Position numbers and translations under genes: made by a program
Part shown: piece by piece, positions 1 to 64,000 of the stretch
How the letters are laid out: the number at the start of each line of letters is the position of its first letter
How positions within the stretch are numbered: position 1 is the first letter of the stretch
Notes under the pieces: generated by a model
Told to the model about the DNA's origin: nothing
Seen by the model: the letters and a program-made list of their open reading frames with translations, nothing else
Databases searched by the model: none
Source of the DNA: an uncultured Candidatus Saccharibacteria bacterium
GTDB taxonomy: Bacteria > Patescibacteriota > Minisyncoccia > Phycocordibacterales > UBA9973
Length of the DNA: 64,000 bases
Direction of reading: 5' to 3'
Assembly: GCA_964645245.1 (NCBI GenBank)
Contig: CAZYBS010000002.1
Span: forward strand, 18,161 to 82,160

Positions 1-1171
1 AAGATTATACGAAATCATCGATTCCCGCACTTCTTACGAGTGCCAGTATGGGCTTTTCTTGAAAGACTGTTCAAGTTGTCTTTATTGTTTTGACTGCCGA
101 GGCTGTAATAATTGCTTCATGTCTTCGAACCTTCGCAATAAAAGCTATGTTTTTCGCAACAAACAGCTTTCTCGCGAAGAACATATGAAAAAGAAGAAAG
201 AATTGGAACTTTCTTCCTTTACCAATAGAGAAGGCCTGCGCAGGGAATGGTTAGACATGATGACAAATTCGATTCACCGATATGTCAGAAGCGCAAGAAA
301 TATAAATTCCACAGGCAGTTTTATTTATGATTGTAAAAATGTAACTCGATCTTTCGAAGTAGATAAAGGAGAAGACTCGAAACATCTGTATGCTACCATT
401 GACCCTAAAAACTGCATGGACCTCTACCATGTGGGTCTAAATCTTGAACTTTGTTATGAATGTCAGGGGTGCACGCGAACTTCCAACTGCCAATTTTGCC
501 ATCTGTGTTATGACAACATGAATGTTTCTTATTCCGATACTTGCCAAAACAGTCAGAACTTATTTGGCTGTGTATCTGTGAAAAAGGGTGAATATATGAT
601 TTTTAATAAAAAATATTCAAAAGCTGAATATGAAAAATTAAAAGCAAAAATCATTGAACACATGAGAAAAATAGGGGAGTACGGCGAATTTTTCCCGCCC
701 CAAAATGCGCCGGTGTATTACAATGAAACACAGGGCGCTCTCTATGTGCCAATGGAGAAAGAAGAAGTTTTAGCTAAAGGTTGGCATTGGGAAGACAATA
801 TTCCTGGGACTTTTGGGAAAGAAACAATCTCTGGTGGAGCTATACCCGATAAAATAGAGGATGTGCCGGACTCTTTTTTGAGTGAAGTTTTTTCTTGCGC
901 CACTTGTTCAAAAAATTATAATATTACTCAGAATGAACTTCTTTTCTTGAGAAAAGAGAGTGTGCCATTTCCCAGAAAATGCCCAAATTGCCGCTACAAG
1001 CGCAGATTTGATCTGCGTCCACCGAGAAGGCTTTGGCACAGGCAATGCATGTGCGACAGAAAAGACCATGGTCACGCGGGGAAATGTGATAATGAATTTG
1101 AGACCTCATACGCTCCTGGGCGACCAGAAAAAGTTTACTGCGAGAGCTGTTACAACAAAGAAGTATACTAA
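1..1171 (+). CDS. Cysteine-rich multi-CxxC protein, paralog 1 of 5 (5'-truncated by the window edge)
   Basis: Frame 2 is open from nt 2 upstream of the listed Met, so the gene starts before the window. The C-terminal ~150 aa module is conserved with the other paralogs (GEYGEFFP...PFPRKCPNCRYKRR...HGHAGKC...FETSYAPGRPEKVYCESCYNKEVY), and it has internal CxxCxxCxxC ladders. Confidence 0.75.
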   Translation, partial: RLYEIIDSRTSYECQYGLFLKDCSSCLYCFDCRGCNNCFMSSNLRNKSYVFRNKQLSREEHMKKKKELELSSFTNREGLRREWLDMMTNSIHRYVRSARNINSTGSFIYDCKNVTRSFEVDKGEDSKHLYATIDPKNCMDLYHVGLNLELCYECQGCTRTSNCQFCHLCYDNMNVSYSDTCQNSQNLFGCVSVKKGEYMIFNKKYSKAEYEKLKAKIIEHMRKIGEYGEFFPPQNAPVYYNETQGALYVPMEKEEVLAKGWHWEDNIPGTFGKETISGGAIPDKIEDVPDSFLSEVFSCATCSKNYNITQNELLFLRKESVPFPRKCPNCRYKRRFDLRPPRRLWHRQCMCDRKDHGHAGKCDNEFETSYAPGRPEKVYCESCYNKEVY

Positions 1172-1214
1172 AATCTTATTCTAGTATTTTGCAAAAGACT
1201 GAAATAATAAAAAC

Positions 1215-2894
1215 ATGAAAAGCGAAATAAAAATGTGCCAAAACTGCAAACAAGATTTCATTATAGAAGAGGAAGACTTCAATTTCTATGAGAAGATAAA
1301 AGTACCACCGCCGACTTTTTGCCTGGAGTGCCGGCAAGTAAGAAGAATGGTTTGCGCCAACGAGCGGGTATTCTATAAAAGAAAATCTGATCTTGGCGGA
1401 GCCGATATTTTCAGCATGTATCCTCCAGATACGCCTTTTCCGGTGTACGAAACTAAGGAATTTTACTCCGACGAATGGGATCCATATCAATATGGGGCTG
1501 ATTATGATTTCTCTCGACCGTTTTTTGAGCAGTTTAAAGAGTTGTTTGACAAAGTCCCGCGCATGGCGCTGGTTCGGCAGGGTTTTTCCATTAATAGCGA
1601 ATACACCCATCGAGTGCATGACCTAAAAAATTGTTATATGGTTTTCCGCGCTTCTGATTGTGAAGATTCGCTTTATACTTATACGGCCCTAGACGCTAAA
1701 AACTGCGTAGACTGCTTTAATGTAAATCACTCCGAGCTTTGTTATGAATGCATAGACTGCAATAAGTGCTATAAAACCAGATTTTCCCAAGAATCCGCCG
1801 AGTGCCGGGATTCCCTGTTTTTATACGCTTGCCGCAACTGCTCCAATTGCGTTGGCTGTGTGAATCTAGTAAATCAAGAATATTGTATTTGGAACGCCAA
1901 ATATTCAAAAGAAGAATATTTTAAGAAGCTCATTGACCTGAAGCTTAATACCGCTTCCGGTATTTCCAAAATGGAACGCAAATTTTCTGAACTCAAGAAA
2001 AAGTTTCCTCAAAGGGCGATTATGTCCCTTAAATCCAATAAAGTTTCAGGTAATTGGTTTTTGAATTGCGAAAATGTAAAAAATTCTTTCGGCTGCGTGA
2101 ATTTGAAAGACTGCAAATATATTTATTTCGCGTTCAATGAACAGGATTGCATGGATCATTTTCAGTGGGGCGATTCTTCCGAGCTCATATATGAGTCCGC
2201 CAATTGCGGCATAAACGACTCCAGGATTTTTTTCTGTTCGCAATGCTGGTCCAGCGCTCATGACCTGTATTACTGCGATTCATGTCCGAGCTCGAGCTAC
2301 TCGTTCGGGTGCATCGGCTTGAAGAAAGGCGAATATTCAATACTTAATAAAAAATACACTAAAGGAGAATATGAGAAGTTAGTGCCGAAAATTATTGAGC
2401 ATATGAAACAGACAGGGGAGTACGGCGAGTTCTTTCCGCATACATTAAGCCCTTTTGCCTACAACGAAACAGCCGCAATTGATTTCTATCCACTTGCCAA
2501 AGAAGAAGCCATACGGAGAGGCTACAAATGGAAAGACCGGGAAAAGAGGAATTATAATATAACCAAAGAGGGAAAAGAACTTCCGGAAACCATAAGGGAG
2601 GTCGACGATTCAATACTTAAAGAAGTTATCGGCTGCGCCGAGAAAGACAAAGTTTATTCTACCGGAGCTTACCGTATTACGGAAAATGAACTCTCTTTTT
2701 ATCGGAGAATGGATTTACCTCTCCCCAGAGTATGTTTTGATGTGCGGCATACTAGACGTTTAGGGAAACGCCCGCCGATGCGTACAATAAAACGCTTCTG
2801 TTCAAAATGTAATATAGAAGTTGAAACAGCTTATGATGAAAATTACGCTCCCATAATTTACTGCGAAAAATGTTATCAGCAGGAGGTGTATTAA
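1215..2894 (+). CDS. Cysteine-rich multi-CxxC protein, paralog 2 (N-terminal Zn-ribbon-like module, CxxC ladder, C-terminal FCS/YacG-like Zn ribbon)
   Basis: 559 aa. N-terminus CQNCKQDFIIEEEDFNFYEKIKVPPPTFCLECRQVRRM is near-identical in paralogs 3-5, and the C-terminus ends ...YCEKCYQQEVY. There are about 45 Cys residues. Confidence 0.8.
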   Translation: MKSEIKMCQNCKQDFIIEEEDFNFYEKIKVPPPTFCLECRQVRRMVCANERVFYKRKSDLGGADIFSMYPPDTPFPVYETKEFYSDEWDPYQYGADYDFSRPFFEQFKELFDKVPRMALVRQGFSINSEYTHRVHDLKNCYMVFRASDCEDSLYTYTALDAKNCVDCFNVNHSELCYECIDCNKCYKTRFSQESAECRDSLFLYACRNCSNCVGCVNLVNQEYCIWNAKYSKEEYFKKLIDLKLNTASGISKMERKFSELKKKFPQRAIMSLKSNKVSGNWFLNCENVKNSFGCVNLKDCKYIYFAFNEQDCMDHFQWGDSSELIYESANCGINDSRIFFCSQCWSSAHDLYYCDSCPSSSYSFGCIGLKKGEYSILNKKYTKGEYEKLVPKIIEHMKQTGEYGEFFPHTLSPFAYNETAAIDFYPLAKEEAIRRGYKWKDREKRNYNITKEGKELPETIREVDDSILKEVIGCAEKDKVYSTGAYRITENELSFYRRMDLPLPRVCFDVRHTRRLGKRPPMRTIKRFCSKCNIEVETAYDENYAPIIYCEKCYQQEVY

Positions 2895-2968
2895 AGTAAA
2901 GAAATAAATTTGTTGTGTGTTATAATTATAAAGTCGAAAATTATTAATTTAATTTTATAAATAATTTC

Positions 2969-3445
2969 ATGTTTAGAAAAACTTTAGTGTTTTCAGGTTT
3001 GCTTTTAGCATTATCGTTGGTAGTTGCTCCAGTGTCAGCAGAGACCACAACTGGAACGACTGCTCCAGTTTCCGCTTCAGCGAAAGCAGCAGCCAAATCT
3101 GCTGACGTAGCCGCTAAAATCGCATGTGTTGCGAGCGCTGTCAGTATTCGTGAAGCAGCTATTAGTACAGCCTTTGCGGCACATTCCCAAGCTGTTTCTG
3201 CTGCATATACCACTCGTGCTAATGAACTCTTGGGTGCGTACTCTAATACAACCGCGGCCAAAGTGCAGGTGGGGGTCAAAGTTTCTTGGGCTGGTTTTAA
3301 CAAGACAGTGAAGTCTGCTACCAATACTTGGAAAACAAGTCGCAATGCTGCTTGGTCAGCATTCAGATCTGCTGTGACAGCATGTAAAGCCCCCACAGGC
3401 GTTTCTGACTCTTCTAATTCCAGCTCTGAGCCAAGTGGACAATAG
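2969..3445 (+). CDS. Small Ala-rich secreted protein (signal peptide)
   Basis: N-terminus MFRKTLVFSGLLLALSLVVAPVSA is a classic signal peptide and the rest is Ala/Ser/Thr-rich. The overlapping antisense ORF 2944..3456 is judged spurious. Confidence 0.5.
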   Translation: MFRKTLVFSGLLLALSLVVAPVSAETTTGTTAPVSASAKAAAKSADVAAKIACVASAVSIREAAISTAFAAHSQAVSAAYTTRANELLGAYSNTTAAKVQVGVKVSWAGFNKTVKSATNTWKTSRNAAWSAFRSAVTACKAPTGVSDSSNSSSEPSGQ

Positions 3446-3499
3446 GAAAAATACATTTACGAAGTTAAATAAAAAATCCTTGACACAAATAAGGATTTT

Positions 3500-4018
3500 T
3501 TATTTCCCAAACGCTTCGAACAGAATTTTTTTTGTCTCCTCGTCTATAAATTGGGTGACAATGATCATCATTTCGGTTGTGAGTCCCAAGTCCTTTTTTA
3601 TATTCGTAAATAAGTGCTCAAAGGGGTAGGGGGAAATCCAGGCGGAATTTTTCAGGCAGACAAAGCCCGCTTTTTTAAGAAGGTAGCGCAGGCCCTCCCG
3701 CTCGCCTTTTCTGTTTTCCGGCAAATCCAAAAGAATAATTCTCCAGAATCCATCCCATGTTTGAGGGACCAGGGCGTCTTCGCTCTCTAGTGTCATGGTG
3801 TTCAGCTTGGTTTTTCCGTGAGCTGTGATTTTGGCGTAATTTTGCCTTTCTGTTGCATGCATTTCAGCATATCCGCCTTCCACCAGGTTTTTAAGAGCAC
3901 GGGCCAAAGCGTAGGAGGTTTTTGCGTCTTTGTCTTTTAGTTCCTCCACAGAAACTGCCGGCTTCTCAGCCAGCTTTTTAAGTATTTTTTTACTGTATTT
4001 TTCTTTTGGACTTGACAT
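3500..4018 (-). CDS. PaaX-like regulator with a Cas2-fold C-terminal domain (putative transcription factor)
   Basis: It has the WDGFWRIILLDLPE....R..LR..L...GF..L..SAWISP pattern (WDG...SVW-type PaaX_C/Cas2-like signature). It is divergent from dnaK. Confidence 0.45.
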   Translation of the reverse strand: MSSPKEKYSKKILKKLAEKPAVSVEELKDKDAKTSYALARALKNLVEGGYAEMHATERQNYAKITAHGKTKLNTMTLESEDALVPQTWDGFWRIILLDLPENRKGEREGLRYLLKKAGFVCLKNSAWISPYPFEHLFTNIKKDLGLTTEMMIIVTQFIDEETKKILFEAFGK

Positions 4019-4138
4019 GCTTATAGCCTATCATATATACTCTCATTATACAAGTTTTTCGTGGTCGCAAATTAAATGTTAATTATTAATTTAACCTTAT
4101 GCCGCCTATGCTAAAGCTATGGCGAGCCAAAGAAATAT

Positions 4139-6049
4139 ATGAGCAAAATTATAGGAATAGATTTGGGTACGACAAATTCGGCTGTTGCCGTGATTGAAGG
4201 GGGTGCACCAAAGATTGTTGAAAATGTGGAAGGCAATCGCACTACCCCTTCAGTAGTTTCGGTTGCTAAAAATGGAGACCGGCTGGTGGGCTTACTGGCC
4301 AAGAGGCAAGCGGTGACAAACCCGGAAAATACGGTTTATGGCATTAAGCGTTTTATGGGCCATAATTTTGATGATGCCGAAGTACAGAAAGATTTGAAAA
4401 ATGCGTCGTTCAAGGTTCAGAAATCCGCAAACGGCGGAGTAGAGGTGAAAATTGGTGATAAATGGATGCGCCCGGAAGAAGTTTCCGCGATGATTTTAGG
4501 AAAAATAAAAGGGGATGTAGAAGCAAAACTGGGAGAAAAGATTACCGAAGCAGTCATCACTGTGCCGGCCTATTTCAATGATGCGCAAAGAAAAGCCACC
4601 AAAGACGCCGGAGCGATTGCCGGACTAGACGTAAAACGCATCATTAACGAACCCACGGCAGCTGCTCTTGCTTACGGCTTTAATAAAAAGAAAAACGAAA
4701 AAATAGTGGTGTATGATTTTGGCGGGGGAACTTTTGATGTCTCTATTCTGGAGATTGGAGATGATGTAGTAGAAGTTAAATCCACGGACGGGGACAGCCA
4801 CTTAGGGGGCCGTGATATTGACCATAAAATCATAAACTTCATTGCGGAAGAATTTAAAAAAACTTCCGGTGTAGATGTACGCAAAGACAAGCTGGCCCTG
4901 CAGCGTCTGGACGAAGCGGCCGAGAAAGCCAAGATAGAGCTTTCAACTGCGGTTGAAACAGAAGTCAATATTCCGTTTATTACTTCTACCGCGGCCGGCC
5001 CTCAACATTTGCTTTTGAAAATGACTCGCGCTCAATTGGAATCCATTGCCGACGAGTATATTGCCCGTGCCGTAGAAATTACCAAGCGCGCGATGGCCGC
5101 TTCCGGTTTTAAAATTGAAGACATGAATGAAGTGATAATGGTCGGCGGACAGACCCGCATGCCGAAAATTGTGGAAGAAGTGAAAAAGATTTTTAATAAG
5201 ACTCCAAACTTATCCATCAACCCTGACGAAGTCGTGGCGCTCGGCGCGGCGGTGCAGGCTGGCGTATTGCAGGGGGATGTGCGCGACGTTCTCTTGCTTG
5301 ATGTCATACCGCTTTCACTTGGTATTGAAACATTGGGCGGAGTGGCTACTAAATTAATTGAAAGAAATACGACTATTCCATCCTCTAAGTCTCAAATATT
5401 CTCAACCGCGGCTGATAACCAGACTTCAGTGGAAATCCATATTGTGCAAGGGGAGCGTCCGATGGCATCTGACAATAAATCTCTTGGCAGGTTTATTCTA
5501 GACGGCGTGCCACCAGCGCCTCGCGGCATGCCGCAGATTGAGGTGGTCTTTGATGTGGATGCGAATGGAATTTTGAATGTGACGGCGAAAGATAAAGCTT
5601 CCGGTAAAACCCAGTCAATACGGATAGAAGCGAGCTCCGGATTAAAAGAAGAAGATATTAAGAAGATGCAAGCAGATGCAGAACTTCACGCCGAAGAAGA
5701 TAAAAAGAAAAAAGAAGTTGTAGATATAAAGAATACGGCGGAAATGATTATTTACACTGCCGAAAAAGCGCTCAAAGACAATGAAGCAAAAATCCCGGCA
5801 GAATTAAAAGACAGCGTCAATGCCAAAATATCTGCGCTCAAAACTGCCAAGGACGGCACTGACTCTGATGCAATTAAAAAAGCTACAGAAGAACTTTCTG
5901 CCGAAATGTCCAAAATAGGGGAAGCTATGGCTAAGGCCGGAGCAGACAACCCTTCGGCAAGCTCAGGACAGGCCCCCGAAGAACAAAACCCAGAAGTAAA
6001 AGATGCGGAGTTTAAGGAAAAGAAAAACGGGGAAGAGCCTAAATCCTAA
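4139..6049 (+). CDS. dnaK: Molecular chaperone DnaK (Hsp70)
   Basis: Motifs [27 protein letters not shown] and IVQGER are present across the full 636 aa. Confidence 0.97.
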
Positions 6050-6054
6050 TAAAT

Positions 6055-6996
6055 ATGAAAAATAATTTAATAAAGAAGAAAAAAGTTTTCATTTTCCTTT
6101 TTATTATTTTGAGTTTATTTTACGTGAATAGGTTTTCTTATGCGCAAACAACTTTTATTGAAGTTCGAAATCAAACTAAAGACAACACCCAGCGTATACA
6201 AGATATTGAAGACAAGATGCTAGATCTTAAGGATAACTATAGATTACTTTATGATGGGGCTAAAAATCAAAATGATCAACTAGGTAATCTGATTTCTTAT
6301 TCAGGGTATATTTTGGCTATTTTGGGTATTATTCTTGCTGCATATATAAATAGTCAGTATAAAAAAATTAAAGAGTTGAAAGACATTGTTGAAACTACTA
6401 AAGAGTACATTGATAAAGATAATAAAAAATTATATGAAAATATAACAAGAGACGAGACACTAAAATTACTTAAGAGATTGAAAGAAGTTCCAGAAGATAT
6501 TACAAATATTTATCACTTATTGTTTTCGCGAGATTTATTAGAAGAAGATTATATATCCCTTAAAGAACAATATTTAAAAATCAAAAATGACAACTCTCAA
6601 AGAGAGGCGAAAGATATTTATATTATGTTATTAATGCAACATTTCCCATATCAGTCCCTAAAAGATTCAGAATTAAAGACCGAAGTAATTTCTAAAATAG
6701 ACTTAGATAGCTTAAATAGTATGTTTAGTAGAGATATTAAAAATTTTTTTGTTGAAACATTAAAATATTTAAAAGAATTTGGTATTGGACATGAGCAAGA
6801 AAAGACAATTATAAAAAATTTATTCTATTTCTATTCAAAGTCCCATTTCCAAGCTAATGTTGAACTAAATAATTACATCAAAGAATCAGTTGTAAAATCT
6901 AGTCTAAATGTTTTAGATATTCACAGTGTGGCGAAAGAACAAGCTCCCACAGATTCAACATATACAAATTGGTTAAATTCTATTTTCTCTTCCTAA
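6055..6996 (+). CDS. Hypothetical membrane-anchored coiled-coil protein (extremely AT-rich gene)
   Basis: N-terminal hydrophobic segment, a second TM near aa 80-100, and Lys/Glu/Asn-rich low complexity. Its composition is clearly lower in GC than dnaK. Confidence 0.45.
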   Translation: MKNNLIKKKKVFIFLFIILSLFYVNRFSYAQTTFIEVRNQTKDNTQRIQDIEDKMLDLKDNYRLLYDGAKNQNDQLGNLISYSGYILAILGIILAAYINSQYKKIKELKDIVETTKEYIDKDNKKLYENITRDETLKLLKRLKEVPEDITNIYHLLFSRDLLEEDYISLKEQYLKIKNDNSQREAKDIYIMLLMQHFPYQSLKDSELKTEVISKIDLDSLNSMFSRDIKNFFVETLKYLKEFGIGHEQEKTIIKNLFYFYSKSHFQANVELNNYIKESVVKSSLNVLDIHSVAKEQAPTDSTYTNWLNSIFSS

Positions 6997-7035
6997 AGCT
7001 TTTAGTTTTGGCTATTTTTTGATATAATTTTATTC

Positions 7036-7482
7036 ATGGTTGAATACAAAAAAAGTTCTGCGGTATTAGTTTTTAATGATAAAGGTGAGCTTGCGTTACA
7101 GCTACGTGCTGCGAACGATAGCTCATTTCCTTCTCATTGGGATTTTTCGGCAGGTGGTGGAATTGATGAAGGAGAAGATAATAAATATTCTGCTGAAAGG
7201 GAACTAAAAGAAGAACTCGGTATTGATGCAGAAGTAGAATTTATAATTGAAGAGCATTATACATATCCAGCTTGGAATCCATCCGTGAAAAGGGAAGTAG
7301 ATCTTTTCATTTACAAAACTTTTCACAATGGACCATTTAATCCAGATCTCAAAGAAATTGAGAAAGTGGAGTTTTTTGCACTTGATACAATTAAAAAAAT
7401 GATTAAATCCAGTCAGAAATTTCATCCGGAATTTGTTCTATCATGGAATAAAGGAATTATTTCTCAAGCCCTTATAAATTAA
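7036..7482 (+). CDS. NUDIX hydrolase
   Basis: Perfect Nudix box GGGIDEGEDNKYSAERELKEELGI (GX5EX7REUXEEXGU). Confidence 0.85.
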   Translation: MVEYKKSSAVLVFNDKGELALQLRAANDSSFPSHWDFSAGGGIDEGEDNKYSAERELKEELGIDAEVEFIIEEHYTYPAWNPSVKREVDLFIYKTFHNGPFNPDLKEIEKVEFFALDTIKKMIKSSQKFHPEFVLSWNKGIISQALIN

Positions 7483-7596
7483 GGGCTTTTTGCTTGACTT
7501 TTAACATAAAATGTGCTATACTTGTACCGTTATCAGAATTGAGTTTCTGGTAGCCTCTACGGATGTTTCGTAGAGATTGTACATTGAAAGGTTCGT

Positions 7597-7743
7597 ATGA
7601 AAAAAAGGATTGCGTTTTTTGTCGTGATCGTGGCACCGAGCGTGGTAACCATGGTGCTCAGCGGAGTTCATCCTGGGTGGATCACGGCCAATGTGCTGTG
7701 GTTTGTCCTGTTGGCTGCCGTGCACAAACTCCGGCAAGACTAG
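7597..7743 (+). CDS. Possible small hydrophobic protein (48 aa), not in the ORF track
   Basis: ATG is preceded by gaaagg. The translation MKKRIAFFVVIVAPSVVTMVLSGVHPGWITANVLWFVLLAAVHKLRQD has two hydrophobic stretches. An imperfect hairpin follows at ~7836-7872. It lies in a locally GC-richer patch that overlaps two mutually overlapping listed ORFs. Confidence 0.25.
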   Translation: MKKRIAFFVVIVAPSVVTMVLSGVHPGWITANVLWFVLLAAVHKLRQD

Positions 7744-7964
7744 CTTGCAACACAAGAGCGCAAACTCTTGATAAAAAATCTTGCCGCCAGCGTTCGAGAG
7801 TTTACAGGCGTTAAAGTCAGAACTCTCAATATCATCATCTCTCACTCATTAGAACCTTCGGGTTTTCTAATAGTGAGCAGTACAATGAAGGTTTTTGTCT
7901 AAATCTTTATTCCTCTGCTCATAACTCCTTTAATTTTTGCGAATTTCTGCTATAATTTACCCAT

Positions 7965-9941
7965 ATGGACTTGCCGGAAATACCCATAAATAAAGAAATC
8001 ACCTATCTCGGAATTACTACTTACAGGGACAAAAACCAGCTTTTTGGCATCAAGCGCAAAGACAGGCGCCAGCATGTTTATCTGTTGGGAAAGTCCGGTA
8101 CCGGTAAATCAGTGCTGATGTTCAACATGATTATCCAGAATATCCAAAATGGCGACGGGGTCTGCATGGTTGACCCGCATGGAGAAAATGTTGAAGCAAT
8201 TCTCTCCGCCATCCCGCCGCACCGCATGAAGGATGTGGTTTATTTCAATCCGGCCGATGCTGATTATCATATCGGCTTTAATGTATTGGAGCTGATTGAC
8301 CCGCAATACAAGCACTTGGTGGCTTCGGGACTGATGGGCATTTTTACTAAAATTTGGGCCAATGCCTGGAGCGCCCGAATGGAATATATTTTAAATAATG
8401 CAATTCTGGCTTTGCTGGATACGCCGGGCACGACGCTCCTGGGGATTCCTCGAATGCTGGTGGACAAAGATTATCGCCAGAAAATAATTTCCAATTTAAA
8501 GGACCCGGTCATCAAGGCTTTCTGGGTGCACGAATATGAAGCTTGGCAAGATAAATTCCGTAATGAAGCGATCGCCCCGATTCAGAATAAAGTCGGGCAG
8601 TTTCTTTCCACTTCCATCATCCGCAATGTCGTCGGTCAGTCCAAGAGCACGATTAATATCTTTGACATGATGAATGAGAGGAAAATTTTTCTGGTGAATG
8701 TTTCCAAGGGGCGCATCGGAGAGGACAACTCCGGCCTTTTGGGCGGCATGATTATTACCAAAATCCAGCTGGCCGCCATGGAACGCGTGCGTATTCCGGA
8801 AGAGTCCCGCACCGACTTTTATCTTTATGTGGATGAATTTCAGAATTTCGTGACCGATGCTTTTGCCGGCATTTTATCGGAGGCCAGAAAATACAGATTG
8901 AACCTGACGGTGGCTCACCAATATACCGCTCAACTTATTTCCGACAAAAGTTCCGCTGTACGCGATGCCGTCTTCGGTAATGTCGGTACAATGATTGTCT
9001 TTCGAACAGGCGCCGATGACGCGGAATTTCTGGAAAAAGAATTTGATCCGGAATTTACTCCGCAGGATATAGTGAACTTGCCCAACTATAAAGCTTATTT
9101 GAAATTAATGATCGATGGCGTAACATCCCGTCCTTTTTCCGCCAAAACTTTGCCACCGCTGGTAAAATCCGGCAATAAAGAGATTGAAGAAGAGGTAATA
9201 AAATCTTCTCGTATATTGTATTGTCGGCCGAGAGAGGTTGTGGAAAGGGAAATCAATGACTGGAGCGGAATGTCGCTGGGTGATGAAAATGCCCCAGGCG
9301 GTAGTATAGAAAAATTTCCAGCTGTCTGTTCAAGTTGCAAGAAAGAGACTACAGTTCCCTTCAAGCCGGAAAAAGGGCGTCCAGTTTACTGTAAAGAATG
9401 CATAGCCAGGATAAAGTCTGGTGAGATAAAAGTAGAAAAAGGGTCAGAAAATCAAATTAAACATGATGAAACTAAATTTTTCAAGCCGTTGGCTGATTTG
9501 GGTATAGAGTTTGAACAAAAAGATAGGGGTAGAATTAAAGAAGCAGAAAGATATCCCGAGAGAATTGATAAACATGGAATCATAGGGGCCGTGAAAAAAG
9601 TTTTTACCAAAAGTGAGATGCCAGTCCCAACCAAAGTCGAGATTCCTAAAAAACCCAAGGAAAATTTAGCATTAAGGGAAGTTTTAAATAAAATAAGTGA
9701 ACCAGTTTCGCTTGATACTTTAAAAAATAAGACCAAAGAAACTATATCCTCTAAGGATCGTGCCGCTAGCCCGGAAGATATGAGTAAGTTAAAAGACCTA
9801 ATTTTAGAAAAAGTTCCCGAAGCTAAAGAGGAGGAAAAGGAGGAGAAAGCCCCGACGCCCGCAGGGGTCGGGGTCCCGACTTCTAAGAGCGTCGGGACAA
9901 AAGAAGTGCCGGAAGACGTTTTGAGAAAAGTTTTGGAATAA
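7965..9941 (+). CDS. Soluble VirD4/TraG/TraD-superfamily P-loop ATPase (AAA_10 / T4CP-like) with a C-terminal Zn ribbon and Lys/Glu-rich tail, paralog A
   Basis: Walker A LLGKSGTGKS, DPHGE, Walker B FYLYVDEFQNF, and ARKYRLNLTVAHQYTAQL (TraG-D_C-like). There are no N-terminal TM helices. Residues ~455-478 read CSSCKKETTVPFKPEKGRPVYCKEC. Confidence 0.7.
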   Translation: MDLPEIPINKEITYLGITTYRDKNQLFGIKRKDRRQHVYLLGKSGTGKSVLMFNMIIQNIQNGDGVCMVDPHGENVEAILSAIPPHRMKDVVYFNPADADYHIGFNVLELIDPQYKHLVASGLMGIFTKIWANAWSARMEYILNNAILALLDTPGTTLLGIPRMLVDKDYRQKIISNLKDPVIKAFWVHEYEAWQDKFRNEAIAPIQNKVGQFLSTSIIRNVVGQSKSTINIFDMMNERKIFLVNVSKGRIGEDNSGLLGGMIITKIQLAAMERVRIPEESRTDFYLYVDEFQNFVTDAFAGILSEARKYRLNLTVAHQYTAQLISDKSSAVRDAVFGNVGTMIVFRTGADDAEFLEKEFDPEFTPQDIVNLPNYKAYLKLMIDGVTSRPFSAKTLPPLVKSGNKEIEEEVIKSSRILYCRPREVVEREINDWSGMSLGDENAPGGSIEKFPAVCSSCKKETTVPFKPEKGRPVYCKECIARIKSGEIKVEKGSENQIKHDETKFFKPLADLGIEFEQKDRGRIKEAERYPERIDKHGIIGAVKKVFTKSEMPVPTKVEIPKKPKENLALREVLNKISEPVSLDTLKNKTKETISSKDRAASPEDMSKLKDLILEKVPEAKEEEKEEKAPTPAGVGVPTSKSVGTKEVPEDVLRKVLE

Positions 9942-10010
9942 AATGCAAAGTGAAATTAGAAATTGCCCCGCCTTCGCTAAAGCTACGGACGGGCAGGCAA
10001 AATTGCAAAT

Positions 10011-11777
10011 ATGGTGAAAGATAAAGAAAAGAAAATATGCCAGAACTGCCGTGGTGAATTTACTATAGAGCCCGAGGATTTTAATTTTTATGAAAAGATA
10101 AAGGTACCGTCACCGACTTTTTGCCCGCTTTGCCGAGCGCAGAGGCGAATGGCTTTTAGAAATGAGCGGAAACTTTTTAAAGTTAAAAATCATTTTACTG
10201 GTCAAGATATTTTCTCTACATATCCGGAAGAAAGCGGAAGAAAAATTATTACCCGGGAAGAGTGGTTTGGGGACAGTTGGGATGCGATGAAGCATGGAAG
10301 TGACTATGATTTTTCAAAGCCTTTTTTAAAACAACTAAAAGAACTTGATAAAGAGGTGCTAGTTTTTAATTATAATGTTCTTAGGATGGTTAATAGTCCA
10401 TATGCATTTAACGCCTCAGGTTTAAAAAATTGTTACCTTATTGTCAACTCTAGTTATTCAGAAGATTGCATGTATGGTAATGCAATAGATTTTTGCAAAG
10501 ACTCAATAGATAACTCACATATAACTCACTCTGAGCGATGCCATGAATCTTTTTGGTTGGAAAATTGTTATCAATGTTATTTTACAATAATGTCAGCAGA
10601 TTCTCGCAATCTGTATTTTTGTAGAGATTGTGTTGGCTGTAACGATTGTTTCGGTTGTGCAAATTTACGCAAGAAATCTTATTGCATCTTTAATAAGCAA
10701 TATTCTAAACTAGATTATCAGGAAGAGCTTAAAAAAATGAATCTTCAAACTATTTCAGGCTTATCAAAGGCACACAAAAAGGCAAGAGAATTCTGGAATA
10801 CCCAACCAATTAAATGTCATCAAGGATTAAAAAATTTAAATTCAACAGGCTCCTACGTAACAAATTGTAAAAATGTGAATGATAGCTATTTAATCAGAGA
10901 AAGTGAAAATATGCGTTATTGCCAATATCAACAAATACCGGGGAACAAAGATTGTTATGATGTAACTAATTGGGGAGAGTACACAGAACTCAGTTATGAA
11001 ACAGTAGAATGTGGTGATAATTCTTATTGCGATAAGTTTTCTAAAAATTGTTGGCCTGCCTGCAGGAATAATGAATATTGCATAAACCTTTTCAGCTCAT
11101 CCGATTGTTTTGGTTGCGTAGGGCTAAAGAAAAAACAATATTGCATTTTGAATAAACAATACACTAAGGAAGAATATGAAAAAATGGTGGAAAAAATTAA
11201 GCAGCATATGGATAAAATGCCTTATGTTGACTTACAAGGCCTCGTTTATAAATACGGGGAATTTTTTCCAATAGAATTTTCTCCTTTTGGATATAATAAT
11301 ACACTTGCTATGCAACATTTCCCGTTAAGTAAAGAAGAGGTAATGAAAAAAAATTATGGATGGGTGGAAGTACCTCGCGGTGAGTATAAAATAACTAAAA
11401 AAGCGGAAGATTTACCAGATTCAATTGAAAATGTTGCAAATGAAATCCTAAAAGAAGTTTTTGAATGCGATAGTTGTAAAAATCCTTATAGAATATTAGA
11501 AAATGAATTTATATTTTATAAAAAAGAAAAACTGCCGTTACCCCGCTTGTGTAGTGAATGTAGGCACGAGCGGCGCATTAAGGACAGACTTAAATTGTTT
11601 TTATACGAAAGGACTTGCATGTGCGCAGGTATTATAGACCAGACCAATACGTATAAAAATACTATTTCCCATATTCATAAAGATTTTCCTTGTGGAGAAA
11701 GATTTAAAACCGGATATGCTCCCGGCCGACTGGAGATAGTTTACTGCGAAAAGTGTTACCAGCAAGAAGTTTATTAA
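10011..11777 (+). CDS. Cysteine-rich multi-CxxC protein, paralog 3
   Basis: 588 aa with the conserved N-terminus CQNCRGEFTIEPEDFNFYEKIKVPSPTFCPLCRAQRRM and C-terminus ...YCEKCYQQEVY. Confidence 0.8.
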   Translation: MVKDKEKKICQNCRGEFTIEPEDFNFYEKIKVPSPTFCPLCRAQRRMAFRNERKLFKVKNHFTGQDIFSTYPEESGRKIITREEWFGDSWDAMKHGSDYDFSKPFLKQLKELDKEVLVFNYNVLRMVNSPYAFNASGLKNCYLIVNSSYSEDCMYGNAIDFCKDSIDNSHITHSERCHESFWLENCYQCYFTIMSADSRNLYFCRDCVGCNDCFGCANLRKKSYCIFNKQYSKLDYQEELKKMNLQTISGLSKAHKKAREFWNTQPIKCHQGLKNLNSTGSYVTNCKNVNDSYLIRESENMRYCQYQQIPGNKDCYDVTNWGEYTELSYETVECGDNSYCDKFSKNCWPACRNNEYCINLFSSSDCFGCVGLKKKQYCILNKQYTKEEYEKMVEKIKQHMDKMPYVDLQGLVYKYGEFFPIEFSPFGYNNTLAMQHFPLSKEEVMKKNYGWVEVPRGEYKITKKAEDLPDSIENVANEILKEVFECDSCKNPYRILENEFIFYKKEKLPLPRLCSECRHERRIKDRLKLFLYERTCMCAGIIDQTNTYKNTISHIHKDFPCGERFKTGYAPGRLEIVYCEKCYQQEVY

Positions 11778-11819
11778 GTGATATCAATATCATCATACTA
11801 GTGTGCTAGTATAAAAATT

Positions 11820-13544
11820 ATGAACAGTGAAAATAAAAATTGTCAGAATTGTAAAAAAGACTTCATCATCGAGCCGGAGGATTTTAATTTTTATGAGAAA
11901 ATAAAAGTTCCGCCACCGACTTTCTGTCCGGAGTGCCGGCTTCAAAGGCGCATGGCTTGGCGCAACGAGCGCACCCTTCATAGAAATAAGTGCGCCAAAA
12001 CAGGCAAAAGTTTGATTAGCTGCTTTTCTGCCGATTCGCCATTTACCGTTTACGATAGGGATATTTGGTGGGGAGACAAGTGGGATCCTACAGCATATGG
12101 AGTGGAATATGATTTCTCAAAGTCTTTCTTTAGCCAGTTCCGCAAACTTTTAGAAAAAGTTCCTCATCCAAATCTTTTTATAGGAAAATGCGTTAATACT
12201 TTCTATGGAAATTATATTGGTGAATTTAGAAATTCATACCTTGTATCAGCATCTTGGGTCGGAGATAACATAGCTTACGCATCACGTTGCAATAACTGCA
12301 AAGATTCTGTGGATATGTTTACCGTCAATAACTGTGAATTTTCTTATGAAGATGTTTCTTCTTCTAAGTGTTACGAAACTTTTTTCTCGCACAACGCTGA
12401 TTCCTGTACCAGTTCTTATTTTCTTTATGATTGTAAAAATTGCATAAATTGTTTTGGTTGCACATCACTTCGTAATAAATCTAACTGTATGTGGAACAAG
12501 CAACTTACCAAAGAAGAGTATGATAAAAAGTTTAAGGACTTAGATATTGGAAGTTTCGAAAATTTTAAAAAAATACAACAAGAATTCGAGGGACTTAAAT
12601 TAAAAGCTATTAGAAGATTTGCTAATATTATAAATTCTACTAATGTTTCTGGGGATGATATATTTCATTCTACTAATTCTCACTATTGTTTTGCTATATC
12701 AGATGATGTGAAGGATTGTAAGTTCATAATTAATTCTCTTGATCGTCTGTATAATAGTTATGATGGATACGGAACTGGTGCCAATACGGAATTGGTTTAT
12801 GAGGGAATGGACTCTGGCGTGAACGGATCCAGACAGTTATTCGTGCTTACAGTCTGGGAGTGCATGAATACAGAATATTCAATTAATTGTCATGGGTGCA
12901 ATAATATTTTTGGTTGCGCAGGCCTCCGTAAGAAAGATTATTGCATTTTTAACAAACAATATTCAAAAGAGGAATATGAAAAAATCAGGGCTCAGATAAT
13001 TGGACAGATGAATAAAATGCCATACGTTGACAAAAAAGGTCGTTCGTATAAATACGGGGAGTATTTCCCAGTGGAAATTTCTCCATTTGGATATAATGAA
13101 ACTGTATCGCAAGACTACTTCCCGCTTTCTAGAGAAGAAATTTTGAAGAACGGCTATAACTGGGTTGAACGAGAGAAACCAGAATATAAAACCACTTGTA
13201 CATCTAAAGATTTACCAGATCACATTAAAGATACTGATGAAAGTATTTTAAGTTTAGTCATTGAATGCGAATCCTGTAAAAGACCTTATAAAATTATTGA
13301 AAACGAGTATCTTTTTTTGAAAAGATTTAGTCTGCCGATACCACGGAAATGTTTTGAATGTCGCCACCAAGAACGATTTAAAAAGGTTAATCCGCCTAAA
13401 ATTTATCATAGGCAATGCATGTGCGAAAAAGGAAATCATTCTCATGGAGCAGGGAAGTGTACGGTAGAATTTGAAACATCCTACGCTCCCGACAGGCCTG
13501 AGATTATTTACTGCGAAAAATGTTACCAGCAGGAAGTGTATTAA
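11820..13544 (+). CDS. Cysteine-rich multi-CxxC protein, paralog 4
   Basis: 574 aa with the same N- and C-terminal modules (CQNCKKDFIIEPEDFNFYEKIKVPPPTFCPECRLQRRM ... FETSYAPDRPEIIYCEKCYQQEVY). Confidence 0.8.
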   Translation: MNSENKNCQNCKKDFIIEPEDFNFYEKIKVPPPTFCPECRLQRRMAWRNERTLHRNKCAKTGKSLISCFSADSPFTVYDRDIWWGDKWDPTAYGVEYDFSKSFFSQFRKLLEKVPHPNLFIGKCVNTFYGNYIGEFRNSYLVSASWVGDNIAYASRCNNCKDSVDMFTVNNCEFSYEDVSSSKCYETFFSHNADSCTSSYFLYDCKNCINCFGCTSLRNKSNCMWNKQLTKEEYDKKFKDLDIGSFENFKKIQQEFEGLKLKAIRRFANIINSTNVSGDDIFHSTNSHYCFAISDDVKDCKFIINSLDRLYNSYDGYGTGANTELVYEGMDSGVNGSRQLFVLTVWECMNTEYSINCHGCNNIFGCAGLRKKDYCIFNKQYSKEEYEKIRAQIIGQMNKMPYVDKKGRSYKYGEYFPVEISPFGYNETVSQDYFPLSREEILKNGYNWVEREKPEYKTTCTSKDLPDHIKDTDESILSLVIECESCKRPYKIIENEYLFLKRFSLPIPRKCFECRHQERFKKVNPPKIYHRQCMCEKGNHSHGAGKCTVEFETSYAPDRPEIIYCEKCYQQEVY

Positions 13545-13589
13545 ACACAACATTTTGCAAAATGACAAAATGTTGATAAGATAAATAAC

Positions 13590-13862
13590 ATGAGTTTACC
13601 ATATAAAAAAATCGAAAAAATAGTAAAAGGATTTGCAAATCATAGGCGACTTCAAATATTGGAGCTTCTAAGTAGAGTCCCTAATTTATCAGTTGATGAC
13701 ATATCTCAAAATTTAGATGTTGGATTTTTTACTATTTCAGATCATATACGCAAAGCGACTGATGCGGGATTAATTGAAAAGAAATATAAAGGTCGTTTTG
13801 TGCTTCACAGTCTTACAAAGAGAGGGAGGCATATTTTGTTATTTTGCAAAATGTTTAAATGA
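13590..13862 (+). CDS. ArsR/SmtB-family winged-helix transcriptional regulator
   Basis: 90 aa with HRRLQILELLSRVPNLSVDDISQNLDVGFFTISDHIRKATDAGLI (HTH plus wing). Confidence 0.6.
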   Translation: MSLPYKKIEKIVKGFANHRRLQILELLSRVPNLSVDDISQNLDVGFFTISDHIRKATDAGLIEKKYKGRFVLHSLTKRGRHILLFCKMFK

Positions 13863-13871
13863 GAAATTAAT

Positions 13872-14849
13872 GTGAAAAGTGAAACGAAAACTCTAAAAAA
13901 TAAAAAAGAATTTTTCATTTTCCCGACCTTACCATTTCATTTTGACGGCACATTTCACAAACCATCACATTTTCCAGATAAACTTAGTGATTGGCAAACT
14001 GGTAAGCATTGGCAAACCATTCGTCTTGGTAAAAGACTTTTCGGATTAAAAATTGAAAATAAAGGAGAGAAGCAAAAACCAAAAATAAAAGTTTCAGTTT
14101 TTTATAATAACACGATTTCTGGCAAGGAATTAGAAGATATTAAGCAGGAAATCATCTGGCGTTTTGATTTAAACGCTGATTTAAAAGAATTTAATAAACT
14201 AGCCAGAAATGACAAGCGTTTTTATCCGATTTTCAAAAAATGGCTAGGGATGCGAAACTCAAGTGCACATAATTTATATGAACTTCTGATCATTGCAGTG
14301 CTTTTGCAAAATGCAACAGTTAGACGAACAGTCCAAATGATAGGCACGCTTCTTGATAGTTATGGTACTAGGTTGAAATTTGATAAAAAAGAAATTTTTG
14401 CCATTTGGCTTCCGGAAAGATTGAAAAATGTTTCAGAGCAGGATTTAAGGAATTTAAAAATAGGTTATCGGGCAAAATTTATCAAGCGTTTATCAAAAGA
14501 TTTTGCCGAAAGTCAAGTTGATGAGCAGAAACTCAGATTACTTAATCAAGAAAGTGCAAAGAAAGAATTACTAAAACTTTTTGGAGTTGGACCGGAAACT
14601 GCCCGTATATTGCTTTTTGAAGTTTGTCACCAATACAATACTTTTGACCATATAGCACCATGGCAACAAAAAATATATTCTCGATTGTTTTATAAAAAGC
14701 CGCTAGTCTCTGTTAATAAAATTAGAGATGATATTAAAAAACAGTATGGCGAATACTCTATGCTGGCGGTTCACTATATCTGGGAAGATATTTTTTGGAG
14801 AAGAAAAAATGAAAGAATTGACTGGCTGGAAAGAGAAATCAGGCTTTAA
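13872..14849 (+). CDS. HhH-GPD superfamily DNA glycosylase (AlkA-like)
   Basis: Helix-hairpin-helix motif LLKLFGVGPETARILLFEV followed by an Asp (NTFDHIAPW), and an N-terminal AlkA-like region. Confidence 0.5.
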   Translation: MKSETKTLKNKKEFFIFPTLPFHFDGTFHKPSHFPDKLSDWQTGKHWQTIRLGKRLFGLKIENKGEKQKPKIKVSVFYNNTISGKELEDIKQEIIWRFDLNADLKEFNKLARNDKRFYPIFKKWLGMRNSSAHNLYELLIIAVLLQNATVRRTVQMIGTLLDSYGTRLKFDKKEIFAIWLPERLKNVSEQDLRNLKIGYRAKFIKRLSKDFAESQVDEQKLRLLNQESAKKELLKLFGVGPETARILLFEVCHQYNTFDHIAPWQQKIYSRLFYKKPLVSVNKIRDDIKKQYGEYSMLAVHYIWEDIFWRRKNERIDWLEREIRL

Positions 14850-14904
14850 TTATAAGCTAAATAACTGTTGGAAAATAATCTAAAATCGTGCTAAAATAGC
14901 CCAT

Positions 14905-16407
14905 ATGCCAAAACCGGGTCGAGTGCAAATAATCAAATATGGTCCGCCGCCGCCGGAATTGCCGGTTTTTGGAAAGATAGACCCGACCGAGGTGTCTTTC
15001 ATCGGACGTACAAATTACGTTGCCGCATTAGAGGAGAAAAAGTTTATATTCGGCATCAAGCGCATAGACCGCCGCCGGCATCTTTATATTGTCGGCAAGT
15101 CCGGCGTTGGTAAAACCAAACTTCTGGAACTTCTTATCCGTCAAGATATAACCTATGGCCATGGATTATGCCTGATTGACCCGCACGGCGATGTGATGGA
15201 GGCAATACTGGACTATATACCCAAGGAACGCATAGAAGATGTTTGCATTATCAACCCGCCCGACGTTGATTTTCCGGCCTCTTTCAACCCATTGGCGAAT
15301 GTTGATCCGATGTTTAAGTTTCAATTGACTCAAGGGTTGATTGAAGTTTTCCAAAAACAATTCGGAGCCAACTGGACGCCCAGGCTGGAGCACGTTTTCC
15401 GCTTTACCTGTTTGGCCTTGCTGGATTATCCGCACGCGACGATGCGCGGCATGATTTCCATGCTGACCGACCGAAATTACCGGCAGAAGGTGGTGGAGTA
15501 TATTACCGACGATATGGTAAAAAGATTCTTCGCTATTGAATTCGCCGACTGGTCGGAGAAGTTTGACACCGATGCCATTATCCCGCTAGTTAACAAGCTC
15601 GGGCAATTCCTCTCCGACCCGCTCTTGCGCAATATCTTCGGCCAAAAGCAGAACAAGATAGACATCAGTAAGCTGATGAACGAGCAAAAGATTATTCTAA
15701 TTAATATCTCCAAAGGCCGTCTGGGAGAAGAAAATTCCTCTTTTCTTGGTTCTATCTTTCTGACTAAAATAAAACAAGCGGGTATGGAGCGCGCGGCTAT
15801 ACCAGAAAAAGACCGTACGGACTTTTATCTATACGTGGATGAGTTTCACAATGTCGTTACTCAGACCTTTGAAAACATTTTATCCGAGGCCAGAAAATAT
15901 GCTTTAAGTTTAACTATGGCCCATCAATATGTTGGTCAGGTTATTCCCCGAGTTCACCAAGCGGTACTTGGTAATTGCGGTAGTGTGATTACTTTTCGTA
16001 TTAGTGGTGAAGACGCAGTTAAAATGAAACCGGAATTTGCGCCTTTGTTTGACGTGAAGGATATGATCAATCTGGCTGTCGCGGAATTTTATATAAAAAT
16101 GACCATTGACGGTGAGTCCTATGACCCATTTTCGGCTGAAACACTTCGAGTTCTTCCCCCGACTCATCCCTCATACAGAGAAGAAATTATGGCGGCCTCT
16201 CGCCGGAAATATTCAATACCAAAAGACGACGCGGCCAAGCTTATTGCCGAGGAAGAGGCGACAATCATCCGAAGCGCCGAAGAGAAGGCAATTATCGAGA
16301 GCAAAGCTAAAAGAAAAGCAAAAGAAAAAGGAGAAGATAATGGCGAAGAAGATGAAAAAGAAAAACCTAAAGCAAAAGCTTCACAAGAAGCCGAACCCAT
16401 GATATAA
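14905..16407 (+). CDS. Soluble VirD4/TraG/TraD-superfamily P-loop ATPase, paralog B
   Basis: Walker A IVGKSGVGKT, DPHGD, Walker B FYLYVDEFHNV, and ARKYALSLTMAHQYVGQV. It is colinear with paralog A over the first ~400 aa and has a Lys/Glu-rich C-terminal tail. Confidence 0.7.
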   Translation: MPKPGRVQIIKYGPPPPELPVFGKIDPTEVSFIGRTNYVAALEEKKFIFGIKRIDRRRHLYIVGKSGVGKTKLLELLIRQDITYGHGLCLIDPHGDVMEAILDYIPKERIEDVCIINPPDVDFPASFNPLANVDPMFKFQLTQGLIEVFQKQFGANWTPRLEHVFRFTCLALLDYPHATMRGMISMLTDRNYRQKVVEYITDDMVKRFFAIEFADWSEKFDTDAIIPLVNKLGQFLSDPLLRNIFGQKQNKIDISKLMNEQKIILINISKGRLGEENSSFLGSIFLTKIKQAGMERAAIPEKDRTDFYLYVDEFHNVVTQTFENILSEARKYALSLTMAHQYVGQVIPRVHQAVLGNCGSVITFRISGEDAVKMKPEFAPLFDVKDMINLAVAEFYIKMTIDGESYDPFSAETLRVLPPTHPSYREEIMAASRRKYSIPKDDAAKLIAEEEATIIRSAEEKAIIESKAKRKAKEKGEDNGEEDEKEKPKAKASQEAEPMI

Positions 16408-16414
16408 TACTTGT

Positions 16415-17521
16415 ATGTCAAAAGATTACTACAATATATTAGGTGTTAACAAAACTTCATCCAAAGAGGAAATTAAAAAAGCCTTTTATAAGTTAGCGCA
16501 TAAATATCATCCGGACAAAAAAGGCGGCAATGAAACGAAGTTTAAGCAAGTGAATGAAGCTTACCAAGTTCTTTCAGATGACTCCAAGCGTTCAAAATAC
16601 GATCAATATGGATCTGCTTTTGAAAATATGGGGCAGCAGAGAGGTGGAGGATATCAAGGGGGTGGATTTGAAGGCTTTGACTTCAGTAATTTTTCTGGGG
16701 GTTTTCAAAACGGCAATGCGGATTTTGATTTTGGAAATCTTAACGATATTTTTAGCGATTTCTTCACAGGGGGTATGGGTGGAGGCAGAAGAGAGACAAG
16801 ACGTGGTCGGGATATTTCGACCGAAGTCCAAATTTCTTTTTCTGATTCTATTTTTGGCACTAATAGGAAAATTTTAATTACTAAAACTTCAAATTGTCTT
16901 ACCTGCAATAGCTCTGGCGCAAAAACTGGGTCTAAAATGGAAACTTGCAAGCACTGCAATGGTCAAGGTAAAATACATGAAACAAAAAGGTCATTTCTTG
17001 GCACCATTTCCAGTACAAAAGTTTGCGAAGTATGCTTGGGTAGCGGTGAGGTACCAAAAGAAATTTGTGATAAATGCAAAGGCAAAGGAGTATTGCGCCG
17101 GGAAGAAGAAGTCTCAATTGTTATTCCCGCTGGCATACGTGATGGAGAGATGATTCGGATGTCGGGCTACGGTGAGGCAATATCCAAAGGAACAGCGGGA
17201 GACCTCTATATAAAAATAAATGTGGCGCCACATGGGATATTTAAGCGAGACGGGCACGACTTAGTCATGAATTTGAATTTGAAGCTCTCCGATGCGCTTT
17301 TGGGAACAGAATATCCCATCCAAACTTTGGACGGAGAAATTAAAGTTACTATTCCAGAGGGTGTGGCCATAAATGAAATTCTTCGCGTACGGGGCAAGGG
17401 TGTGCCAATTTCCAAAAATAAACGCGGGGACCTTTTAATCAAGCTTAATATCAAACTTCCGGGAAAATTATCCCGTAAATCTCGCGAACTAATGGAGGAG
17501 CTCAAAAAAGAGGGGATATAA
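16415..17521 (+). CDS. dnaJ: Chaperone DnaJ (Hsp40)
   Basis: J-domain with HPDKK (YYNILGVNKTSSKEEIKKAFYKLAHKYHPDKK), a Gly/Phe-rich linker, and four CxxCxGxG zinc-finger repeats. Confidence 0.95.
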   Translation: MSKDYYNILGVNKTSSKEEIKKAFYKLAHKYHPDKKGGNETKFKQVNEAYQVLSDDSKRSKYDQYGSAFENMGQQRGGGYQGGGFEGFDFSNFSGGFQNGNADFDFGNLNDIFSDFFTGGMGGGRRETRRGRDISTEVQISFSDSIFGTNRKILITKTSNCLTCNSSGAKTGSKMETCKHCNGQGKIHETKRSFLGTISSTKVCEVCLGSGEVPKEICDKCKGKGVLRREEEVSIVIPAGIRDGEMIRMSGYGEAISKGTAGDLYIKINVAPHGIFKRDGHDLVMNLNLKLSDALLGTEYPIQTLDGEIKVTIPEGVAINEILRVRGKGVPISKNKRGDLLIKLNIKLPGKLSRKSRELMEELKKEGI

Positions 17522-17524
17522 TCC

Positions 17525-18130
17525 ATGTTCCCTGAATATATAATTTATATTGCGATTCCTGTCAGCTTGGCAGCCTATTTTTATTATTTTAAAAATATTT
17601 TTTACGGGCAGACCAAGCCGAATTTAGTTTCTTGGTTTCTTTGGATGTTAGCTCCATTTATCGGAGTATTTTTCCAGCTTAAAGCTGGAGGAGGTCTTGC
17701 TGCCTTACCGGTATTTTTAGCCGGTTTCGGGCCTCTTTTGGTAATACTTGCTTCTCTTTGGAATAAAAATGCTTACTGGAAAATTACCAGATTGGATATA
17801 ACTTGCGGGATACTGGCAATGCTCGCCTTAGTATTTTATATTCTGACTCATAATTTAGGAATATCAGTCCTTTTTGCTATATCAAGCGATGGTTTAGCAG
17901 CTGTCCCGACACTTGTAAAATCTTGGAAATTTCCAGAAACTGAAACAGCGACAGTTTATCTGGCAGGAATTTTCAGCAATACTTTAGGATTACTCATTAT
18001 AAAAAATTGGATTTTTTCCATTTATTCTTTCGGTATTTATTTTATAGTAATGAATATAGCGATAGTATTTTGCATATACCGCAAAAAGATTTTTAAAAGT
18101 GAGCAAGGGGAGTCCTTGCTCAAGTTTTAG
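17525..18130 (+). CDS. Hypothetical integral membrane protein
   Basis: 201 aa with 5-6 predicted TM helices. No recognisable motif. Confidence 0.45.
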   Translation: MFPEYIIYIAIPVSLAAYFYYFKNIFYGQTKPNLVSWFLWMLAPFIGVFFQLKAGGGLAALPVFLAGFGPLLVILASLWNKNAYWKITRLDITCGILAMLALVFYILTHNLGISVLFAISSDGLAAVPTLVKSWKFPETETATVYLAGIFSNTLGLLIIKNWIFSIYSFGIYFIVMNIAIVFCIYRKKIFKSEQGESLLKF

Positions 18131-18135
18131 TAAGC

Positions 18136-18163
18136 TTGTATTTTATCATTAATATGTTATAAT
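18136..18163 (+). promoter_or_regulatory. Candidate sigma70-type promoter TTGTAT-16-TATAAT for the GC-rich gene
   Basis: TTGTAT at 18136-18141 and TATAAT at 18158-18163. Confidence 0.3.
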
Positions 18164-18200
18164 ACTAGAGTAATACGTTCTTTAAAATCTTTACGAAATT

Positions 18201-18244
18201 GCCACAGCAGAAAGTATCTTAATTTTAGGATTCTTTCTGCTGTG
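18201..18244 (+). promoter_or_regulatory. Perfect 14-bp inverted repeat (GCCACAGCAGAAAG / CTTTCTGCTGTGGC) in the leader of the GC-rich gene; a GCCACATGTGGC palindrome follows at ~18271-18282
   Basis: Read directly from the sequence. No U-tract follows, so it is more likely an operator or RNA structure than a terminator. Confidence 0.4.
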
Positions 18245-18305
18245 GCGAAACCCATGTTGGGCTAGCTATACAGCATGCCACATGTGGCAGAAAGGAGGTC
18301 GAGAC

Positions 18306-18929
18306 ATGTCTCGATACCTCGAAGGCACCACTCACCAACTGTGTGAACAACTGCAGGGGGCTGGCTTTAAAGAGAACGAAGTACATGTTCTCGGAGACAG
18401 ATCCCGCCTGGATCGTATTCTTGCCGAAATTCGTACTGGTGTAGTAATCGGTTCGTCGCCGGACTTGGACTCAATCAATCCAGTTCTGGTCGTGGACCGC
18501 ACTAAGGCGCCGGTTTACCCAAGGGCCATGACTGGTGGGCTCGTGCGACCCGATCTTGAGCTCACCGGGCCTGATCGTTTCAGCATCAACCATACGTTGA
18601 CTTTTCCCTTTACGACGTCCGAACCTGCGCTGGGGCAAGAGGTCTACGATAGGTGGATGAAGGACGATACGCCTCAAAGATATATCGACGGGTACGTCTC
18701 CCTGATCGACCTGATCGCGATTCGGGCCAGGGGTCCGATCTTTTACCACCTTCATTTTAGCGGAATGAAGCTGGTCGCCATGAAGTCAGCCGGTAAGTTC
18801 CACGAGAACGGGTCCGAGTTGGTCCGTGTACCATATTTGTACGAGGCAAAGAAATGTGTTCACCGTGGGTGGAGGTGGCTTGGGCACACGTTCACTCAAG
18901 AATACAAAGCGCTTCGTATCGTGACCTAG
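18306..18929 (+). CDS. Hypothetical protein encoded in a GC-rich island (probable start at the second ATG, with AAAGGAGG SD)
   Basis: ORF 18282..18929. The internal ATG at 18306 is preceded by AAAGGAGG-N7. Codon usage is GC-rich, unlike the neighbours. No recognisable family. Confidence 0.55.
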   Translation: MSRYLEGTTHQLCEQLQGAGFKENEVHVLGDRSRLDRILAEIRTGVVIGSSPDLDSINPVLVVDRTKAPVYPRAMTGGLVRPDLELTGPDRFSINHTLTFPFTTSEPALGQEVYDRWMKDDTPQRYIDGYVSLIDLIAIRARGPIFYHLHFSGMKLVAMKSAGKFHENGSELVRVPYLYEAKKCVHRGWRWLGHTFTQEYKALRIVT

Positions 18930-18966
18930 TAGTCTATACTTGTGGGTGTAATAGTTTAAACTCTCA

Positions 18967-19000
18967 GGCCGCGCGGCGTCACTCTGTGACACGCGCGGCC
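18967..19000 (+). terminator. GC-rich hairpin after the island gene (GGCCGCGCG...CGCGCGGCC)
   Basis: 9-bp perfect GC stem extended by GTCAC/GTGAC; only a weak T-tract follows. Confidence 0.4.
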
Positions 19001-19073
19001 TTCTCAATTTAATTAAATCTTTGCCTCGCCCGTAGGTCTATGGCCGAGGGAAATTTTTTGCGCTTTTAAAAAA

Positions 19074-19871
19074 CTATTTTAAAAGAGACCAAACAAGGTA
19101 GCATAAATACAGAAATGCCAGAACTACTAGTAGTTTCCTTAAATATTCCTCTGGGATTTTTTGGACGTGCTTAGTTACGAAGTGCGCACCAATAAAGGTT
19201 CCTACCCATAAAGTTAAAACGTATGGCCAGGCCAAAAGACCAGCAAGCGCAGTCATAATTATAGAAAAAATTGTAGTGGGCACATAAATTATGTTTGTGA
19301 TGCCAATTCCCTCCACCACTTTCATTCTAAGCAAACTAGAATAAGCAATTTTCTGGAAGGTCCCTGCTCCTACACCACTAACATTCGCATAGAGGCCTAA
19401 CCCTAGCATGATACTGCCTATTAAAGGATATTGTTTGCCGTTAATGCGCATCTCTTCTAAATTTCTAGGGGCCTTATTCTTGGACACTAGTATGTGTATT
19501 ACTAGAAGTGAAAGAGCGATGATAAGCAAATAGCTCAAAAGAGTGGCAGAAATTTTTGTAAGAAAAATTGTGCCGATAATTCCACCAATTAAAAAAGGTA
19601 AGCCAAGGAGGATGATTAATTTTTTATTACCCCAAATACTTTTTGGTGAGGCACTTACCGCTCCAACGCTTGACCCCAAACACCCCGCAATGTCAGTGGC
19701 AATCACTGTTGGTAATGGTATTCCTAAAAAAAGAAGAGCAAATTGAATTAGAATTCCTCCACCTCCCAAAACTACAGCATATCCCTCAGCGATTATTCCA
19801 GCTAAAAAGATAACTGGGAGATGCCATAAATGGAAAAAAGGTGGAATAAAATTTATAAAAAAGTTATACAT
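19074..19871 (-). CDS. TauE/SafE (DUF81) family membrane exporter
   Basis: 265 aa polytopic protein with the LAGIIAEGYAVVLGGGGILIQFALLFLGIP motif typical of TauE/SafE. Confidence 0.6.
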   Translation of the reverse strand: MYNFFINFIPPFFHLWHLPVIFLAGIIAEGYAVVLGGGGILIQFALLFLGIPLPTVIATDIAGCLGSSVGAVSASPKSIWGNKKLIILLGLPFLIGGIIGTIFLTKISATLLSYLLIIALSLLVIHILVSKNKAPRNLEEMRINGKQYPLIGSIMLGLGLYANVSGVGAGTFQKIAYSSLLRMKVVEGIGITNIIYVPTTIFSIIMTALAGLLAWPYVLTLWVGTFIGAHFVTKHVQKIPEEYLRKLLVVLAFLYLCYLVWSLLK

Positions 19872-19873
19872 TT

Positions 19874-21277
19874 TTAAATCTTTGAAATTTTCTGTCCTTC
19901 ACTTGTGTCCTTAATATCGTAACCCAGAGAATTTATTTTTTTGCGAAGTTCATCGGATTTTTTGAAGTTTTTATCAAGGCGGGCTTGCTCACGTTCTTTT
20001 ATAAGTTTTTGTATTTCTTCCGGTATTTTTTCTTCTTTTAAATCTGCAAAACCAAGTCCAAGTATTTTATCAAAATCCAAAATTGTCACTTTTTTGTCGG
20101 CATCGGACATATTTTCATCTTTTATTACATCCCAAAGGAGAGACAATGCTCTGGGGGTGTCTAAATCGTCTTCCATATATTCTCTAAACTTGTTTTGATA
20201 TTCTTGATGTACATTTCCAACATCCTTGCCTAGGCTCAGATAGAGGTTATAAAGCCGTTTTAGGGCGTTTTCCGCTCCTTCCAAGGCCTCCCAGTTAAAG
20301 TTCATTTTAGTGCGATAATTAGCCATTAGAAGCCAAAAGCGATAAGTTACAGAGTTTATGTTTTTATTGGTTAAATTTTCTAATTTTAAGAAATTATTTT
20401 CTGATTTGGACATTTTTACACCACCAGTATCAACAAATTCACTATACATCCAAAATTTAACGAAGGGCTTTTTACCAGTTGCACATTCCGATTGAGCTAT
20501 CTCATTGGTATGATGGGTGGTGATAAGGTCAATGCCCCCTGTATGGATATCAAATTGCTCGCCTAAGAATTTCATACTCATGGCTGAGCATTCTATGTGC
20601 CAACCAGGAAAACCCTTACTCCAGGGAGATTCAAAACCGATTTCGGATTCTTGTCCGCCTTTGGTGGAGAATTTCCAAAGCGCAAAGTCTTCCGGATTTT
20701 TCTTCTCAGAATTCTCAATAACTCTGGCGTGATTTTCCTGCCAAATTCTTTTTCCACCCCAAAGTATCCCATAGTCCGACATTTTTGAAATATCAAAATA
20801 AATTCCGTCGTTTGTTTTATATGTATATCCTTTTTCTTCCAGTTTTTTTATTAGATCTATATCTTCTTTTATATAATCGCTGGCAAAAGGCATTTTGTCC
20901 GGTATTTTAATATTTAATTTTTTCAAATTGTCCTTAAATTTTTCTGTATAGAATTCTGCCAACTCCCGCATATTTTTTAAATTCAAAACTTTTCCTTCAC
21001 GCAACAGTCCCTTAGTCATTTTATCTTCACCGGAGTCCGCATCGCTTGTTAGGTGTCCGATATCCGTAATGTTCATTACTTGTTTTACTTTTAGTCCGCT
21101 ATATTTGAGGGTGCGGCATAGAATATCAGCAAAAACATAAGAGCGTAAATTTCCTATATGCACATAATCATATACTGTCGGTCCGCAAGTATACATTCGG
21201 ACTTCGTCTTTATCAATAGGGGAGAAGTTTTCTTTTTTGCGCGTCAGAGTGTTATACAGTAATATTTTTTTGTGCAT
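19874..21277 (-). CDS. cysS: Cysteinyl-tRNA synthetase
   Basis: HIGH motif (CGPTVYDYVHIGNLRSY) and KMSKS. The ORF extends to 21292; the start is probably at MHKKILLYNTLTRKKE by comparison with the canonical CysS N-terminus. Confidence 0.9.
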   Translation of the reverse strand: MHKKILLYNTLTRKKENFSPIDKDEVRMYTCGPTVYDYVHIGNLRSYVFADILCRTLKYSGLKVKQVMNITDIGHLTSDADSGEDKMTKGLLREGKVLNLKNMRELAEFYTEKFKDNLKKLNIKIPDKMPFASDYIKEDIDLIKKLEEKGYTYKTNDGIYFDISKMSDYGILWGGKRIWQENHARVIENSEKKNPEDFALWKFSTKGGQESEIGFESPWSKGFPGWHIECSAMSMKFLGEQFDIHTGGIDLITTHHTNEIAQSECATGKKPFVKFWMYSEFVDTGGVKMSKSENNFLKLENLTNKNINSVTYRFWLLMANYRTKMNFNWEALEGAENALKRLYNLYLSLGKDVGNVHQEYQNKFREYMEDDLDTPRALSLLWDVIKDENMSDADKKVTILDFDKILGLGFADLKEEKIPEEIQKLIKEREQARLDKNFKKSDELRKKINSLGYDIKDTSEGQKISKI

Positions 21278-22289
21278 TTTCTTTGAATTCATTTCTATAA
21301 ATTGAGATAAGGGTGTAGAGTAAGCTTACCGTCAAAGGTCCTACTAAAATACCAACTGGACCCAAGAGCGAAACTCCGCCGAGCACTGAAAACAGAATCA
21401 AGAGGGAAGGCATATTTATTTTTTTGCCGACGATCAGCGGGCTTAAGAAATTGTCAATCATTCCTACCACCACGACTGCCCAGATTAAAAGACCTATAGC
21501 AGACGTGGTATCTCCAGTAATAAAAAGGAAAATAATTGCAGGAACTGAGACTAGAGCAGTACCAAAGGTCGGAATCAGAGATAGGACGGCAGCCACTACG
21601 CCCCAAAGTGCTCCATTGGGAATATTAAAAAGCCAAAATCCAAACCCCAAAAGTACTCCTTGGATCAGAGCTATTAAAAGAGATCCTTTTATTACAGCGT
21701 TGACGGCTTGCGCCAGCTTGGTAATTATTTTTTCATCATCTTTATCTCCCAGCGGACTAAGCACAACAATAGTTTCTCTCCATTTTGCTCCGTCTTTTAA
21801 AAAATAAAAAATAATTAAGAGCATTAATATAAATGAAAAGAAAGCGGAAATAGTAGTACTGAATATATTCGCTATATTATTTGATATGTAAGAAATAAAA
21901 TCCCTGGCTTTCTCGTTTATATTAAAAACTATACCTTCAGGCAATATTTTATTTACTGTATTGTTGATTGAATCCATGAATGGTTTAGCATTTCTTTCAT
22001 TTACAACTTGATGATAAACATTCTGACTTTGTTTAAAGACCATAGCGCTAATGCCTAAAAGCGGGCCACAGATTACTAGAGCAAAAAGACCCACAGTCAG
22101 AAAGGCAGAAAGCCAACTGGGCAATTTCCTATCATTGAGCCATTCGTATATAGGATAGAGCACAATGGAAAAAGAGATTCCAAGCACCAGCACTATCCAA
22201 AAAGGGCGGAAAATTAGAAAAGTGAAAAGAAGAGTTGCCAATAAGAGCCCGAAGAAAAAATATCTTTCAATAAATTTTGTTTGCATCAT
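21252..22289 (-). CDS. AI-2E family (UPF0118/PerM-like) membrane transporter
   Basis: 345 aa with ~8 TM helices and an architecture typical of the family. Confidence 0.5.
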   Translation of the reverse strand: MMQTKFIERYFFFGLLLATLLFTFLIFRPFWIVLVLGISFSIVLYPIYEWLNDRKLPSWLSAFLTVGLFALVICGPLLGISAMVFKQSQNVYHQVVNERNAKPFMDSINNTVNKILPEGIVFNINEKARDFISYISNNIANIFSTTISAFFSFILMLLIIFYFLKDGAKWRETIVVLSPLGDKDDEKIITKLAQAVNAVIKGSLLIALIQGVLLGFGFWLFNIPNGALWGVVAAVLSLIPTFGTALVSVPAIIFLFITGDTTSAIGLLIWAVVVVGMIDNFLSPLIVGKKINMPSLLILFSVLGGVSLLGPVGILVGPLTVSLLYTLISIYRNEFKENAQKNITV

Positions 22290-22336
22290 AGAATTATTAT
22301 AGCATATATTTGCTTTTTTACAAAATTTCTTATAAT
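22281..22336 (+). promoter_or_regulatory. Candidate promoter for rplU (TTGCAT...TATATT or TTGCTT-15-TATAAT); the ATG follows ~9 nt after the -10 with no SD, so the mRNA may be leaderless
   Basis: Read directly. Confidence 0.25.
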
Positions 22337-22345
22337 ATATAATTT

Positions 22346-22684
22346 ATGGAATTCGCGGTTATACAAACAGGCGGGAAGCAATACAAGGTCTCGAAGGGGA
22401 GCCTTGTTTCTATTGAGAAAATCAAGGGACCTGCCTCGCCGGTAGGCAGGGAATATAAAAAAGGAGACAAACTTTTTTTTGATAAAGTCTTGCTCGTTGA
22501 CGATGGCAAAGACACCACTATCGGCACGCCTTATATCGTCGGCGCAAAAGTGAATGCGGAAATTGTAGAAATCGGCCGGGCCCGAAAAATTCTCGTCGTA
22601 AAATATAAGCAAAAATCCCGTTACCTGCGCCGCGCCGGCCACCGCCAGCCTTTCTTTAAAGTAAAAATTACTTCGATTAAATAA
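22346..22684 (+). CDS. rplU: 50S ribosomal protein L21
   Basis: MEFAVIQTGGKQYKVSKGSLVSIEKI...YKQKSRYLRRAGHRQPFFKVKI. Confidence 0.9.
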   Translation: MEFAVIQTGGKQYKVSKGSLVSIEKIKGPASPVGREYKKGDKLFFDKVLLVDDGKDTTIGTPYIVGAKVNAEIVEIGRARKILVVKYKQKSRYLRRAGHRQPFFKVKITSIK

Positions 22685-22709
22685 CAGTTAATTAGTTTGA
22701 TATCAAGCT

Positions 22710-23417
22710 GTGATTAAATCTACATTTAGAATATTATGGTTTACTATATTTGCCATAACCTTACTTATTGGAGGATTTGTTGGATTTTATTTTGTAAAAA
22801 ATTATATAAAAGACCAATCTACGTTAAAACGGATTCCCGCAATAGTAAATTGGGTAGAAAATTTTTATACAAAAAAAGGACACTATCCGGCCAAAGAAGA
22901 ATTCGATAATAAGTTTCCGGATTTTCGTAAAATAAGCAAGAGAGGATACACCACATATAGTGATTCAGCTCAAAAGGCGCCACAAGATTTTTCTTTACCG
23001 TATGATTTATCTAAGGAGAGAAAAAACGCCATAGGCACCCCAAGTCGGACCCTTTTCTATGACGGCTATTATAATGTTCGGCCTTGTCCTCGGTGGGGTG
23101 TATTGGGTCTTGAGTCAAAAGAAACTGTACAGTCTCTTGAGGGTGGTCTTTACGTCTATCCACCCGAGGGTATGATTTTTGCAGATTTTTATGCGGGAGA
23201 AATTTACTTTTCACACATTGAAAATCACAAATTATTAAATGGTAAAACTACATTATTGAGTGGGTTAAATAAACCACGGGGGTTTTATTTGAATACAGGT
23301 AAAGTATTAGTAACTGATGGTCCTGACGTTTTTACCTATGATTGGGTGGGTAGTGAACTTAAACTAAAAAATCCTCAAAAAATTGGACAGGTTCCAACGG
23401 GTTGCCCTGTCTCTTAG
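22710..23417 (+). CDS. Hypothetical membrane-anchored protein
   Basis: N-terminal TM (FRILWFTIFAITLLIGGFVGFYFV); the rest is unrecognised. Confidence 0.4.
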   Translation: MIKSTFRILWFTIFAITLLIGGFVGFYFVKNYIKDQSTLKRIPAIVNWVENFYTKKGHYPAKEEFDNKFPDFRKISKRGYTTYSDSAQKAPQDFSLPYDLSKERKNAIGTPSRTLFYDGYYNVRPCPRWGVLGLESKETVQSLEGGLYVYPPEGMIFADFYAGEIYFSHIENHKLLNGKTTLLSGLNKPRGFYLNTGKVLVTDGPDVFTYDWVGSELKLKNPQKIGQVPTGCPVS

Positions 23418-23480
23418 CGAGAAATTTTATTGTCTATTCCTCAATGCATTTTTGTTATATAAGTATGCTATACTCAAATT

Positions 23481-24002
23481 ATGCTATCGCGGAATTCAAG
23501 TATTGAAAATATAATTTTTAGACTCTTGTTTGAACCAACGCATCGGTATAAAGGTATGCCTGTTAGCATGCTTGGATTACCTGCCATATTTCCGTTTAAA
23601 AAGCAGTCTATAAACAATACGCTTTCCCGATTAAACAAAAATGGTTTGATACTGAAAGAAAATAATTACATATCTTTACTCCCCAGGGGAAGAAAACATG
23701 TTGAAAATAAAAAAGTTAGATTTTTAACATTTGCTTCGCCGTATAAAAAAGAATCACCCAGGAACTTGCTTGTAATGTTTGATATTCCAGAAGTCAAAAA
23801 GGCGGAAAGAGAATGGTTTCGTTTCCACTTGCGACAATTTGACTATAAAATGATCCAGAAAAGCGTTTGGGTCGGACCATCACCTCTTCCGAAAGATTTC
23901 TTGGATTATGTAAAAGAAATTAAGCTTCGAGAATGTATTAAAACATTTAAACTAGCCAAACCCTACCCTACAATACTCAAACTTAGCGATAGCAGAATTT
24001 GA
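23481..24002 (+). CDS. PaaX-like / Cas2-fold putative regulator (paralog of 3500..4018)
   Basis: LLVMFDIPEVKKAEREWFRFHLRQFDYKMIQKSVWVGPSP matches the same C-terminal signature. Confidence 0.45.
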   Translation: MLSRNSSIENIIFRLLFEPTHRYKGMPVSMLGLPAIFPFKKQSINNTLSRLNKNGLILKENNYISLLPRGRKHVENKKVRFLTFASPYKKESPRNLLVMFDIPEVKKAEREWFRFHLRQFDYKMIQKSVWVGPSPLPKDFLDYVKEIKLRECIKTFKLAKPYPTILKLSDSRI

Positions 24003-24036
24003 GTATTTGACGTTTCTTTTTGTTGTAATTCACTTA

Positions 24037-24828
24037 CTAGGACGGATGGATAAACCAGCCACGGTTCTTGGCGTGCTTGTATCCGGCGATGTAAAGAAAA
24101 ATTCCAAGTGCTAAATAAATTAAATTAAGAGTAACAATTATAATTATGGTGGGACTTTCGGGGTTTTGTCCGTGCAAAATGAGTGCTCGCAGTCCCTCAA
24201 AAATATGACTGACCGGAAAAATACCGGCTACTTTTGCTACAAGAGGAGGCAGGGTATTAAGCGGATAAAAAACTCCGCTAATCGGATAGAGGATTGCAAT
24301 GAGTGACCAGGCCAATATTTGAACTCTAGTACCGAATCGAAATATTAAAGACGAAGTAATATAGCCGAATGCCCAACCGAACACAAAAATATTTAAAATA
24401 AAAAATGTGATCGGCCAACCATAGTAGAGTAGATTAAAACCAAACAAGCCAGAAGTCAGAAATAGTAAAAACGAAACTGTTATCAATGCTTTAATAAGCG
24501 ATAAAATCAGCGTTCCGATTATGACTTCCCCGATTGATATTGGCGAAGAAAATAAATTATATAAATTTCTACTCCATGCATCTTCTAAAAGCGATACAGT
24601 AATGTCTCTTTGTATATTATAAACAAGAGTCCACAATATCAGCCCTCCCAAAATAGCCGAGGCTATCCCAGCTTGGACGTTTAACTTGTCTATATAAACA
24701 GTCAGCAAGCCAAATGCCAGAAGATCAATGGTGGGCCAGAAAATAATATCAACTTTGCGATCAATTGTCGCTACGACCTCACACCAGTGGCGATATAAAA
24801 ATCCCTTTATTCTGTGAAGTTTAATCAT
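24037..24828 (-). CDS. ABC-2 type transporter permease
   Basis: 263 aa with 6 TM helices, immediately downstream of and overlapping the ABC ATPase. Confidence 0.6.
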   Translation of the reverse strand: MIKLHRIKGFLYRHWCEVVATIDRKVDIIFWPTIDLLAFGLLTVYIDKLNVQAGIASAILGGLILWTLVYNIQRDITVSLLEDAWSRNLYNLFSSPISIGEVIIGTLILSLIKALITVSFLLFLTSGLFGFNLLYYGWPITFFILNIFVFGWAFGYITSSLIFRFGTRVQILAWSLIAILYPISGVFYPLNTLPPLVAKVAGIFPVSHIFEGLRALILHGQNPESPTIIIIVTLNLIYLALGIFLYIAGYKHAKNRGWFIHPS

Positions 24829-25573
24829 ATTCCAATTCCCCTTTAGCTAACTTCAAAAATACTTCCTCCATACTTTCAACTTCCAAAAACTTTTGCAGAT
24901 TTTGTGGCGTATCTATTTTGTAAATTTCTCCCTTGTGCAGCAGGGCAACCCGGTTGCACATTTGTTCTACTTCCGGCATATTGTGGGATGTAAAAATAAT
25001 TGTTAGTTTTCTTTGTTTTTGGATTTTAAGCAGCATATTGCGTACGTGGGCAGCGATGGCCGGATCAAGACTGGCGGTTGGTTCATCTAAAAGCAAGAAT
25101 TCCGGGTCATTGATCAAACTTTTACAGAGATTTACGCGAGTTTTTTGTCCAGCAGATAGATCATTAATTTTCTGATTGCGTAAGTCGCTAATCTGGAACT
25201 GTTCAAGTAAACTTTCTATTTTATTTCTATAATTTTTAACTCCGTATAATAGCGCAAAGACTTTTAGATTTTTGTATATGGTTAAGTTATTTGCCAAATC
25301 AGCGTAAGCTGTGGCAATATTCATTCGGTCTTTTATTTCTTCTTCATGTTCAAAAAAATTTTTACCGAAAATTTTTACTGTTCCAGAAGTAGGGGACAGC
25401 AGTCCGATTAGAATATTCAGAGTGGTGGATTTGCCAGCGCCATTAGGACCTAAGATGCCGAAAATTTCTCCCTCGGATATCTTAAAATTTATACCCTTAA
25501 GAGCAAAGATCGGTTTCTTTTTTGAGCCATAAACTTTCTTTAGATTTTCTACTTCAATAATATTTCTAGCCAT
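24821..25573 (-). CDS. ABC transporter ATP-binding protein
   Basis: Walker A GILGPNGAGKST, signature LSAGQKTRV, and Walker B LLLDEPTASLD. Confidence 0.9.
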   Translation of the reverse strand: MARNIIEVENLKKVYGSKKKPIFALKGINFKISEGEIFGILGPNGAGKSTTLNILIGLLSPTSGTVKIFGKNFFEHEEEIKDRMNIATAYADLANNLTIYKNLKVFALLYGVKNYRNKIESLLEQFQISDLRNQKINDLSAGQKTRVNLCKSLINDPEFLLLDEPTASLDPAIAAHVRNMLLKIQKQRKLTIIFTSHNMPEVEQMCNRVALLHKGEIYKIDTPQNLQKFLEVESMEEVFLKLAKGELEYD

Positions 25574-25579
25574 ATTTTT

Positions 25580-26197
25580 TTACTGCCGATTTTTTAGGGC
25601 GTTTTTGAGGGTGTCGTTGTCTGAATATTCAAGTTCCGTGCCGGTGGAAAGACCTTTGCCCAGGGAGGAGATTTTAATACCGAGTGTTTTTGCAATTTCC
25701 TTGAGCTGTTCTCGAACGTAAGAGTCAGTATGGTTGCCTTGGGGATTTAAGGAAAAAGCGAGGATTATTTCTTTTAAATTATTTTTCGCTTCACCCTTTA
25801 TCTTTTCTTTTAGTTCTTCAATTCGAACTCGGCTTTTGGTATTCTTTTCAACAATCGGCACCAGTCCGCCTAAAATAAAATACTTGCCATTATAAACTCT
25901 GCTTTTCTTTACACTTTCCAAATCAGAATCTTTTTCAACAATCATCAAGGTAGAAGAATCTATATTTGCATCAGCGCATATTTCACAAATTTTCTCTTTG
26001 CTGTTTTTTATTATAAAAAATCTAAAACATTCTTTGCATTGCGCTATTTCTTTTTTTAAATCTAAAATCAAACTAGCTAAATTATCAATATAGCTTCCAT
26101 TTCTAGACATCAAAAAATAAACAAAGCGTCTGGCTTGCCGCTCTCCGATGCCGGGAAATTCCTTAAAAATTTGACTTAGTTTTTCAATAATGTCCAT
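25580..26197 (-). CDS. recR: Recombination protein RecR
   Basis: N-terminal HhH (FPGIGERQARRFVYFLM), C4 zinc finger (CKECF...CEIC), and a Toprim domain. Confidence 0.88.
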   Translation of the reverse strand: MDIIEKLSQIFKEFPGIGERQARRFVYFLMSRNGSYIDNLASLILDLKKEIAQCKECFRFFIIKNSKEKICEICADANIDSSTLMIVEKDSDLESVKKSRVYNGKYFILGGLVPIVEKNTKSRVRIEELKEKIKGEAKNNLKEIILAFSLNPQGNHTDSYVREQLKEIAKTLGIKISSLGKGLSTGTELEYSDNDTLKNALKNRQ

Positions 26198-26214
26198 TTC
26201 CTGATTCTAGCACA

Positions 26215-27621
26215 TTAAAATTCATCTAAGTCTCCTTTTACTTTCGATGGGGCGAATTCACTGATATTGCTTTTTTCAAGGTTTAAGAAGGTCGTGGTTT
26301 TTTCATCAAAATAGAGCTCAATTTTCCCCACCGGGCCGTTGCGGTGTTTTTCAATCAAAATTTCTGCAATATTTGTTTTTTCTGATTCATCTTTTCCTTT
26401 ATCTTCCCGATGAATGAACATTACAACATCCGCATCTTGCTCTATAGACCCCGAATCGCGAAGGTCAGATAATCTTGGTTTCCCGCCCCTGGACTCTACT
26501 GCGCGGGAGAGCTGGGAGAGCGCCAGTACTGGCACGTTCAGTTCTTTTGCCAAACTCTTAAGCGACCTTGAAATTTCTGTCACTTGGCTGACCATTGAAT
26601 CGTAATTTTTTGAAGTTGTCATCAGCTGCAGGTAATCAACGACGATAAGGTCAAGCCCTTTTTCCGCCTTGAGTCTGCGGGACAAGGCTTTCATCCGGAC
26701 AATGGAATTTCCCGGCTGGTCATCAATATAAATCTGCGCCTTGGCCAATTTGTCCAGCGAGTCCCGAAGTTGGGAGAATTCTCTGTCCGAAGACAAGCGT
26801 CCGGTGCGCAAGTTCCAAGCATTGACTCGGCTCTCGGCTGAAAGCATCCTATCCACTAATTGTTGAGAAGACATTTCCAAAGAGAATATCACTACCGACT
26901 TTTCGTGTACCACTGATGTCATGCGGGCGATATCCAGAGCCAGAGTAGTCTTACCCATGCTTGGTCTGGCCGCAATAATAATCAAATCAGCTTTTTGCAA
27001 ACCGGAGAGAATAGTATCCAGATCTCGGAAGCCAGTCGGAAGTCCGCGCAGCATTCCTTTATTTTCATGAAGTTTTTCCAGGCGCTCGTAAGCTTCCGGC
27101 AAAGCATCTTTCAAATGCACATATTTTTGATTCTTCGGCGAAGAGACGACGCTAAATACTTTTTTTTCTGCCATGTCCAAAATGTCTTCCATATGGTCGT
27201 CGCCCTCTTCAAAGGCGAGCTCAGAAACATAATCCGCCGCTTCAATCAAGCTTCGCAAGACATATTTTTTTTGCACGATATCAGCATAGTGTTTGACATT
27301 AATACTTGAGGGAACGACGTTGACTATTTCCGCCAGATATTGATTGCCTCCGACTTGCTCGAGCATTTTTTTCTCGGCCAGCTTGGTAGAGAGCGAAAGC
27401 ATGTCTATCGGCTCGTTCTTGAGGGACAGGTCAAGCATTGCCTGGAAAATCTTCTTGTGCTTCTGAACATAAAAAGATTCCGGCGATACCATATCCTCCA
27501 CCTCATGCATTGCGTCCTTGCGAAGCATGATGGATCCAAGTACCGCTTGTTCTGACTCAATACTCTGGGGTGGAATGCGCAGATTACTATTCTGCTTGTT
27601 GGTTTTTAGATTTCTGACCAT
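26215..27621 (-). CDS. dnaB: Replicative DNA helicase DnaB
   Basis: N-terminal DnaB domain and a RecA-like domain with Walker A AARPSMGKTTLALDIA. Confidence 0.9.
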   Translation of the reverse strand: MVRNLKTNKQNSNLRIPPQSIESEQAVLGSIMLRKDAMHEVEDMVSPESFYVQKHKKIFQAMLDLSLKNEPIDMLSLSTKLAEKKMLEQVGGNQYLAEIVNVVPSSINVKHYADIVQKKYVLRSLIEAADYVSELAFEEGDDHMEDILDMAEKKVFSVVSSPKNQKYVHLKDALPEAYERLEKLHENKGMLRGLPTGFRDLDTILSGLQKADLIIIAARPSMGKTTLALDIARMTSVVHEKSVVIFSLEMSSQQLVDRMLSAESRVNAWNLRTGRLSSDREFSQLRDSLDKLAKAQIYIDDQPGNSIVRMKALSRRLKAEKGLDLIVVDYLQLMTTSKNYDSMVSQVTEISRSLKSLAKELNVPVLALSQLSRAVESRGGKPRLSDLRDSGSIEQDADVVMFIHREDKGKDESEKTNIAEILIEKHRNGPVGKIELYFDEKTTTFLNLEKSNISEFAPSKVKGDLDEF

Positions 27622-27728
27622 AAAGCCATTTTAGCACAGTAGAAAAATTGTCAAAATGGAAAAATGGGCAAAATGTTATTAAAATGTGGACAAATATTTA
27701 GGCTGAAATAGTTAAAATATGCTAATAT

Positions 27729-28685
27729 ATGGGCATGTTTAAAAAAGTATTATTGTCCGGCATTCAGCCTTCCGGCAAACCCCATATTGGGAACTATTTT
27801 GGCATGATGAAGCAACTTGTGAATTTACAAGACGAATATGATGTATACGCGCTGATAGTTGATTATCATGCCATGAAGTCTGTCCAAGATCCAAAGGCTA
27901 TGCGGGAAAATATTATTGCTGTTTTGATTGATTTCTTGGCAATTGGCTTAGATCCAAAAAAAGTCACTCTTTTCAAGCAAAGTGATATTTCCGAGCATAC
28001 TGAACTGGCTTGGATTTTTGAAACTCTTACCACAATGCCGTATTTGATGCGAGCACACGCTTTCAAGGACGCACAGATGAAGAATAAAGAAATAGATGTT
28101 GGCACTTTTAATTATCCGATGCTGATGGCGGCAGATATTTTGCTTTATAGCTCTGATATAGTGCCTGTCGGAGCCGACCAAAAACAGCATATTGAGATTG
28201 CGCGTGATACTGCGGAGAAATTTAATAATACCTTCGGTGAGACTTTTAAGTTGCCAGAAGTGATGATTGTGAAAGATGTGGCTGTGGTACCCGGCACAGA
28301 TGGCAGAAAAATGAGCAAAAGTTATAGCAATACCATTGCGCTTTTTGCCGAATACGAAGAAATTAAAAAATGTGTGATGAGCATAGTCACAGATTCCAGA
28401 GAGGGGATTCCTAAAAATGTCTACGCAATACACAATCTGCTTCGCCCCGCCGAGGAGCTTTTGCCTATTTATAAAAGCAAGGTAGGAAAGTATAAAGAGC
28501 TCAAAGAAATCCTGATTGAAGACTTGGAGAAATTCATCGCGCCACTTCGTGAACGTCGCAAAGTATTTGAAAAAGATATTCCAAAAGCTCTGGCAATTCT
28601 AAAAGCCGGCGGTGAAAAAGCCAAAAAAGTCGCTTCCGCTAAAATGGCCGAAGTAAGGGAAAAAGTGGGGGTAGATGTTTATTAA
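27729..28685 (+). CDS. trpS: Tryptophanyl-tRNA synthetase
   Basis: SGIQPSGKPHIGNYFG (HIGH-type motif) and KMSKS. Confidence 0.9.
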   Translation: MGMFKKVLLSGIQPSGKPHIGNYFGMMKQLVNLQDEYDVYALIVDYHAMKSVQDPKAMRENIIAVLIDFLAIGLDPKKVTLFKQSDISEHTELAWIFETLTTMPYLMRAHAFKDAQMKNKEIDVGTFNYPMLMAADILLYSSDIVPVGADQKQHIEIARDTAEKFNNTFGETFKLPEVMIVKDVAVVPGTDGRKMSKSYSNTIALFAEYEEIKKCVMSIVTDSREGIPKNVYAIHNLLRPAEELLPIYKSKVGKYKELKEILIEDLEKFIAPLRERRKVFEKDIPKALAILKAGGEKAKKVASAKMAEVREKVGVDVY

Positions 28686-28697
28686 ATTTTTTAAAAT

Positions 28698-28994
28698 ATG
28701 AAACATCTTAATAAAAAAATTCCAGAGTACAAACACGAACTAATTAAAGTTTTTTCCCAAATTTACGGTAATCAGAAATTAATGAATGAATTTCTAGTAG
28801 ATATTCTCACGCCAAATGAGTTTGAAGCTTTGGCTTTAAGGTGGCAAATAGTTAAAAAACTAAATAAAGGAGAGACCCATAGGTCTGTAGCAGGGGACTT
28901 AGGCTTAGGTATAAGTACTGTAAATCGTGGCTCTCGCGAACTTCGCAACAAAAACGGCGGTTTTCATCTAATGTTAAAGAAATTGGGTAAATAG
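28698..28994 (+). CDS. TrpR-like (YerC/YecD family) DNA-binding protein
   Basis: LTPNEFEALALRWQIVKKL...SVAGDLGLGISTVNRGSRELR, the family HTH signature. It is immediately downstream of trpS. Confidence 0.6.
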   Translation: MKHLNKKIPEYKHELIKVFSQIYGNQKLMNEFLVDILTPNEFEALALRWQIVKKLNKGETHRSVAGDLGLGISTVNRGSRELRNKNGGFHLMLKKLGK

Positions 28995-29043
28995 AGTTAT
29001 CCACAGACCATTTTTAAATGACCTTGCTTCCTCTTTTTTATAT

Positions 29044-29069
29044 GTTATCATGTACTAGTACATGATAAC
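29044..29069. promoter_or_regulatory. Perfect 26-bp palindrome GTTATCATGTACTAGTACATGATAAC with a trp-operator-like GTACTAGTAC core
   Basis: Read directly from the sequence. It is 50 bp downstream of the TrpR-like gene. Confidence 0.5.
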
Positions 29070-29104
29070 AATAGAAATCAACCAAATAGGTAAATCATGG
29101 TGGG

Positions 29105-29150
29105 GCGCAAAGCATCTAGCTTTTGCGTCGTTTTGTTGATTTCTTTTTCT
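29105..29150 (+). terminator. Rho-independent terminator after the trpS/trpR-like unit
   Basis: CGCAAAGC-ATCTA-GCTTTTGCG hairpin followed by TCGTTTTGTTGATTTCTTTTT. Confidence 0.6.
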
Positions 29151-29417
29151 ACCAAATAATAAGGAATCCATTAAGTGGCGCATGAGCGTCATTTTTTGTT
29201 CTTTGTTTTTTGGGGGATTATGAGAAAAAAAATCTTTGTCTGGCTGGAAGATTTTATCTTCTGGCTTGAACAGATCTTATTTAGAGTTCGCAAAGCTCTT
29301 TGGAAGATTGATGGCTTGGGCGGGGGTGAATAAAAAAACTTCTACCAACAAAGTTTGGGGGCGTCGCTTGTTCTACAAGCGGCGTCCATCAAATATTAAC
29401 AAAATAAAAATACGAAT

Positions 29418-29612
29418 ATGAAACATCAATTTATGTCAAGAATTAAATGCCTCATGCTCACTGGTCATAGAATGGGGAAATACCAGAGTAAAATAGTCAA
29501 TGGAGTGTACGGTAAAGTGGAGGCTCAAAAGACAAGGTGTGCAGATTGTCAATATGTTCAAAAGTATTGGGTCATAAAAGAAAAATTAAGACAATCAGTA
29601 AGATGCAATTAA
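29418..29612 (+). CDS. Small 4-Cys (putative zinc-ribbon) protein, cassette copy 1
   Basis: 64 aa with Cys at 11, 41, 44 and 63. Its paralog is at 37495..37686(-), and its stop is 1 nt from the next ATG. Confidence 0.55.
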   Translation: MKHQFMSRIKCLMLTGHRMGKYQSKIVNGVYGKVEAQKTRCADCQYVQKYWVIKEKLRQSVRCN

Positions 29613-29613
29613 G

Positions 29614-29799
29614 ATGAATTTATTAAAAGGAATTTTTGAACTATGTGTTGTATTGCCTACATTGATGCTAATTGATGGAGGTAAAAGGTGGTCAAAATAT
29701 TTAAACGAAGACGATCCATTGGAAGCTTTTCTCTGGACCTTGTTGGTAATATTAGTTTTTGCGTTGATTGTATTGTTAATAAATGGTTATGAATATTAA
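29614..29799 (+). CDS. Small 2-TM membrane protein, cassette copy 1
   Basis: 61 aa with two hydrophobic segments. Its paralog is at 37311..37493(-). Confidence 0.55.
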   Translation: MNLLKGIFELCVVLPTLMLIDGGKRWSKYLNEDDPLEAFLWTLLVILVFALIVLLINGYEY

Positions 29800-29814
29800 G
29801 TAAAATATAAATTT

Positions 29815-30504
29815 ATGAAAACATTAGGAATTATAGGTGGGCTTGGCCCTGTAACAACCTCTGAATTTTATTTGGAGTTAATTTTCTCATGTAAGAAAAT
29901 AAATAGAAAAAGTTATCCTCACATATTAATTAATAGTATTCCTCTGACTTTTGATATTGAAAGAGATGCAATTGCAGAAGGTGTAGGAGAAGAGAGATGT
30001 TTGCCTTATCTTCTTGATGCGGCGAAAAGCTTAGAAAGAGCCGGTGCTGACTTTTTAGTATTGCCATGCAATTCTTTACATGTATTTATTGGGGACATTC
30101 GAAGAACAGTTAAAATTCCTGTCATAAGTATTTTAGAAGAAACCTCTAAATTTCTTAAAAGGCAGAGGATAGATAAAGTTGGAATTATTGCAACTCCAAT
30201 AACTATTAGGAATAAATTATATGAGAAGTTTCTAAATAGAAGTGGTATTAGACAAATTATTCCCAATAACTTACAACAAGCAAAAATTGGCAAGTTGATC
30301 CATAACTTAGTGTCAGATAGATATAACAACAAAGATAGAGAGATATTGATAAAAATAATTAAAGATTTTGCTGAAGGAAAAATCAAACATATTATATTGG
30401 CTTGTACTGATCTTCAATTATTGATGCCTCAAAATAATGGAATTAAAATCTATGACACTATGAAAATTTTAGCTGATGCAACAATAAAAAATATCACTAG
30501 CTAA
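29815..30504 (+). CDS. Asp/Glu racemase family protein (aspartate racemase-like)
   Basis: N-terminal LGIIGGLGPVTTSEFY; 229 aa. Confidence 0.6.
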   Translation: MKTLGIIGGLGPVTTSEFYLELIFSCKKINRKSYPHILINSIPLTFDIERDAIAEGVGEERCLPYLLDAAKSLERAGADFLVLPCNSLHVFIGDIRRTVKIPVISILEETSKFLKRQRIDKVGIIATPITIRNKLYEKFLNRSGIRQIIPNNLQQAKIGKLIHNLVSDRYNNKDREILIKIIKDFAEGKIKHIILACTDLQLLMPQNNGIKIYDTMKILADATIKNITS

Positions 30505-30546
30505 ACTATACTGTTTTTCTTTTTTATTTTATGATAAAATGATTTC

Positions 30547-31863
30547 ATGAAAAATCGGATATATATTAAAGATTTAAAAGACAATGTCGGAAAAGAAGTA
30601 ACTATTGCCGGATGGGTAGATGTCAGGCGCGACCAGGGGAAAATGGTTTTTTTTGATATGCGGGATATGACGGGCAAGGTGCAGTGCATAGCTTTACCAA
30701 GCCGAACGGAAGTTATAGAAAGAGCGAAAGAAATAAGACCTGAGTGGGTTTTAAAAATTAGTGGTCTTGTGAACAAGCGTCCAGAAAAAAATGTAAAGGC
30801 TGGAGTTTTGAATGGCGATGTGGAACTGGAAGTGACGGGTATAGAAGTACTTAGTGAAGCAAAAGATTTACCATTTGAAAAAGATACAGAAGTTAATTTA
30901 GATACGCATTTGGATTATTTGCCATTGACCTTGCGCAGTGAGCGAGGTAAAGATATTTTCAAAGTGCAAGAGACAATAATTCAGGCATTTCGGGAGGCAC
31001 TGATAAAAGAAAATTTTACAGAATTTCAAGCGCCAGCGATTGTCGGTGGAGATGCCGAGGGAGGAGCAATGGCATTCAAGGTTAATTACTATAATGACAA
31101 AACGGCGTTTCTGGCTACCAGTCCGCAATTTTACAAACAGATTATGGCCGGCGTATACGAACGTGTATTCACTACGCCCAAAATTTTCCGCGGCGAAAAA
31201 CATGCCACGACCAGACATTTGAGCGAGATAACCCAAATGGATTTTGAAATGGCATTTATAAAAGACGAGAAAGATGTCATGGAAGTTTTGGAAAAGGTGA
31301 TAAGGTATGTAGTTGCGAAAGTTGCAGAAAGTCATTCTGAAGTTTTTTCCAGATTTAATACGGAAGTTCCTCTTGTGCCGGAAAAGTTTCCTATTTTGAC
31401 ATTGCGTGAAGCGCAAAAGATTCTGGAAGTGGCGGAGGACCCAGACTTAGAACCAGAGCAAGAACGCAATATCTGCGAGTGGGCAAAAAAAGAACACGGT
31501 TCGGATTTTGTTTTCATTACGCGTTTCCCGACCGCAAAACGAGCATTTTACACTTACGAAGAGCCTGGAGAAGCCCCATATTCTCGAGGTTTTGACCTCT
31601 TATTCCGCGGGTTTGAAATAAATAGCGGGAGCCAGCGCATACATAATTACGACACCATGATTGAAAAAATGAAAGAAAGGGGTCTAGATCCGGAAAAATT
31701 CAGTTTCTATTTGCAAACTTTCAAATACGGCATGCCACCGCACGGAGGGTGTTCTACCGGACTAGAGCGCCTGACTGCCCGGATGCTTGAACTGGCCAAT
31801 ATAAAAGAAGCGGCGCTCTTTCCTCGCGATATAAATCGTATTGACACAAGACTTTCGGAATAA
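30547..31863 (+). CDS. aspS: Aspartyl-tRNA synthetase, archaeal/type-2 class IIb (possibly non-discriminating)
   Basis: OB-fold N-terminus, TSPQFYKQ, FRGEKHATTRHLSE, C-terminal GMPPHGGCSTGLERL...FPRDINRIDTRL, and a 438 aa length. Confidence 0.8.
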   Translation: MKNRIYIKDLKDNVGKEVTIAGWVDVRRDQGKMVFFDMRDMTGKVQCIALPSRTEVIERAKEIRPEWVLKISGLVNKRPEKNVKAGVLNGDVELEVTGIEVLSEAKDLPFEKDTEVNLDTHLDYLPLTLRSERGKDIFKVQETIIQAFREALIKENFTEFQAPAIVGGDAEGGAMAFKVNYYNDKTAFLATSPQFYKQIMAGVYERVFTTPKIFRGEKHATTRHLSEITQMDFEMAFIKDEKDVMEVLEKVIRYVVAKVAESHSEVFSRFNTEVPLVPEKFPILTLREAQKILEVAEDPDLEPEQERNICEWAKKEHGSDFVFITRFPTAKRAFYTYEEPGEAPYSRGFDLLFRGFEINSGSQRIHNYDTMIEKMKERGLDPEKFSFYLQTFKYGMPPHGGCSTGLERLTARMLELANIKEAALFPRDINRIDTRLSE

Positions 31864-31871
31864 AATTTCAG

Positions 31872-32237
31872 ATGAGCTACATAATTTCTGGCAGAGTTAT
31901 CAAAGGAGATGGTTACGGAAAGGAGATTGGTTTTCCGACGATAAATATAGACAGAAAAAATTTTTTAAATTTGAAACAGAGACCAGTTTTTGGAGTATAC
32001 GCTGGTCAGGTGAAGCTATCTGGTAAAATTTACAAAGCAGGAATAATCATTGGACCATTGGATAAACGCAGATTACCCAAAGTGGAAGCTCATTTAGTTG
32101 GCTATAAAGGTAATGCTCATGGCAAAAAAGCAATTTTTGAAATAAAAAAGTTTTTAAGAAAATTTGAAAAATTCAAAACAGATAAAGAGCTTATAGCACA
32201 AATTAAAAAAGATTTAAAAAAACTTGTCCCGTACTAA
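31872..32237 (+). CDS. Riboflavin kinase (flavokinase domain only)
   Basis: GRVIKGDGYGKEIGFPTINI. Confidence 0.8.
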   Translation: MSYIISGRVIKGDGYGKEIGFPTINIDRKNFLNLKQRPVFGVYAGQVKLSGKIYKAGIIIGPLDKRRLPKVEAHLVGYKGNAHGKKAIFEIKKFLRKFEKFKTDKELIAQIKKDLKKLVPY

Positions 32238-32293
32238 ATTTTTGATTACGTGTTATTATGATAAATATTAGTAAATAAAATTTTAGTACTGGG

Positions 32294-32866
32294 ATGTTCA
32301 CAGGCATAATTTCCAAAACCGCAAAAGTAAAAAAAGTAAATGCTAAAAGGGGTAGTTTTTCCATTGAAATTATTAATAATTTAAGAAAAGTAGAATTAGG
32401 AGAAAGTATTGCTGTAAACGGCGTCTGCTCCACTGTCAAGAGGTCAGGTAAAAATATCCATTTTGAATATATGCCGGAAACTTTAAAGCTTTCCAATTTA
32501 GGTTTTCTAAAGAAAGGTGATACAGTGAACGTTGAGCGATCAATGCGTTTAGGCGATAGGCTAGATGGGCATATAGTGCTTGGACATATTGATGAGAAAG
32601 GCGAAATTCTTAATATAACAAAAGAGAGAAATTCACGAGTATTCAACATAAAAGTACCGGACAGAAAGTTCTACAAGTTTTTATTTTATAAGGGGTCAGT
32701 CACAGTAGAAGGTATTAGTTTAACAGTGGCTAAAGTTTTTAAAAATTCTTTTGTTGTGAAGATTATTCCATATACTCTCAAACATACGAATTTAAAACAA
32801 AAGAAGAAAGGTAATTATGTGAATTTAGAGTTTGATATACTTGCCAAATATGCAAATCAAAAGTAA
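32294..32866 (+). CDS. ribE: Riboflavin synthase alpha subunit
   Basis: MFTGIIS... N-terminus and two lumazine-binding repeats. Confidence 0.85.
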   Translation: MFTGIISKTAKVKKVNAKRGSFSIEIINNLRKVELGESIAVNGVCSTVKRSGKNIHFEYMPETLKLSNLGFLKKGDTVNVERSMRLGDRLDGHIVLGHIDEKGEILNITKERNSRVFNIKVPDRKFYKFLFYKGSVTVEGISLTVAKVFKNSFVVKIIPYTLKHTNLKQKKKGNYVNLEFDILAKYANQK

Positions 32867-33323
32867 AACATACAAATATTTAAATGGAGAAAAGTTGAAG
32901 GTTGGTATTGTCGTGGCTAGATGGAATAATGAAATTACGGATGAGCTTTTAAAATCTGCATTGCTGATGTTGAAGAAAAACAAACTTAGCGAAGAAAAAA
33001 TAAAAATAGTGTCTGTCGCTGGTTCAGTGGAAATTCCTTTTGCTCTGCACAAGCTTGCACAATCCAAAAAACCTGCCCGACCAGGCGGTCGTTCGGGCGG
33101 GTATGATTTTTTGGTCGCTCTTGGGTGCATTATCAAAGGCAAGACTCCACATTTTGATTACGTTGCCAAAATGGTGCAAGAGGGTGTTTTAAAAGTTATG
33201 ATTGAAGATAATATGCCCGTCGGTTTCGGAGTGCTGACTGTGGATAACACCAAACAAGCAAGAGAGAGAACTCATGTTGGCGGAGAAGCCGCTTTTGCCG
33301 CACTCGAACTTGCTTTAATATAA
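32832..33323 (+). CDS. ribH: 6,7-dimethyl-8-ribityllumazine synthase
   Basis: [24 protein letters not shown] lies 5 nt upstream of the 32832 ATG. Confidence 0.88.
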
Positions 33324-33325
33324 AT

Positions 33326-34561
33326 ATGAAAAAGAATAAAAAAACTGAATTTAAATTAAATAAAATAGAAGATACTATTTTGGACATAAAATCTGGCAAG
33401 GTTGTAATCGTCGTGGATGACGCAAATCGGGAAAATGAAGGAGATTTTGTCGCAGCCGCAAGGAGTATAACTCCCGAAATAATAAATTTTGTGACGACTT
33501 ATGGGCGGGGGCTCCTATGTGTGTCCATCACGGAAGACAGGTGTAAAGAGCTTGAGCTTCCGATGATGACTTCTAAAAATACCTCTTTTCACTCTACATC
33601 TTTTACCGTTTCCGTGGATTTACTGGGCCATGGCTGCACTACTGGTATTTCCGCTCATGATCGGGCAAAAACAGTGCAGGCCCTAATTGACCCTTCTACC
33701 AAACCTGAAGATCTTGGCCGCCCCGGGCATGTTTTTCCCATTCAGGCGATGAATGGAGGAGTTTTAAGAAGAGCCGGGCATACGGAAGCAGCGGTGGATT
33801 TGGCGCGCTTAGCGGGAGTGGAACCGGCGGGCATTTTGGTTGAAATTATGAATAAAGACGGTACGATGGCTCGTTTGCCTGATTTAATGAAAATAGCGAA
33901 AAAATTTAATTTAAAGATTGTCAGCATAGAAGACCTGATTAGCTACAGATTAAAAAACGAAACTTTAATTAAAAGAGAAGTGCAGGTAAAACTCCCGTCG
34001 GAATGGGGCGATTTTGACTTATACGCTTATAGACGCACAGATACGGACGAAGAGCATTTGGCACTGGTAAAAGGAAAATGGGACAAAGACGAGCCTGTTT
34101 TGGTGCGTGTTCATTCTTCTTGTATTACCGGAGATGTTTTTGGTTCACTTCGCTGTGATTGCGGACCTCAACTTCATAGAGCTATGGAGCTAATAAATAC
34201 TCTGGGTAAGGGCGTGATTGTGTATATGAATCAAGAAGGCAGAGGGATAGGTCTTTTAAATAAGTTAAAAGCCTACAAGCTCCAAGAAAATGGTCTGGAT
34301 ACGGTGGAGGCGAATTTAAAACTCGGCTTTAAAATGGACGAACGGGATTATGGCATCGGAGCGCAGATTTTGCGGGATTTAGGTGTCTCTAAAATGCGGC
34401 TTTTGACCAACAATCCGAAAAAGCGCGCCGGACTTGTGGGCTATGGTCTGGAAATAGTGGAAAATATTCCCATAGAAATAAAATCAAATAGACACAACGA
34501 GCGATACCTCTTGACTAAACGCGATAAAATGGGCCACTTTTTTAATTTGGATGAGCTTTAA
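33326..34561 (+). CDS. ribBA: Bifunctional DHBP synthase / GTP cyclohydrolase II
   Basis: NRENEGDFV (RibB) and [20 protein letters not shown] (RibA). Confidence 0.92.
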
Positions 34562-34573
34562 AATTCCAAATTA

Positions 34574-35620
34574 TTATCTATTCACATAAGTCTGCAATTT
34601 ATCAGACCCGATTTTTTCCACTTTGGTCGGGCGTAGATTTATAACGGGCGCCTTGACGCCAGTCTTTATTTTTTTATTGGCCGTAAAGACGCGCATCTCA
34701 TCCCATAGATTATTTTTTATAAGGCTGTTCAGAAGTTGCGCTCCGCCTTCAATCATGACGGATTGGATTTTTCTTTTATAAAGCTCATTTAAAATTTGCG
34801 GAAGTATATTTTGCTTAAAATTAATTTTTACAAATTCCAAATTATGTTCCGAAACAGCGCTCCCGACTGTAAAGATTATAGTCGGCGTGCTTTTATCCAA
34901 TAAATTAAATTGCTTCGGTATTTTCAAATCTCGGTCTATTGCGATGCGCAGCGGATTTTTTCCTTTTACTTCGCGCGTTGTCAGATGCGGATTATCCAGC
35001 AGCGCTGTATTGGTGCCGACCATAATGGCCTGTGTTTGGCTTCTCAATTTATGCGTTAATATTTTATCCTGTTGATTGCTTATTGGTATTGCTTTTTTTG
35101 CGTTGTAAATATCGCGCTTGGCGTCAATAAAATGATCAGCAGTTTGAGCCCATTTTAAAATAACGTAAGGGCGTTTTTTTTCATGATAAGTAAAAAATTC
35201 TTTATTAAGTGTTCCACATTTGTTTTGGAGCACATTTACCCTTACATCAATGCCGGCTTTTTTTAGTTTTTTGATTCCTTGTCCGTTTACTTTTGCCGAA
35301 GCATCAATACAACCGATTACGACATATGGAATTTTGTGTTTAATGATTAAATCTGCGCAAGGCGGTGTTTTTCCAAAATGGGAACATGGCTCTAAATTTA
35401 CATACAGAGTGGCCCTTTTTAATAATTTTTTATCCAAAACCGAATTAATTGCATTAACTTCCGCATGGGCGCCCCCGTATTGCCGGTGATATCCAGCACC
35501 GATTATTTTATCATCAACCACAATCACGCTGCCCACCATTGGGTTGGGAGCCACTTTCCCTAAACCCTTTATCGCCAGCTTTAGGCAGCGCTCCATGTAT
35601 TTTTCATTTTTTGACGGCAT
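34574..35620 (-). CDS. ribD: Riboflavin biosynthesis deaminase/reductase RibD
   Basis: CMP/dCMP deaminase Zn motif HAEVNAI...PCSHFGKTPPCA plus a C-terminal reductase domain. Confidence 0.9.
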   Translation of the reverse strand: MPSKNEKYMERCLKLAIKGLGKVAPNPMVGSVIVVDDKIIGAGYHRQYGGAHAEVNAINSVLDKKLLKRATLYVNLEPCSHFGKTPPCADLIIKHKIPYVVIGCIDASAKVNGQGIKKLKKAGIDVRVNVLQNKCGTLNKEFFTYHEKKRPYVILKWAQTADHFIDAKRDIYNAKKAIPISNQQDKILTHKLRSQTQAIMVGTNTALLDNPHLTTREVKGKNPLRIAIDRDLKIPKQFNLLDKSTPTIIFTVGSAVSEHNLEFVKINFKQNILPQILNELYKRKIQSVMIEGGAQLLNSLIKNNLWDEMRVFTANKKIKTGVKAPVINLRPTKVEKIGSDKLQTYVNR

Positions 35621-35692
35621 ATATTTAATGATAAATTATATCATAGCTCTAAAAATCTATGTTTTCAACGATTTTTCAGGTATAATGTGTGA

Positions 35693-36028
35693 ATGTCCAA
35701 AAACGATTTATTAAAGAAAAAATGCGTGCCATGCGAAGGGGGAGTGAAGCCCTTGAGCCTAGAAGAGGCTAAAGACTATTTAGATGAAATTCCGGGCTGG
35801 ACTCTAAATGGGGAAGGCAAAAAAATCTCCAAAACTTTCAAATTTGCCGATTTCATCGGGGCGATAAATTTTGTGGAGCGCGTGGCCGACGTGGCCGAAA
35901 TGGAAAACCATCATCCCGATATTCACATCCATTATAACAAAGTCTTGCTGGAGCTCTGGACTCATGCCATCGGCGGACTTTCCGAAAATGACTTTATTGT
36001 TGCTGCGAAAATTGATGCGCGTAAATAA
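35693..36028 (+). CDS. Pterin-4a-carbinolamine dehydratase
   Basis: EMENHHPDIHIHYNKVLLELWTH. Confidence 0.85.
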   Translation: MSKNDLLKKKCVPCEGGVKPLSLEEAKDYLDEIPGWTLNGEGKKISKTFKFADFIGAINFVERVADVAEMENHHPDIHIHYNKVLLELWTHAIGGLSENDFIVAAKIDARK

Positions 36029-36037
36029 AATTTACAT

Positions 36038-36070
36038 ATCTCTAATTCGCGCGAATAGGCGAATAGTTAT
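36038..36070. repeat. Intergenic repeat R1 (ATCTCTAATTCGCGCGAATAGGCGAATAGTTAT) containing the palindrome ATTCGCGCGAAT; copy 1 of 3
   Basis: Related copies are at 40734..40766 and 47190..47257. Confidence 0.6.
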
Positions 36071-36118
36071 CTGATTAAAGTATTCTAATATTCTATAGAA
36101 TTGTAGAATGGAAATATT

Positions 36119-36159
36119 AAAGGGACGGATTGTCGTTTGACAAATCCGTCCCTTTGCGT
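36119..36159 (-). terminator. 12-bp perfect hairpin AAAGGGACGGAT-N13-ATCCGTCCCTTT, likely the terminator of the minus-strand GNAT unit
   Basis: Read directly; on the minus strand it is followed by TTTAATATTT. Confidence 0.5.
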
Positions 36160-36189
36160 TGGCCAGCGCGATGTCGGCCTTTTATCCGT

Positions 36190-36270
36190 TTACTTCTTCG
36201 GTTTGGGTGGTTCGGGAGCCTTCGGTGGTTGTGGTTTTGTGTCCTCGTCGTCTGGGCTCATGTAATACAT
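36190..36270 (-). CDS. Possible 26-aa Pro/Lys-rich peptide (MYYMSPDDEDTKPQPPKAPEPPKPKK) with a perfect SD
   Basis: AAAGGAGA lies 7 nt upstream of the ATG on the minus strand, inside the GC-rich island between the GNAT gene and the hairpin. Confidence 0.2.
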   Translation of the reverse strand: MYYMSPDDEDTKPQPPKAPEPPKPKK

Positions 36271-36331
36271 GGCTTTTATCTCCTTTCAATCAGATCCAAT
36301 CCGAAGGTATTGGTAACGGTAGCTTTCCTTT

Positions 36332-36976
36332 TTACTTTTCTTCGGACTCTAGTGGTGGAACGAGTCTATAAGCATCACGATACAGCTTATAGAGTAGCTC
36401 AACCGAGTCGCGCCTATAGTAGATTCCATCCACGTTTGCGCGAATCGCCCCCGGCAGGATCCCGACGGAGCGGAATCCTAGCTTGTGGAACAACTTGAGT
36501 GTCACCGTGTGGAAACGAGCCACAGATACGGTGGCAAGTTCAGCGCCGGATTCCTCAGCGTAGCGATCGAGAATCTTTGTCGCCGTAGTTGCCGATAGAC
36601 GTCCCCTGAAATCCGGGTGGACTACACCTAGCGTAAAATCCACTGAGAGATTCAGAGAATCCGTGCGCAAGAGTGCAGAACCAGCGATATGCCCTTCTGA
36701 CGTTTCAAGCGCGAAAACCTCATGTCCTTCCATCGGAAGGTTGCCGTACCACTCAGGTTCCAGAAGGAACCCGAACGTACCTCGATAGAGTTCCGGGAAT
36801 CCTTTTGCCCATACGTCAGCTAGCGTTTCCGCTGTCTCCCTGCTTACGTTGTTGAGTCGCTTGATTGTAGATCCGCGCCCCAAGGATTGTGGATCGAACG
36901 TGGTCCAATTCCACCGCCCTTCCTCCCATGGTTTTACTGGCGTATTGTACAGTTTAAAGTTTCTTCCCAGTTCCAT
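36332..36976 (-). CDS. GNAT-family acetyltransferase-like protein (GC-rich island)
   Basis: VHPDFRGRLSATTATKIL...FHKLGFRSVG resembles GNAT motif A. The start is assigned to the internal Met (MELGRN...) preceded by AAAGGAGA; the ORF extends to 37045. Confidence 0.5.
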   Translation of the reverse strand: MELGRNFKLYNTPVKPWEEGRWNWTTFDPQSLGRGSTIKRLNNVSRETAETLADVWAKGFPELYRGTFGFLLEPEWYGNLPMEGHEVFALETSEGHIAGSALLRTDSLNLSVDFTLGVVHPDFRGRLSATTATKILDRYAEESGAELATVSVARFHTVTLKLFHKLGFRSVGILPGAIRANVDGIYYRRDSVELLYKLYRDAYRLVPPLESEEK

Positions 36977-37268
36977 AGCTTCTCCTTTCAAAGAACAGAT
37001 TTGTCGTCTCGGAACATCCGAGCATACATGAAAGAACAAAAACACCAGCCGAGAGGGCTGGTGTTTGAGTTGTAAGTTGAGTTTTAGTTTTTTTACAGCG
37101 CAAATATCAGCCTTCTAATGGAAAGCTGGTAATAAGCATTTAATATTGAAGTATTTCTTTGTTGTTGAATATTACTATTCATATTTCGCATACTAGCATG
37201 TTTTGATAAAAAGCGCAAGCGAATTTGTAGAAGTCATAATTCCGCTTATACTATCTACTTCACTCAAT

Positions 37269-37293
37269 TAAAGTACTTTAGTTAAGTAAAGTA
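37269..37293. promoter_or_regulatory. Repeat R2 (TAAAGTACTTTAGTTAAGTAAAGTA), same as the putative operator at 40681..40705
   Basis: 24 of 25 nt are identical to the 40681 copy, and it contains TAAAGTA/TACTTTA half-sites. Confidence 0.45.
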
Positions 37294-37310
37294 ATGGATA
37301 TAAATAATAT

Positions 37311-37493
37311 TTATCTATAGCCCATTAATAAAAGTATAATTAATACACAAACTAATATTATTAATAAGGTCCACAAAAAAGCATTCCAAGGGTCTTCTTC
37401 ATTTAAATATTTTGACCATTTCTTACTTCCATCGATTAATATCAGTATTGGTAGCTGAATACATAAAAAGAAAATTGGTTCAAAAACTCCCAT
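37311..37493 (-). CDS. Small 2-TM membrane protein, cassette copy 2
   Basis: Paralog of 29614..29799 (LPILILIDGSKKWSKYLNEEDP...). Confidence 0.55.
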   Translation of the reverse strand: MGVFEPIFFLCIQLPILILIDGSKKWSKYLNEEDPWNAFLWTLLIILVCVLIILLLMGYR

Positions 37494-37494
37494 G

Positions 37495-37686
37495 TTAGTT
37501 GCACCTTACTGGTGATCTTAGCTTTTCTTTGGCGACCCAAAATTTTTCAATATAAAAACAGTTCACGCATCTTGTTCTTTGCGCTTCGACTTTGCCATAG
37601 ACTCCGTTTACCATCTTGGTTTGGTATTTTTTCATTTTGTGGCTGGTCAATAGGCAGCATTTAATTCTTAAAATTATTTTATTCAT
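37495..37686 (-). CDS. Small 4-Cys protein, cassette copy 2
   Basis: Paralog of 29418..29612 (KMVNGVYGKVEAQRTRCVNC...VRCN). Confidence 0.55.
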   Translation of the reverse strand: MNKIILRIKCCLLTSHKMKKYQTKMVNGVYGKVEAQRTRCVNCFYIEKFWVAKEKLRSPVRCN

Positions 37687-37761
37687 GGCTTTGTAAGTAA
37701 TAAAAATTTTTGGAGGAAGGGAAGGGTGATGTGCCCAACCCTTCCGCCAATGTATCTATCT

Positions 37762-38817
37762 CTATCTACTGGCTGTGATTACCGTCAGGATGCTTTCGCG
37801 CTTACCGCACCGCTGGAGGTTCCTTGCCAGTTCTGTTGCAGCTAGAAAGTTGGCACCCGCAGAGCTTGCTCCGTCGATACCAAAGGTCTTCAGTAGCCGA
37901 ACACCTTCTCTCGCTTCTTTGTCCGTAACGATACGAACTTGTTCTACGCTTGGCAGATGGTCAAGAACAAGCCTCGTCGGATCCCCGACGCCCAAACCTT
38001 CAATACCGATAACCTTTGATACTACTCGCGGGAAGTCGATATTGATGTCGAACCAGTTCTCCGGACTTCTTTGTGGATGGCAGCTGAGCGAAACTATCAT
38101 CCCCGCAGTTTCGTATGCCCGGAGGGCTTTTTCGACAGCTCTCTTTTTGACCTCGTACTTGTCTCTGGCACGCAAGTAGGCATGCCAGAGAGTTAAGGTT
38201 GAACCCACCCCTTCAACGGCTATGATTCGGGTATGAGGATTCACTTCGCGCAACGCCAATCCAATTCCGAAGAGGGTACCACCCGTGCCGACCCCAGCCA
38301 CGAGGTGGCTAGGTGCCCCGAGTCGTTCCACGATAGCCCTCCCGAATGTTCGTTTCTGGATATCGAGGATGACCGGCTGCTCGTGCTGTTCGAGCAACAT
38401 GTATCCTCTCTTCCGGCAGAGCTTTTTTGCCGTGGTGAGGCGACCGGTTCGGCCTTCGCGACGCGGGGTTTCCATAACCACTTCAATACCCATCGTCTTG
38501 AGTTTCTCGACGACGGGCCGACTGGTTTCGACGTATACAACCGCGGTGACCCCGACTCTGACCCCGAGTTCGTCTACGGCAAGTTTTACACCTTGTACGG
38601 TGTTTCCTCCGCCGACAACGACTACGGATCGAGTTGTATCCTTGATCTTCCCGGTGTCAAGGTAGTGCGCTAGCAGGCACTTGCCGATGGAGGTTTTGAC
38701 TCCAGCCGGCAATGTGTCGGCCCGAAAGAGAACAATTTTTTGTCCATGCCTTTTGGTGGTGCACAAAGGGACAGACAAAGCCCTTTCGTACTCTCTCTGT
38801 ACTGTCTCTTTGTACAC
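37762..38817 (-). CDS. PLP-dependent cysteine synthase / CBS-like (fold type II) enzyme, GC-rich; GTG start
   Basis: GVGTGGTLFGIG glycine loop and VVVGGGNTVQG. The start codon is GTG, 5 nt after AAAGGAGG. Confidence 0.6.
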   Translation of the reverse strand: MYKETVQREYERALSVPLCTTKRHGQKIVLFRADTLPAGVKTSIGKCLLAHYLDTGKIKDTTRSVVVVGGGNTVQGVKLAVDELGVRVGVTAVVYVETSRPVVEKLKTMGIEVVMETPRREGRTGRLTTAKKLCRKRGYMLLEQHEQPVILDIQKRTFGRAIVERLGAPSHLVAGVGTGGTLFGIGLALREVNPHTRIIAVEGVGSTLTLWHAYLRARDKYEVKKRAVEKALRAYETAGMIVSLSCHPQRSPENWFDINIDFPRVVSKVIGIEGLGVGDPTRLVLDHLPSVEQVRIVTDKEAREGVRLLKTFGIDGASSAGANFLAATELARNLQRCGKRESILTVITASR

Positions 38818-39047
38818 CTTTGCCTCCTTTCAAAAGATGCTCCGTGGCGGCAATTTTACCCGCCACGGAGCAAGCCGACTCGACGAGACTACCGGACGTG
38901 CATGTGCACGTGCCGGCGCGCCTTGCGGCTTACACGGATGCGCATAAAGAACAATCCTTTCTGAGCTCCTAATAGACAAGAGGTTTCTCGTCCTAGGGCT
39001 CTTGAAATTTTCTTTTGCTTTAAAGAAAACTCGGAAGAGCCCAGCGA
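38818..39047 (-). promoter_or_regulatory. Structured GC-rich leader of the CysK-like gene
   Basis: 11-bp perfect hairpin (38840-38850/38860-38870) plus UCUUUU immediately before the RBS, and a second GC hairpin at 38896-38920. Confidence 0.35.
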
Positions 39048-40208
39048 CTACACATATCTACGATCTACTTTTTCCGGGATACGACTCAAAAACTCATAAT
39101 TATTCTGTTTTATGCTCCTGCAGATTTCTTCCAGTTTTATTTCTTTTCCTTTTTGTTTTCCTAAAATAACAACCTCGTCGCCGGCCTTGATGGTTTTTTT
39201 GCTACCGATGTTCACAAAACAATTTGTCATGTTAATTCCGCCGACCAACGGATATTTAACTCCGCCAATTATTACTTTCCCTCCATTTACAAGCCGAGAG
39301 TCAAGGCCATAGGAGTAACCAGGAAGAAGAATAGCAATTCGAGTTTTCCGTTTGGCAATAAACTTTCTTCGATAAAATATGCCCTCACCCTTTTCAAGCT
39401 CTTTAATGCAGGCAATTATGGTTTTGAAAGAAACTACAGGAAACAGGTCTATTGTGCTTTTTCGTCTAGCTTCTAGTGAGGGATAAAAGCCAAAAAGTGA
39501 AATGCCAAGACGCACCATATCGAGAAGGGATTCCGAGAAAAGAAAAGCAGCTTCACTTGAAGCGATGCTCCATAAAGGAATTTTGATTTTCTCTTTTTGA
39601 CAACTTTCTTTAATCGCTATGAAGCGTTTAAATTGGATCTTGTCGAACTTTTTTTCTTCTGTAAAACTACTCAAGACACCTTCGATTTTTATGTTTTTCG
39701 ACTGCGAAACAGCACGTATAAATTTCAAAGCATCTTGATATGGCACACCAAGACGTCCTAAGCCAGTATCAATTTTTATCCACACTCCGCTTCTCATCTT
39801 GAGTTTTCTAGATACACTCTCAAAATTTCTAAGCATGGTATAGGTAAAAATAGTAGGATTAATTTGATTTTTTACGAGCTTTTCCCCATCTTCAAAACTA
39901 TATATTCCGAGGTTCACGATTGGCTTTGTAATTCCACCTTTTCTTAAAGTTATTGCTTCCTTTATTCCCACAACACCAAATACATCTATATATTTTTGAA
40001 GGGTATTGGACACACCCAAAACCCCCAAGCCATATGCATTTGCTTTCAACACCGCCATTATTTTACTTGGTTTGGTTATTCGTTTCATTTGGGCAATGTT
40101 TTTCAACAGATTTGCCTTATTAATTTCTATCCAAACTAATGGTTTTTTAATTTTTCTTTCACTATTTACAATTCTCATTTTTTTATTTTTTAAATTTCTA
40201 ATAAACAA
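39048..40208 (-). CDS. alr: Alanine racemase
   Basis: AVLKANAYGLGV PLP-Lys motif; 386 aa. Confidence 0.85.
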   Translation of the reverse strand: MFIRNLKNKKMRIVNSERKIKKPLVWIEINKANLLKNIAQMKRITKPSKIMAVLKANAYGLGVLGVSNTLQKYIDVFGVVGIKEAITLRKGGITKPIVNLGIYSFEDGEKLVKNQINPTIFTYTMLRNFESVSRKLKMRSGVWIKIDTGLGRLGVPYQDALKFIRAVSQSKNIKIEGVLSSFTEEKKFDKIQFKRFIAIKESCQKEKIKIPLWSIASSEAAFLFSESLLDMVRLGISLFGFYPSLEARRKSTIDLFPVVSFKTIIACIKELEKGEGIFYRRKFIAKRKTRIAILLPGYSYGLDSRLVNGGKVIIGGVKYPLVGGINMTNCFVNIGSKKTIKAGDEVVILGKQKGKEIKLEEICRSIKQNNYEFLSRIPEKVDRRYV

Positions 40209-40254
40209 AAACCCCTGCCTAAACTTAGGCAGGGGTTAGCTTCAAAAAATAAAT

Positions 40255-40662
40255 TTACGAGCTTAAAGATAACCCACGCCTAAGTTTAGGTGAGTTGTGG
40301 TGATGTGAAGAGACATTAGAAAGGCGAGCGAGGATTAACCTGTACCCGCCGAGCGAGCCGTAGAGCCACTTTGCGATGCGGGCAATGGTGGCGGAAGAGA
40401 GACCGGTAGATTCACTGATTGCATTATATTGCACGTCATTGGCAAGGAGCCGGGCGGCTTCAAATCTGTTTGTGAATTCTTTGATTTCCGCCGGTGTCAT
40501 CAAATCGCGAAGAAAACGCTTGGTCTCATCGGCATTTTTGAGCTCCAAAATTCCAGCAATTAATTGCCTGTTTTCCTTAGTATTCCAGTCCATATCCGGG
40601 CCAATTTCTTGTATTAGCCGTACGGTTCTTATGGATGTATTTTTATTCATTCCTTTACTCAT
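40255..40662 (-). CDS. TrpR-like (YerC/YecD family) DNA-binding protein, paralog 2
   Basis: MTPAEIKEFTNRFEAARLL...AISESTGLSSATIARIAKWL. Confidence 0.6.
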   Translation of the reverse strand: MSKGMNKNTSIRTVRLIQEIGPDMDWNTKENRQLIAGILELKNADETKRFLRDLMTPAEIKEFTNRFEAARLLANDVQYNAISESTGLSSATIARIAKWLYGSLGGYRLILARLSNVSSHHHNSPKLRRGLSLSS

Positions 40663-40666
40663 ACAG

Positions 40667-40706
40667 CTACTTTAGCAGACTAAAGTACTTTAGTCAAGTA
40701 AAGTAG
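40667..40706. promoter_or_regulatory. Nested palindrome CTACTTTAGCAGACTAAAGTACTTTAGTCAAGTAAAGTAG (includes the 14-bp perfect palindrome CTAAAGTACTTTAG) 5 nt upstream of the TrpR-like start
   Basis: Read directly; it is made of TAAAGTA half-sites. Confidence 0.5.
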
Positions 40707-40733
40707 CTAGGGGAGGTGTGGATAACTTATTAT

Positions 40734-40766
40734 ATCCCTAATTCGCGCGAATGAGCCTATACTTAT
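40734..40766. repeat. Intergenic repeat R1 copy 2 (ATCCCTAATTCGCGCGAATGAGCCTATACTTAT)
   Basis: Shares ATC(T/C)CTAATTCGCGCGAAT with 36038..36070. Confidence 0.55.
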
Positions 40767-40781
40767 TGCAAGTAATTGATA

Positions 40782-41363
40782 TTAGGCAGGGAATTTGCCT
40801 TCAAAGATTATTTCTTCCAGGGGCTTTCGGTTGCTTGGGGTCTCGCGGGCGCGGAGGTCTTCTGGCAGGTCTTCAATTTTTCCAGGTTTGCCGACAGCAA
40901 TCATCATTTCTACATTGTAATCGTCGGGGACGCCTAGCTTTTCCTTCGCCATTTTATAATCAAATCCTTCCATACCGTGAGCAACGAGTCCCATAGTTTG
41001 CGCCTGGAGAGCCAAATTTTCCCAAGCAGATCCAGAGTCAAAGGAGTGAGTGATGGAGAATTTTCCACTAGTGCTTGTTTTTTTGGAAATCGTTACGATC
41101 AACGCTCCAGCATTTTTGCACCAATCTTTATTAAATTGCACAAGAAAGGAAAATAAATTCTCAAATTCCGGCGTATCCCGCATAGCATATATAAATCTCC
41201 ACGGCTGGGCATTGTAAGAAGACGGCGCCCAGCGGGCGGCCTCAAAAAGAGTTATCAGTTCTTCTTTGGAAATTTTTTCTCCCGACATCGCCCTCGGCGA
41301 ATGCCTTTTAAGAAACATGTCGTCAATGGGGTATTCTGTTGTCCTTCCGTTTACTGTTTTCAT
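40782..41363 (-). CDS. Nitroreductase family protein (moderately GC-rich)
   Basis: RHSPRAM and APSSYNAQPWRF. Confidence 0.8.
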   Translation of the reverse strand: MKTVNGRTTEYPIDDMFLKRHSPRAMSGEKISKEELITLFEAARWAPSSYNAQPWRFIYAMRDTPEFENLFSFLVQFNKDWCKNAGALIVTISKKTSTSGKFSITHSFDSGSAWENLALQAQTMGLVAHGMEGFDYKMAKEKLGVPDDYNVEMMIAVGKPGKIEDLPEDLRARETPSNRKPLEEIIFEGKFPA

Positions 41364-41377
41364 CTATCCAGTATACA

Positions 41378-44098
41378 CTACCTGTCAAGTAGAAATTTCT
41401 CTATTATCTTCCCATCTCTTTTGAGCCAGGCGATGTTGCCTTCTAGGCGTTCTAGGACCTGGTCTATTGCGCGCTTGGCGCCGGGGGCTTCGTGGGTGGC
41501 GAAAAATTTTTTGAAAGATTTTAGGTGTTTTTCTTCGGCGCTGCCACCGATGGTTTTGATTAAACGTGCCAAGTGATGTCCGCCTTCACCATAGCGGGAG
41601 ACGAGAGTTTTCCAATTTTTACTTATGGAAGACCACCAGATATCGCGCCCGGGGGGGTTTGAGGCTACGGAAGAGAGGATGCCGACTGTATCTTGTATGC
41701 GCACATCTTTTGAGAAGGCAAAATGGGTTACTTCGCACAACACTTTATCTTGCGTGAAGTCCCCCAATGCATTTCCGATTCGGTTTTTTTCTTCGTGGAG
41801 AGTTTCTTTTTTATACCTCGCCACAAGGGCTCGGTATTCCTTCATTCCGCCGTGTGTGGCGATGATAGAATACACGGCTCCGCGGATGTCTGGGTGAATA
41901 TGGCCTGTCCTGAATTTATTTTTTGCTTCTTTAATTATTTTTTTATCACCGGCTCTGCCGGCGCGAGAGATGGCAAGGGAACGCAAAAGGGCATCTGTAT
42001 GAGTTTCTTTTGGTTTTTTGTTCCAGCCCAATTTATGCGCAAGAGGGGAAAATAATTCAAGAATAAGCTTTTCCAGTTGTTTTCCCGCTTTCTGCGGGAC
42101 CCCGCCAACGGCGGTGGTTGCCATTATTTGTTCCAAGCGGGCAAGCCCGCTTGCGAGTTCCACCCACACGGTGTAATTGTCTTCTTTTTTATAAGCATCT
42201 AAAAATTCCAAGGCATCGGTGGTGGGAATTGTACCTGCTTCGGCCAGGGCAAAAAGGTCACGAATGATGCCGAGCCTGTCGCGAGGAGATAATATTTTCT
42301 TTTCTACTGGCATTTTTAATTTTTCTAAAAGTTTTCCGGAATAAGCCGTCCGATAAAATCCAGCTTCGCCAAAATTTATTTTTAACCAGTTTGTGCCCCT
42401 CGTTGCAGGCACACTTTTTAGAAAGCCTTGCGCAGGCGGGTAGCCGAGCAGTTCGCTCCCAAAGCTTTGGGAGATAGATTGCTTTATAAAAAGTTGTGCC
42501 AAGAAAGAGGGGCGAAATTGCGACGAGTTTTGGCTTTTTATAGATATCGGTATTTGCCAGGTAGTTTTATCCCCTCCACGGCGGGCAAGTTTGGATTTCT
42601 TCTTTGATATCGGACTGGCGAAGAATCTTTCTTGAGACAAAAGAATTTTATTATTTTTTATTTTAGCTTTTATGACCGGGTAGCCACCTTTGCTCGTCCA
42701 ATTGTGCATTATCTTGGCCACGGGTTTCTTGGAAACTTTCTCAAAAGCCTGCCAGAGATGCACCGTTTCGGTATTTCTATAACTATGCTTTTTTAAATAA
42801 TAGCGTAGTCCATCACGAAAATCTTTTTCACCCAAATAGTCGGCCAGCATACGAATAATACATGCTCCTTTGGAATATGATACTTCATCAAAAATCTCGC
42901 CAATTTCATCCGGATGATGCACAGGTATTTCTATCGGATGCGTATGGAGAAGTCCGTCTAACTGTAATGCTCTGCCAAGTTCGTTGGTAGAGAACTGCGT
43001 CCAAATATCCCACTTTGGAAAAAGTTTATCAACCGCCAAGTATTCTATGTATGAAGCAAAACCCTCATTAAGCCATAAATGCGTCCACCACTCCATCGTT
43101 ACCAAATTGCCGAACCATTGATGAGCCATCTCATGGGTGATAACTAATGCCACCCATTGTTTGTTTGAGGCGGAAGAATGCTCTTCATCCACAAGAAGCG
43201 TGCTCTCGCGGTAAGTAATTGCGCCCCAATTCTCCATCGCCCCGGAAGCAAGGTCCGGAATAGCTATCATGTCCAGAGTATTGAGTGGATAGGCAATATC
43301 AAAATATCTTTCATAAAAGTCTAGAGTCTTGACCGCGCACTCCAAGGCAAATCTTGCCTGATGTTTTTTGCCCGGGGTGGTGTAAACCCGCACCCTGACC
43401 CCCTCGCCCTTGGCACTCCCCCTTCGCAGGGGGAGAGGGAACCCTCCCCTCCTTTTTGAGGAGGGGTTTGGGGTGGTTGCTTCTATATATTCAAAGTCTC
43501 CCGCAATGAAAGCAAGAAGGTAAGTGGACATTTTTGGCGTGGGAAGGAATTTTACAATTTCAAATCCGGCTTCGTGTTCTTGCACGGATGCGGGCAAAGT
43601 ATTAGAAATAACCGTTTTGCCCTTCGGAATAACCATTGATATATGAAATATCGCTTTTTGGGCGGGCTCATCAAAGCAGGGGAAAGCCCGGCGCGCGTCG
43701 GTCGCTTCAAATTGGGTGGTTGCCATATATTGCTCTTTCCCATTAAGAAAATATTTACTCTTATAAAATCCGCGCATTTTATCATTGAGTATTCCCTTAA
43801 AGACAAGAGTTAATTTAACTTTGCTAGTTGGAATAATTTTAGGAAAAAGAAAAGTTACTGTTTCGTTTTTTTCATTATAAGAAATTTTTGCATATACTTT
43901 ATTTCTTCCAGCCATTATCTCAGCAGTTTCTATCTCAAGTTCTTTAGAGTGCAGAATCAGTATTTTCGTCTTTTTTAAGATATTTAGGGTTATTATTTCG
44001 CTACCCTCAAAAGTGAAGTTTTTTAAATCCGGGCGTAATTGGATATCGTACTTAATTGGAACAACATTTTTTGAAAGGCGGACATTTCTATTTTTCAT
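41378..44098 (-). CDS. pepN: Aminopeptidase N (M1 family)
   Basis: HEMAHQWFGNLVTMEWWTHLWLNEGFA (HExxH...E); 906 aa. Confidence 0.9.
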   Translation of the reverse strand: MKNRNVRLSKNVVPIKYDIQLRPDLKNFTFEGSEIITLNILKKTKILILHSKELEIETAEIMAGRNKVYAKISYNEKNETVTFLFPKIIPTSKVKLTLVFKGILNDKMRGFYKSKYFLNGKEQYMATTQFEATDARRAFPCFDEPAQKAIFHISMVIPKGKTVISNTLPASVQEHEAGFEIVKFLPTPKMSTYLLAFIAGDFEYIEATTPNPSSKRRGGFPLPLRRGSAKGEGVRVRVYTTPGKKHQARFALECAVKTLDFYERYFDIAYPLNTLDMIAIPDLASGAMENWGAITYRESTLLVDEEHSSASNKQWVALVITHEMAHQWFGNLVTMEWWTHLWLNEGFASYIEYLAVDKLFPKWDIWTQFSTNELGRALQLDGLLHTHPIEIPVHHPDEIGEIFDEVSYSKGACIIRMLADYLGEKDFRDGLRYYLKKHSYRNTETVHLWQAFEKVSKKPVAKIMHNWTSKGGYPVIKAKIKNNKILLSQERFFASPISKKKSKLARRGGDKTTWQIPISIKSQNSSQFRPSFLAQLFIKQSISQSFGSELLGYPPAQGFLKSVPATRGTNWLKINFGEAGFYRTAYSGKLLEKLKMPVEKKILSPRDRLGIIRDLFALAEAGTIPTTDALEFLDAYKKEDNYTVWVELASGLARLEQIMATTAVGGVPQKAGKQLEKLILELFSPLAHKLGWNKKPKETHTDALLRSLAISRAGRAGDKKIIKEAKNKFRTGHIHPDIRGAVYSIIATHGGMKEYRALVARYKKETLHEEKNRIGNALGDFTQDKVLCEVTHFAFSKDVRIQDTVGILSSVASNPPGRDIWWSSISKNWKTLVSRYGEGGHHLARLIKTIGGSAEEKHLKSFKKFFATHEAPGAKRAIDQVLERLEGNIAWLKRDGKIIEKFLLDR

Positions 44099-44120
44099 AA
44101 AGAAATGTTAGCATATAAGC

Positions 44121-44870
44121 ATGGAAACGGAAAGTTATAAAATCAAGACCAGTCTTTTTGAGGGGCCATTTGGGCTACTTTTAAATTTGGTGGAAAAAAG
44201 AAAACTCTTTATAAATGATCTTTCTCTGGCGGAGGTCACAGAAGATTACTTGAAATATATAAATAGCCTGGGAAAACTGCCTCCCGAGGAAGCGTCCAGT
44301 TTTTTGGTTGTGGCTTCCACGCTTCTTTTAATTAAATCAAAGTCGCTTTTGCCGAATCTGGACTTAACTGACGAAGAAAAAGGCGATATTCAAAATTTAG
44401 AAGAGAGATTACGTTTATATGAACTTTTTACAAAATTGGGAGGTAATATAAAAAATAGTTTTGGCAAGAAAATAATTTTTGCTCCGCTGGAGCGGAAAAA
44501 CGATGTCTTGATATTTTTGCCAGATGAACAGATTACACAAAAATCCATGATGACTTTCGCCCGGAGCGCGCTGGGAGCAATGCCGAAAAAAGTAATGCTC
44601 CCGAAAGTGGAGGTGAAAAAAGTAATCAGCATAGAAGAGATGCTGGATAGACTAGTGAGCAGAATAAAAGACACTCTCAAGATGAGCTTTAGGGAATTCG
44701 CGGGCCATGGCAGAGGCGGCAAAGAAGAGAAAGTGGTTATGATTGTCGGCTTTCTGGCAATGCTGGAGCTTGTCCGGCAGGGAATAATTCACGCTATGCA
44801 AGAGAGTGATTCCGGAGACATTTTTCTTGAAAAAGTGGAAGAGAATTACGAATTAAAAATTACGAATTAG
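44121..44870 (+). CDS. scpA: Segregation and condensation protein A
   Basis: LFEGPFGLLLNLVEKRKL. Confidence 0.8.
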   Translation: METESYKIKTSLFEGPFGLLLNLVEKRKLFINDLSLAEVTEDYLKYINSLGKLPPEEASSFLVVASTLLLIKSKSLLPNLDLTDEEKGDIQNLEERLRLYELFTKLGGNIKNSFGKKIIFAPLERKNDVLIFLPDEQITQKSMMTFARSALGAMPKKVMLPKVEVKKVISIEEMLDRLVSRIKDTLKMSFREFAGHGRGGKEEKVVMIVGFLAMLELVRQGIIHAMQESDSGDIFLEKVEENYELKITN

Positions 44871-44872
44871 AA

Positions 44873-45424
44873 ATGGAAATAGAAAAGCAGATAGAAGCAA
44901 TATTATTTTGGAAAGGAGAGCCGATTTCACGAAAAAAACTCGGAGAAATTTTAAAAGTGGGCCAGACCGAAATAAATGATGGTATTGAAAAGCTTAAGGA
45001 AAATTTGAAAGAGAGAGGAATAGTGCTGATAGAAAAAGAAAACGAGATTGCGCTCGGTACCGCTCCGGAGCATTCTCGTCTGATAGAGCATTTACAAAAA
45101 GAAGAATTAAATAAAGAGCTTTCAAAGGCCAGCTTGGAAACATTATCTATTGTTCTTTACAAAAACGGGGCGAACAGAGCAGAAATTGATTACATTAGGG
45201 GAGTAAACTCTAGTTTCACTTTGCGTGCGTTATCTGTGCGTGGACTGATAGAAAAAATTCTGGACCCGAAAGACGCGAGACGCTATATCTATAAACCAAG
45301 TTTTGAGCTTTTGTCTTATATGGGCATAAAATCCATAGAGGAGTTGCCGGATTACGGCGAGGTTAGTGACTCTATTGATATTGCGGCACAAAATTTAGAG
45401 GAAGAAAATAAAAGAGAAAATTAA
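44873..45424 (+). CDS. scpB: Segregation and condensation protein B
   Basis: IEAILFWKGEPISRKKLGEIL and tandem winged-helix domains. Confidence 0.8.
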   Translation: MEIEKQIEAILFWKGEPISRKKLGEILKVGQTEINDGIEKLKENLKERGIVLIEKENEIALGTAPEHSRLIEHLQKEELNKELSKASLETLSIVLYKNGANRAEIDYIRGVNSSFTLRALSVRGLIEKILDPKDARRYIYKPSFELLSYMGIKSIEELPDYGEVSDSIDIAAQNLEEENKREN

Positions 45425-45463
45425 TTAATGTTCCAAAGTTCGTTAGAACATTAGAATAAAGAT

Positions 45464-47188
45464 ATGAGTAATATTAGCGAAAAGAGAATATGTACAAATT
45501 GTCGTGGCGAATTTATTATTGAGCCGGATGATTTTGGATTTTATCAGAAAATCAAAGTCCCTCCGCCGACTTTTTGCCCGGAATGCCGATTTCAGCGGCG
45601 ACTAATGTTTAGAAACGAGCGAAGTTTTTACAAAAGGAAATGCGATTTATGCGAAAAGGATATTATCGCATCATATCCTTCCAACACAGCTTTTCCAGTT
45701 TATTGCGTGAAGTGCTGGTGGAGCGATAAGTGGGACCCAACGGGTTATGGTAAGGATTTTAATTTCTCGCGTCCATTTTTTGGACAGTTTAAGGAACTTT
45801 TGCTTCGTGTCCCAGTGCTTTCAATAATGAATGATGATGGCGTGGGAAGCGTAAACTCCGAGTGGTCATATGATTGGGCATTTAGCAAGAATTGTTATCT
45901 TGGAGCGTGCGGCTGGCATGTGCAGAATGGCGCCTATATGTATAATGCGAATTATGATAAGGACGTGGTGGATATCTGGAGTGTAACTAATTCCGAACTT
46001 GTCTATGAGGGTGTTACTTGTGATAACTGCTACAACATAAAATACTGCACTTTGTGTTTTAACTCAAATCACTGTACGCTTGGTTTTGATCTCCGGGGAT
46101 GTTCGGATTGTACAATGTGCGTTGGGCTTCGAAGCGTAAAATATTGCATTCTCAATCAACAGTATTCAAAAGAAGAGTATGAACAAAAAGTGAAAGAATT
46201 GCATCTTGAAAGCCGAAAATCACTTGAGGCGCATATGAAAGAATTTCAAGAGTTAGTTCTTAAGATTCCACGGAAATTCGCATACAATAGTAAAACAATT
46301 AATTCAACAGGCAACAATCTTATTGAGGTGAAAATGTCCAAGGATTGTTTTTTTATCATCGGTCCGACGGAAAATTCACGATTCGTTGTTGTGAATGATA
46401 GGGCTAAAGATTGTTATGACCTTAACAATACTGGCAATACAGAACTATGTTATGAATCAGTTACGCCAGATAACTCGCGCGGAAATAAAAGCACAATATT
46501 TTGCTGGAAATGTGTTGAGGCGGAATATTCAAATAATTGCCATTCCTGTATAAGTGTATTTGGTTCCAGCGGCCTCAAGCACACTTCATATGCAATTCTC
46601 AATAAGCGATATTCCAAAGAAGACTATGTTTCACTTCGCGCGCGTATAATTGAGCACATGAAAACGACGGGTGAATGGGGCGAGTTTTTCCCTCATACAA
46701 TAAGCCCCTTTGCCTACAACGAAACAGCGGCGCTTGAGTGGTTTCCATTGACCAAAGAGAAAGCAATAGCCAAGGGATATTGTTGGAAAGATAACGAAAA
46801 AAGAAACTACATCCCAACCAAAACTATTTCTAATCTTCCAGACACTATTCAAGGGGTTGATGATAATTTTTTAAATGAGATTTTTGAGTGTGCACATAAA
46901 GGTAAATGTGATGAAAGGTGTACTGAAGCATTTCGAATTATTCCCCGGGAACTTCAATTTTACCGTAGAATGAATATTCCTCTTCCTGTGTTGTGCCCTA
47001 ACTGCCGGCATTATCAAAGATTTAAGATTAAAAATCCACCACGACTCTGGCACAGGCAATGTATGTGCGACAAAGAAAATCATTTTCACGGGGCCGGGAA
47101 GTGTCAAGTAGAATTTGAAACAAGCTATGCACCAGACCGGCCGGAGATTGTGTATTGCGAGAAATGCTACCAGCAAGAAGTGTACTGA
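45464..47188 (+). CDS. Cysteine-rich multi-CxxC protein, paralog 5 (singleton)
   Basis: 574 aa with CTNCRGEFIIEPDDFGFYQKIKVPPPTFCPECRFQRRL ... FETSYAPDRPEIVYCEKCYQQEVY. Confidence 0.8.
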   Translation: MSNISEKRICTNCRGEFIIEPDDFGFYQKIKVPPPTFCPECRFQRRLMFRNERSFYKRKCDLCEKDIIASYPSNTAFPVYCVKCWWSDKWDPTGYGKDFNFSRPFFGQFKELLLRVPVLSIMNDDGVGSVNSEWSYDWAFSKNCYLGACGWHVQNGAYMYNANYDKDVVDIWSVTNSELVYEGVTCDNCYNIKYCTLCFNSNHCTLGFDLRGCSDCTMCVGLRSVKYCILNQQYSKEEYEQKVKELHLESRKSLEAHMKEFQELVLKIPRKFAYNSKTINSTGNNLIEVKMSKDCFFIIGPTENSRFVVVNDRAKDCYDLNNTGNTELCYESVTPDNSRGNKSTIFCWKCVEAEYSNNCHSCISVFGSSGLKHTSYAILNKRYSKEDYVSLRARIIEHMKTTGEWGEFFPHTISPFAYNETAALEWFPLTKEKAIAKGYCWKDNEKRNYIPTKTISNLPDTIQGVDDNFLNEIFECAHKGKCDERCTEAFRIIPRELQFYRRMNIPLPVLCPNCRHYQRFKIKNPPRLWHRQCMCDKENHFHGAGKCQVEFETSYAPDRPEIVYCEKCYQQEVY

Positions 47189-47189
47189 T

Positions 47190-47257
47190 ATCTCTAATTC
47201 CTGCCAGAGGCAGGCAAACGCGCCTGTCCGCCTTTGGTGGAAATAGGCGAATGGTTA
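47190..47257. repeat. Intergenic repeat R1 copy 3, carrying a 43-bp GC-rich hairpin insert (CCTGCCAGAGGCAGG...)
   Basis: ATCTCTAATTC ... AATAGGCGAATGGTTAT matches the ends of copy 1, with foreign sequence in place of the central GCGCG. Confidence 0.5.
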
Positions 47258-47297
47258 TATATGTATAAGATTTCTGCATATGCGGATTTTCTGTACA

Positions 47298-48119
47298 CTA
47301 CAAACAAGCTGGGTTGATGGCTAAAACATAGCCATTGATTAGATTAAGAGAGGGCACATAGGCATCCCCCAAGAAACCTTTGATGTCTTCATCTTTTATC
47401 AAAGTTTTATATTCTTCCATAAAAACTCTCGCGAGCGGCAAGTAGGACCAATGCCATTTTTCTTCATTGTAGCCGGTCGGTCTGATACTACCTTTTAAGT
47501 TATAAGTCTGGCAAAAGCCGAAACGGTAAGCATTTTGAGCGAGCCATTCATATTCCTTTTCACCTTTTTCCGAATCAAAGTATGAAAGATTTGCATCGTT
47601 GATATCTATCTCGGTGCCCCAGTGATGTCTGGATGTGCCCGGCACGGCGCTGTATTCTAATATTTTTTTGAATCTTTCCTGTCCATCAGGAATTTCAATA
47701 CTTAGATTTTGTCCATCAACAAATGTGGCTCCAGACCACTTGTTATCCCAAATGTTTTTTTGATAAATAAAGTTTCTGGTGGCGGAAGCGATTTTTAAAT
47801 CTATATTGTCAAGGTCTGCAGCGCTTCGCATTTGCAAATATGCTTCATACGTTTCTTTTCTTAAGTACATTTTATTCTTTTCCTGTCCGCCCACTGCATA
47901 TTGCGGCGGGATCAAAACAAAATCTTCCCTTTGTGCCGGGTCAAATTTGCCCGTCAAATAAATTTTTTCTTTTTCATTTAAATATTTCTGATAATTTTCT
48001 TCATTCTCTTTTTTCTGTCTCAGGTTCAAGAAATCCGAAGTAAAGTAAGGTGTGAATATAAGAAATACTAAAGAGAAAGTTGCCAGAGATAATGTAATTT
48101 TTGAAATGTACTTTTCCAC
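47298..48119 (-). CDS. VanY-like M15B D,D-carboxypeptidase family protein (membrane anchored)
   Basis: SAVPGTSRHHWGTEIDIN (SxHxxGxAxD-like) and an N-terminal TM. Confidence 0.6.
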   Translation of the reverse strand: MEKYISKITLSLATFSLVFLIFTPYFTSDFLNLRQKKENEENYQKYLNEKEKIYLTGKFDPAQREDFVLIPPQYAVGGQEKNKMYLRKETYEAYLQMRSAADLDNIDLKIASATRNFIYQKNIWDNKWSGATFVDGQNLSIEIPDGQERFKKILEYSAVPGTSRHHWGTEIDINDANLSYFDSEKGEKEYEWLAQNAYRFGFCQTYNLKGSIRPTGYNEEKWHWSYLPLARVFMEEYKTLIKDEDIKGFLGDAYVPSLNLINGYVLAINPACL

Positions 48120-48173
48120 TTAAAAACAATAACATATTGACACATTTTAATCAAAAAATGCTATAGTTTATAG

Positions 48174-49226
48174 ATGTATTTGGACTTAGTTAAGATTTTT
48201 GTGCCGACTGCTCTAGCCTTTTTTCTCGGCCTTTTATTTACGCCAATTGCGACCCATTTTTTCTATAAATATAAAATGTGGAAAAAGTATTCTAGAAACG
48301 CCGATACTGTTGCAGATTTCACAAAAATACACAATGAAAAAGAAGAACTCCGGACGCCGCGCGTCGGCGGGATGATAATCTGGATTTCCGTCCTTTCAAC
48401 GACACTTATTTTTTATTTAATATCAGTTTTATTTCCCTCGGCCAACAGTGCTAAAATGAATTTCCTAAGCCGAAATCAGACCCTGATACCCCTTTTTACG
48501 CTTCTGGTCGGGTCACTTATCGGACTTTGGGACGATTTTATTCAAATTTATGGGACAAGCAAATTTGCCCGCGATGATGCTTCTTGGCGCAAATGGAAAG
48601 CTTTTCTAGTGGCATTGATGTCTCTTTTGATCGGTCTTTGGTTTTTTTATAAATTAGGCATGACCTCGTTGCATGTTCCATTTATCGGAGAAATGTATTT
48701 AGGTATTTTAATTATTCCATTTTTTATAATGGTTGCGCTGGCGACTTTCTCCGGAGGAGTGATTGATGGAATAGATGGGCTCTCCGGAGGAGTTCTAGCT
48801 TCCATTTTTGCCGCCTACTCGGCTATCGCCTATGCCAACAATCAAATAGACCTTGCCGCCTTTTCGGGAGTTATCACCGGAGCGAGCCTGGCATTTCTTT
48901 GGTTTAATATTCCGCCGGCCAGGTTTTACATGGGTGAGACGGGCATCATGGGACTGACCATTACTCTAGCGACCCTGGCATTTTTAACTGATTCAGTTTT
49001 AATTCTTCCGATTGTCGCATTGCCTCTGGTCCTAACATCCGGCTCAGTTATTTTACAAATGTTTTCAAAAAAATTAAGAGGAGGCAAAAGATTATTTAAA
49101 CTCTCTCCGATCCATCACCACTTTGAGGCAATTGGCTGGTCATCTTATAAAGTTACCATGCGTTTTTGGGTTTTATCAGTCGTCTTTGCCATTATTGGTA
49201 TAATTTTAGCAATTATAAGCAGATGA
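48174..49226 (+). CDS. mraY: Phospho-N-acetylmuramoyl-pentapeptide transferase
   Basis: DD motif GLWDDFIQI and VIDGIDGLSGG (NxxNxxDGxDGL) within a 10-TM architecture; it sits next to ftsW and murG. Confidence 0.85.
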   Translation: MYLDLVKIFVPTALAFFLGLLFTPIATHFFYKYKMWKKYSRNADTVADFTKIHNEKEELRTPRVGGMIIWISVLSTTLIFYLISVLFPSANSAKMNFLSRNQTLIPLFTLLVGSLIGLWDDFIQIYGTSKFARDDASWRKWKAFLVALMSLLIGLWFFYKLGMTSLHVPFIGEMYLGILIIPFFIMVALATFSGGVIDGIDGLSGGVLASIFAAYSAIAYANNQIDLAAFSGVITGASLAFLWFNIPPARFYMGETGIMGLTITLATLAFLTDSVLILPIVALPLVLTSGSVILQMFSKKLRGGKRLFKLSPIHHHFEAIGWSSYKVTMRFWVLSVVFAIIGIILAIISR

Positions 49227-49269
49227 CCCTTCGACATGAACTCAGGGTCATGGTGAGTAACATCGAACC

Positions 49270-50373
49270 ATGAAAGAAAAAAAGATAGACAGATTTTTTT
49301 TAATAATCGTCGGCCTTCTTATTACTCTTGGAATTGCCATGTTTGTTTCCGCCTCCTTGGGAATTTTAGCCAAAAATGAAAAGATTTTTTATTCAGTGCT
49401 TTTTAGCCAGTTAGTTCTGGGTCTGGGTGCAGGACTGCTTGGCCTGTATATTTGTTTAAAAATAAGCTACAAGTTCTGGCGCAAATATGCTTTTTTTATT
49501 TTCTTGGGAGCAATATTGCTGACGGCGTCGGTTTTTATTCCTGATTTAGGCTGGAGTCATGGGGGAGCATTAAGATGGATAAAACTCGGACCAGTATCTT
49601 TTCAGCCAGTGGAAATTTTAAAATTTGGCTTTATTATTTATTTTGCCGCCTGGTTGTCTTGGGCTAAAAACAGAGTGCAGGATTTTAAATTCGGAATTTT
49701 ACCACTTTGCGTAATGCTGGCAATTATCGCTGTAATTTTGCTTAAACAGCCTGATACTAAAAGTTTTATTTTAATTGCCCTGACTGGAATCTCCATGCTT
49801 TTTATTTCCGGTGTTCCGATGAAATATATTTTAGGCGTCGGAGCCGTGGGTCTGCTGATTCTAATATCTCTGGTATTTTTTACGCCGTATCTTCAAGAAC
49901 GGGTAAAAACTTTCATTGATCCGTCACAAGATCCGCGAGGGTCTTCTTACCAAATTCAGCAGTCGCTCATTGCCCTGGGGTCGGGCGGAGTATTCGGGCG
50001 GGGGTTTGGGCAAAGTATTCAAAAATTCAGTTATCTTCCGGAGCCGCAAGGGGATTCTATTTTTGCCGTTTTGGGCGAGGAGCTCGGTTTCGTCGGGGCG
50101 GTAGGGACAATCATGCTTTACCTATTGTTTGCCTTGCGCGGATTTCGCGTTGCTAATAATTCCCCGGACCTCTTCGGTAGACTTTTGGTCTCCGGAATTG
50201 TTATACTGATTACCGTGCAGTCATTTATGCATATTGCTGCTATTACCGGAGTTTTTCCGCTAACGGGAGTGCCTTTAGTTTTTATGAGCCATGGAGGTAC
50301 TTCACTGATGGTATATCTGGCGGTGATGGGTATCGTGCTACAAGTATCAAAATATAACAAAAATCAATCATGA
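49270..50373 (+). CDS. ftsW: SEDS-family peptidoglycan glycosyltransferase FtsW/RodA
   Basis: 367 aa polytopic protein with a SEDS pattern, located between mraY and murG. Confidence 0.8.
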   Translation: MKEKKIDRFFLIIVGLLITLGIAMFVSASLGILAKNEKIFYSVLFSQLVLGLGAGLLGLYICLKISYKFWRKYAFFIFLGAILLTASVFIPDLGWSHGGALRWIKLGPVSFQPVEILKFGFIIYFAAWLSWAKNRVQDFKFGILPLCVMLAIIAVILLKQPDTKSFILIALTGISMLFISGVPMKYILGVGAVGLLILISLVFFTPYLQERVKTFIDPSQDPRGSSYQIQQSLIALGSGGVFGRGFGQSIQKFSYLPEPQGDSIFAVLGEELGFVGAVGTIMLYLLFALRGFRVANNSPDLFGRLLVSGIVILITVQSFMHIAAITGVFPLTGVPLVFMSHGGTSLMVYLAVMGIVLQVSKYNKNQS

Positions 50374-51500
50374 AAATAGTTTTTACAGGCGGAGGGACAG
50401 GCGGGCACTTTTATCCGATTATCGCTGTCGCTCAAAAAGTCAATCAAATAATAGACCATGAAAATATACTAGGAGCCAAGCTTTATTATATTTCCGACAG
50501 CCCCTATGACAAGGAAATGCTTTTTGAGAATGGGCTTTTATATGAAGAAATAAATACCGGCAAAATGCGCACTTATTTTTCCCTGAAAAATTTTTCCGAT
50601 ATTTTAAAAGTTTTTTTTGGCGTTATCAACGCGCTTTTCAAAATGTTCTCAATTTATCCGGATGTTGTTTTCGGCAAAGGCGGATATGCTTCATTTCCAA
50701 CAATTTTTGCCGCCAGAATTTTACGTATTCCCGTGGTAATTCACGAATCAGATTCCGCTCCCGGCCGAGTAAATAAGTGGGCTGGTCATTTTGCTAAAAA
50801 AGTCGCTGTTTCTTTTATAGAAACGGCGGATTATTTTCCGAAAAAAAATGTTGCTTGGATGGGTCAACCTATCAGAACGGAAATAGAAAATCCCGCTTTA
50901 CGCAAGGAAGCGCTTGAATATTTTAAACTAGAGTCAGACCCGCCGGTTATATTAGTTTTAGGAGGTTCTCAAGGCGCCGAACTTATCAATAACACCACTT
51001 TAGACGCGCTGCCCAGACTGGTTAAAAATTATCAGATTATTCATCAAACGGGCGTCAGAAATTTTAAAATGGTTACGGACAGAGCCGAAGTTGCACTAAC
51101 TGACAATCAACATAAATTAAGATATTTATCTGTGCCTTTTCTCAGTCCTCTGCCTCTGAAAATGGCTGCCGGCGCGGCAGCTATCATCATTTCCAGAGCC
51201 GGTTCAATGTTATTTGAAATAGCTTCTTGGGGCGTGCCATCTATTTTAGTGCCGATAACAAATACAAATATGGACCATCAAAAAAAGAATGCTTTTAATT
51301 ATGCTCGGGCGGGAGCTTGCAGTGTAGTTGAGGAGATGAATATGACGGCTAATATTTTAAGTTCAGAGATTGAAAGAATAATAGAAGACAAAGCGGGCTA
51401 CAAACAAATGGCGCTAAACGCGAAAGCCTTCAATAAACCTGACGCTGCTATGAAAATTGCCCGCGCCTTAGTAAATATGGCTTTGAGCCACGAGAAATAA
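50370..51500 (+). CDS. murG: UDP-GlcNAc:undecaprenyl-PP-MurNAc-pentapeptide GlcNAc transferase
   Basis: MKIVFTGGGTGGHFYP and a GT28 architecture. Confidence 0.9.
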   Translation: MKIVFTGGGTGGHFYPIIAVAQKVNQIIDHENILGAKLYYISDSPYDKEMLFENGLLYEEINTGKMRTYFSLKNFSDILKVFFGVINALFKMFSIYPDVVFGKGGYASFPTIFAARILRIPVVIHESDSAPGRVNKWAGHFAKKVAVSFIETADYFPKKNVAWMGQPIRTEIENPALRKEALEYFKLESDPPVILVLGGSQGAELINNTTLDALPRLVKNYQIIHQTGVRNFKMVTDRAEVALTDNQHKLRYLSVPFLSPLPLKMAAGAAAIIISRAGSMLFEIASWGVPSILVPITNTNMDHQKKNAFNYARAGACSVVEEMNMTANILSSEIERIIEDKAGYKQMALNAKAFNKPDAAMKIARALVNMALSHEK

Positions 51501-51516
51501 ATGCTAAAATGGTTTT

Positions 51517-52845
51517 ATGCGGGAAAAAGTTACAGAGAAAGTTGTTACCCGGATGCCGCCATCGCCGACCGGATTGTTTCATATTGGGTCTGTCAGGACC
51601 GCTCTATATAATTATTTATATGCCAGGCAGAATGGTGGGAAATTTATATTGAGAATAGAAGACACAGACAGAGAAAGATCAAAAAAAGAGTTTGAAGATA
51701 ATATTGTTGAGTCTTTTAAATGGTTGAAAATGCCGTATCAAGAATTTTACCGGCAATCGGAAAGAACGGAAATTTATAAAGAATATTTAAAAAAATTAAT
51801 TGAGCAAAATTTGGCTTATATCTCTAAAGAAGAGCCAAAAGACGAGGGCGAGAGGGGAGAGGTCATAAGATTTAAGAACCCGAATAAAAAAATAAAATTT
51901 AGTGATTTGGTTTTGGGTGAAATTGAATTTAACACGACTGATCTTAAAGATTTTGTTCTGGCGAAAGATTTGGATACTCCGCTTTATCATTTTGCGGTAG
52001 TGGTGGACGATATGGAGATGGGAGTAACTCATGTGATCCGCGGACAGGACCTTATTTCCAGCACCCCAAGGCAGATTTTAATACTAGAAGCCCTGGGCGG
52101 GGAGAGACCTCAATATGCGCACATTCCTCTTATCCTTTCTCCCGACAAGTCCAAGCTTTCCAAGAGGCATGGAGCTTTGTCAGCCTTGGAATATAAGGAA
52201 ATAGGATATCTACCAGAAGCTATATTAAATTTTGTTGCTTTGATTGGCTGGAATCCAGGCACTCCCAAAGAAATTTTTACCTTAGAAGAGTTAACGAAGG
52301 AATTTAGTATAGAAAAGATACACAAGAGCGGGGGAGTATTCAATATTGAAAAATTAAACTGGCTCAACAAAGAACACATCAAATTGCTTCCACCAGAAGA
52401 AATAGAAAAGAATATTCTTAAGTATTTGCCGGACAATATGCGCAATCCTAAACTTGTCCCTATTATTTTTGAACGGATTTCAAAATGGGGCGATATAAAA
52501 GAAATGGTTCAAAGAGGGGAGTTGGATTTCTTTTTTAAACAACCGGAATATGGCAAGGAAGAATTTAGGGAAAAGCTTGTTTATAAGAATTCAGGAATGG
52601 AGAAAACTGTTCATAATTTAAAAATAGCGATTAAAGCACTGGAAAACTTAGATGAAGGAAACTTTACCGCCGAGAATATAAAGAACACTTTAATGTTAAT
52701 AGCCGACGCGCAGGCTAATCGAGGCGAATTATTGCATCCGGTGCGTTTTGCTCTCTCTGGAAAGGAAAAATCGCCTGATCCGTTCATAATAGCTTCTATA
52801 ATAGGAAAAAATGAAACTTTATCACGCTTACAAAAAGCAATTTAG
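51517..52845 (+). CDS. gltX: Glutamyl-tRNA synthetase
   Basis: HIGH-type motif PSPTGLFHIGSVRTALYNY and KLSKR. Confidence 0.9.
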   Translation: MREKVTEKVVTRMPPSPTGLFHIGSVRTALYNYLYARQNGGKFILRIEDTDRERSKKEFEDNIVESFKWLKMPYQEFYRQSERTEIYKEYLKKLIEQNLAYISKEEPKDEGERGEVIRFKNPNKKIKFSDLVLGEIEFNTTDLKDFVLAKDLDTPLYHFAVVVDDMEMGVTHVIRGQDLISSTPRQILILEALGGERPQYAHIPLILSPDKSKLSKRHGALSALEYKEIGYLPEAILNFVALIGWNPGTPKEIFTLEELTKEFSIEKIHKSGGVFNIEKLNWLNKEHIKLLPPEEIEKNILKYLPDNMRNPKLVPIIFERISKWGDIKEMVQRGELDFFFKQPEYGKEEFREKLVYKNSGMEKTVHNLKIAIKALENLDEGNFTAENIKNTLMLIADAQANRGELLHPVRFALSGKEKSPDPFIIASIIGKNETLSRLQKAI

Positions 52846-54094
52846 CATAATAGTTTTGATAATTCTCCTGATAGCTCCGACTGTTTTTACTTATGCGCAA
52901 ACGGCCCTGGATCTGCAAAATAAAATAAGCCAAAAAGATGCCGATATAGCCAAGCTGGAAGAAGAAATAAAAGCCTATCAAATAGAACTTGATAATTTAG
53001 AAAAACAAAAAAGTTCTCTGTCCGGCTCGATTAAGCAACTTGATTTAATTAGAAAAAAATTAGTAGCTGATATAAACGTAACTCAAAAAAAAATTGATAA
53101 AACAAATCTTAAAATACAAAATTTAAGCTCCAACATAAGTAATAAACAGGATATTATAACCAACCACCTAGAATCTATTAAGTTGGAGATTCGAAAAACC
53201 AATGAATTTGAACTTGAATCTATATTGGAAACTATACTGTCGGAAAATGATTTTACAATAATTTGGAACGATCTAGACAACATAGTTACTGTTCGGGAAA
53301 AAATTAGAAAAGATATAATTAAATTAAAGCAGATAAAAGGTGAGTTGGAAGACACTAGAAAAGAAACTGTTAATGCCAAAAATGAACTTACCAGGCTTAA
53401 GTCCAAGCTTTCGGATCAACAAAAAATAGTAATACAAAATACCAATGAGAAGAATAGACTTCTGAAACAGACAAAAAACAATGAAACCAATTATCAAAAA
53501 CTACTCAAAGACCGAATCGCCAAAAGGGATGCGTTTGAGCAAGAATTGCGCGATTATGAAGCGCAACTGCAATTTATTCTGGATCCGTCCAAGCTGCCTT
53601 CCGGCGGGGTTTTAAGCTGGCCATTAGAAAAGATATTTATAACTCAGCTTTTTGGCAAAACGGTCGATTCTAAGCGCCTTTACGCTTCTGGCACGCACAA
53701 TGGCGTGGACTTTCGTGCGTCTTTTGCTACTCCGGTTATGGCTATGGCAGATGGCCTGGTCTTGGGTACAGGGGACACAGATTTAACTTGTTCCGGAGCC
53801 TCTTTTGGAAAATTTATTTTTATTAAATACAATAATGGACTTTCCAGTACCTTTGGTCATCTTTCGCTGATAAAAATGGGTGAGGGAGATCAGGTAAAAA
53901 GAGGGGAGATAGTGGCTTATAGTGGCAATACGGGTCACACGACGGGCCCGCATCTGCACGTTTCTTTATACGCATCGGAAGCGGTTAAAATGGAGTCTAG
54001 GCCAAGTAAAGCTTGTGATGGGCGTGTTTATAGATTGCCGGTTGCGGCGGTGAACGCTTATCTGGACGCGCTGTACTATTTACCTCGTTTATAG
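52811..54094 (+). CDS. M23 peptidase with an N-terminal coiled coil (EnvC/NlpD-like)
   Basis: Signal peptide, long coiled coil, HNGVDF...GNTGHTTGPHLHVSLY. Confidence 0.8.
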   Translation: MKLYHAYKKQFSIIVLIILLIAPTVFTYAQTALDLQNKISQKDADIAKLEEEIKAYQIELDNLEKQKSSLSGSIKQLDLIRKKLVADINVTQKKIDKTNLKIQNLSSNISNKQDIITNHLESIKLEIRKTNEFELESILETILSENDFTIIWNDLDNIVTVREKIRKDIIKLKQIKGELEDTRKETVNAKNELTRLKSKLSDQQKIVIQNTNEKNRLLKQTKNNETNYQKLLKDRIAKRDAFEQELRDYEAQLQFILDPSKLPSGGVLSWPLEKIFITQLFGKTVDSKRLYASGTHNGVDFRASFATPVMAMADGLVLGTGDTDLTCSGASFGKFIFIKYNNGLSSTFGHLSLIKMGEGDQVKRGEIVAYSGNTGHTTGPHLHVSLYASEAVKMESRPSKACDGRVYRLPVAAVNAYLDALYYLPRL

Positions 54095-54109
54095 TATAAT
54101 CCATAGATT

Positions 54110-54277
54110 ATGAAAAATATTATGAGAAATAAGAAAGGGGGTTTTTTACAATTAATAATAATTATCGTTGTCGCTTTTCTTTTATTGCGTTATTTTAATA
54201 TTACCGTAGCTCAAATTTTAGGTTACGTATCTCAAGCGATTGATTGGCTCAAGGGTCTGTTTAATAGTGTTCAATAA
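54110..54277 (+). CDS. Possible small membrane protein (55 aa), not in the ORF track
   Basis: MKNIMRNKKGGFLQLIIIIVVAFLLLRYFNITVAQILGYVSQAIDWLKGLFNSVQ; a ~15-bp inverted repeat (54290-54330) follows. Confidence 0.3.
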   Translation: MKNIMRNKKGGFLQLIIIIVVAFLLLRYFNITVAQILGYVSQAIDWLKGLFNSVQ

Positions 54278-54345
54278 ATAGCCTACCGGAATATGTTTTA
54301 GGTCGTATAACGACCCAAAACATATATTGTGCGACGTGGTATATT

Positions 54346-54702
54346 CTATCTGCAGGAGCTGGAAAGCTCATACCCTGCCCGCTCGGCTTCTTCTCTAGTT
54401 GCAAAATAAATTTTGTTTTCTTGTTTAATTATTTTACCGGCCGAGCAGCCGATGGAATAATATTTGCTTCCCCTGTTTGAGGCGAAAAAAGTTTTGCCGG
54501 TTGAAGATGAAAGAATATTCGCTTCTTGTTCGCTATTTTGTAATAAGTATTCTTTGGGATATTCTATTTTTATACCCGGGTTTTCATTCCCCTTAGATAG
54601 TCTGCCTAGCCCGAATGAGCCCAAACCGACTAAAATTACGATGATAACGATTAAAATGTCTTTCCCCTTCTCGCTTTCCAAAAATAACTTGATTTTTTCC
54701 AT
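54346..54702 (-). CDS. Hypothetical membrane-anchored protein with a Cys-containing C-terminal domain
   Basis: N-terminal TM and C-terminal YYSIGCSAGKIIKQENKIYFATREEAERAGYELSSSC. Confidence 0.45.
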   Translation of the reverse strand: MEKIKLFLESEKGKDILIVIIVILVGLGSFGLGRLSKGNENPGIKIEYPKEYLLQNSEQEANILSSSTGKTFFASNRGSKYYSIGCSAGKIIKQENKIYFATREEAERAGYELSSSCR

Positions 54703-54768
54703 AGAATTGTTATACTCTTAATTGTTTTTATTATAAACTAGAACCTAGAACCTAACAACTAATTTACC

Positions 54769-55041
54769 ATGGCACATAGAAAAGCCGGCGGAACGGCCAA
54801 AAACTTAAGAGATTCAAATCCCAAATACCTCGGTATTAAGCTGGCGGATGGCCAAAAGGCCCAATCTGGCTCTATTATCGTCCGCCAGCGCGGTACGGTC
54901 GTTATGGCGGGCAATAACGTCTCTATAGGCCGTGATCATACCCTTTTCGCTCTCAAGCCCGGCACCGTCAAATTCGGCTCTCGTCGCAAGATTTCCTTCA
55001 ACGGCAGAATGATAGTAAAAAAAGTGGTGAATGTAGTATAA
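54769..55041 (+). CDS. rpmA: 50S ribosomal protein L27
   Basis: [24 protein letters not shown]...IIVRQRGT...GRDHTLFAL. Confidence 0.92.
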
Positions 55042-55104
55042 TACTAGCAACCCGCCTTAGTTCGTTCGTTTCCTTTCCGGGCCTAATTGTGAGGGAATCG
55101 GATG

Positions 55105-55200
55105 GATTTCCTTACTCTGGTAGTCCCCTTTGCCCTGCTCCCTAGTCTCCTGACTAGATTCGAGCGGGGCTTCCTTTTTATACAAATTATTTTCCACTTT
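55105..55200 (+). terminator. Nested hairpin (GCCCTGCTC[CTAGTC-TCCT-GACTAG]...GAGCGGGGC) plus a T-run after rpmA
   Basis: Read directly. Confidence 0.35.
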
Positions 55201-55246
55201 AGTTTAATAAAGTCGTTAGACTGGAACTTCTTGATCAAAAGGTAAA

Positions 55247-55789
55247 TTAATTGATTTCTTTTAATAATTCAGGTATCGTATCAACCTTTTTACCAAAGTG
55301 TCCTCTATCATCAAATTCTAAGAATTTTGCATTTAAACCTTGGGCATTTTCCTCCCCTGCCTTAAATGGTACCCATTCATCGTCACGCGAATGAAGAACA
55401 ACAAAATTATCGCAATGCGATTTTATTTTTTTGAAATTATATCCCTCCTTTGTAAAAAAGCCCTTACTGTTTTCCGTCTCGTTCATCTTTTCTGAATTTC
55501 CTGAATTGGTTCCAATTAAAATAACTTTATGGACTTTTCTATTTGTAGGAAGTTTTTCCAACCATCTTAGAATAGCAACACCTCCGCGAGAGTGTCCAAC
55601 TAGAATTGTATCCTTATCTGGGTTTGTTTTTTCTAATATTGAAATCCATTTATCAATATTTGGATCATGAGGATCGGGTAATATGGGAGAACTAAAATCC
55701 ATTCCTAGATTTTTAATTTCTTTTGCAAACCACGGATACCATTTCTGGTTTGGATCTGTATCTTTGCCATGCATTAAAGTTACTTTCAT
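55247..55789 (-). CDS. Alpha/beta hydrolase, RBBP9/YdeN-like serine esterase
   Basis: GHSRGG nucleophile elbow; 180 aa. Confidence 0.6.
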   Translation of the reverse strand: MKVTLMHGKDTDPNQKWYPWFAKEIKNLGMDFSSPILPDPHDPNIDKWISILEKTNPDKDTILVGHSRGGVAILRWLEKLPTNRKVHKVILIGTNSGNSEKMNETENSKGFFTKEGYNFKKIKSHCDNFVVLHSRDDEWVPFKAGEENAQGLNAKFLEFDDRGHFGKKVDTIPELLKEIN

Positions 55790-55792
55790 AAT

Positions 55793-56236
55793 TTAAATTC
55801 CTTCCACTACTAGCCTAAACGAAGATTTTTTGTCTTTAATGGAAATCGGAATTTCGAACTCCCCTACTGCTTTAATCGGTTTTTCTAGAACGATAAATTC
55901 TTCGCTAATGTCCGCATGATGCTCAGCGTGCATGGCTTCCATGATTTCTTTTTTATGAATTGCGGAAAAGAGATGCCCTTGTTCATTGGCTTTGCCTTTG
56001 ATGGTAATAGTTTTGCCTTTTATTTCCTCTAAATTTTTCATTAAAAGATCTTCTTGCACTTCCCTTTCCAGTATGATTTCCTTCTGGCGCATTTCCAGCT
56101 CGGCTATGGCTCTCGGCGTGGCATTTTGCGCCAATTTTCTGGGCAATAAAAAATTCATGGCATAACCGTCATTTACTTCTTTGATATCATACTTTTTCCC
56201 TACCCTGGGCACGTCTTTTAAAAATATTACTCGCAT
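55793..56236 (-). CDS. rplI: 50S ribosomal protein L9
   Basis: MRVIFLKDVPRVGKKYDIKEVNDGYAMNFLLPRKLA. Confidence 0.9.
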   Translation of the reverse strand: MRVIFLKDVPRVGKKYDIKEVNDGYAMNFLLPRKLAQNATPRAIAELEMRQKEIILEREVQEDLLMKNLEEIKGKTITIKGKANEQGHLFSAIHKKEIMEAMHAEHHADISEEFIVLEKPIKAVGEFEIPISIKDKKSSFRLVVEGI

Positions 56237-56252
56237 AATTAGGTTCTAGGTT

Positions 56253-57476
56253 CTAGTGACTAGGTTCTAGTAATAATTGAACTGCTTTATCCATCTGCGG
56301 GTCCTTTTTACTTTCTAAATCCTTTTTATTTATTTCCACGAGGAAATCCGGAGTCAATCCTTCTTCGGCAATCAAATTTCCATTCGGCGTAAGCCATTTG
56401 GCCACCGTAATTTTCAAAAGGGTATCCGGAGTGACTTTCACCGTTTCTTGTACCGAGCCTTTGCCAAAACTTTTATCACCCACTAATTTGGCGCGTCCGT
56501 GGTCTTGCATTGCGCCGGCGACAATTTCCGATGCCGAAGCGGACCCGCTGTTTATCAAAATAACAAACTTCAACTTATCATTGAATATATTATAACCTCT
56601 GCTCCTGAATATTTCCGGTTTTTTGTCATCGCCATAGTCTTCGGTCACAATGGTTTTCCCTCCCGGCAGGAACCAGCTTGATATATCAACAGCCGCGTCC
56701 AAATACCCGCCCGGATTTCCTCGCAAATCCAGTATTAGCTTGTCGGTTCCGGACCGGGCAAAGTTTTGAATTGCATTACGGAAAAGATTGGCCGAATTAG
56801 CCGAAAAACTATAAAGCTTGAGTACAAAAATGCCATCTGGCCGGAGTTCCGTATCCAGAGTCGGTATGTTGATAATATCTCTGACAATTTTTATTTCTAT
56901 CGGGTCCTTGTCTCCTTCGCGAAAAATCGTGAGCATGACCGTCGTGCCTTTTTCTCCGCGAATTAATTTAATTGCCTTTTCAATGCTCAAGCCGGCAGTG
57001 ACTGTTTTATCAATTTTCAGAATTTTATCACCCGGCTTGATATTTGCCCGATAAGCGGGGGTGTCTTTAAGCGGAGCGATAACGGTCAGTACTTTATCTT
57101 TTATACCAACTTCCATGCCGACCCCGGTAAAATTACCGGCTATTTCGTCTTCAAATGATTTTGCCTCGTCCGGATTGAAAAAGACGCTGTATGGGTCATC
57201 TAAAGAGCCCACCAGGCCCGAAATAGCCCCATAAATTCGGTTCTGATCATTTATTTTGCCAGCTTTTGGATATTTTTCGTTAATGGTATTCCAAACTTTC
57301 CAAAAAGGAGAAAAGTCTGCCTTGGTTGCGACTTCCGTCTGCTTATTGGAGAGACCCATAACTTTATCTATTTCGGGACGGTTATGGTTGCCGATATAAA
57401 CGCCCCCCAAAAAAGTAAGAAAAAATAGAGCGACGGACAGAGTGACATTAGTGATGTGTCTTGTTTTATCCAGCAT
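56253..57476 (-). CDS. C-terminal processing peptidase (S41, Ctp)
   Basis: PDZ and S41 domains with GNPGGYLDAAV and SGSASASEIVAGAMQD. Confidence 0.85.
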   Translation of the reverse strand: MLDKTRHITNVTLSVALFFLTFLGGVYIGNHNRPEIDKVMGLSNKQTEVATKADFSPFWKVWNTINEKYPKAGKINDQNRIYGAISGLVGSLDDPYSVFFNPDEAKSFEDEIAGNFTGVGMEVGIKDKVLTVIAPLKDTPAYRANIKPGDKILKIDKTVTAGLSIEKAIKLIRGEKGTTVMLTIFREGDKDPIEIKIVRDIINIPTLDTELRPDGIFVLKLYSFSANSANLFRNAIQNFARSGTDKLILDLRGNPGGYLDAAVDISSWFLPGGKTIVTEDYGDDKKPEIFRSRGYNIFNDKLKFVILINSGSASASEIVAGAMQDHGRAKLVGDKSFGKGSVQETVKVTPDTLLKITVAKWLTPNGNLIAEEGLTPDFLVEINKKDLESKKDPQMDKAVQLLLEPSH

Positions 57477-57485
57477 AATTAGATG

Positions 57486-57689
57486 TTATATATTTTCTGA
57501 AAAATTATCAAAAGTTTTCTCTTCTTTAATTTCCTCTGTTTTAGATTCTTGATATAGCATGTAGCTGAAATAAATGAGCCCGAGTCCGGAGAGAGTGAAT
57601 AAGATATCTTTCCAAGCATAGGGAAAACCCAAGTACGGCAAAACTGCCACCCAAATGCCTAAAATTAAAAGTATCCGCGCTTTGCTCAT
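57486..57689 (-). CDS. Small 2-TM membrane protein
   Basis: 67 aa, hydrophobic; its start overlaps the stop of the upstream gene. Confidence 0.4.
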   Translation of the reverse strand: MSKARILLILGIWVAVLPYLGFPYAWKDILFTLSGLGLIYFSYMLYQESKTEEIKEEKTFDNFSENI

Positions 57690-59113
57690 AAAATTTTAAG
57701 AGTAAATGTCTCCCAGATCCAAGCCGCAATTCGGTCGGCGGCGACCCAGCGTCCCCCACCGCTTTCTGCTACTACAAAGTTAATTCCATTCCAGGTACGG
57801 ATAGAAATCTGACTACCGTTAACGATAGTCGGATAACCCTGAATATTTTGAACAGTAAATGTTTCCCACGGACCAAGCGCCCGAGCGGTGGCATCCATGG
57901 TGGACCCGCCTCCGCCCTCGGCTCTGAAATAATAGCCCGAGTCCGTGCTAAACCCAACCGAATCACCGCTGATAAGCTGCCCTCCGTTAAGGTCGGTCAT
58001 TGTGAATGTCTCCCAGGCATAAGCATTATTCCTGTTCGCATTGATAATCCCTCCTCCGTTCAATTCCGCCACGACATACTGGCCGTTATTAGCCTGCAAG
58101 TTGACTGTATAGGTCGCCGGAGGCAAAGGAGTCGGGGCGGGAACCACGCAGTAGGGGTCTCCCAGCATCTGACAACCGATTGATTTTTGGTGATAAACAA
58201 GATCGGGATAGCTTCTGACTCCTATGAAGCCACTGGTATTAGCGTAAATAAACCACAAGAAAGATTGTATATTGTATTTTCCGCTTAAAGCTAGGTCTGA
58301 ATACCATTGCATCTGACACTTAGATAGCATCTTCCACGGACCACCGACAAAAGAAGGAGCAACCATCATCATCGGCTTATTATATTTCACGGCAGCATCA
58401 AAATATAGCAACACTTCCTGATTAAATTTAGTTTTCTGATCCGAACTGCAATATTCATGGTCGGGTATGTAGTAAGCATCAATACCAAGAACGTCAACGT
58501 TAGACGGTGGAGTTGGATAAGGCAAAATATTTTCAACAATAACCGTTGGGATGCCAGGAAATGTATTCTTAACATCACTGATTATCTTTTCCAGATATGA
58601 CTTGGCGATGGCAAACTTTTGTTCTTTGGTTTTGCCTTGAAATATTGGCCATTTATCGTAGTACCCCTGACTAATAAGCACATACCATTCCTCATAAATG
58701 GCTATGTAGGCAAGGGATGACATAAAGTTAGTATTTACCATGTCCTGCTTGATTTTATTTAAATAGGCACGCCTGGCTGTCGCATTAACAAATAATGTCT
58801 GGTCTGTATCTGTTCCGAAAGGCACTTGCAGCATTGCTTTAACTCCGGCGTTTCTTATCCGGCTTGCGGCTGTCGGATCCCAACTATTATTGGAGCCATT
58901 GTCGTATCGTACATTGATGATATTGATCGAGCCCTTGACCTCGTTAATATACGCCTGGTTCTTTGCCGGATCTTCAACGAAATAATAACCGTAATATTTG
59001 GGGGCGCTGGCTTGAGAAAAAGAAAAAGGACCCCACAAAGACAGGGTCACAGCGACCACAAATGAAATAGCAAAAATAAAGATTAAGTGTCCGCGTTTAA
59101 TGTGTTTTCTCAT
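57686..59113 (-). CDS. Secreted protein with a glycoside-hydrolase-like N-terminal domain and three C-terminal beta-trefoil (fascin-like) repeats
   Basis: Signal/TM at the N-terminus; three repeats of ..GGG...A.R....WETF.. at the C-terminus. Confidence 0.5.
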   Translation of the reverse strand: MRKHIKRGHLIFIFAISFVVAVTLSLWGPFSFSQASAPKYYGYYFVEDPAKNQAYINEVKGSINIINVRYDNGSNNSWDPTAASRIRNAGVKAMLQVPFGTDTDQTLFVNATARRAYLNKIKQDMVNTNFMSSLAYIAIYEEWYVLISQGYYDKWPIFQGKTKEQKFAIAKSYLEKIISDVKNTFPGIPTVIVENILPYPTPPSNVDVLGIDAYYIPDHEYCSSDQKTKFNQEVLLYFDAAVKYNKPMMMVAPSFVGGPWKMLSKCQMQWYSDLALSGKYNIQSFLWFIYANTSGFIGVRSYPDLVYHQKSIGCQMLGDPYCVVPAPTPLPPATYTVNLQANNGQYVVAELNGGGIINANRNNAYAWETFTMTDLNGGQLISGDSVGFSTDSGYYFRAEGGGGSTMDATARALGPWETFTVQNIQGYPTIVNGSQISIRTWNGINFVVAESGGGRWVAADRIAAWIWETFTLKIL

Positions 59114-59191
59114 TTACATTTAATTATAGCCCCTCAGACTAAAAACACAAGCAAAAGTTTTCCACTGCTGAAATCTTATGTATTAAAGTGA

Positions 59192-60865
59192 TTACTTAAA
59201 ATATTCCGGAGTATTGATAGACATCCAGTCTAGCAGTTGGCGCATAATGGGGGGCGCGCCGGCCCCGCCGCCGGCGGGGCCGGCTTCCATCATAATTGCG
59301 AACGCGTATTTTGGATTTTCGTACGGGAAAAAACCGATGACCCAAGAGTTTACTTTATTTTTTGCGACACCCAGTTGTGCCGTACCGGTCTTGGCGGCGA
59401 CTTCTATATAAGGTACATTTAACGCTGCGGCGGTGCCGTAAGAGACCGCTTGCCTCATTCCCCTATGCACAACATCAAAATATTCTTTTTTTATATTTAT
59501 TATAGAAACTTGGTTTTCCTTTTCGGTATCACCCAATATAAAATGGGGGTTTACGAGCTTGCCATTATTCGCAATAGCTCCTACCGCGCGCGCCATTTCT
59601 ATTAAAGTAACTTGGAACCCGTACTGCCCGATAGCAGTGTGATAAGTGTCTCCAACGCGCCAGGGGTCGCCTTTGAAATTTTCCATTTTCCACTGTGGAC
59701 TGGGAACAGTGCCTCCTTTTTCATCCGGCAAATCAACTCCAGTTTTCTCTCCAACGCCGAAAAGTTTGGCATACTTCCCAATATTCACGATTCCGAGGCC
59801 TTTTTGCTCTTCAAATCCTCCTCCAATTGTATAAAAATAAACATCCGAAGAAACAGCCAGAGCTTGCGCCATATCCGTCCAACCGTGCGCCTTCCAATCT
59901 TTAAAAATATTCTTTTGATTTGGGAAATAAGGATTTGGGATTGAAATAGAGCCGGTTGAAAGAATTTTTTTATCTGGATCAATCACACCTTCCATTAAAG
60001 CGCCTAAAGCAAAAAAGGGCTTGACGATTGAACCTGGAGTATAAAGTCCGGAAACAACTCTGTCTAAAAAGAATTTTCTTTTATCAGTTATATAGTTTTT
60101 AATCTTATTTACGTCTTTGCCTAGAGATAAAATTTCTGAATTATATTCTGGAAAACTAGTAGCAGTTATAATTTCTCCATTTCGAACGTCCATTATAATT
60201 CCAGCCCCGCCGGTAAAAGAATTACTTTCCGATAGATTTTTAATAAGAGAAAACAACTGCTTTTGAATTCGTGAATCAATGCTTGTTATCAAATCGTCCC
60301 CTCGCTTTGGGGCATTTATGATGTTTTCTGAATGTATTTCTCCTAACGCGTTTATTTCTATTATCTTTGACCCGTTTTCACCTTTTATTTTATTATTGTA
60401 TTCTTTTTCGAGCCCATCTTTGCCTATAAACTCACTTTGCCAGTAGCGTCCCGCATTGTCTTTTGTCGGATAGCTCACATAGCCCAGTATGTGCGAGAAT
60501 CCCGGCGATATATAAGCACGGGTGGAAATAACAGATAAGTCCTCCATTTTCTTGTTCCAAGTTAGTTCTTTTTTATTTCTATCGTAAATTATCCCTCTTT
60601 CACTGAAAATAGTGACTTTTTCCAGGGTATTGTTCTCGCTTCTTTTTCTATAGCTATCTCCATTCGCGACTTGGAGGTATACTAGTCGAGTCCCGAATAT
60701 TAAAGTTATAGTCAGAAAAAAAATGCCCAGAAGTAGAATAGTTTTTTTAGGAATCGGTTTTTCTATCCGGCCTTCAAATTGTTGGCGGTCAAAGTTCTGC
60801 AAATTTTTAGAATCAAGAAAAATTTCATCCGGATCAACAAAAAGGTTTTTATTTTTATCAAACAT
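59192..60865 (-). CDS. Class B penicillin-binding protein (PBP2/FtsI-like transpeptidase)
   Basis: SIVKPF (SxxK), SSD(SxN-like) and KTGTA motifs, plus an N-terminal TM. Confidence 0.8.
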   Translation of the reverse strand: MFDKNKNLFVDPDEIFLDSKNLQNFDRQQFEGRIEKPIPKKTILLLGIFFLTITLIFGTRLVYLQVANGDSYRKRSENNTLEKVTIFSERGIIYDRNKKELTWNKKMEDLSVISTRAYISPGFSHILGYVSYPTKDNAGRYWQSEFIGKDGLEKEYNNKIKGENGSKIIEINALGEIHSENIINAPKRGDDLITSIDSRIQKQLFSLIKNLSESNSFTGGAGIIMDVRNGEIITATSFPEYNSEILSLGKDVNKIKNYITDKRKFFLDRVVSGLYTPGSIVKPFFALGALMEGVIDPDKKILSTGSISIPNPYFPNQKNIFKDWKAHGWTDMAQALAVSSDVYFYTIGGGFEEQKGLGIVNIGKYAKLFGVGEKTGVDLPDEKGGTVPSPQWKMENFKGDPWRVGDTYHTAIGQYGFQVTLIEMARAVGAIANNGKLVNPHFILGDTEKENQVSIINIKKEYFDVVHRGMRQAVSYGTAAALNVPYIEVAAKTGTAQLGVAKNKVNSWVIGFFPYENPKYAFAIMMEAGPAGGGAGAPPIMRQLLDWMSINTPEYFK

Positions 60866-61121
60866 AAAATTTAAGTTTCTTTTTGAAAAATTCTACTAAC
60901 ACCAGAAACAAAATAAAAATAATAGAAGAGATAAAAACCATGTCGAAAAATCTAGCCTCTTTTACCCCAAAAAGTAAATCTGATAGAAAAAGCAAAATAA
61001 CGGCTTCTAGAAAAAAAGAGAAATAGGCCATGCCGGCAAAGGCCAAAATAGCAGATACCCCAAAAGGCATAAAAAGCACTGAAAATAAAAGTATGATAGA
61101 AGCTAAAATACGAAGTGCCAT
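60858..61121 (-). CDS. Small polytopic membrane protein (MreD-like position upstream of PBP2; speculative)
   Basis: 87 aa and very hydrophobic. Confidence 0.35.
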   Translation of the reverse strand: MALRILASIILLFSVLFMPFGVSAILAFAGMAYFSFFLEAVILLFLSDLLFGVKEARFFDMVFISSIIFILFLVLVEFFKKKLKFYV

Positions 61122-61957
61122 ATATAACGTAGCAAAAAGAAAATAATAAAGGCTAAAATAATATAGAAAATGAATTTGTTGTTAAAAATAAAAGATAAAA
61201 AAGTAAAAAAGAAAAGTTCTGTATATTTAAAAGGTTTTAAAAATTTACTTGCTTCCGTGTTTTCTGTATCTCCTGAAGTTTTTGCATTATTTAAGGCTTT
61301 TATCTGGTTCTGCACTGTTTCTTTTTCTTCTTTTAAGAATGTGCCTGTATCAGAACGAAGTTTTTCAATTGTATTGGTAGTCAGAATGACAGGTTTAGTT
61401 ATAAACTCCGGTGTTTTTTCCTCTATTACTTTTTCAATATTTTTAATTGATTCGGAGCCAATGCTGCTAACACTATCTATTATTGAATCAGGATTTTCGC
61501 TTATGTTGGTGGTCTTTAAAATTATTTTTTTACTTACTGTACGTGAGCTTTTGCTTGTTTCATTCTCGGCCAGATATACTTCTTCATACTTCCCTTTGGA
61601 TACTAAAAATTTAGCATTTTCAATTTTGCCAAAAATGTTATGAGCTCCAACCGTTGCCATCCAATCTATAGATATATCTTTAACGCCTTTGGCCAGAGCG
61701 ATGAAATCTTTTTTACCTAAAAAAATATTATTGTCAAAAAAAACCACCGTCCCCGACAATTCCCTTTCGTCCGGATTGAAAATTAAAGTGTAGATTTTAA
61801 TTTTATCTCCTTCCTCAAATGGATCTATAGAATACCAAATATTTCCCGGCACAAAACCGGCGTTCGAAACCTGCGCATAGCTTTTTATTGGCAAGATGGT
61901 AAATAGTAGAAATAAAATTATTACAGTTTTTTTAGACATTATATTACTTTGAAGCAA
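61103..61957 (-). CDS. Hypothetical bitopic protein (N-terminal signal, C-terminal TM)
   Basis: 284 aa; Ser/Thr/Lys-rich middle region. Confidence 0.4.
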   Translation of the reverse strand: MLQSNIMSKKTVIILFLLFTILPIKSYAQVSNAGFVPGNIWYSIDPFEEGDKIKIYTLIFNPDERELSGTVVFFDNNIFLGKKDFIALAKGVKDISIDWMATVGAHNIFGKIENAKFLVSKGKYEEVYLAENETSKSSRTVSKKIILKTTNISENPDSIIDSVSSIGSESIKNIEKVIEEKTPEFITKPVILTTNTIEKLRSDTGTFLKEEKETVQNQIKALNNAKTSGDTENTEASKFLKPFKYTELFFFTFLSFIFNNKFIFYIILAFIIFFLLRYIWHFVF

Positions 61958-63326
61958 GTTTGGAAGCTAGTCCGGTATAATTTTGAGGGGTGATTTTTAA
62001 TAACTCTTTCTTTATCTTATCGCTAACTTCCAAAGTGCTAATAAATTTATGAATATTAAGAAGCCTAGTTTGTTTGCCGCGAGTCAGGCCTTTTAATCTT
62101 TCATATGGCATTTTTACGCCCTCGCGCCGCAGAATCGTCTGGATGGCTTCGGCTATAACTTCAGGATGTGCATTTAAAACTTCACGGACTTTATTCTCGT
62201 TTACTTTGATGTTCGCTAAACCCTTAAGAAGATATTCATACGCGATAAGTGAATGTGAAAATGCCGTGCCAATGTTGCGTGATACAGTAGAATCAGACAA
62301 ATCTCTCTGTAATCTAGAAATTGGCAATTTTCTGCCGAAAAATTCGAATAAAGCATTTGCAAGCCCCAAGTTGCCCTCGCTATTTTCGAACTTTATAGGA
62401 TTTATCTTGTGAGGCATAGTGGAAGAGCCGACATCACCAATCGGCTTTTGCACTATCCACTCATCGCTAATATAACGCCAAATGTCCTGGTTCATATCTA
62501 GAAGAATAGTGTTTATTCTTCTTAAATTATCAAAAATTTCTACATAAGAATCATGCGGCTCGATTTGAGTAGTAAATAAATTAGGAACTAGATGAAAAAT
62601 ACTAGGCGTAAAATCAGATAAGGTTTTAATAAAATGTTCTGTAAAATTTATCCAGTCCACGTCCGGAAAAGCCACTAAGTGTGCATTGTAATTGCCGGTA
62701 GCGCCGTTTAGCTTGCAAAGAATTTCTTGCTTGGATAGATGGCTTACTTGGCGTTCTAGTCGAGAAGAAAAAATCTTGAATTCTTTCCCAAAAGTGGTTG
62801 GGGTAGCACCCTGACCATGAGTTTGAGCTAGCATACTAAGATCGCTATGCTTTTTTGCTAAATGATTGATTTCTTTTACTACTTGGTCTAGTTGTTTTAA
62901 TAATAATACGATGCCGTCTCGTAGCATTAACGCATAAGCTAGGTTGATAGTATCTTCGCTGGTTAATCCAAAATGAATCCATTCTAAAGTATCCTTAAGC
63001 GAAGTTTCCACCAGTTTTTCTTTCATGAAATACTCTACTGCTTTAGTGTCATGATCAGTGGCCTTGATATTCTTGTAACCCTTTATTTCAATATCAGAAA
63101 TTATTTGCGCACCTTCGTCTGTCAAATTATAAAGGGCTCTAATTAATTTTTTTTCTTTGGTAGTTATCTTTCTTAATTTGATTTTTAATTCAGAAAGTGC
63201 AATCAAATACTCTCCTTCGACAATAATTCGATATTGCATAAATCCTTTCTCGCTAAAAATTGAGGCAAGCGCAGAAGTGATTTTTCCGTAACGTCCATCT
63301 ATTGGTGAAATTGAATTTAATGACAT
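61944..63326 (-). CDS. purB: Adenylosuccinate lyase
   Basis: SPIDGRYG and the fumarate-lyase signature GSSTMPHKINP. Confidence 0.9.
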   Translation of the reverse strand: MSLNSISPIDGRYGKITSALASIFSEKGFMQYRIIVEGEYLIALSELKIKLRKITTKEKKLIRALYNLTDEGAQIISDIEIKGYKNIKATDHDTKAVEYFMKEKLVETSLKDTLEWIHFGLTSEDTINLAYALMLRDGIVLLLKQLDQVVKEINHLAKKHSDLSMLAQTHGQGATPTTFGKEFKIFSSRLERQVSHLSKQEILCKLNGATGNYNAHLVAFPDVDWINFTEHFIKTLSDFTPSIFHLVPNLFTTQIEPHDSYVEIFDNLRRINTILLDMNQDIWRYISDEWIVQKPIGDVGSSTMPHKINPIKFENSEGNLGLANALFEFFGRKLPISRLQRDLSDSTVSRNIGTAFSHSLIAYEYLLKGLANIKVNENKVREVLNAHPEVIAEAIQTILRREGVKMPYERLKGLTRGKQTRLLNIHKFISTLEVSDKIKKELLKITPQNYTGLASKLASK

Positions 63327-63331
63327 AATAT

Positions 63332-64000
63332 TTATATTTGATAATTTCTAAGATTATTTTCTATTCTTTTGGCAATATCTCCATTTTCAACTTTGAAAGG
63401 AATGCCGGTAATTTGCTCGCAAATTTTTACATATCTTCTGGAGAGCTCAGCCACCATTTCTGCCGGAGCTTCTGGCAATTTTTCATCTTTATAAGGGTCG
63501 CAGTTGTCTTTGAACCACAAACGCAAAAATTCCTTGTCAAAATTTTCCGGTTCTAAACCATTCCTGATGCGCTCTTCATAAGTTTTTGCTTGCCAATATC
63601 TGGAAGAATCGGGAGTGTGGATTTCATCTATTAACATTATTTCCCCATTTTTCGTAAGTCCAAATTCATATTTCGTATCTACTAAAATTAGTCCTCTATC
63701 TAGGGCTATTTCTTGCCCGCGGGCAAAAAGTTTTAAAGCTATATCAGAAACTTTTTGCCAAATTGCCGGCGTCATAATTTTTTCTTCCAAAATAATTTTG
63801 CTAGTCAGAGGCCTATCGTGGGCTTCAAATTTTGTGGTGGGAGTTATGACCGGTTTTCCCAATTTTTGATTTTTATGCATGCCATCCGGCAAAATAAAAT
63901 CACCAAAATCTCTTAAGCCTTTTTGGTACAGCGTCCAGGTGGAAGTGCCAGTCACCCCGGTAATATAACCGCGCACTACCATTTCCACCGGAAGCACGGT
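63332..64000 (-). CDS. purC: SAICAR synthetase (N-terminus lies beyond the window)
   Basis: VVRGYITG...LILVDTKYEFG...DEIHTPDSSRYW. The minus-strand ORF is still open at the window edge. Confidence 0.8.
   Translation of the reverse strand, partial: TVLPVEMVVRGYITGVTGTSTWTLYQKGLRDFGDFILPDGMHKNQKLGKPVITPTTKFEAHDRPLTSKIILEEKIMTPAIWQKVSDIALKLFARGQEIALDRGLILVDTKYEFGLTKNGEIMLIDEIHTPDSSRYWQAKTYEERIRNGLEPENFDKEFLRLWFKDNCDPYKDEKLPEAPAEMVAELSRRYVKICEQITGIPFKVENGDIAKRIENNLRNYQI

Follow-up and report, generated by a model that had tools for sequence, protein, structure and literature searches.

A trans-phylum palindromic repeat of ~31 nt as the probable source of a motif common to the 5' regions of dnaK and a Cys-rich gene

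Two sites of shared sequence, one in the 5' leader of dnaK and the other upstream of a Cys-rich gene, are best explained as independent copies of an interspersed palindromic repeat of the REP/MITE type, approximately 31 nt in length, and not as a regulatory input common to the two genes; we place the probability of this reading at roughly 0.75. Both sites lie in the window, by which we mean the whole 64-kb stretch of DNA that was analysed. The family to which they belong has sharp borders, a covarying stem and an occurrence that is independent of the adjacent genes, and, among relatives, each window copy is either there in full or missing as a discrete unit. Because the hairpin is a repeat encountered across many phyla and in viruses, it gives no evidence that dnaK and the Cys-rich gene are co-regulated.

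The sharing of sequence is real. The pattern CCGCCT-NN-GCTAAAGCTA-YGG, written out as the 21-nt CCGCCTNNGCTAAAGCTAYGG, which a sequence-only reading had recognized upstream of both genes, indeed has two exact matches in the window, at 4102-4122(+) and 9968-9988(+), against a chance expectation of 0.01; two matches were obtained in none of 100 dinucleotide shuffles, and no third match to CCGCCTNNGCTAAAGCTAYGG appears across the window even when three mismatches are allowed. A covariance model of the element scored copy 2 at 40.8 bits (E=4e-8) and copy 1 at 31.1 bits (E=1e-5), while the next best match in the window reached 13 bits. The 10-mer core GCTAAAGCTA is unremarkable when taken alone, with 4 matches (at most one mismatch) against 5.3 expected in the window; the signal resides in the whole unit. 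There are only two strict copies in the 64-kb window, a count that is specific to this stretch and does not give the copy number of the whole genome. The 28-mers quoted in the same reading are gCCGCCTATGCTAAAGCTATGGCGAGCC upstream of dnaK and cCCGCCTTCGCTAAAGCTACGGACGGGC upstream of the Cys-rich gene, an ORF of 588 amino acids. The placement of the former at 4101-4128 was accurate, but the latter, given as 9968-9995, is actually found at 9967-9994, a shift of one position. The spacing to the start codons, put at ~20 and ~26 nt, also needed revision, as the real distances are shorter: the dnaK ATG is at 4139, so that gCCGCCTATGCTAAAGCTATGGCGAGCC stops 10 nt before it, and the Cys-rich ATG is at 10011, with 12 nt between it and the tail of copy 2.

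The two sites were predicted to assume a common fold, consisting of a 6-bp GC stem, one bulged A per copy, a 3x3 internal loop, a 2-bp GC mini-stem and a TAAA loop (Table 1), in agreement with the earlier suggestion of an imperfect stem that presents GCTAAAGC. The MFE of copy 1 is -10.8 to -12.4 kcal/mol. Within this fold, the two window copies represent different sub-variants, as their internal loop, bulge position and tail differ; copy 2 is identical, tail included, to copies in two other candidate-phyla genomes (L053 and L093). Both are on the sense strand, shortly upstream of a start codon. The tail of copy 1 ends 6 nt upstream of the dnaK ATG, whereas copy 2 is located in a 69-nt spacer, 26 nt past the ATPase stop codon (9939-9941) and before the Cys-rich gene (10011-11777), and the predicted pairing stops short of the AUG by 11 nt in copy 1 and by 17 nt in copy 2. 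As regards the general setting, the host genome is compact and AT-rich, most of its spacers are shorter than 70 nt, and the occasional GC-rich hairpins in it are conspicuous; in the window, approximately 25 distinct GC-rich hairpins were counted, against about 4 expected.

Table 1. Coordinates of the two repeat copies and of neighbouring features in the window
Feature	Position	Strand	Details	Basis
PaaX_M-like regulator gene	3500-4018	minus		
Sigma-70-like dnaK promoter	4012..4041	+	TTGACA-18-TATACT; not part of repeat	11/12 consensus match
Conserved inverted repeat, candidate dnaK operator	4046-4075			
Copy 1 hairpin, dnaK 5' leader	4101..4127	+		sequence, pattern match, covariance model, MFE
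Copy 1 outer stem	G4101-C4106 with G4121-C4127		A4125 bulged	
Copy 1 internal loop			TAT/TAT	
Copy 1 inner stem	G4110-C4111 with G4116-C4117			
Copy 1 loop	4112-4115		TAAA	
Copy 1 unpaired 3' tail	4128..4132	+	CAAAG (family consensus CAAG)	family-wide tail conservation
TraG/VirD4-like ATPase gene with treble-clef zinc finger	7965-9941			
Left direct repeat flanking copy 2	9960..9966	+	AAATTGC	putative target-site duplication
Copy 2 hairpin	9967..9993	+		sequence, pattern match, covariance model
Copy 2 outer stem	C9967-C9972 with G9987-G9993		A9989 bulged	
Copy 2 internal loop			TTC/TAC, canonical	
Copy 2 loop			TAAA	
Copy 2 unpaired 3' tail	9994..9998	+	CAGGC	family tail variants CAAG, CAGG, TAAA
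Right direct repeat flanking copy 2	10000..10006	+	AAATTGC	putative target-site duplication

The family was surveyed by scanning the pattern of the sequence-only reading against contigs, one genome per species, and it was found at no fewer, and possibly more, than 120 loci, i.e., at least 120, in more than 12 phyla. The loci listed come from Gamma-, Alpha- and Deltaproteobacteria, Bdellovibrionota, Acidobacteriota, Verrucomicrobiota, Bacteroidota, Planctomycetota, Omnitrophota, Nitrospirota (Nitrospiraceae), Desulfobacterota, Elusimicrobiota (Endomicrobium), and Saccharibacteria along with many other Patescibacteria; among the matches listed, several MAGs have two or three matching contigs each. 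The pattern is also carried by 11 further contig stretches of viruses in IMG/VR. The carrier contigs measure 0.5-2.6 Mb and are joined by two complete genomes, which makes it unlikely that the cross-phylum matches are mis-binned contigs of a single lineage. The consensus of the family is Y-CCGCC-TTC-GC-TAAA-GC-TAC-GGCGG-R-CAAG, approximately 31 nt long and composed of a 26-nt hairpin and a tail of 4-5 nt, and the sequences that flank it are unrelated between loci. Positions that the search had left free are strongly conserved from -1 to +28, with T and C at the two N, C-G-G, R, C, A, A and G on the 3' side of the pattern and Y on its 5' side, and the information content is zero at -2 and at +29. 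This conservation of free positions, together with the abrupt drop in information, defines a unit of about 31 nt with sharp borders. When the loop was also left free, the viral contigs yielded CGAG in 10 cases, CAAG in 9, TAAA in 4 and TGAA in 2, and TAAA is one sub-family among these.

Catalogues and literature offered no name for the unit. Rfam returned no match at gathering score in the whole window, and its permissive scans around both sites gave only chance-level matches (E above 4), none of them on the hairpin; BLAST with the consensus found no match in two collections from cultured organisms, PLSDB for plasmids and INPHARED for phages. Full-text searches of the literature by DNA, RNA and peptide string found no relevant match, although the family may go by another name, and a search of the literature on palindromic repeats brought up only the general classification of REPs (PMC3733652). 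A REP/MITE-like palindromic repeat is the closest known kind. A derivation from tRNA, rRNA, tmRNA or SRP RNA is without support in the Rfam scans, and a likeness to tmRNA tag codons (GCTTTAGC) was judged to be coincidental.

The pairing of the stem is best documented at its outer pair (-1 with +24), which is the sole stem pair left unconstrained on both sides by the search pattern. In the strict set, this pair is C-G in 32 copies, T-A in 26, A-T in 2 and G-C in 1, with C.A in 6; in the 139 matches of the covariance model it is C-G in 59, T-A in 47, G-C in 10 and A-T in 4, with 10 unpaired and 9 C.A. Such covariation was reached in none of 500 shuffles and collapsed in slid registers; beyond the outer pair, the covariation test detected no pairing. 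Diverged copies at the listed loci contain doubly compensated stems, such as CCCAC/GTGGG in L016 and those of L027 and L033, and further compensated stems are seen as CGCTCC/GGAGCG and as an inner GG/CC. Copy 2, like the family consensus when position -1 is C, has a stem of six G-C pairs. The unpaired parts are also conserved in sequence, namely the tail and the internal loop TTC/TAC, which reads GUA/GAA on the other strand. Folded as RNA, the unit has an MFE of -11.6 kcal/mol in the forward and -13.3 kcal/mol in the reverse direction. A claim that the reverse strand is the one that folds was dropped, as the counts of C.A and T.G were 9 vs 0 in the first set and 2 vs 3 in the independent viral set; the slightly higher stability of the reverse strand, and its CUYG loop in 19 of 31, are only suggestive.

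It is to be stressed that the copies show no allegiance to particular genes. Among the matches listed, 72 of 123 copies are intergenic and the orientations relative to the flanking genes are even (18/17/12/10). All-against-all BLASTP of the ORFs at the 120 listed loci revealed no protein family at more than five of them, and the neighbour families that do recur are housekeeping in nature (ABC ATPases, histidine kinases, EF-Tu, DnaX). DnaK was not found near the element at any of the other 120 loci listed, nor did a transposase or insertion sequence adjoin a copy in the 8-kb samples of the 120 listed loci. Orientation with respect to replication, assessed by a sign test on GC skew, was unconvincing (66:54). 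Some copies are placed in frame within the linkers of proteins, two instances being the E2 (SucB-like) linkers of Bdellovibrio bacteriovorus Bd16 and of Maricaulis, and four of the six reading frames through the unit are open. Nested or tandem half-sites (L039, L010, L109) and inverted doublets (L032, L035, L045, L118) were also seen. There is, additionally, an enrichment of tRNA genes, one of which lies within 150 nt of the element at approximately 15 of the 120 listed loci, often with the element just downstream and in some cases abutting.

A fraction of the copies retain what appears to be a signature of insertion. In a loose test, direct repeats of 7 nt or longer flanked 16 copies, the expectation, taken from random positions in their vicinity, being 3.7. 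Under a strict geometry, which puts the end of the left repeat 0-3 nt before CCGCC and the start of the right one directly past the tail, repeats of at least 6 nt flank 14 of 136 copies where 1.6 would be expected (p about 1e-9); their length is 6-10 nt with a mode of 7, and window copy 2, with AAATTGC on both sides, is one of the 14. In L077 and L044, deletion of the unit plus one repeat restores the local sequence. The 26 copies with other loops in viral contigs had no flanking repeats, against 0.3 expected, and the signal is limited to about 10% of the TAAA-loop copies. To our knowledge, single-strand transposition of the RAYT or IS200/IS605 type makes no target duplication; a duplication of the target would thus argue against such a mechanism and in favor of integration at a staggered cut.

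The orthologous sites of relatives corroborate the behavior of both copies as units. The copy 2 site is empty in five of five relatives, and copy 2 is therefore specific to the window lineage: the spacer from the ATPase to the Cys-rich gene is 0 nt in L124 and 3 nt in L210, and three other close Cys-rich homologues have 4, 12 and 28 nt upstream, with no element. For copy 1, the comparison covered 61 unique orthologous dnaK leaders with a conserved TTGACA, for which metagenome loci were retrieved through homologues of the PaaX-like regulator and of DnaK. Only six of the 61, window included, have the copy, and about 50 do not, the closest relatives among them; most leaders are 92-106 nt long from TTGACA to ATG and free of the hairpin, including that of the sister L129, the regulator of which is 90% identical. 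When the window is set against the empty leaders of L129, L179 and L156, the boundaries of the indel are exactly those of the hairpin plus tail. The sub-variant of copy 1, GGCGAGCC-AAAG, is located at an equal distance from the ATG in the window and in L171, L189, L160, L208 and L150, and these five carriers, whose regulators are 58-81% identical, are scattered on the regulator tree.

In the six leaders that have copy 1, every one of the 48 pair cells retains its pairing. Two pairs have changed on both sides in compensation, the outer G-C to U-A in L150 and the inner C-G to U-A in L160, and a single U.G wobble pairs on the mRNA strand only. RNAalifold independently recovered the structure from these leaders; the covariation statistic is nonetheless weak with six sequences, as 17 of 500 shuffles reached the observed value. 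Copy 1 differs by few bases among its carriers while the adjacent AT-rich leader is more variable, a pattern of change that resembles purifying selection on this copy and not neutral junk. In the 250 kb sampled from related loci, dnaK leaders are the only places with the element, but the sample is biased, being all dnaK neighbourhood. Other small GC hairpins with A-rich loops (AAAG or AAAA) occupy the same leader position in L143, L184, L127 and L126, and a palindromic insert of ~100 nt is found at the leader position in L123, L132, L136 and L138. This part of the dnaK leader tolerates or attracts hairpin insertions.

The surrounding genes offer another candidate for dnaK control. The DnaK of the window is 90-92% identical to the DnaK of Nomurabacteria, Paceibacterota and Minisyncoccia MAGs, which assigns the window to a Patescibacteria genome, and its divergent neighbour is a 172-aa gene with a PaaX_M domain, regulator-like in nature. 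Placed from the predicted promoter, copy 1 corresponds to about +52 to +84 in a dnaK leader of ~90 nt. Both TTGACA and TATCATATATACT are retained across 46 unique dnaK leaders of orthologous loci, and a conserved inverted repeat, CAAGT(A/T)TTTCG-N6-CGAAA(A/T)ACTTG, adjoins the -10 box of every dnaK leader, where it faces the divergent PaaX_M-like gene; within the window, the dnaK site alone is above chance for this repeat. The repeat at the -10 box is a much better candidate for dnaK control than the hairpin. The gene order is dnaK-ATPase-Cys-rich in L124, dnaK-ATPase-ATPase in L126 and L127, and Cys-rich-ATPase-dnaJ in L209, and any functional tie of the Cys-rich/ATPase block to Hsp70 rests on this conserved order and not on the hairpin motif.

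These results bear directly on the proposal, made in the sequence-only reading, of a common operator, i.e., that a transcription factor or an RNA-binding regulator would co-regulate dnaK and the Cys-rich/ATPase block through the shared sequence. The proposal is unsupported, and we consider it the least credible of the explanations, close to dismissal. The sense-strand position of both copies just upstream of a start codon would suit it, as would the lack of a CIRCE element and the synteny of Cys-rich and ATPase genes with dnaK or dnaJ in relatives; however, the motif belongs to a repeat that is spread over many phyla without a tie to any gene, none of the five relatives examined has the element at the second site, the dnaK copy is limited to 6 of 61 leaders, and the copies, as different sub-variants, diverge in the internal loop, bulge and tail, precisely where a specific site must match, whereas a better candidate exists in the conserved inverted repeat by the -10 box. 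It had been stated that the idea would fail if the motif were common at random across the genome or missing from the orthologous dnaK leaders of relatives, and this is largely what was found; one point in its favor is that five more distant relatives retain the copy, with compensatory changes, at the same place in the dnaK leader. Very unlikely as well, if somewhat less so, is that the sites are terminator or attenuator hairpins that share their sequence by chance. Although both are stable GC-rich hairpins in spacers, and copy 2 is 26 nt past a stop codon, neither is followed by a U-tract on either strand (the sequence after each hairpin being CAAAGAAATAT or CAGGCAAAATTGC) and a terminator scan flagged neither; the frequent position of the element just downstream of tRNA genes, at ~15 of 120 listed loci with a tRNA within 150 nt, would fit termination, but the family is orientation-neutral, its sequence is conserved across phyla down to the unpaired internal loop and tail, and copy 1 falls within the 5' leader of dnaK, an essential chaperone gene.

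A different type of alternative, and one that is compatible with a repeat origin, is that the dnaK-leader copy has become a functional, cis-acting mRNA element kept by selection in some Paceibacteria, which may be a stabilising stem-loop or a structure that modulates translation upstream of an SD-less, A-rich start region. We entertain this co-option tentatively, as the less likely account. What speaks for it is the identical sub-variant and position in the window and five relatives, the complete pairing of 48 of 48 cells with two compensatory changes and a wobble confined to the mRNA strand, the restriction of the element to dnaK leaders over the 250 kb of related loci (a sample consisting entirely of dnaK neighbourhood), and the other GC hairpins that L143, L184, L127 and L126 have at the same position. 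Nevertheless, about 50 of the 61 leaders, including those of the closest relatives, lack the copy, which marks it as dispensable; the hairpin is clear of the start codon and of any Shine-Dalgarno-like sequence and is too GC-rich to melt in mild heat; the statistics from six sequences are weak (17 of 500 shuffles); and copy 2, unique to the window lineage, is left unexplained.

Under the preferred reading of two independent repeat copies, a trans-acting enzyme would have introduced the whole unit in one piece at a staggered cut. The sense-strand copies would then form mRNA hairpins of approximately -11 to -12 kcal/mol that leave the A-rich last 10-17 nt before the AUG single-stranded, and whatever influence they have on dnaK or the Cys-rich gene would presumably be a local by-product, exerted for example through mRNA stability or spacing, and not an input common to both; in some lineages, the copy in the dnaK leader may have taken on a modest role in mRNA stability or translation. 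A bolder extension, which we regard as improbable in its entirety and offer as speculation, is that the ~31-nt hairpin represents a class of ultra-small mobile elements below any described MITE, with a target duplication of ~7 bp and a trans-acting enzyme, spread over more than 12 phyla and viruses, and with one copy domesticated in the dnaK leader of some Paceibacteria. The outcome removes the inference of a heat-shock regulon for the Cys-rich/ATPase block and directs attention to the promoter and to the inverted repeat that faces the PaaX_M-like gene. A unit of 31 nt that recurs almost unchanged in Patescibacteria, in Acidobacteriota and on viral contigs could, furthermore, serve as a convenient marker for the inter-phylum spread of tiny palindromic repeats and for the enzyme that moves them. 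For annotation, such repeats give rise to spurious shared motifs, small ORFs and in-frame peptides of the AFAKATAGK type, and knowledge of the family prevents their misreading.

Comparison with known systems places the hairpin family among the palindromic repeats. In its dnaK-leader position and inverted-repeat character it resembles the regulatory elements CIRCE/HrcA, ROSE and fourU, but it differs from them in not being specific to heat-shock genes. The absence of CIRCE upstream of dnaK, pointed out earlier, held true, as TTAGCACTC-N9-GAGTGCTAA was not found anywhere in the window even when three mismatches were tolerated. An RNA thermometer of the ROSE or fourU type was also rejected, since the hairpin pairs neither a ribosome-binding site nor the AUG, and is GC-rich and not heat-labile. 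Rickettsia palindromic elements (RPEs) measure 100-150 nt and are, as far as is known, confined to Rickettsia, and the GC clusters of yeast mitochondria belong to an organellar genome and duplicate a fixed short target. Like these two, the hairpin family consists of GC-rich palindromic units that invade compact AT-rich genomes, in spacers as well as in frame in tolerant parts of proteins, although no sequence relationship to either was found; RPEs are also cited in PMC3733652. With MITEs, such as Correia/NEMIS, RUP and ERIC, it shares a non-autonomous nature, inverted ends (YCCGCC/GGCGGR) and, at a minority of its copies, flanking repeats that may represent target-site duplications; it is likewise found next to or inside genes, should be transcribed as an mRNA hairpin and is patchy among close relatives. 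It departs from MITEs in the 31-nt size of its unit, against roughly 50-500 nt, in perfect inverted ends of only 6 bp (11 bp with two mismatches), in a tail on one side only, and in flanking repeats of variable length (6-10 nt, mode 7); we know of no parent insertion sequence for the family.

REPs (repetitive extragenic palindromes) are stem-loops of 20-40 nt with a GTAG or CGTC tag, or its variants TGTC and CCTC; known from several phyla, they occur singly, as dimers or in clusters, and sometimes inside genes (PMC3733652); the CGTC REPs have no dedicated transposase, and some REP families are common to distant phyla (Di Nocera et al. 2013, PMC3733652). The tag of the hairpin family is different, being CAAG, CAGG or TAAA (CTTG on the other strand), and GTAG appears only inside the hairpin on the reverse strand; the family also lacks a CCA tail and A/T first stem pairs, has flanking direct repeats at ~10% of its copies, shows an unusually wide, near-identical spread, and appears to be low in copy number in the window genome. 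In its general architecture, nonetheless, it is akin to REPs: it is a short imperfect palindrome that carries an unpaired tag on one side, the hairpin unit falls within 20-40 nt, and the stem, internal mismatches and GC-flanked apical loop are as in the E. coli-type GTAG-3 REPs (PMC3733652). The same kinship is suggested by its distribution among the copies listed, which is mainly extragenic and in both orientations, and comprises singletons, inverted dimers, clusters and occasional intragenic copies.

Directly 3' of the dnaK -10 box lies a conserved segment, TTATACAAGTTTTTAGTGGTCGCGAAATATA.GTTAAA, which was found in 46 unique leaders; the leaders examined were those of the window and of loci L123-L208 (L numbers denote loci in other genomes). 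In 12 other dnaK leaders the segment is reversed and has the form of a clear inverted repeat, CAAGT(A/T)TTTCG-N6-CGAAA(A/T)ACTTG, which overlaps a TTGACA; in the window, the right arm of this inverted repeat is degenerate. The segment faces a divergent gene for a PaaX_M-like regulator, and a search for the candidate operator within the window returned the dnaK site only. The conserved segment or inverted repeat following the -10 box is likely the dnaK operator in this clade.

The genes of the Hsp70 system, the TraG/VirD4-like ATPases with a zf_Tbcl_2 domain, and the Cys-rich proteins were found to be linked by gene order, in the window as well as in several relatives. This order points to a functional link among the three groups, independent of the motif common to the dnaK and Cys-rich upstream regions. 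The Cys-rich protein, roughly 560-590 amino acids long, has five paralogues in the window, for which no Pfam match was obtained; it retains 70-80% identity across thousands of Paceibacterota proteins, all of which are annotated as hypothetical.

Features of the window and of related loci (window positions unless a locus is named)
Feature	Location	Detail
Conserved segment, candidate dnaK operator	4046-4075	
PaaX_M-like regulator gene	3500-4018	minus strand
Hsp70/ATPase/Cys-rich block	4139-16407	gene order
dnaK-ATPase-Cys-rich	L124	gene order
dnaK-ATPase-ATPase	L126, L127	gene order
ATPase-Cys-rich-Cys-rich-ATPase	L210	gene order
Cys-rich-ATPase-dnaJ	L209	gene order
Cys-rich paralogues	59-1171, 1215-2894, 10011-11777, 11820-13544, 45464-47188	
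ATPase ORF	7965-9941	
First ATPase linker hairpin	within 9850-9905	CCCCGAC..GTCGGGG
Second ATPase linker hairpin	within 9850-9905	TCCCGAC-TTC-TAAGAGC-GTCGGGA-CAAAAG
E2 linker copy	L002, 157-192	Bdellovibrio bacteriovorus Bd16
E2 linker copy	L017, 694-728	Maricaulis sp.
ATATCTCTAATTCGCGCGAATAGGCGAATAGTTAT copies (n=3)	36036-36070, 40732-40766, 47224-47258	66-100% identity
Spacer with minimal hairpin	47189-47297	CCTGCC-AGA-GGCAGG-CAAAC
Stretches without an ORF of at least 70 aa	28995-29814, 37046-37761	820 nt, 716 nt

The dnaK leaders of L123, L132, L136 and L138 have an insert (..accctgttaaatagccctaacgggctaagaccaaaggtcttatttaacagggt..), a composite palindrome roughly 100 nt long, at the leader position taken in the window by the 32-nt unit, i.e., the hairpin repeat with its tail. 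A second small intergenic repeat of the window, ATATCTCTAATTCGCGCGAATAGGCGAATAGTTAT (family D17), is sited 3' of gene ends, and one spacer also holds a minimal hairpin with the same type of tail as the hairpin repeat. Two stretches lacking any ORF of at least 70 aa are unusually long for this otherwise tightly packed genome, and neither matched Rfam or a tRNA.

Among the matches listed, a tRNA gene was present within 150 nt of the hairpin repeat in about 15 of 120 loci. The distance is often only 0-60 nt (L001, L005, L021, L022, L034, L054, L059, L060, L063, L069, L070, L117), and the repeat sometimes overlaps the first or last bases of the tRNA, namely tRNA-Pro (L001, L034) and tRNA-Ala (L117); in copies 3' of a tRNA, the CTTG...GCGAAGGCGG strand is mostly in the tRNA sense. 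Short AT-rich tandem repeats with units of 5-8 nt, such as caatatt, gaaatct, gtgaaac and agttgaca, frequently enclose or adjoin the copies (L044, L215, L218, L110, L030, L012, L031, L077, L091).

Hairpins were also seen inside coding sequence. The ATPase ORF carries two neighboring GC-rich hairpins in frame, situated in a variable linker ahead of the conserved C-terminus EVPEDVLRKVLE; the second shares the layout of the repeat (TTC, TAA and a CAAAAG tail), and the same place in relatives is taken by other GC hairpins, e.g., ttcgcccgtagacgggctac in L124. The full hairpin of the repeat itself lies in frame within the Ala/Pro-rich linker of dihydrolipoamide acyltransferase (E2) in two cultured bacteria, where the copies encode ..SASAKATDGQ.. 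and the E3 gene adjoins.

Follow-up and report, generated by a model that had tools for sequence, protein, structure and literature searches.

What holds two paralogous ATPases and a pair of cysteine-rich proteins between dnaK and dnaJ in an ultra-small member of the Patescibacteria, and do these genes act together? In the window analyzed here (64,000 nucleotides from an uncultured "Candidatus Saccharibacteria" bacterium), dnaK (positions 4139 to 6049, plus strand; Pfam HSP70 match) and dnaJ (16415 to 17521, plus strand; Pfam DnaJ, DnaJ_C, and DnaJ_CXXCXGXG matches) are separated by a compact same-strand block, with the coordinates and order given in an earlier note on this DNA: an AT-rich membrane protein, a NUDIX protein, ATPase A, two Cys-rich paralogs, an ArsR-type regulator, a glycosylase, and ATPase B. 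That note took the block for a ~10-kb insertion, a misleading label given that a clade inherited this arrangement from its ancestor. Dozens of species-level genomes keep the order grpE-Cys(n)-dnaK-A-Cys(n)-B-dnaJ, with dnaK and dnaJ as the conserved 5′ and 3′ borders of the block in this lineage; dnaK is followed by ATPase A in 31 of 80 ATPase-seeded loci, and ATPase B followed by dnaJ also recurs. The block is a vertically inherited core neighborhood, not a mobile insertion. A third ATPase had been predicted upstream of the window, near the first two Cys-rich paralogs, but the source contig, read back past grpE and rpoA, has none; it carries, in order, ribosomal genes, rpoA, grpE, Cys553, Cys563, Cys559, and dnaK, so that what lies upstream of the window is grpE and a third Cys paralog of the grpE-proximal group.

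Three genes of the block, which the earlier note listed in it, do not belong to this core. None of ~160 related loci has a counterpart of the NUDIX protein, the AT-rich membrane protein, or the glycosylase, and all three are therefore non-conserved passengers; the glycosylase, described earlier as AlkA-like, is closer to Ogg and scores below the curated cut-offs. The small ArsR-type winged-helix regulator (13590 to 13862, plus strand) matches HTH_5 (8.9e-7, 29.1 bits against a cut-off of 22) and scores 46.8 with NF033788, under the cut-off of 55. Inspection reveals none of the canonical ArsR/SmtB metal-site residues and a single Cys near the C terminus. A homolog adjoins Cys genes in about five loci (L025, L026, L027, L031, and L128), and this regulator is an occasional, not a constant, companion of the Cys genes.

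ATPase A (7965 to 9941, plus strand; 658 aa) and ATPase B (14905 to 16407, plus strand; 500 aa) are 45% identical over 433 aa and, as had been recognized from their motifs, are soluble paralogs of the TrwB/VirD4 type, that of the type IV coupling proteins (T4CPs). Both score above the Pfam gathering cut-offs of TrwB_AAD_bind (38.5 bits for A and 25.7 for B; cut-off, 20.5), T4SS-DNA_transf (28.4 and 25.9; cut-off, 20.1), TraG-D_C (25.7 and 22.5; cut-off, 22), and DUF87, the TrwB_AAD_bind match of A having an E value of 8.4e-10 and a Pfam alignment covering aa 32 to 349. No FtsK_SpoIIIE or gamma-domain match was found in either protein at E ≤ 0.01 in the Pfam search. The motifs GKSGxGKS/T, DPHGE/D, VDEF, and ARKYxLxLTxAHQY are present in A and B, and the Walker A, Walker B, Arg, and Gln motifs are intact. 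Walker A starts at residue 64 in B and at residue 42 in A (GKSGTGKS, aa 42 to 49, read from the sequence at 8088 to 8111, plus strand), and G42, K43, G45, G47, and K48 are invariant among A- and B-type homologs. Neither protein contains a hydrophobic or transmembrane (TM) segment, the maximal 19-residue Kyte-Doolittle mean being 1.13 in A and 0.95 in B. NCBIfam T4CP equivalog models score about 20 to 50.8 bits against cut-offs of 250 to 650 (SXT_TraD, the best, 50.8 against 366; CD1115, 43.3 against 250; CedD, 25.5 against 600), which does not indicate orthology to a named T4CP. The sole solved relative found by sequence is TrwB. With regard to the all-α domain that T4CPs carry between Walker A and Walker B, an AF2 model of ATPase A is helical at aa 113 to 238 but, at a pLDDT of 48.6, is not usable for fold comparison.

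The two paralogs differ beyond the core. In A, the P-loop core (aa 1 to 440) is followed by a CxxC-x17-CxxC treble-clef zinc finger (aa 450 to 482; 9312 to 9410, plus strand), a LADLGIEF motif, and a disordered tail with the end KEVPEDVLRKVLE. The finger matches Pfam zf_Tbcl_2 (4e-14, 52.5 bits; cut-off, 27) and TIGR04272 (6.7e-15, 54.5 bits; cut-off, 36), with four Cys residues at the defining spacing, and is found in 99 of 111 A-type and none of 76 B-type homologs. A zf_Tbcl_2-type domain binds Zn in small proteins of Methanosarcina mazei (PMC12704099). ATPase B, which has no zinc finger, carries an acidic tail ending in EPMI; an EP[ML]I end is found in 57 B-type homologs.

T4CPs such as VirD4, TraG, and TrwB, whose P-loop core and signature motifs A and B share, have an N-terminal TM anchor in the same polypeptide. 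The ATPases lack it, and the absent N-terminal module is, in most related lineages, a separate membrane protein: a gene for a single-pass DUF8128 protein lies just upstream of the ATPases, accompanied by a second small membrane protein, and an N-terminal TM helix is present both in the DUF8128 protein and in the protein of 157 aa that follows it. There is no DUF8128 in this window. The phrog_5156 profile, which matches ATPase A at 2.3e-62 and ATPase B at 2.4e-53, links the two parts, its positions 79 to 291 matching DUF8128 (4e-11) and 385 to 805 the ATPase (2e-62), and hhalign aligns DUF8128 with the N terminus of phage G gp156 at 98.5% probability. The phrog_5156 proteins (SPO1 gp27.4, CP-51, and gp156 itself, at 28% identity) have the ATPase core in common with A and B and also carry the DUF8128 module, but, unlike the split genes of CPR, as single chains, the fusion being seen in large Bacillus phages. 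In SPO1 the neighbor is a Replic_Relax protein (gp27.3), in phage G a VirB4-like ATPase (gp155), and Cys-rich partners are absent. The nearest full-length relative found is an Embleya plasmid T4CP (phmmer E values against the CPR ATPases down to 8e-69), encoded beside a replication-relaxation protein in an actinobacterial T4SS cluster that also includes PrgI/VirB3, an ATP-binding protein, and NlpC/P60. The closest T4CPs are those of the monoderm subfamily from actinobacterial and Bacillus plasmids, which adjoin replication-relaxation proteins, and A and B descend from such a monoderm-type T4CP by duplication and are fixed in the chromosome. They depart from it in the duplication into conserved A and B types, in the zinc finger gained by A, in their vertically inherited chromosomal location interleaved with Cys-rich genes, and in the lack of VirB4, relaxase, or other T4SS genes beside them; homologs of VirB4, PrgI, relaxase, or Replic_Relax are absent from the ~160 related CPR loci.

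Orthologs share a median 92% identity with the A core and 90% with the B core, compared to 87% for DnaK, 79% for DnaJ, and 63% for CysS (ATPase A orthologs in other genomes are 75 to 87% identical). Inheritance of the ATPase pair is vertical, and its constraint exceeds that of DnaK. A and B are almost certainly the same genes as the orphan T4CP homologs of a 2025 survey (PMC12102498), which lists 5,713 VirD4-type homologs in 2,918 Patescibacteria genomes, ~2 per genome, with just 148 of the 5,713 near virB4, and proposes that the orphans may be exapted; it also places virB4 loci of Paceibacteria elsewhere, near dnaA. As far as the ATPases are concerned, then, the "undescribed system" of the earlier note is not wholly undescribed, having been counted in that survey. 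The passages of the survey consulted here (Quinonero-Coronel et al. 2025; PMC12102498) do not describe the A and B types, the DUF8128 split, the dnaK/dnaJ and secDF contexts, or the Cys-rich partners.

Those partners are Cys3 (10011 to 11777, plus strand; 588 aa; family HMM match), located between the ATPases, and Cys4 (11820 to 13544, plus strand; 574 aa). They are 39 to 43% identical to the pair at the window start and contain ~6% Cys, which bears out their description as tandem Cys-rich paralogs; at 559 to 588 aa, they are not the "giant" proteins of the earlier note. The first member of the other pair (2 to 1171, plus strand; family HMM E value, 8.6e-116) is represented in the window by its C-terminal 389 aa, in a frame open to the window edge, and is 563 aa long in the source contig (L008, 8266 to 9957). 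The second, the third member of the grpE-proximal trio (1215 to 2894, plus strand; 559 aa, 6.3% Cys, no TM segment), matches the family HMM at 5.7e-218. An additional, solitary paralog that had been missed (45464 to 47188, plus strand; 574 aa; family HMM match) follows scpA-scpB, 30 kb from the ATPases, and the scpA-scpB-Cys-mraY order is also found in 6 other loci. The family comprises at least 5,100 clusters at 50% identity, is known so far only from CPR, and has no Pfam or PDB relative; Cys3 has no Pfam, NCBIfam, PADLOC, or PHROG match.

A structural model of Cys4 predicts, from the N terminus, ZnF1, an α/β domain, solenoid 1 with a Cys cap, helices, solenoid 2 with a Cys cap, another α/β domain, ZnF2, and ZnF3, the solenoid segments being its least confident parts (pLDDT, 55 to 68). 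The Cys-rich proteins are thus predicted to have a Zn-finger/β-solenoid architecture, with about two-thirds of each protein assigned to solenoid or α/β domain, not to fingers. They have no sequence relationship to β-solenoid proteins such as curli CsgA, insect antifreeze proteins, or left-handed β-helix enzymes and, unlike these, are predicted to have Cys-cluster caps and three flanking treble-clef fingers, a combination unmatched in the PDB. The terminal zinc-finger modules are the most conserved parts of the family: identity among the window paralogs is 68% in ZnF1 and 57% in ZnF3, compared to 23 to 36% in the center. Orthologs from different species are 70 to 81% identical. The proteins are near-neutral overall (pI 6.5 to 8.0), with a basic ZnF2 (+5). 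ZnF3 weakly resembles the finger of ATPase A (hhalign E value, 2.4e-4; 43.6% probability), and 12 of 85 family members match zf_Tbcl and 4 of 85 match zf_Tbcl_2, all weakly (E > 1e-4).

The partnership of the ATPases with Cys-rich proteins recurs among relatives in Paceibacteria/Parcubacteria lineages. Comparison of gene neighborhoods, a check that the earlier note had suggested, places Cys genes within 10 kb of the ATPases in 42 of 80 ATPase-seeded species loci, with direct adjacency in 31 of 80, and finds an ATPase in 17 of 32 Cys-seeded loci of at least 12 kb. Where A and B are paired, Cys genes lie between them in 43 of 68 loci (63%), in both gene orders (A..B and B..A); the other 25 pairs have no Cys gene in between. 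The pairing is seen in the grpE/dnaK/dnaJ context, in other lineages where secDF-sigma-DUF8128 precedes this A/B pair and its Cys arrays, and in loci with neither context detected. Such linkage is far more common than random placement would give, even under generous nulls, with P values that are only rough since the loci share ancestry. Gene order is strongly syntenic in every locus set examined. Loci L012, L013, L018, L023, and L036 and the Doudnabacteria loci L088 and L089 have no Cys genes within 10 kb of the ATPases, solitary Cys genes and ATPase-free Cys arrays of up to 8 exist, and the Cys family is confined to a part of the phylum throughout which the ATPases are found. In sum, the A/B pair is not linked to VirB4 or relaxase and is interleaved with variable Cys-rich arrays. 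Two observations that would have spoken against a distinct system, a full T4SS near the ATPases and a Cys family that never co-occurs with them, were thus not made, and the literature searched contains no description or function of the ATPase-Cys pairing, in line with the view that it matches no recognized system.

We tentatively favor the view that A and B make up a motor derived from coupling proteins, with the Cys-rich proteins handled as its cargo or adaptors, a function that we infer from the features above. The two ATPases would form a ring-shaped, possibly mixed, ATP-driven motor tethered to the membrane via DUF8128, and the Cys-rich proteins would be its dedicated partners, either cargo or cargo adaptors, recognized via their conserved N-terminal ZnF module and invariant C-terminal ...YCEKCYQQEVY end. 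The motor might act independently or pass them on to the T4SS encoded far away on the chromosome. Recognition of this kind is proposed as a parallel to T4CPs and FtsK-like secretion ATPases, which recognize terminal signals of substrates encoded beside them. In type VII secretion, EssC/EccC is a monoderm ATPase of the FtsK-HerA superfamily encoded beside tandem paralogous substrates whose conserved terminal signal it recognizes. The analogy is one of logic only: the ATPase family differs, no other T7SS components are present here, and the T7SS substrates are WXG100 hairpins, whereas the candidate substrates here are 570-aa zinc proteins. The flanking grpE, dnaK, and dnaJ genes and the export genes secDF agree with a protein-handling role. 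Tightly folded proteins with bound zinc make poor substrates for translocation, which counts against this view, as does the slower evolution of the Cys orthologs compared to typical effectors. We also count against the motor the inherited gene order of strongly syntenic Paceibacteria genomes, which could explain part of the linkage, the 25 of 68 pairs without Cys genes in between and the loci with none within 10 kb, along with the solitary Cys genes and ATPase-free arrays, the absence of DUF8128 from the window, and the low pLDDT (48.6) of the ATPase A model. In S. epibionticum, moreover, the survey reports a non-essential T4CP homolog and an essential T4SS (PMC12102498).

A somewhat unlikely alternative is that A and B, with DUF8128, are a housekeeping, T4SS-independent translocase of DNA or nucleoprotein, serving, e.g., to segregate the chromosome at cell division or to take up or process DNA, with the Cys-rich proteins as zinc-finger nucleic-acid-binding accessory factors in a relaxosome-like role. 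The FtsK-HerA/T4CP superfamily is made up of DNA pumps. The phage and plasmid relatives adjoin replication-relaxation proteins and Alp7A-type actin, treble-clef fingers may be common to ATPase A and the Cys proteins, ZnF2 is basic, and one Cys paralog reproducibly lies behind the condensin genes scpA-scpB. A core process would also suit the conservation above DnaK and the phylum-wide ~2 copies per genome given in the survey (PMC12102498). Such a pump is harder to reconcile with the lack of relaxase or Replic_Relax homologs in the ~160 CPR loci, with the near-neutral charge and largely solenoid or α/β composition of the Cys proteins, and with the absence from A and B of features of FtsK/SpoIIIE translocases, namely, a motor-domain match, the gamma (KOPS-binding) domain, and the membrane domain. 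It also offers no reason for the narrower distribution of the Cys family, confined to part of the phylum, compared to the phylum-wide ATPases.

It is unlikely that the ATPase pair and the Cys family are functionally unrelated core genes that merely have an old, slowly decaying gene order in common, the Cys proteins being, e.g., zinc-dependent structural, regulatory, or chaperone-client proteins. The strong synteny, the many ATPase pairs without Cys genes and Cys genes or arrays without ATPases, and the wider distribution of the ATPases, which includes the Doudnabacteria loci without Cys genes, would all be expected in that case. Shared ancestry would not readily account for pairing in unrelated flanking contexts and in both gene orders, for Cys genes between the ATPases in 63% of the pairs, for the large enrichment over generous nulls, or for the possible zinc-finger type common to ATPase A and the Cys proteins.

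An anti-phage defense module built on a HerA/MADS-like ATPase, already disfavored, is highly improbable. In its favor are PADLOC mad8 matches (1.1e-14 and 1.8e-11), weak HerA matches (7e-8 or weaker), and the PemK and Fic toxin-type genes interleaved in one Staskawiczbacteria cluster. The PADLOC matches are, like that to DUF87, what any FtsK-HerA-type P-loop core would yield, and A and B are vertically inherited core genes, more conserved than DnaK, that hold a fixed place among housekeeping genes with no defense-island features, no MADS or HerA partner genes (NurA, Sir2, DUF4297, or mad1-7), and no PADLOC match for the Cys proteins. Hardly credible at all is an ordinary conjugative T4CP carried by an integrated mobile element whose arrival separated dnaK from dnaJ: despite the T4CP Pfam matches and the lower GC content of the Cys and passenger genes than of neighboring genes, the window has no T4SS genes, VirB4, relaxase, integrase, or repeats, the NCBIfam T4CP equivalog scores are far under their cut-offs, and the extreme sequence conservation and the synteny of the same arrangement in dozens of species refute such an origin for this locus.

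ATPases A and B, two paralogous T4CP-type ATPases of 658 aa (7965-9941) and 500 aa (14905-16407), are encoded between dnaK (4139-6049) and dnaJ (16415-17521), and all genes from dnaK to dnaJ are on the plus strand. dnaK is followed by an AT-rich membrane/coiled-coil protein (313 aa; 6055-6996) and a NUDIX hydrolase (7036-7482). Between the ATPases lie two paralogs of the Cys-rich family, of 588 aa (10011-11777) and 574 aa (Cys4; 11820-13544), an ArsR-type wHTH regulator (13590-13862), and an HhH-GPD/Ogg-like protein (13872-14849). An extra Cys-rich paralog is found on the same strand 3' of scpA-scpB (45464-47188). The first Cys-rich ORF is cut off at the window edge, and the upstream order was read in the source, a 212.6-kb metagenomic contig (ENA ERZ27284378, k139_459614), where the ribosomal-protein/rpoA operon is followed by grpE, three Cys-rich paralogs (553, 563, and 559 aa), a divergent PaaX-like gene, and dnaK. 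The best protein matches of the window carry the names Candidatus Nomurabacteria, Paceibacterota, or Minisyncoccia and so place it in the Patescibacteria (CPR). Across the entire window, an HMM scan detected these two ATPases and five Cys-rich genes and none beyond them, the other large ORFs being housekeeping genes. The same scan revealed no homologs of DUF8128 (a membrane protein discussed below), VirB4, PrgI, or replication-relaxation proteins, so that the full T4SS which, according to the earlier note, might have made these ordinary conjugative ATPases is not seen in the window. No RNA families were found by Rfam in positions 1 to 20000. As the source contig devotes ~14 kb of coding sequence to 6 Cys-rich paralogs and 2 ATPases, their role in this genome is unlikely to be peripheral.

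ATPases A and B share 45% identity over 433 aa, both score above the Pfam gathering thresholds for TrwB_AAD_bind, T4SS-DNA_transf, TraG-D_C, and DUF87, and a hydrophobic segment is found in neither. These data and the annotation bear out the anatomy and motifs described in the earlier note, including the same-strand gene order and the missing N-terminal TM helices; the third ATPase that it considered possible upstream of the window start does not exist, and the contig carries there grpE and a third Cys-rich paralog next to the pair at the window start. The A-type is distinguished by a CxxC-x17-CxxC treble-clef zinc finger (52.5 bits versus a cut-off of 27), which 99 of 111 A-types and none of the 76 B-types carry; the domain type to which it belongs has been shown to bind zinc (PMC12704099). 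A-types also contain an LADLGIEF motif and a disordered tail ending in KEVPEDVLRK[IV]LE, and the C terminus of B-types reads EP[ML]I. Neither type shows any variation at the Walker A, Walker B, ARKY, and AHQY residues. In 25 loci with the window's architecture, the A and B cores share a median of 92% and 90% identity, respectively, with those of the window, compared to 87% for DnaK, 79% for DnaJ, 69% for GrpE, and 63% for CysS. A and B are thus under constraint of the housekeeping level, unlike plasmid T4CPs. Owing to a shallow alignment with too little variation, the AF2 model of ATPase A reached a pLDDT of 48.6, too low for a fold search.

The 482-bp gap in front of ATPase A (7483-7964) has a GC content above that of its upstream neighbours and opens with a hairpin resembling a terminator (7466-7488), after which comes a promoter-like TTGACT-17-TATACT (7494-7522). 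Over 477 nt, the gap shares 68% identity with a segment of a related locus (L026:8040-8512); it partially matches another one (L028), shows an RNA fold z-score of -4.3, and has no Rfam match. It includes a conserved plus-strand ORF (7597-7746) for a hydrophobic 49-aa protein (MKKRIAFFVVIVAPS...HKLRQD), with a conserved hairpin downstream. Small membrane proteins encoded 5' of ATPase A were considered as a general anchor and rejected, since they occur in 11% of A-type loci, no more often than in B-type loci.

Seeding with the ATPase alignment yielded 80 species-representative genome loci, and seeding with the Cys-rich alignment yielded 79 metagenome loci; the loci were annotated by HMMs and phmmer. 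What had been taken for an insertion splitting dnaK from dnaJ proved to be a conserved neighbourhood, in which ATPase and Cys-rich genes recur together in two architectures. The first, that of the window, consists of grpE, 0 to 3 Cys-rich genes, PaaX on the minus strand, dnaK, A, 0 to 4 Cys-rich genes, B, dnaJ, an optional Cys-rich gene, a 201-aa membrane protein, and cysS on the minus strand. The second, found in Liptonbacteria, Staskawiczbacteria, Niyogibacteria, and others, consists of secD, secF, a sigma70_r4/HARE-HTH protein, DUF8128, a 157-aa membrane protein, and an ATPase pair with 0 to 5 Cys-rich genes between or beside its members. The loci from Wolfebacteria and Doudnabacteria have the same secDF flank with only one ATPase and, within the fetched DNA, no Cys-rich gene. 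Contrary to the concern that Cys-rich homologs might never co-occur with such ATPases, a Cys-rich gene is located ≤10 kb from an ATPase in 42 of the 80 ATPase-seeded loci (directly adjoining in 31 of the 80), and an ATPase is present in 17 of the 32 Cys-seeded loci of ≥12 kb. Among 68 typed pairs, the orders are A-Cys-B (35), A-B (13), B-A (12), and B-Cys-A (8), which places Cys-rich genes between the two ATPase genes in 43 pairs.

None of the other loci examined has a homolog of the NUDIX hydrolase, the AT-rich membrane protein, or the HhH-GPD glycosylase; all three, though listed as parts of the block in the earlier note, are passengers. The ArsR regulator, listed likewise, recurs in ~5 loci and is an occasional neighbour only. 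A metal-homeostasis reading was rejected for the same reason and because the ArsR-type protein lacks metal-site residues. Positions 6001 to 7500, which cover the genes for the 313-aa protein and the NUDIX hydrolase, have a GC content of 0.27 to 0.30 versus ~0.40 to 0.46 around them and resemble a small acquisition, specific to the lineage, in the dnaK-ATPase A interval. The 201-aa polytopic membrane protein directly 3' of dnaJ (17525-18130; ~6 TM segments, no Pfam matches) is kept in 19 of the 80 ATPase-seeded and 10 of the 79 Cys-seeded loci. The sigma-70 region 4/HARE-HTH protein (e.g., L006:5062-6093) is encoded between secF and DUF8128 in 24 of the 80 loci, and its gene is directly 5' of the ATPase module in many CPR (Patescibacteria) lineages. 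A Staskawiczbacteria locus (L003) has a PemK-type toxin gene (5768-6157) and two Fic-domain genes (13444-14436 and 17540-18415) among its ATPase and Cys-rich genes.

DUF8128, a separately encoded single-pass membrane protein, corresponds to the N-terminal module that A and B lack. Positions 385 to 805 of phrog_5156, one phage family in PHROGs (824 profile positions), match ATPase A (2.3e-62), and positions 79 to 291 match the CPR DUF8128 protein (4e-11); this family is a Rosetta-stone fusion of the two. In hhalign, a 32-sequence DUF8128 alignment matched the N terminus of Bacillus phage G gp156 with 98.5% probability and SPO1 gp27.4 with 63.8%, and comparison with the T4CP of an Embleya plasmid gave only a collinear hint. 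DUF8128 and the T4CP-like ATPase form a single chain in large Bacillus phages, whereas in CPR they are encoded by two separate genes, and the DUF8128 proteins and the 157-aa proteins that follow them have one N-terminal TM helix each. In SPO1 (gp27.9-gp27.3), an Alp7A-like actin precedes gp27.4 and a Replic_Relax protein, gp27.3, follows it; in phage G (gp155-gp156), gp155 is a VirB4/TraG-type ATPase. In these lytic phages, the genes form a module that resembles conjugative DNA handling. The 812-aa Embleya homologue strongly matches the CPR ATPases (phmmer E values down to 8e-69). Its cluster encodes PrgI (VirB3), an ATP-binding protein, the T4CP, a replication-relaxation protein, and NlpC/P60, whereas no T4SS or relaxase genes were found beside CPR A/B in any fetched locus. 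The phage fusion, the hhalign matches, and the phage and plasmid relatives identify CPR A/B as a split, duplicated, and chromosomally fixed offshoot of a monoderm T4CP subfamily.

The Cys-rich family has >6,793 homologs at E < 1e-5, with every named match coming from CPR and labelled "hypothetical"; an exhaustive search yielded 5,122 clusters at 50% identity, including 2,252 at E ≤ 1e-30, and the best 150 of the 5,122 are mostly 545 to 612 aa long. There were no matches in Pfam, NCBIfam, PADLOC, or PHROG and no relative in a PDB sequence profile search, and Foldseek against PDB and viral structures retrieved only generic zinc ribbons. A phage origin was rejected, as 2.9 million viral contigs contained a single fragment. 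These proteins have ~6% Cys, near-neutral charge, and neither a TM segment nor a signal peptide; the charge led us to discard a DNA mimic or charge-based DNA binder. The AF2 model of Cys4 (pLDDT 81.6, pTM 0.81) runs from an N-terminal zinc finger (ZnF1) and an alpha/beta domain through a repetitive segment, a helical hairpin, another repetitive segment, and a helix to a further alpha/beta domain and two zinc fingers (ZnF2 and ZnF3) at the C terminus. Residues 118 to 226 show a period of ~12 residues, and confidence in the model is lowest in the predicted solenoid segments. A conserved C-x2-C-x5-C-x8-C cap closes each predicted solenoid, and we infer from the conserved columns ~5 zinc sites per chain. 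ZnF1 and ZnF2 are homologous (hhalign, 98.6%), and ZnF3 weakly resembles the ATPase A finger (43.6%, E of 2.4e-4). The window's paralogs are most alike at their termini (68% identity in ZnF1 and 57% in ZnF3 versus 23 to 36% in the centre). Orthologs from different species share 70 to 81% identity, arrays reach 8 copies, and the paralog subsets that are kept differ by genome.

Patescibacteria live as epibionts, make up a large share of bacterial diversity, and form the phylum with the poorest annotation. In the sole genetically tractable member, the T4SS is essential. According to a 2025 survey, 2,918 patescibacterial genomes encode 5,713 VirD4-type homologues (~2 per genome), of which only 148 are near virB4; the survey noted that the homologue is dispensable in S. 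epibionticum and left room for exaptation (PMC12102498). Dispensability of a single gene could reflect redundancy. A and B are evidently the same genes. Since the same survey places Paceibacteria virB4 loci near dnaA and dnaN (PMC12102498), a T4SS may be encoded elsewhere in the window's genome. The claim that the block matches no recognised system holds for the pairing, of which the searchable literature gave no description, and less so for the ATPases, which have evidently been counted (PMC12102498). Nor did we find there any account of the A- and B-types, the split-off DUF8128 module, the Cys-rich family, or its linkage to the ATPases; searches on DUF8128, CPR cysteine-rich families, and FtsK in CPR found nothing relevant, and those on MADS/mad8 returned only unrelated papers. 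The locus bears on the role of the ~2 T4CP homologues per genome encoded apart from the T4SS. It offers three handles: a defined A/B pair evolving more slowly than DnaK; a split membrane module, found via a phage fusion; and a very large, uniform, wholly unannotated partner family with a predicted five-zinc-site double solenoid and no structural relative.

The analysis shows a T4CP-derived A/B pair, a split membrane module, the lack of an adjacent T4SS or relaxase, very strong constraint, and a conserved interleaving with Cys-rich genes. We tentatively favor a reading in which A and B would assemble into a ring-shaped motor, anchored to the membrane through DUF8128, with the Cys-rich proteins as its dedicated partners, either cargo or adaptors, presumably recognised by their conserved terminal modules; a role in protein handling is hinted at by the neighbouring chaperone and secDF genes. 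The main rival, a housekeeping DNA or nucleoprotein pump with the Cys-rich proteins as nucleic-acid-binding accessories, is favoured by the relaxase and actin genes next to the phage and plasmid homologues, the conservation level of A and B, and the Cys-rich paralog linked to scpAB; we consider it rather unlikely. Inherited synteny alone, with no functional coupling between ATPases and Cys-rich genes, is a still less probable explanation. Their linkage has P < 1e-5 under rough binomial nulls; because the loci are related by descent, more weight falls on its recurrence in different flanks and in both gene orders. It is doubtful that the ATPases, DUF8128, and the Cys-rich arrays constitute a Patescibacteria-specific protein-delivery pathway; in that case, the Cys-rich proteins, with no signal peptide and with cytoplasm-type domains, would be cargo of the T4SS or of a separate translocon, kept unfolded by the co-encoded GrpE, DnaK, and DnaJ and folding around zinc only once delivered into or onto the host cell. 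The core synteny and the conservation speak against readings of the block as a defence system or a mobile element.

Small proteins with a PaaX_M (Cas2-like) domain are encoded at 3500-4018 (minus strand) and 23481-24002 (plus strand); the former gene is divergent and upstream of dnaK, an arrangement kept in 22 of the 80 related loci, and its product is a candidate for regulating this lineage's chaperone block. Next to it, two ORFs overlap fully on opposite strands, 2944-3456 (minus; 170 aa, the one called in the source contig) and 2969-3445 (plus), neither with homologs in the related loci; the latter encodes an Ala-rich 158-aa protein with a signal-peptide-like start (MFRKTLVFSGLLLALSLVVAPVSAE...) and may be the real gene. 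Finally, a promoter-like TTCACA-17-TATAAT with an upstream TG (16380-16408; 11 of 12 matches), among the two best in the region, is located inside the end of the ATPase B gene and stops 7 nt short of the dnaJ start codon; it could give rise to a leaderless or very-short-leader dnaJ transcript.

Follow-up and report, generated by a model that had tools for sequence, protein, structure and literature searches.

A catalogued zinc ribbon in the tail of a CPR ATPase and its probable diverged relatives in linked cysteine-rich proteins

The ATPase pair and the ribbon of ATPase A

The window analysed here, a 64,000-nucleotide stretch of a contig from an uncultured Candidatus Saccharibacteria bacterium, encodes on its forward strand two paralogous ATPases, A and B, together with a set of cysteine-rich proteins. 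The features of the two ATPases are as follows.

7965..9941, forward strand: gene of ATPase A (658 aa), a P-loop NTPase of the TrwB/VirD4/HerA class that is soluble and ends in a long extension
8088..8111, forward strand: Walker A motif GKSGTGKS, aa 42-49 of ATPase A, read from the translation
aa 285-291 of ATPase A, forward strand: Walker B-like motif FYLYVDE, read from the translation
9327..9401, forward strand: ribbon CSSCKKETTVPFKPEKGRPVYCKEC, aa 455-479 of ATPase A, a canonical zf_Tbcl_2 (CxxC-x17-CxxC) mini-domain, predicted to bind zinc
9402..9938, forward strand: tail rich in K and E that follows the ribbon, aa 480-658 of ATPase A, defined by composition and of low pLDDT
14905..16407, forward strand: ATPase B (500 aa), a paralog of ATPase A with the same Pfam NTPase families and no PF23477

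ATPase A exceeds the Pfam cut-offs for TrwB_AAD_bind (38.5 bits against 20.5), DUF87, T4SS-DNA_transf and TraG-D_C, and TrwB (1e9r) is its only PDB relative by sequence (E 3.7e-5). With the type IV coupling proteins TrwB, TraD and VirD4 it has in common both the P-loop NTPase core with Walker A and B motifs and the long C-terminal extension. However, the N-terminal membrane anchor of these proteins is missing: no transmembrane segment or N-terminal anchor was found in ATPase A, whose 19-residue hydropathy reaches a maximum of 1.13 and whose Walker A motif starts at residue 42. Nor does the protein have an equivalog-level match to a coupling protein, the best being TIGR03743 (44.5 bits, cut-off 366), with the others lower. 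Also unlike the coupling proteins, its gene is located in a dnaK...dnaJ housekeeping cluster rather than in a conjugation locus; its neighbours among the scanned ORFs are housekeeping genes (DnaK, DnaJ, NUDIX, ScpAB and MurG), and no T4SS channel, VirB or relaxase genes were seen among the approximately 30 window ORFs scanned. PADLOC returned only superfamily-level ATPase matches (mad8, HerA) and no match for the cysteine-rich proteins. Other CPR lineages encode the transmembrane protein DUF8128 ahead of the ATPase or fused to it, a layout that resembles that of coupling proteins, while the window contains no DUF8128 homologue.

An earlier note on this DNA had proposed a CxxC-x17-CxxC ribbon near residues 455-478 of ATPase A. 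In the translated 658 aa ORF this is an exact CSSC-x17-CKEC at residues 455-479, which scores 52.5 bits against Pfam PF23477, zf_Tbcl_2 (E 4e-14, cut-off 27), and 54.5 bits against NCBIfam TIGR04272, "CxxC-x17-CxxC" (E 6.7e-15, cut-off 36). These matches lie far beyond chance. The ribbon had also been described as C-terminal, which has to be corrected, since 179 residues come after it. Among the six-frame ORFs of the whole window it is the sole significant zf_Tbcl_2 copy; each of the 120 closest homologues has it, and it is kept with the same x17 spacing at 64 of 67 orthologous ATPase A loci. It covers nearly the whole family profile, with the spacing and the signature VPFKPxxGRPVYCxxC common to both. 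In ATPase A the domain is present once, joined to an NTPase; by contrast, the best matches outside the ATPases in a representative library carry tandem repeats with RGG-like linkers; in stand-alone zf_Tbcl_2 repeats the linkers are rich in K, R and G, with RGG-like motifs in 58 of 91. Because public database records already name ATPase A-type proteins after this ribbon, it is an ordinary, previously catalogued domain and nothing new in itself.

In an AF2 model of ATPase A, which is of low confidence (mean pLDDT 54.5), the ribbon forms a hairpin and a helix, with flanking linkers at pLDDT <50. When PDB sequences were searched with the profile of the ribbon, the sole matches were spurious ones to kinases (E >4), and no solved zf_Tbcl_2 structure was found. 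Zinc binding has been measured by ICP-MS for small proteins of Methanosarcina mazei that are homologous to zf_Tbcl_2 (PMC12704099). No ligand is known for any zf_Tbcl_2 domain. Beyond the ribbon, alignment of the ATPase A tail reveals conserved islands at aa 505-516 (FFKPLADLGIEF), at aa 597-613 (KDRAASxEDMxKLKDLI) and at the extreme C-terminus. ATPase B, which in 44 of 67 loci is encoded downstream of ATPase A, indeed lacks the ribbon, as the note had stated: it has no PF23477 match and only 4 Cys in all.

Terminal ribbons of the cysteine-rich proteins

The cysteine-rich proteins of the window belong to a CPR family of more than 6,700 homologues, unannotated and with no Pfam domain, whose most conserved part is a terminal ribbon. 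In the window, ribbons of this type were located at the following positions.

1076..1150, forward strand: terminal ribbon register of paralog 1 (PF23477 E 0.0015; decoy p 1/10000)
2799..2873, forward strand: terminal ribbon of paralog 2, CSKCNIEVETAYDENYAPIIYCEKC, an exact CxxC-x17-CxxC (PF23477 E 0.51; decoy p 0.017)
11682..11756, forward strand: terminal ribbon register of paralog 3, aa 558-582 (PF23477 E 0.013; decoy p 34/10000)
13416..13523, forward strand: terminal ribbon of paralog 4, aa 533-568 (PF23477 E 0.0078; decoy p 7/10000)
45641..45715, forward strand: second, N-proximal CxxC-x17-CxxC of paralog 5, CDLCEKDIIASYPSNTAFPVYCVKC (PF23477 E 0.23)
47093..47167, forward strand: terminal ribbon register of paralog 5 (decoy p 2/10000)

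The gene of paralog 1 is truncated by the left window edge, its frame being open to the window start. Only paralog 2 ends in an exact CxxC-x17-CxxC, and it gives the weakest PF23477 match of the window termini; in paralogs 1, 3, 4 and 5 the first knuckle is expanded, in paralog 4 to C-x13-C (C533-x13-C547), where the ligands C533, C547, C565 and C568 are invariant columns of the family alignment. The N-proximal copy is degenerate in most family members, with the consensus VYDRD where VYCxxC would be expected. When the window termini are isolated, PF23477 is their best or sole match (E 0.0015-0.51), at 10.5-18.6 bits that all lie under the cut-off of 27, and the full-length window proteins give no match to the zf_Tbcl_2 HMM. 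The claim that every cysteine-rich paralog ends in FETSYAPDRPEIIYCEKCY has to be corrected: the resemblance is real at the family level, in PF23477 matches and hhalign, but the exact string occurs in paralog 4 only, with variants elsewhere.

At the level of the family, a scan of 24,736 Pfam families matched PF23477 to 42 of 45 termini, compared with four termini for the TFIIB ribbon and one for most other ribbon families; TIGR04272 was matched by 34 of the 45. Using hhalign, the termini align to a diverse zf_Tbcl_2 profile with 90.7% probability (P 1.3e-6), against 2.8-2.9% for control ribbons, including another ribbon of the same proteins (ribbon A, described below; 2.9%). Family members whose CxxC-x17-CxxC is intact score 26-29.5 bits across the full PF23477 profile, and one of them, P0109, is alone in passing the Pfam cut-off of 27 with its isolated terminus (29.5 bits); a cysteine-rich neighbour at another locus (L069) has a precomputed weak PF23477 match. 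Whether the likeness exceeds that between arbitrary ribbons, the point on which the earlier note had made its proposal depend, is answered by these controls and by shuffles in which the cysteines were held fixed: the true scores were rarely reached (p 1e-4 to 0.017 for the window paralogs). We conclude, on the basis of these profile comparisons, that the cysteine-rich termini are in all probability diverged members of the zf_Tbcl_2 domain family. They keep its second knuckle, aromatic 12, Pro 14 and Val-Tyr 20-21, but differ from it in a remodelled or expanded first knuckle, in the loss of VPF and of basic residues, and in a net charge of -3.

A LIM domain (PF00412) was also considered for these termini, 18 of 45 of which match it below threshold. 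This reading was rejected because all scores are under the cut-off (the best of the four termini and proteins scanned individually reached 20.4 bits against 22.9) and because it covers only the variants with a CxC...HxH insert.

Before each zf_Tbcl_2-like ribbon, the cysteine-rich proteins carry a CxxC-x24-CxxC, here called ribbon A. Its best match is Pfam PF13451, zf_Tbcl ('probable treble clef domain'; E 3e-4 to 0.017), with all scores under the cut-off of 24 bits (maximum 21.1). A ribbon of this type is absent from ATPase A. The two domains zf_Tbcl and zf_Tbcl_2 occur together in two of 150 zf_Tbcl_2 proteins.

The likeness extends to the whole domain family

An HMM of the cysteine-rich terminus scores ATPase-type ribbons at a median of 8.6-10.3 bits. 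Its scores for unrelated zf_Tbcl_2 repeats, from archaea and elsewhere, are at least as high (median 10.2, maximum 23.4 bits). In direct hhalign comparison, ATPase ribbons and cysteine-rich termini reach 56-58% probability. The positions common to both are the zinc ligands, aromatic 12, Pro 14 and Val-Tyr 20-21 only, and those that are not ligands are most likely the core of the fold. The net charges are opposite, at +2.2 for the ATPase A ribbon and -3.1 for the cysteine-rich terminus. A recent transfer of the domain between ATPase A and its neighbours can be rejected, because hhalign places the ATPase ribbon much nearer to the generic consensus (P 1.6e-21) than to the cysteine-rich termini (P 1e-4). 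The likeness is therefore a general family resemblance, without sign of a special common docking handle, and since it is no closer than that to unrelated zf_Tbcl_2 repeats, it is by itself no evidence for one.

The ATPase and cysteine-rich genes are linked

Cysteine-rich genes lie alongside ATPase A in 46 of 67 Nomurabacteria/Paceibacteria loci, and in 30 of 58 the gene directly next after ATPase A is one of them; all 119 copies are co-oriented with ATPase A. The pairing persists in distant CPR lineages (Staskawiczbacteria, Liptonbacteria and one further lineage) despite wholly different surrounding genes, and several CPR lineages have cysteine-rich arrays on the flanks of ATPase A/B. Sixteen of 44 loci have no cysteine-rich gene between ATPases A and B, and at one locus (L068) the array adjoins an ATPase without the ribbon. 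The linkage between the ATPase and cysteine-rich genes is real, and their conserved adjacency leaves room for a putative direct interaction. We searched the literature on the Pfam names, on CPR cysteine-rich families and on linkage of dnaK with the ATPase, and found nothing.

Discussion

Our data point to a reading that, taken as a whole, we consider probable: ATPase A bears a canonical zf_Tbcl_2 domain on its tail, the cysteine-rich proteins end in diverged copies of the same domain, the two resemble each other in the core only and by descent, and the ribbon of the ATPase has a putative role in recruitment. On this account, nucleotides 9327-9401 would encode a four-cysteine zinc-binding mini-domain, modelled as a beta-hairpin and then a short helix, and probably held on flexible linkers within the long C-terminal extension of ATPase A, a soluble member of the TrwB/VirD4/HerA-FtsK class of P-loop NTPases, which is found widely among CPR bacteria. 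Every cysteine-rich paralog would then carry, in its last ~35 residues, a diverged copy of the family, with a variable insertion in the first zinc knuckle (CxxC, CxxxxC or CxC...HxH...C) and a surface turned acidic; the likeness would reflect the common descent of a small fold and be limited to metal ligands and residues of the hydrophobic core. In the cysteine-rich proteins, the terminal ribbon, paired with the zf_Tbcl-like ribbon, may cap the end of a cysteine-ladder beta-solenoid.

As to function, the ribbon of ATPase A most likely serves as a ligand-binding module tethered to the motor by its tail. The C-terminal extensions of TraD and DotL recruit partners, and F TraD with TraM, as well as DotL, are examples in which the tail of a coupling protein serves as a platform. 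By analogy, the basic ribbon could form, together with the surrounding conserved motifs, a tethered recruitment platform that binds a polyanionic ligand or a partner protein and presents either to the motor. Nucleic acid would be the most likely polyanion, because the linkers of stand-alone zf_Tbcl_2 repeats often carry RGG-like motifs, the ATPase A ribbon is basic and the motor class handles DNA in its characterised relatives TrwB and FtsK. ATPase B would act in the same pathway without the ribbon module.

The earlier note had read the shared module as a common handle for interaction or recognition; through it, ATPase A and the cysteine-rich proteins would bind one partner or be recognised by one machine. 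The gene order speaks for it, with cysteine-rich genes so often next after ATPase A, always co-oriented, and an association that survives a complete change of neighbours; so does the conservation of the terminal ribbon, the most constant part of the cysteine-rich family. However, the likeness is non-specific, generic zf_Tbcl_2 repeats matching equally well or better, it does not go beyond ligands and core, and the net charge of the two surfaces is opposite; the idea is therefore not favoured. Moreover, the ribbon-less ATPase B and the L068 ATPase also flank cysteine-rich arrays, and 16 of 44 loci have no cysteine-rich gene between ATPases A and B. We regard a common handle as unlikely.

The opposite charges could instead be complementary. 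ATPases A and B, the cysteine-rich arrays and, in some lineages, DUF8128 might constitute a CPR-specific system in which the motor's basic, ribbon-bearing tail reads the acidic ribbon and invariant C-terminal tail of the cysteine-rich proteins as clients or cargo, and processes, translocates or delivers them. If true, such delivery would serve export, assembly or remodelling, and the common fold would be half of a recognition pair. Coupling proteins do read C-terminal signals, the gene linkage is robust, the DUF8128 layout of other lineages would fit, and the beta-solenoid core of the cysteine-rich proteins is like that of surface or extracellular proteins. Against this, the ORFs scanned in the window include no T4SS channel genes and the window no DUF8128 homologue, four-cysteine zinc sites are typically cytoplasmic, and no signal peptide or transmembrane segment was found in the cysteine-rich proteins. 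Both the docking of such cargo and the wider system built on it appear improbable to us.

Finally, it is very improbable that any two CxxC...CxxC ribbons would look equally alike, by chance or convergence and without common origin. In favour of this reading are the shortness of the segments, the scores of the window paralogs under the cut-offs, the marginal result of paralog 2 against decoys and the modest direct comparison of the two ribbons; it is disfavoured by the selectivity of PF23477 across Pfam, the low control values, the scores of the intact members and the shuffles.

With the canonical domain on ATPase A and diverged copies in its neighbours as the preferred reading, a large unannotated CPR family becomes partly readable, as proteins with pairs of zf_Tbcl-like and zf_Tbcl_2-like ribbons at what are probably both ends of a beta-solenoid. 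The cysteine-rich genes beside a TrwB/HerA-class ATPase pair also represent a conserved, uncharacterised gene module across CPR lineages, and a concrete protein pair for the study of interactions in bacteria whose lineage-specific biology is mostly uncharacterised. We consider the usefulness of this domain reading and gene module to be modest. For the core of the cysteine-rich proteins, the cysteine-ladder beta-solenoids of the Tenebrio antifreeze protein (1ezg) and of curli CsgA (8c50) offer a comparison; those proteins are secreted, whereas the CPR family is without a signal peptide and, unlike them, appears to have zinc ribbon caps at both ends.

A known zinc-binding domain on the tail of ATPase A

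The zinc-binding mini-domain (ribbon) of the P-loop NTPase ATPase A was read from the gene's translation and has the CxxC-x17-CxxC pattern that the earlier note had described. It is not C-terminal as proposed there, being followed by a 179-residue K/E-rich tail. The ribbon-less paralog, ATPase B, matches the same NTPase families and indeed lacks the ribbon.

7965..9941, plus strand: ATPase A gene (ORF translation, 658 residues)
9327-9401, plus strand: ribbon CSSCKKETTVPFKPEKGRPVYCKEC, residues 455-479, exact CxxC-x17-CxxC
9095..9364 and 9452..9736, minus strand: short ORFs overlapping this stretch, mechanical listings inside the ATPase A gene
14905..16407, plus strand: ATPase B, 500 residues

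Pfam PF23477, zf_Tbcl_2 ("probable treble clef zinc finger"), covers residues 450-481 (E 4e-14, 52.5 bits; cut-off 27 bits), and NCBIfam TIGR04272, the CxxC-x17-CxxC domain, covers the same residues (E 6.7e-15, 54.5 bits; cut-off 36 bits). The ribbon is present in 120 of the 120 closest homologues, many already publicly named "CxxC-x17-CxxC domain-containing protein", and in 64 of the 67 orthologues from Nomurabacteria/Paceibacteria MAGs, the three exceptions being one truncated and two distant proteins. A search with the ATPase-ribbon profile retrieved 4,163 cluster representatives among 1.84 billion proteins. The best 150 of these, all matching PF23477, are ATPase A-type fragments or small proteins with 2-6 tandem ribbon copies; among ten of the best that were looked up, those with names are archaeal. 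Small M. mazei proteins carrying the CxxC-x17-CxxC domain bind zinc by ICP-MS (PMC12704099), and our sequence search found no solved structure for any zf_Tbcl_2 member. By its sequence, the ATPase A ribbon is a canonical and conserved member of this zinc-binding family, the sole significant copy within the window, and as such already known.

Residues 32-357 of ATPase A match the Pfam families TrwB_AAD_bind, DUF87/HerA, T4SS-DNA_transf and TraG-D_C. The Walker A motif GKSGTGKS spans residues 42-49, and FYLYVDE at residue 285 is Walker B-like. TrwB (1e9r) is its sole PDB relative by sequence. No transmembrane segment was found in ATPase A, and all its scores against the NCBIfam equivalogs of characterised coupling proteins fall far below cut-off. 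The AF2 model is of low quality overall (pLDDT 54.5); in it the ribbon forms a hairpin and a helix, bordered by segments of pLDDT <50. ATPase A is a soluble NTPase of the TrwB/HerA class, and the ribbon sits on its predicted flexible tail. The tail after the ribbon (9402-9938, residues 480-658) is of low complexity, but several brief stretches in it are strongly conserved (FFKPLADLGIEF, ALREVLNK, KDRAASxEDMxKLKDLI and, at the very end, EVPEDVLRKxLE) and look like linear interaction motifs.

The Cys-rich termini share the fold, not the surface

The earlier note had likened the ribbon to the C-terminal zinc-ribbon segments (termini) of five cysteine-rich proteins of the window, listed here with the number of 10,000 decoys (residues shuffled, cysteines fixed in place) that reached the true score.

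2..1171: Cys-rich paralog 1, gene cut by the window edge; 1
1215..2894: Cys-rich paralog 2; 171
10011..11777: Cys-rich paralog 3; 34
11820..13544: Cys-rich paralog 4; 7
45464..47188: Cys-rich paralog 5; 2

Searched whole, the paralogs matched no Pfam or NCBIfam family, and their family of >6,700 homologues has no Pfam domain. When the termini were isolated, PF23477 was the sole Pfam match for four paralogs and one of five sub-threshold matches for paralog 2 (E 0.0015-0.51 and 10.5-18.6 bits over all five). Among 45 diverse family termini, 42 matched PF23477 (best E 5.9e-7) and 34 matched TIGR04272 (best E 5.2e-6), compared with 4 for the TFIIB ribbon and 1 for most other ribbon families. Members in which the CxxC-x17-CxxC pattern is unbroken score 26.3 and 29.5 bits across positions 3-35 of the 37-position profile, and a weak precomputed PF23477 match exists on a Cys-rich gene of another genome. 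With hhalign, the termini aligned to diverse zf_Tbcl_2 sequences at 90.7% probability (P 1.3e-6, 29 ungapped columns) and to the ATPase ribbons alone at 56-58% (P 1e-4), against 2.9% for the control, the CxxC-x24-CxxC ribbon of the same proteins. Conversely, the ATPase A ribbon outscored 4,996 of 5,000 decoys on the Cys-rich profile. The termini scores, hhalign and decoys therefore place the resemblance above that between arbitrary ribbons; it is real, weakest in paralog 2, and putting the termini in the family of the ATPase ribbon is a small new annotation.

The likeness is not, however, specific to the ATPase. The Cys-rich-terminus HMM scores 222 zf_Tbcl_2 instances of other proteins (median 10.2 bits, maximum 23.4) like the ATPase-type ribbons (median 8.6-10.3 bits). 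In a 25-residue register, both ribbons share C4, an aromatic at 12, P14, V20, Y21, C22 and C25. In the Cys-rich family, other residues take the place of the canonical domain's VPF and basic residues, and the first ligand lies upstream, beyond a variable insertion (invariant cysteines of paralog 4: C533, C547, C565, C568). Net charge averages +2.2 in the ATPase ribbon, +0.4 in generic copies and -3.1 in the termini. What is common is the fold skeleton and not a surface.

The Cys-rich proteins carry a CxxC-x24-CxxC ribbon at both ends (best match PF13451 zf_Tbcl, under cut-off), each followed by a zf_Tbcl_2-like ribbon. The N-terminal one is degenerate in most members and intact in paralog 5, the only window paralog with all four cysteines there. 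The proteins are internally symmetric: a cysteine-ladder beta-solenoid, similar to curli and to the antifreeze proteins of insects, has a ribbon pair at either end. For paralog 4, AF2 gives a good model (pLDDT 87, pTM 0.88). Solenoid runs at 12432-12461 and 10614-10658, such as CKNCINCFGC and CRDCVGCNDCFGC, have a cysteine every third residue and are candidate disulfide, zinc or iron-sulfur sites. Many termini have an expanded first knuckle, CxC...HxH...C (for example 13416-13460), which could mark a second metal site, and 18 of the 45 give sub-threshold LIM-domain matches.

A conserved ATPase and Cys-rich module

In the window (4139-17521) and the 67 orthologous loci, we found a co-oriented backbone of dnaK, ATPase A, ATPase B and dnaJ, with 0-4 Cys-rich genes inserted between the ATPases (0, 1, 2, 3 and 4 copies in 16, 12, 11, 4 and 1 loci) and extra copies upstream of dnaK; both TrwB/HerA-class ATPases lie between dnaK and dnaJ in most loci. 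The gene after ATPase A is Cys-rich in 30 of 58 loci, all 119 Cys-rich copies share the ATPase's orientation, and two loci (L058, L059) are rearranged to ATPase B, Cys-rich, ATPase A. In Staskawiczbacteria, Liptonbacteria and one more lineage, secDF and a sigma factor replace dnaK/dnaJ, and Cys-rich arrays of up to seven in a row adjoin ATPase A or a ribbon-less ATPase. Judged from these locus neighbourhoods, a functional link between the ATPases and the Cys-rich proteins is thus well supported. This conserved module is the by-product of greater interest.

Those other CPR lineages also encode a transmembrane protein, DUF8128 (about 465 residues), either ahead of the ATPase or fused with it (787 residues), recreating a coupling-protein-like layout; no DUF8128 homologue was found in the window or in most Nomurabacteria loci.

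DUF8128-ATPase layouts:
L068, 6257-7678
L069, 4363-5760
L072, 6325-7719
L071, 4458-6821
L064

A Staskawiczbacteria genome also holds toxin-like genes within the Cys-rich array between ATPases A and B.

L069/L070, 13444-14436, 17540-18415 and 5768-6157: Fic/RhuM-like and PemK toxin-like genes

Proposed role of the ribbon

Most probably, the ATPase A ribbon acts as a tethered ligand-binding module. Nucleic acid is the favoured ligand because the ribbon is basic, because stand-alone zf_Tbcl_2 repeats have K/R/G-rich, RGG-like linkers (58 of 91), and because TrwB/HerA-type motors habitually handle DNA. A protein ligand is possible by analogy with TraD and DotL, whose C-terminal tails recruit partners. 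The earlier note had seen in the ribbon a recognition handle common to ATPase A and the Cys-rich proteins; that reading is supported only in part. The resemblance behind it holds and is not specific to the ATPase, and both a possible shared handle and a possible docking of Cys-rich cargo on ATPase A are unsupported.

Other genes in the window

Paralog 5 is separated from the ATPase cluster by 28 kb; it directly follows scpA/scpB and is itself followed by a VanY-like gene. Between paralog 2 and dnaK, a gene at 3500-4018 (minus strand) encodes a small protein with a PaaX central Cas2-like domain (E 7.7e-19). A 475-residue protein (57686-59113, minus strand) adjoining a PBP2-like gene starts with a hydrophobic leader and contains several WETFT-type motifs close to the C-terminus.
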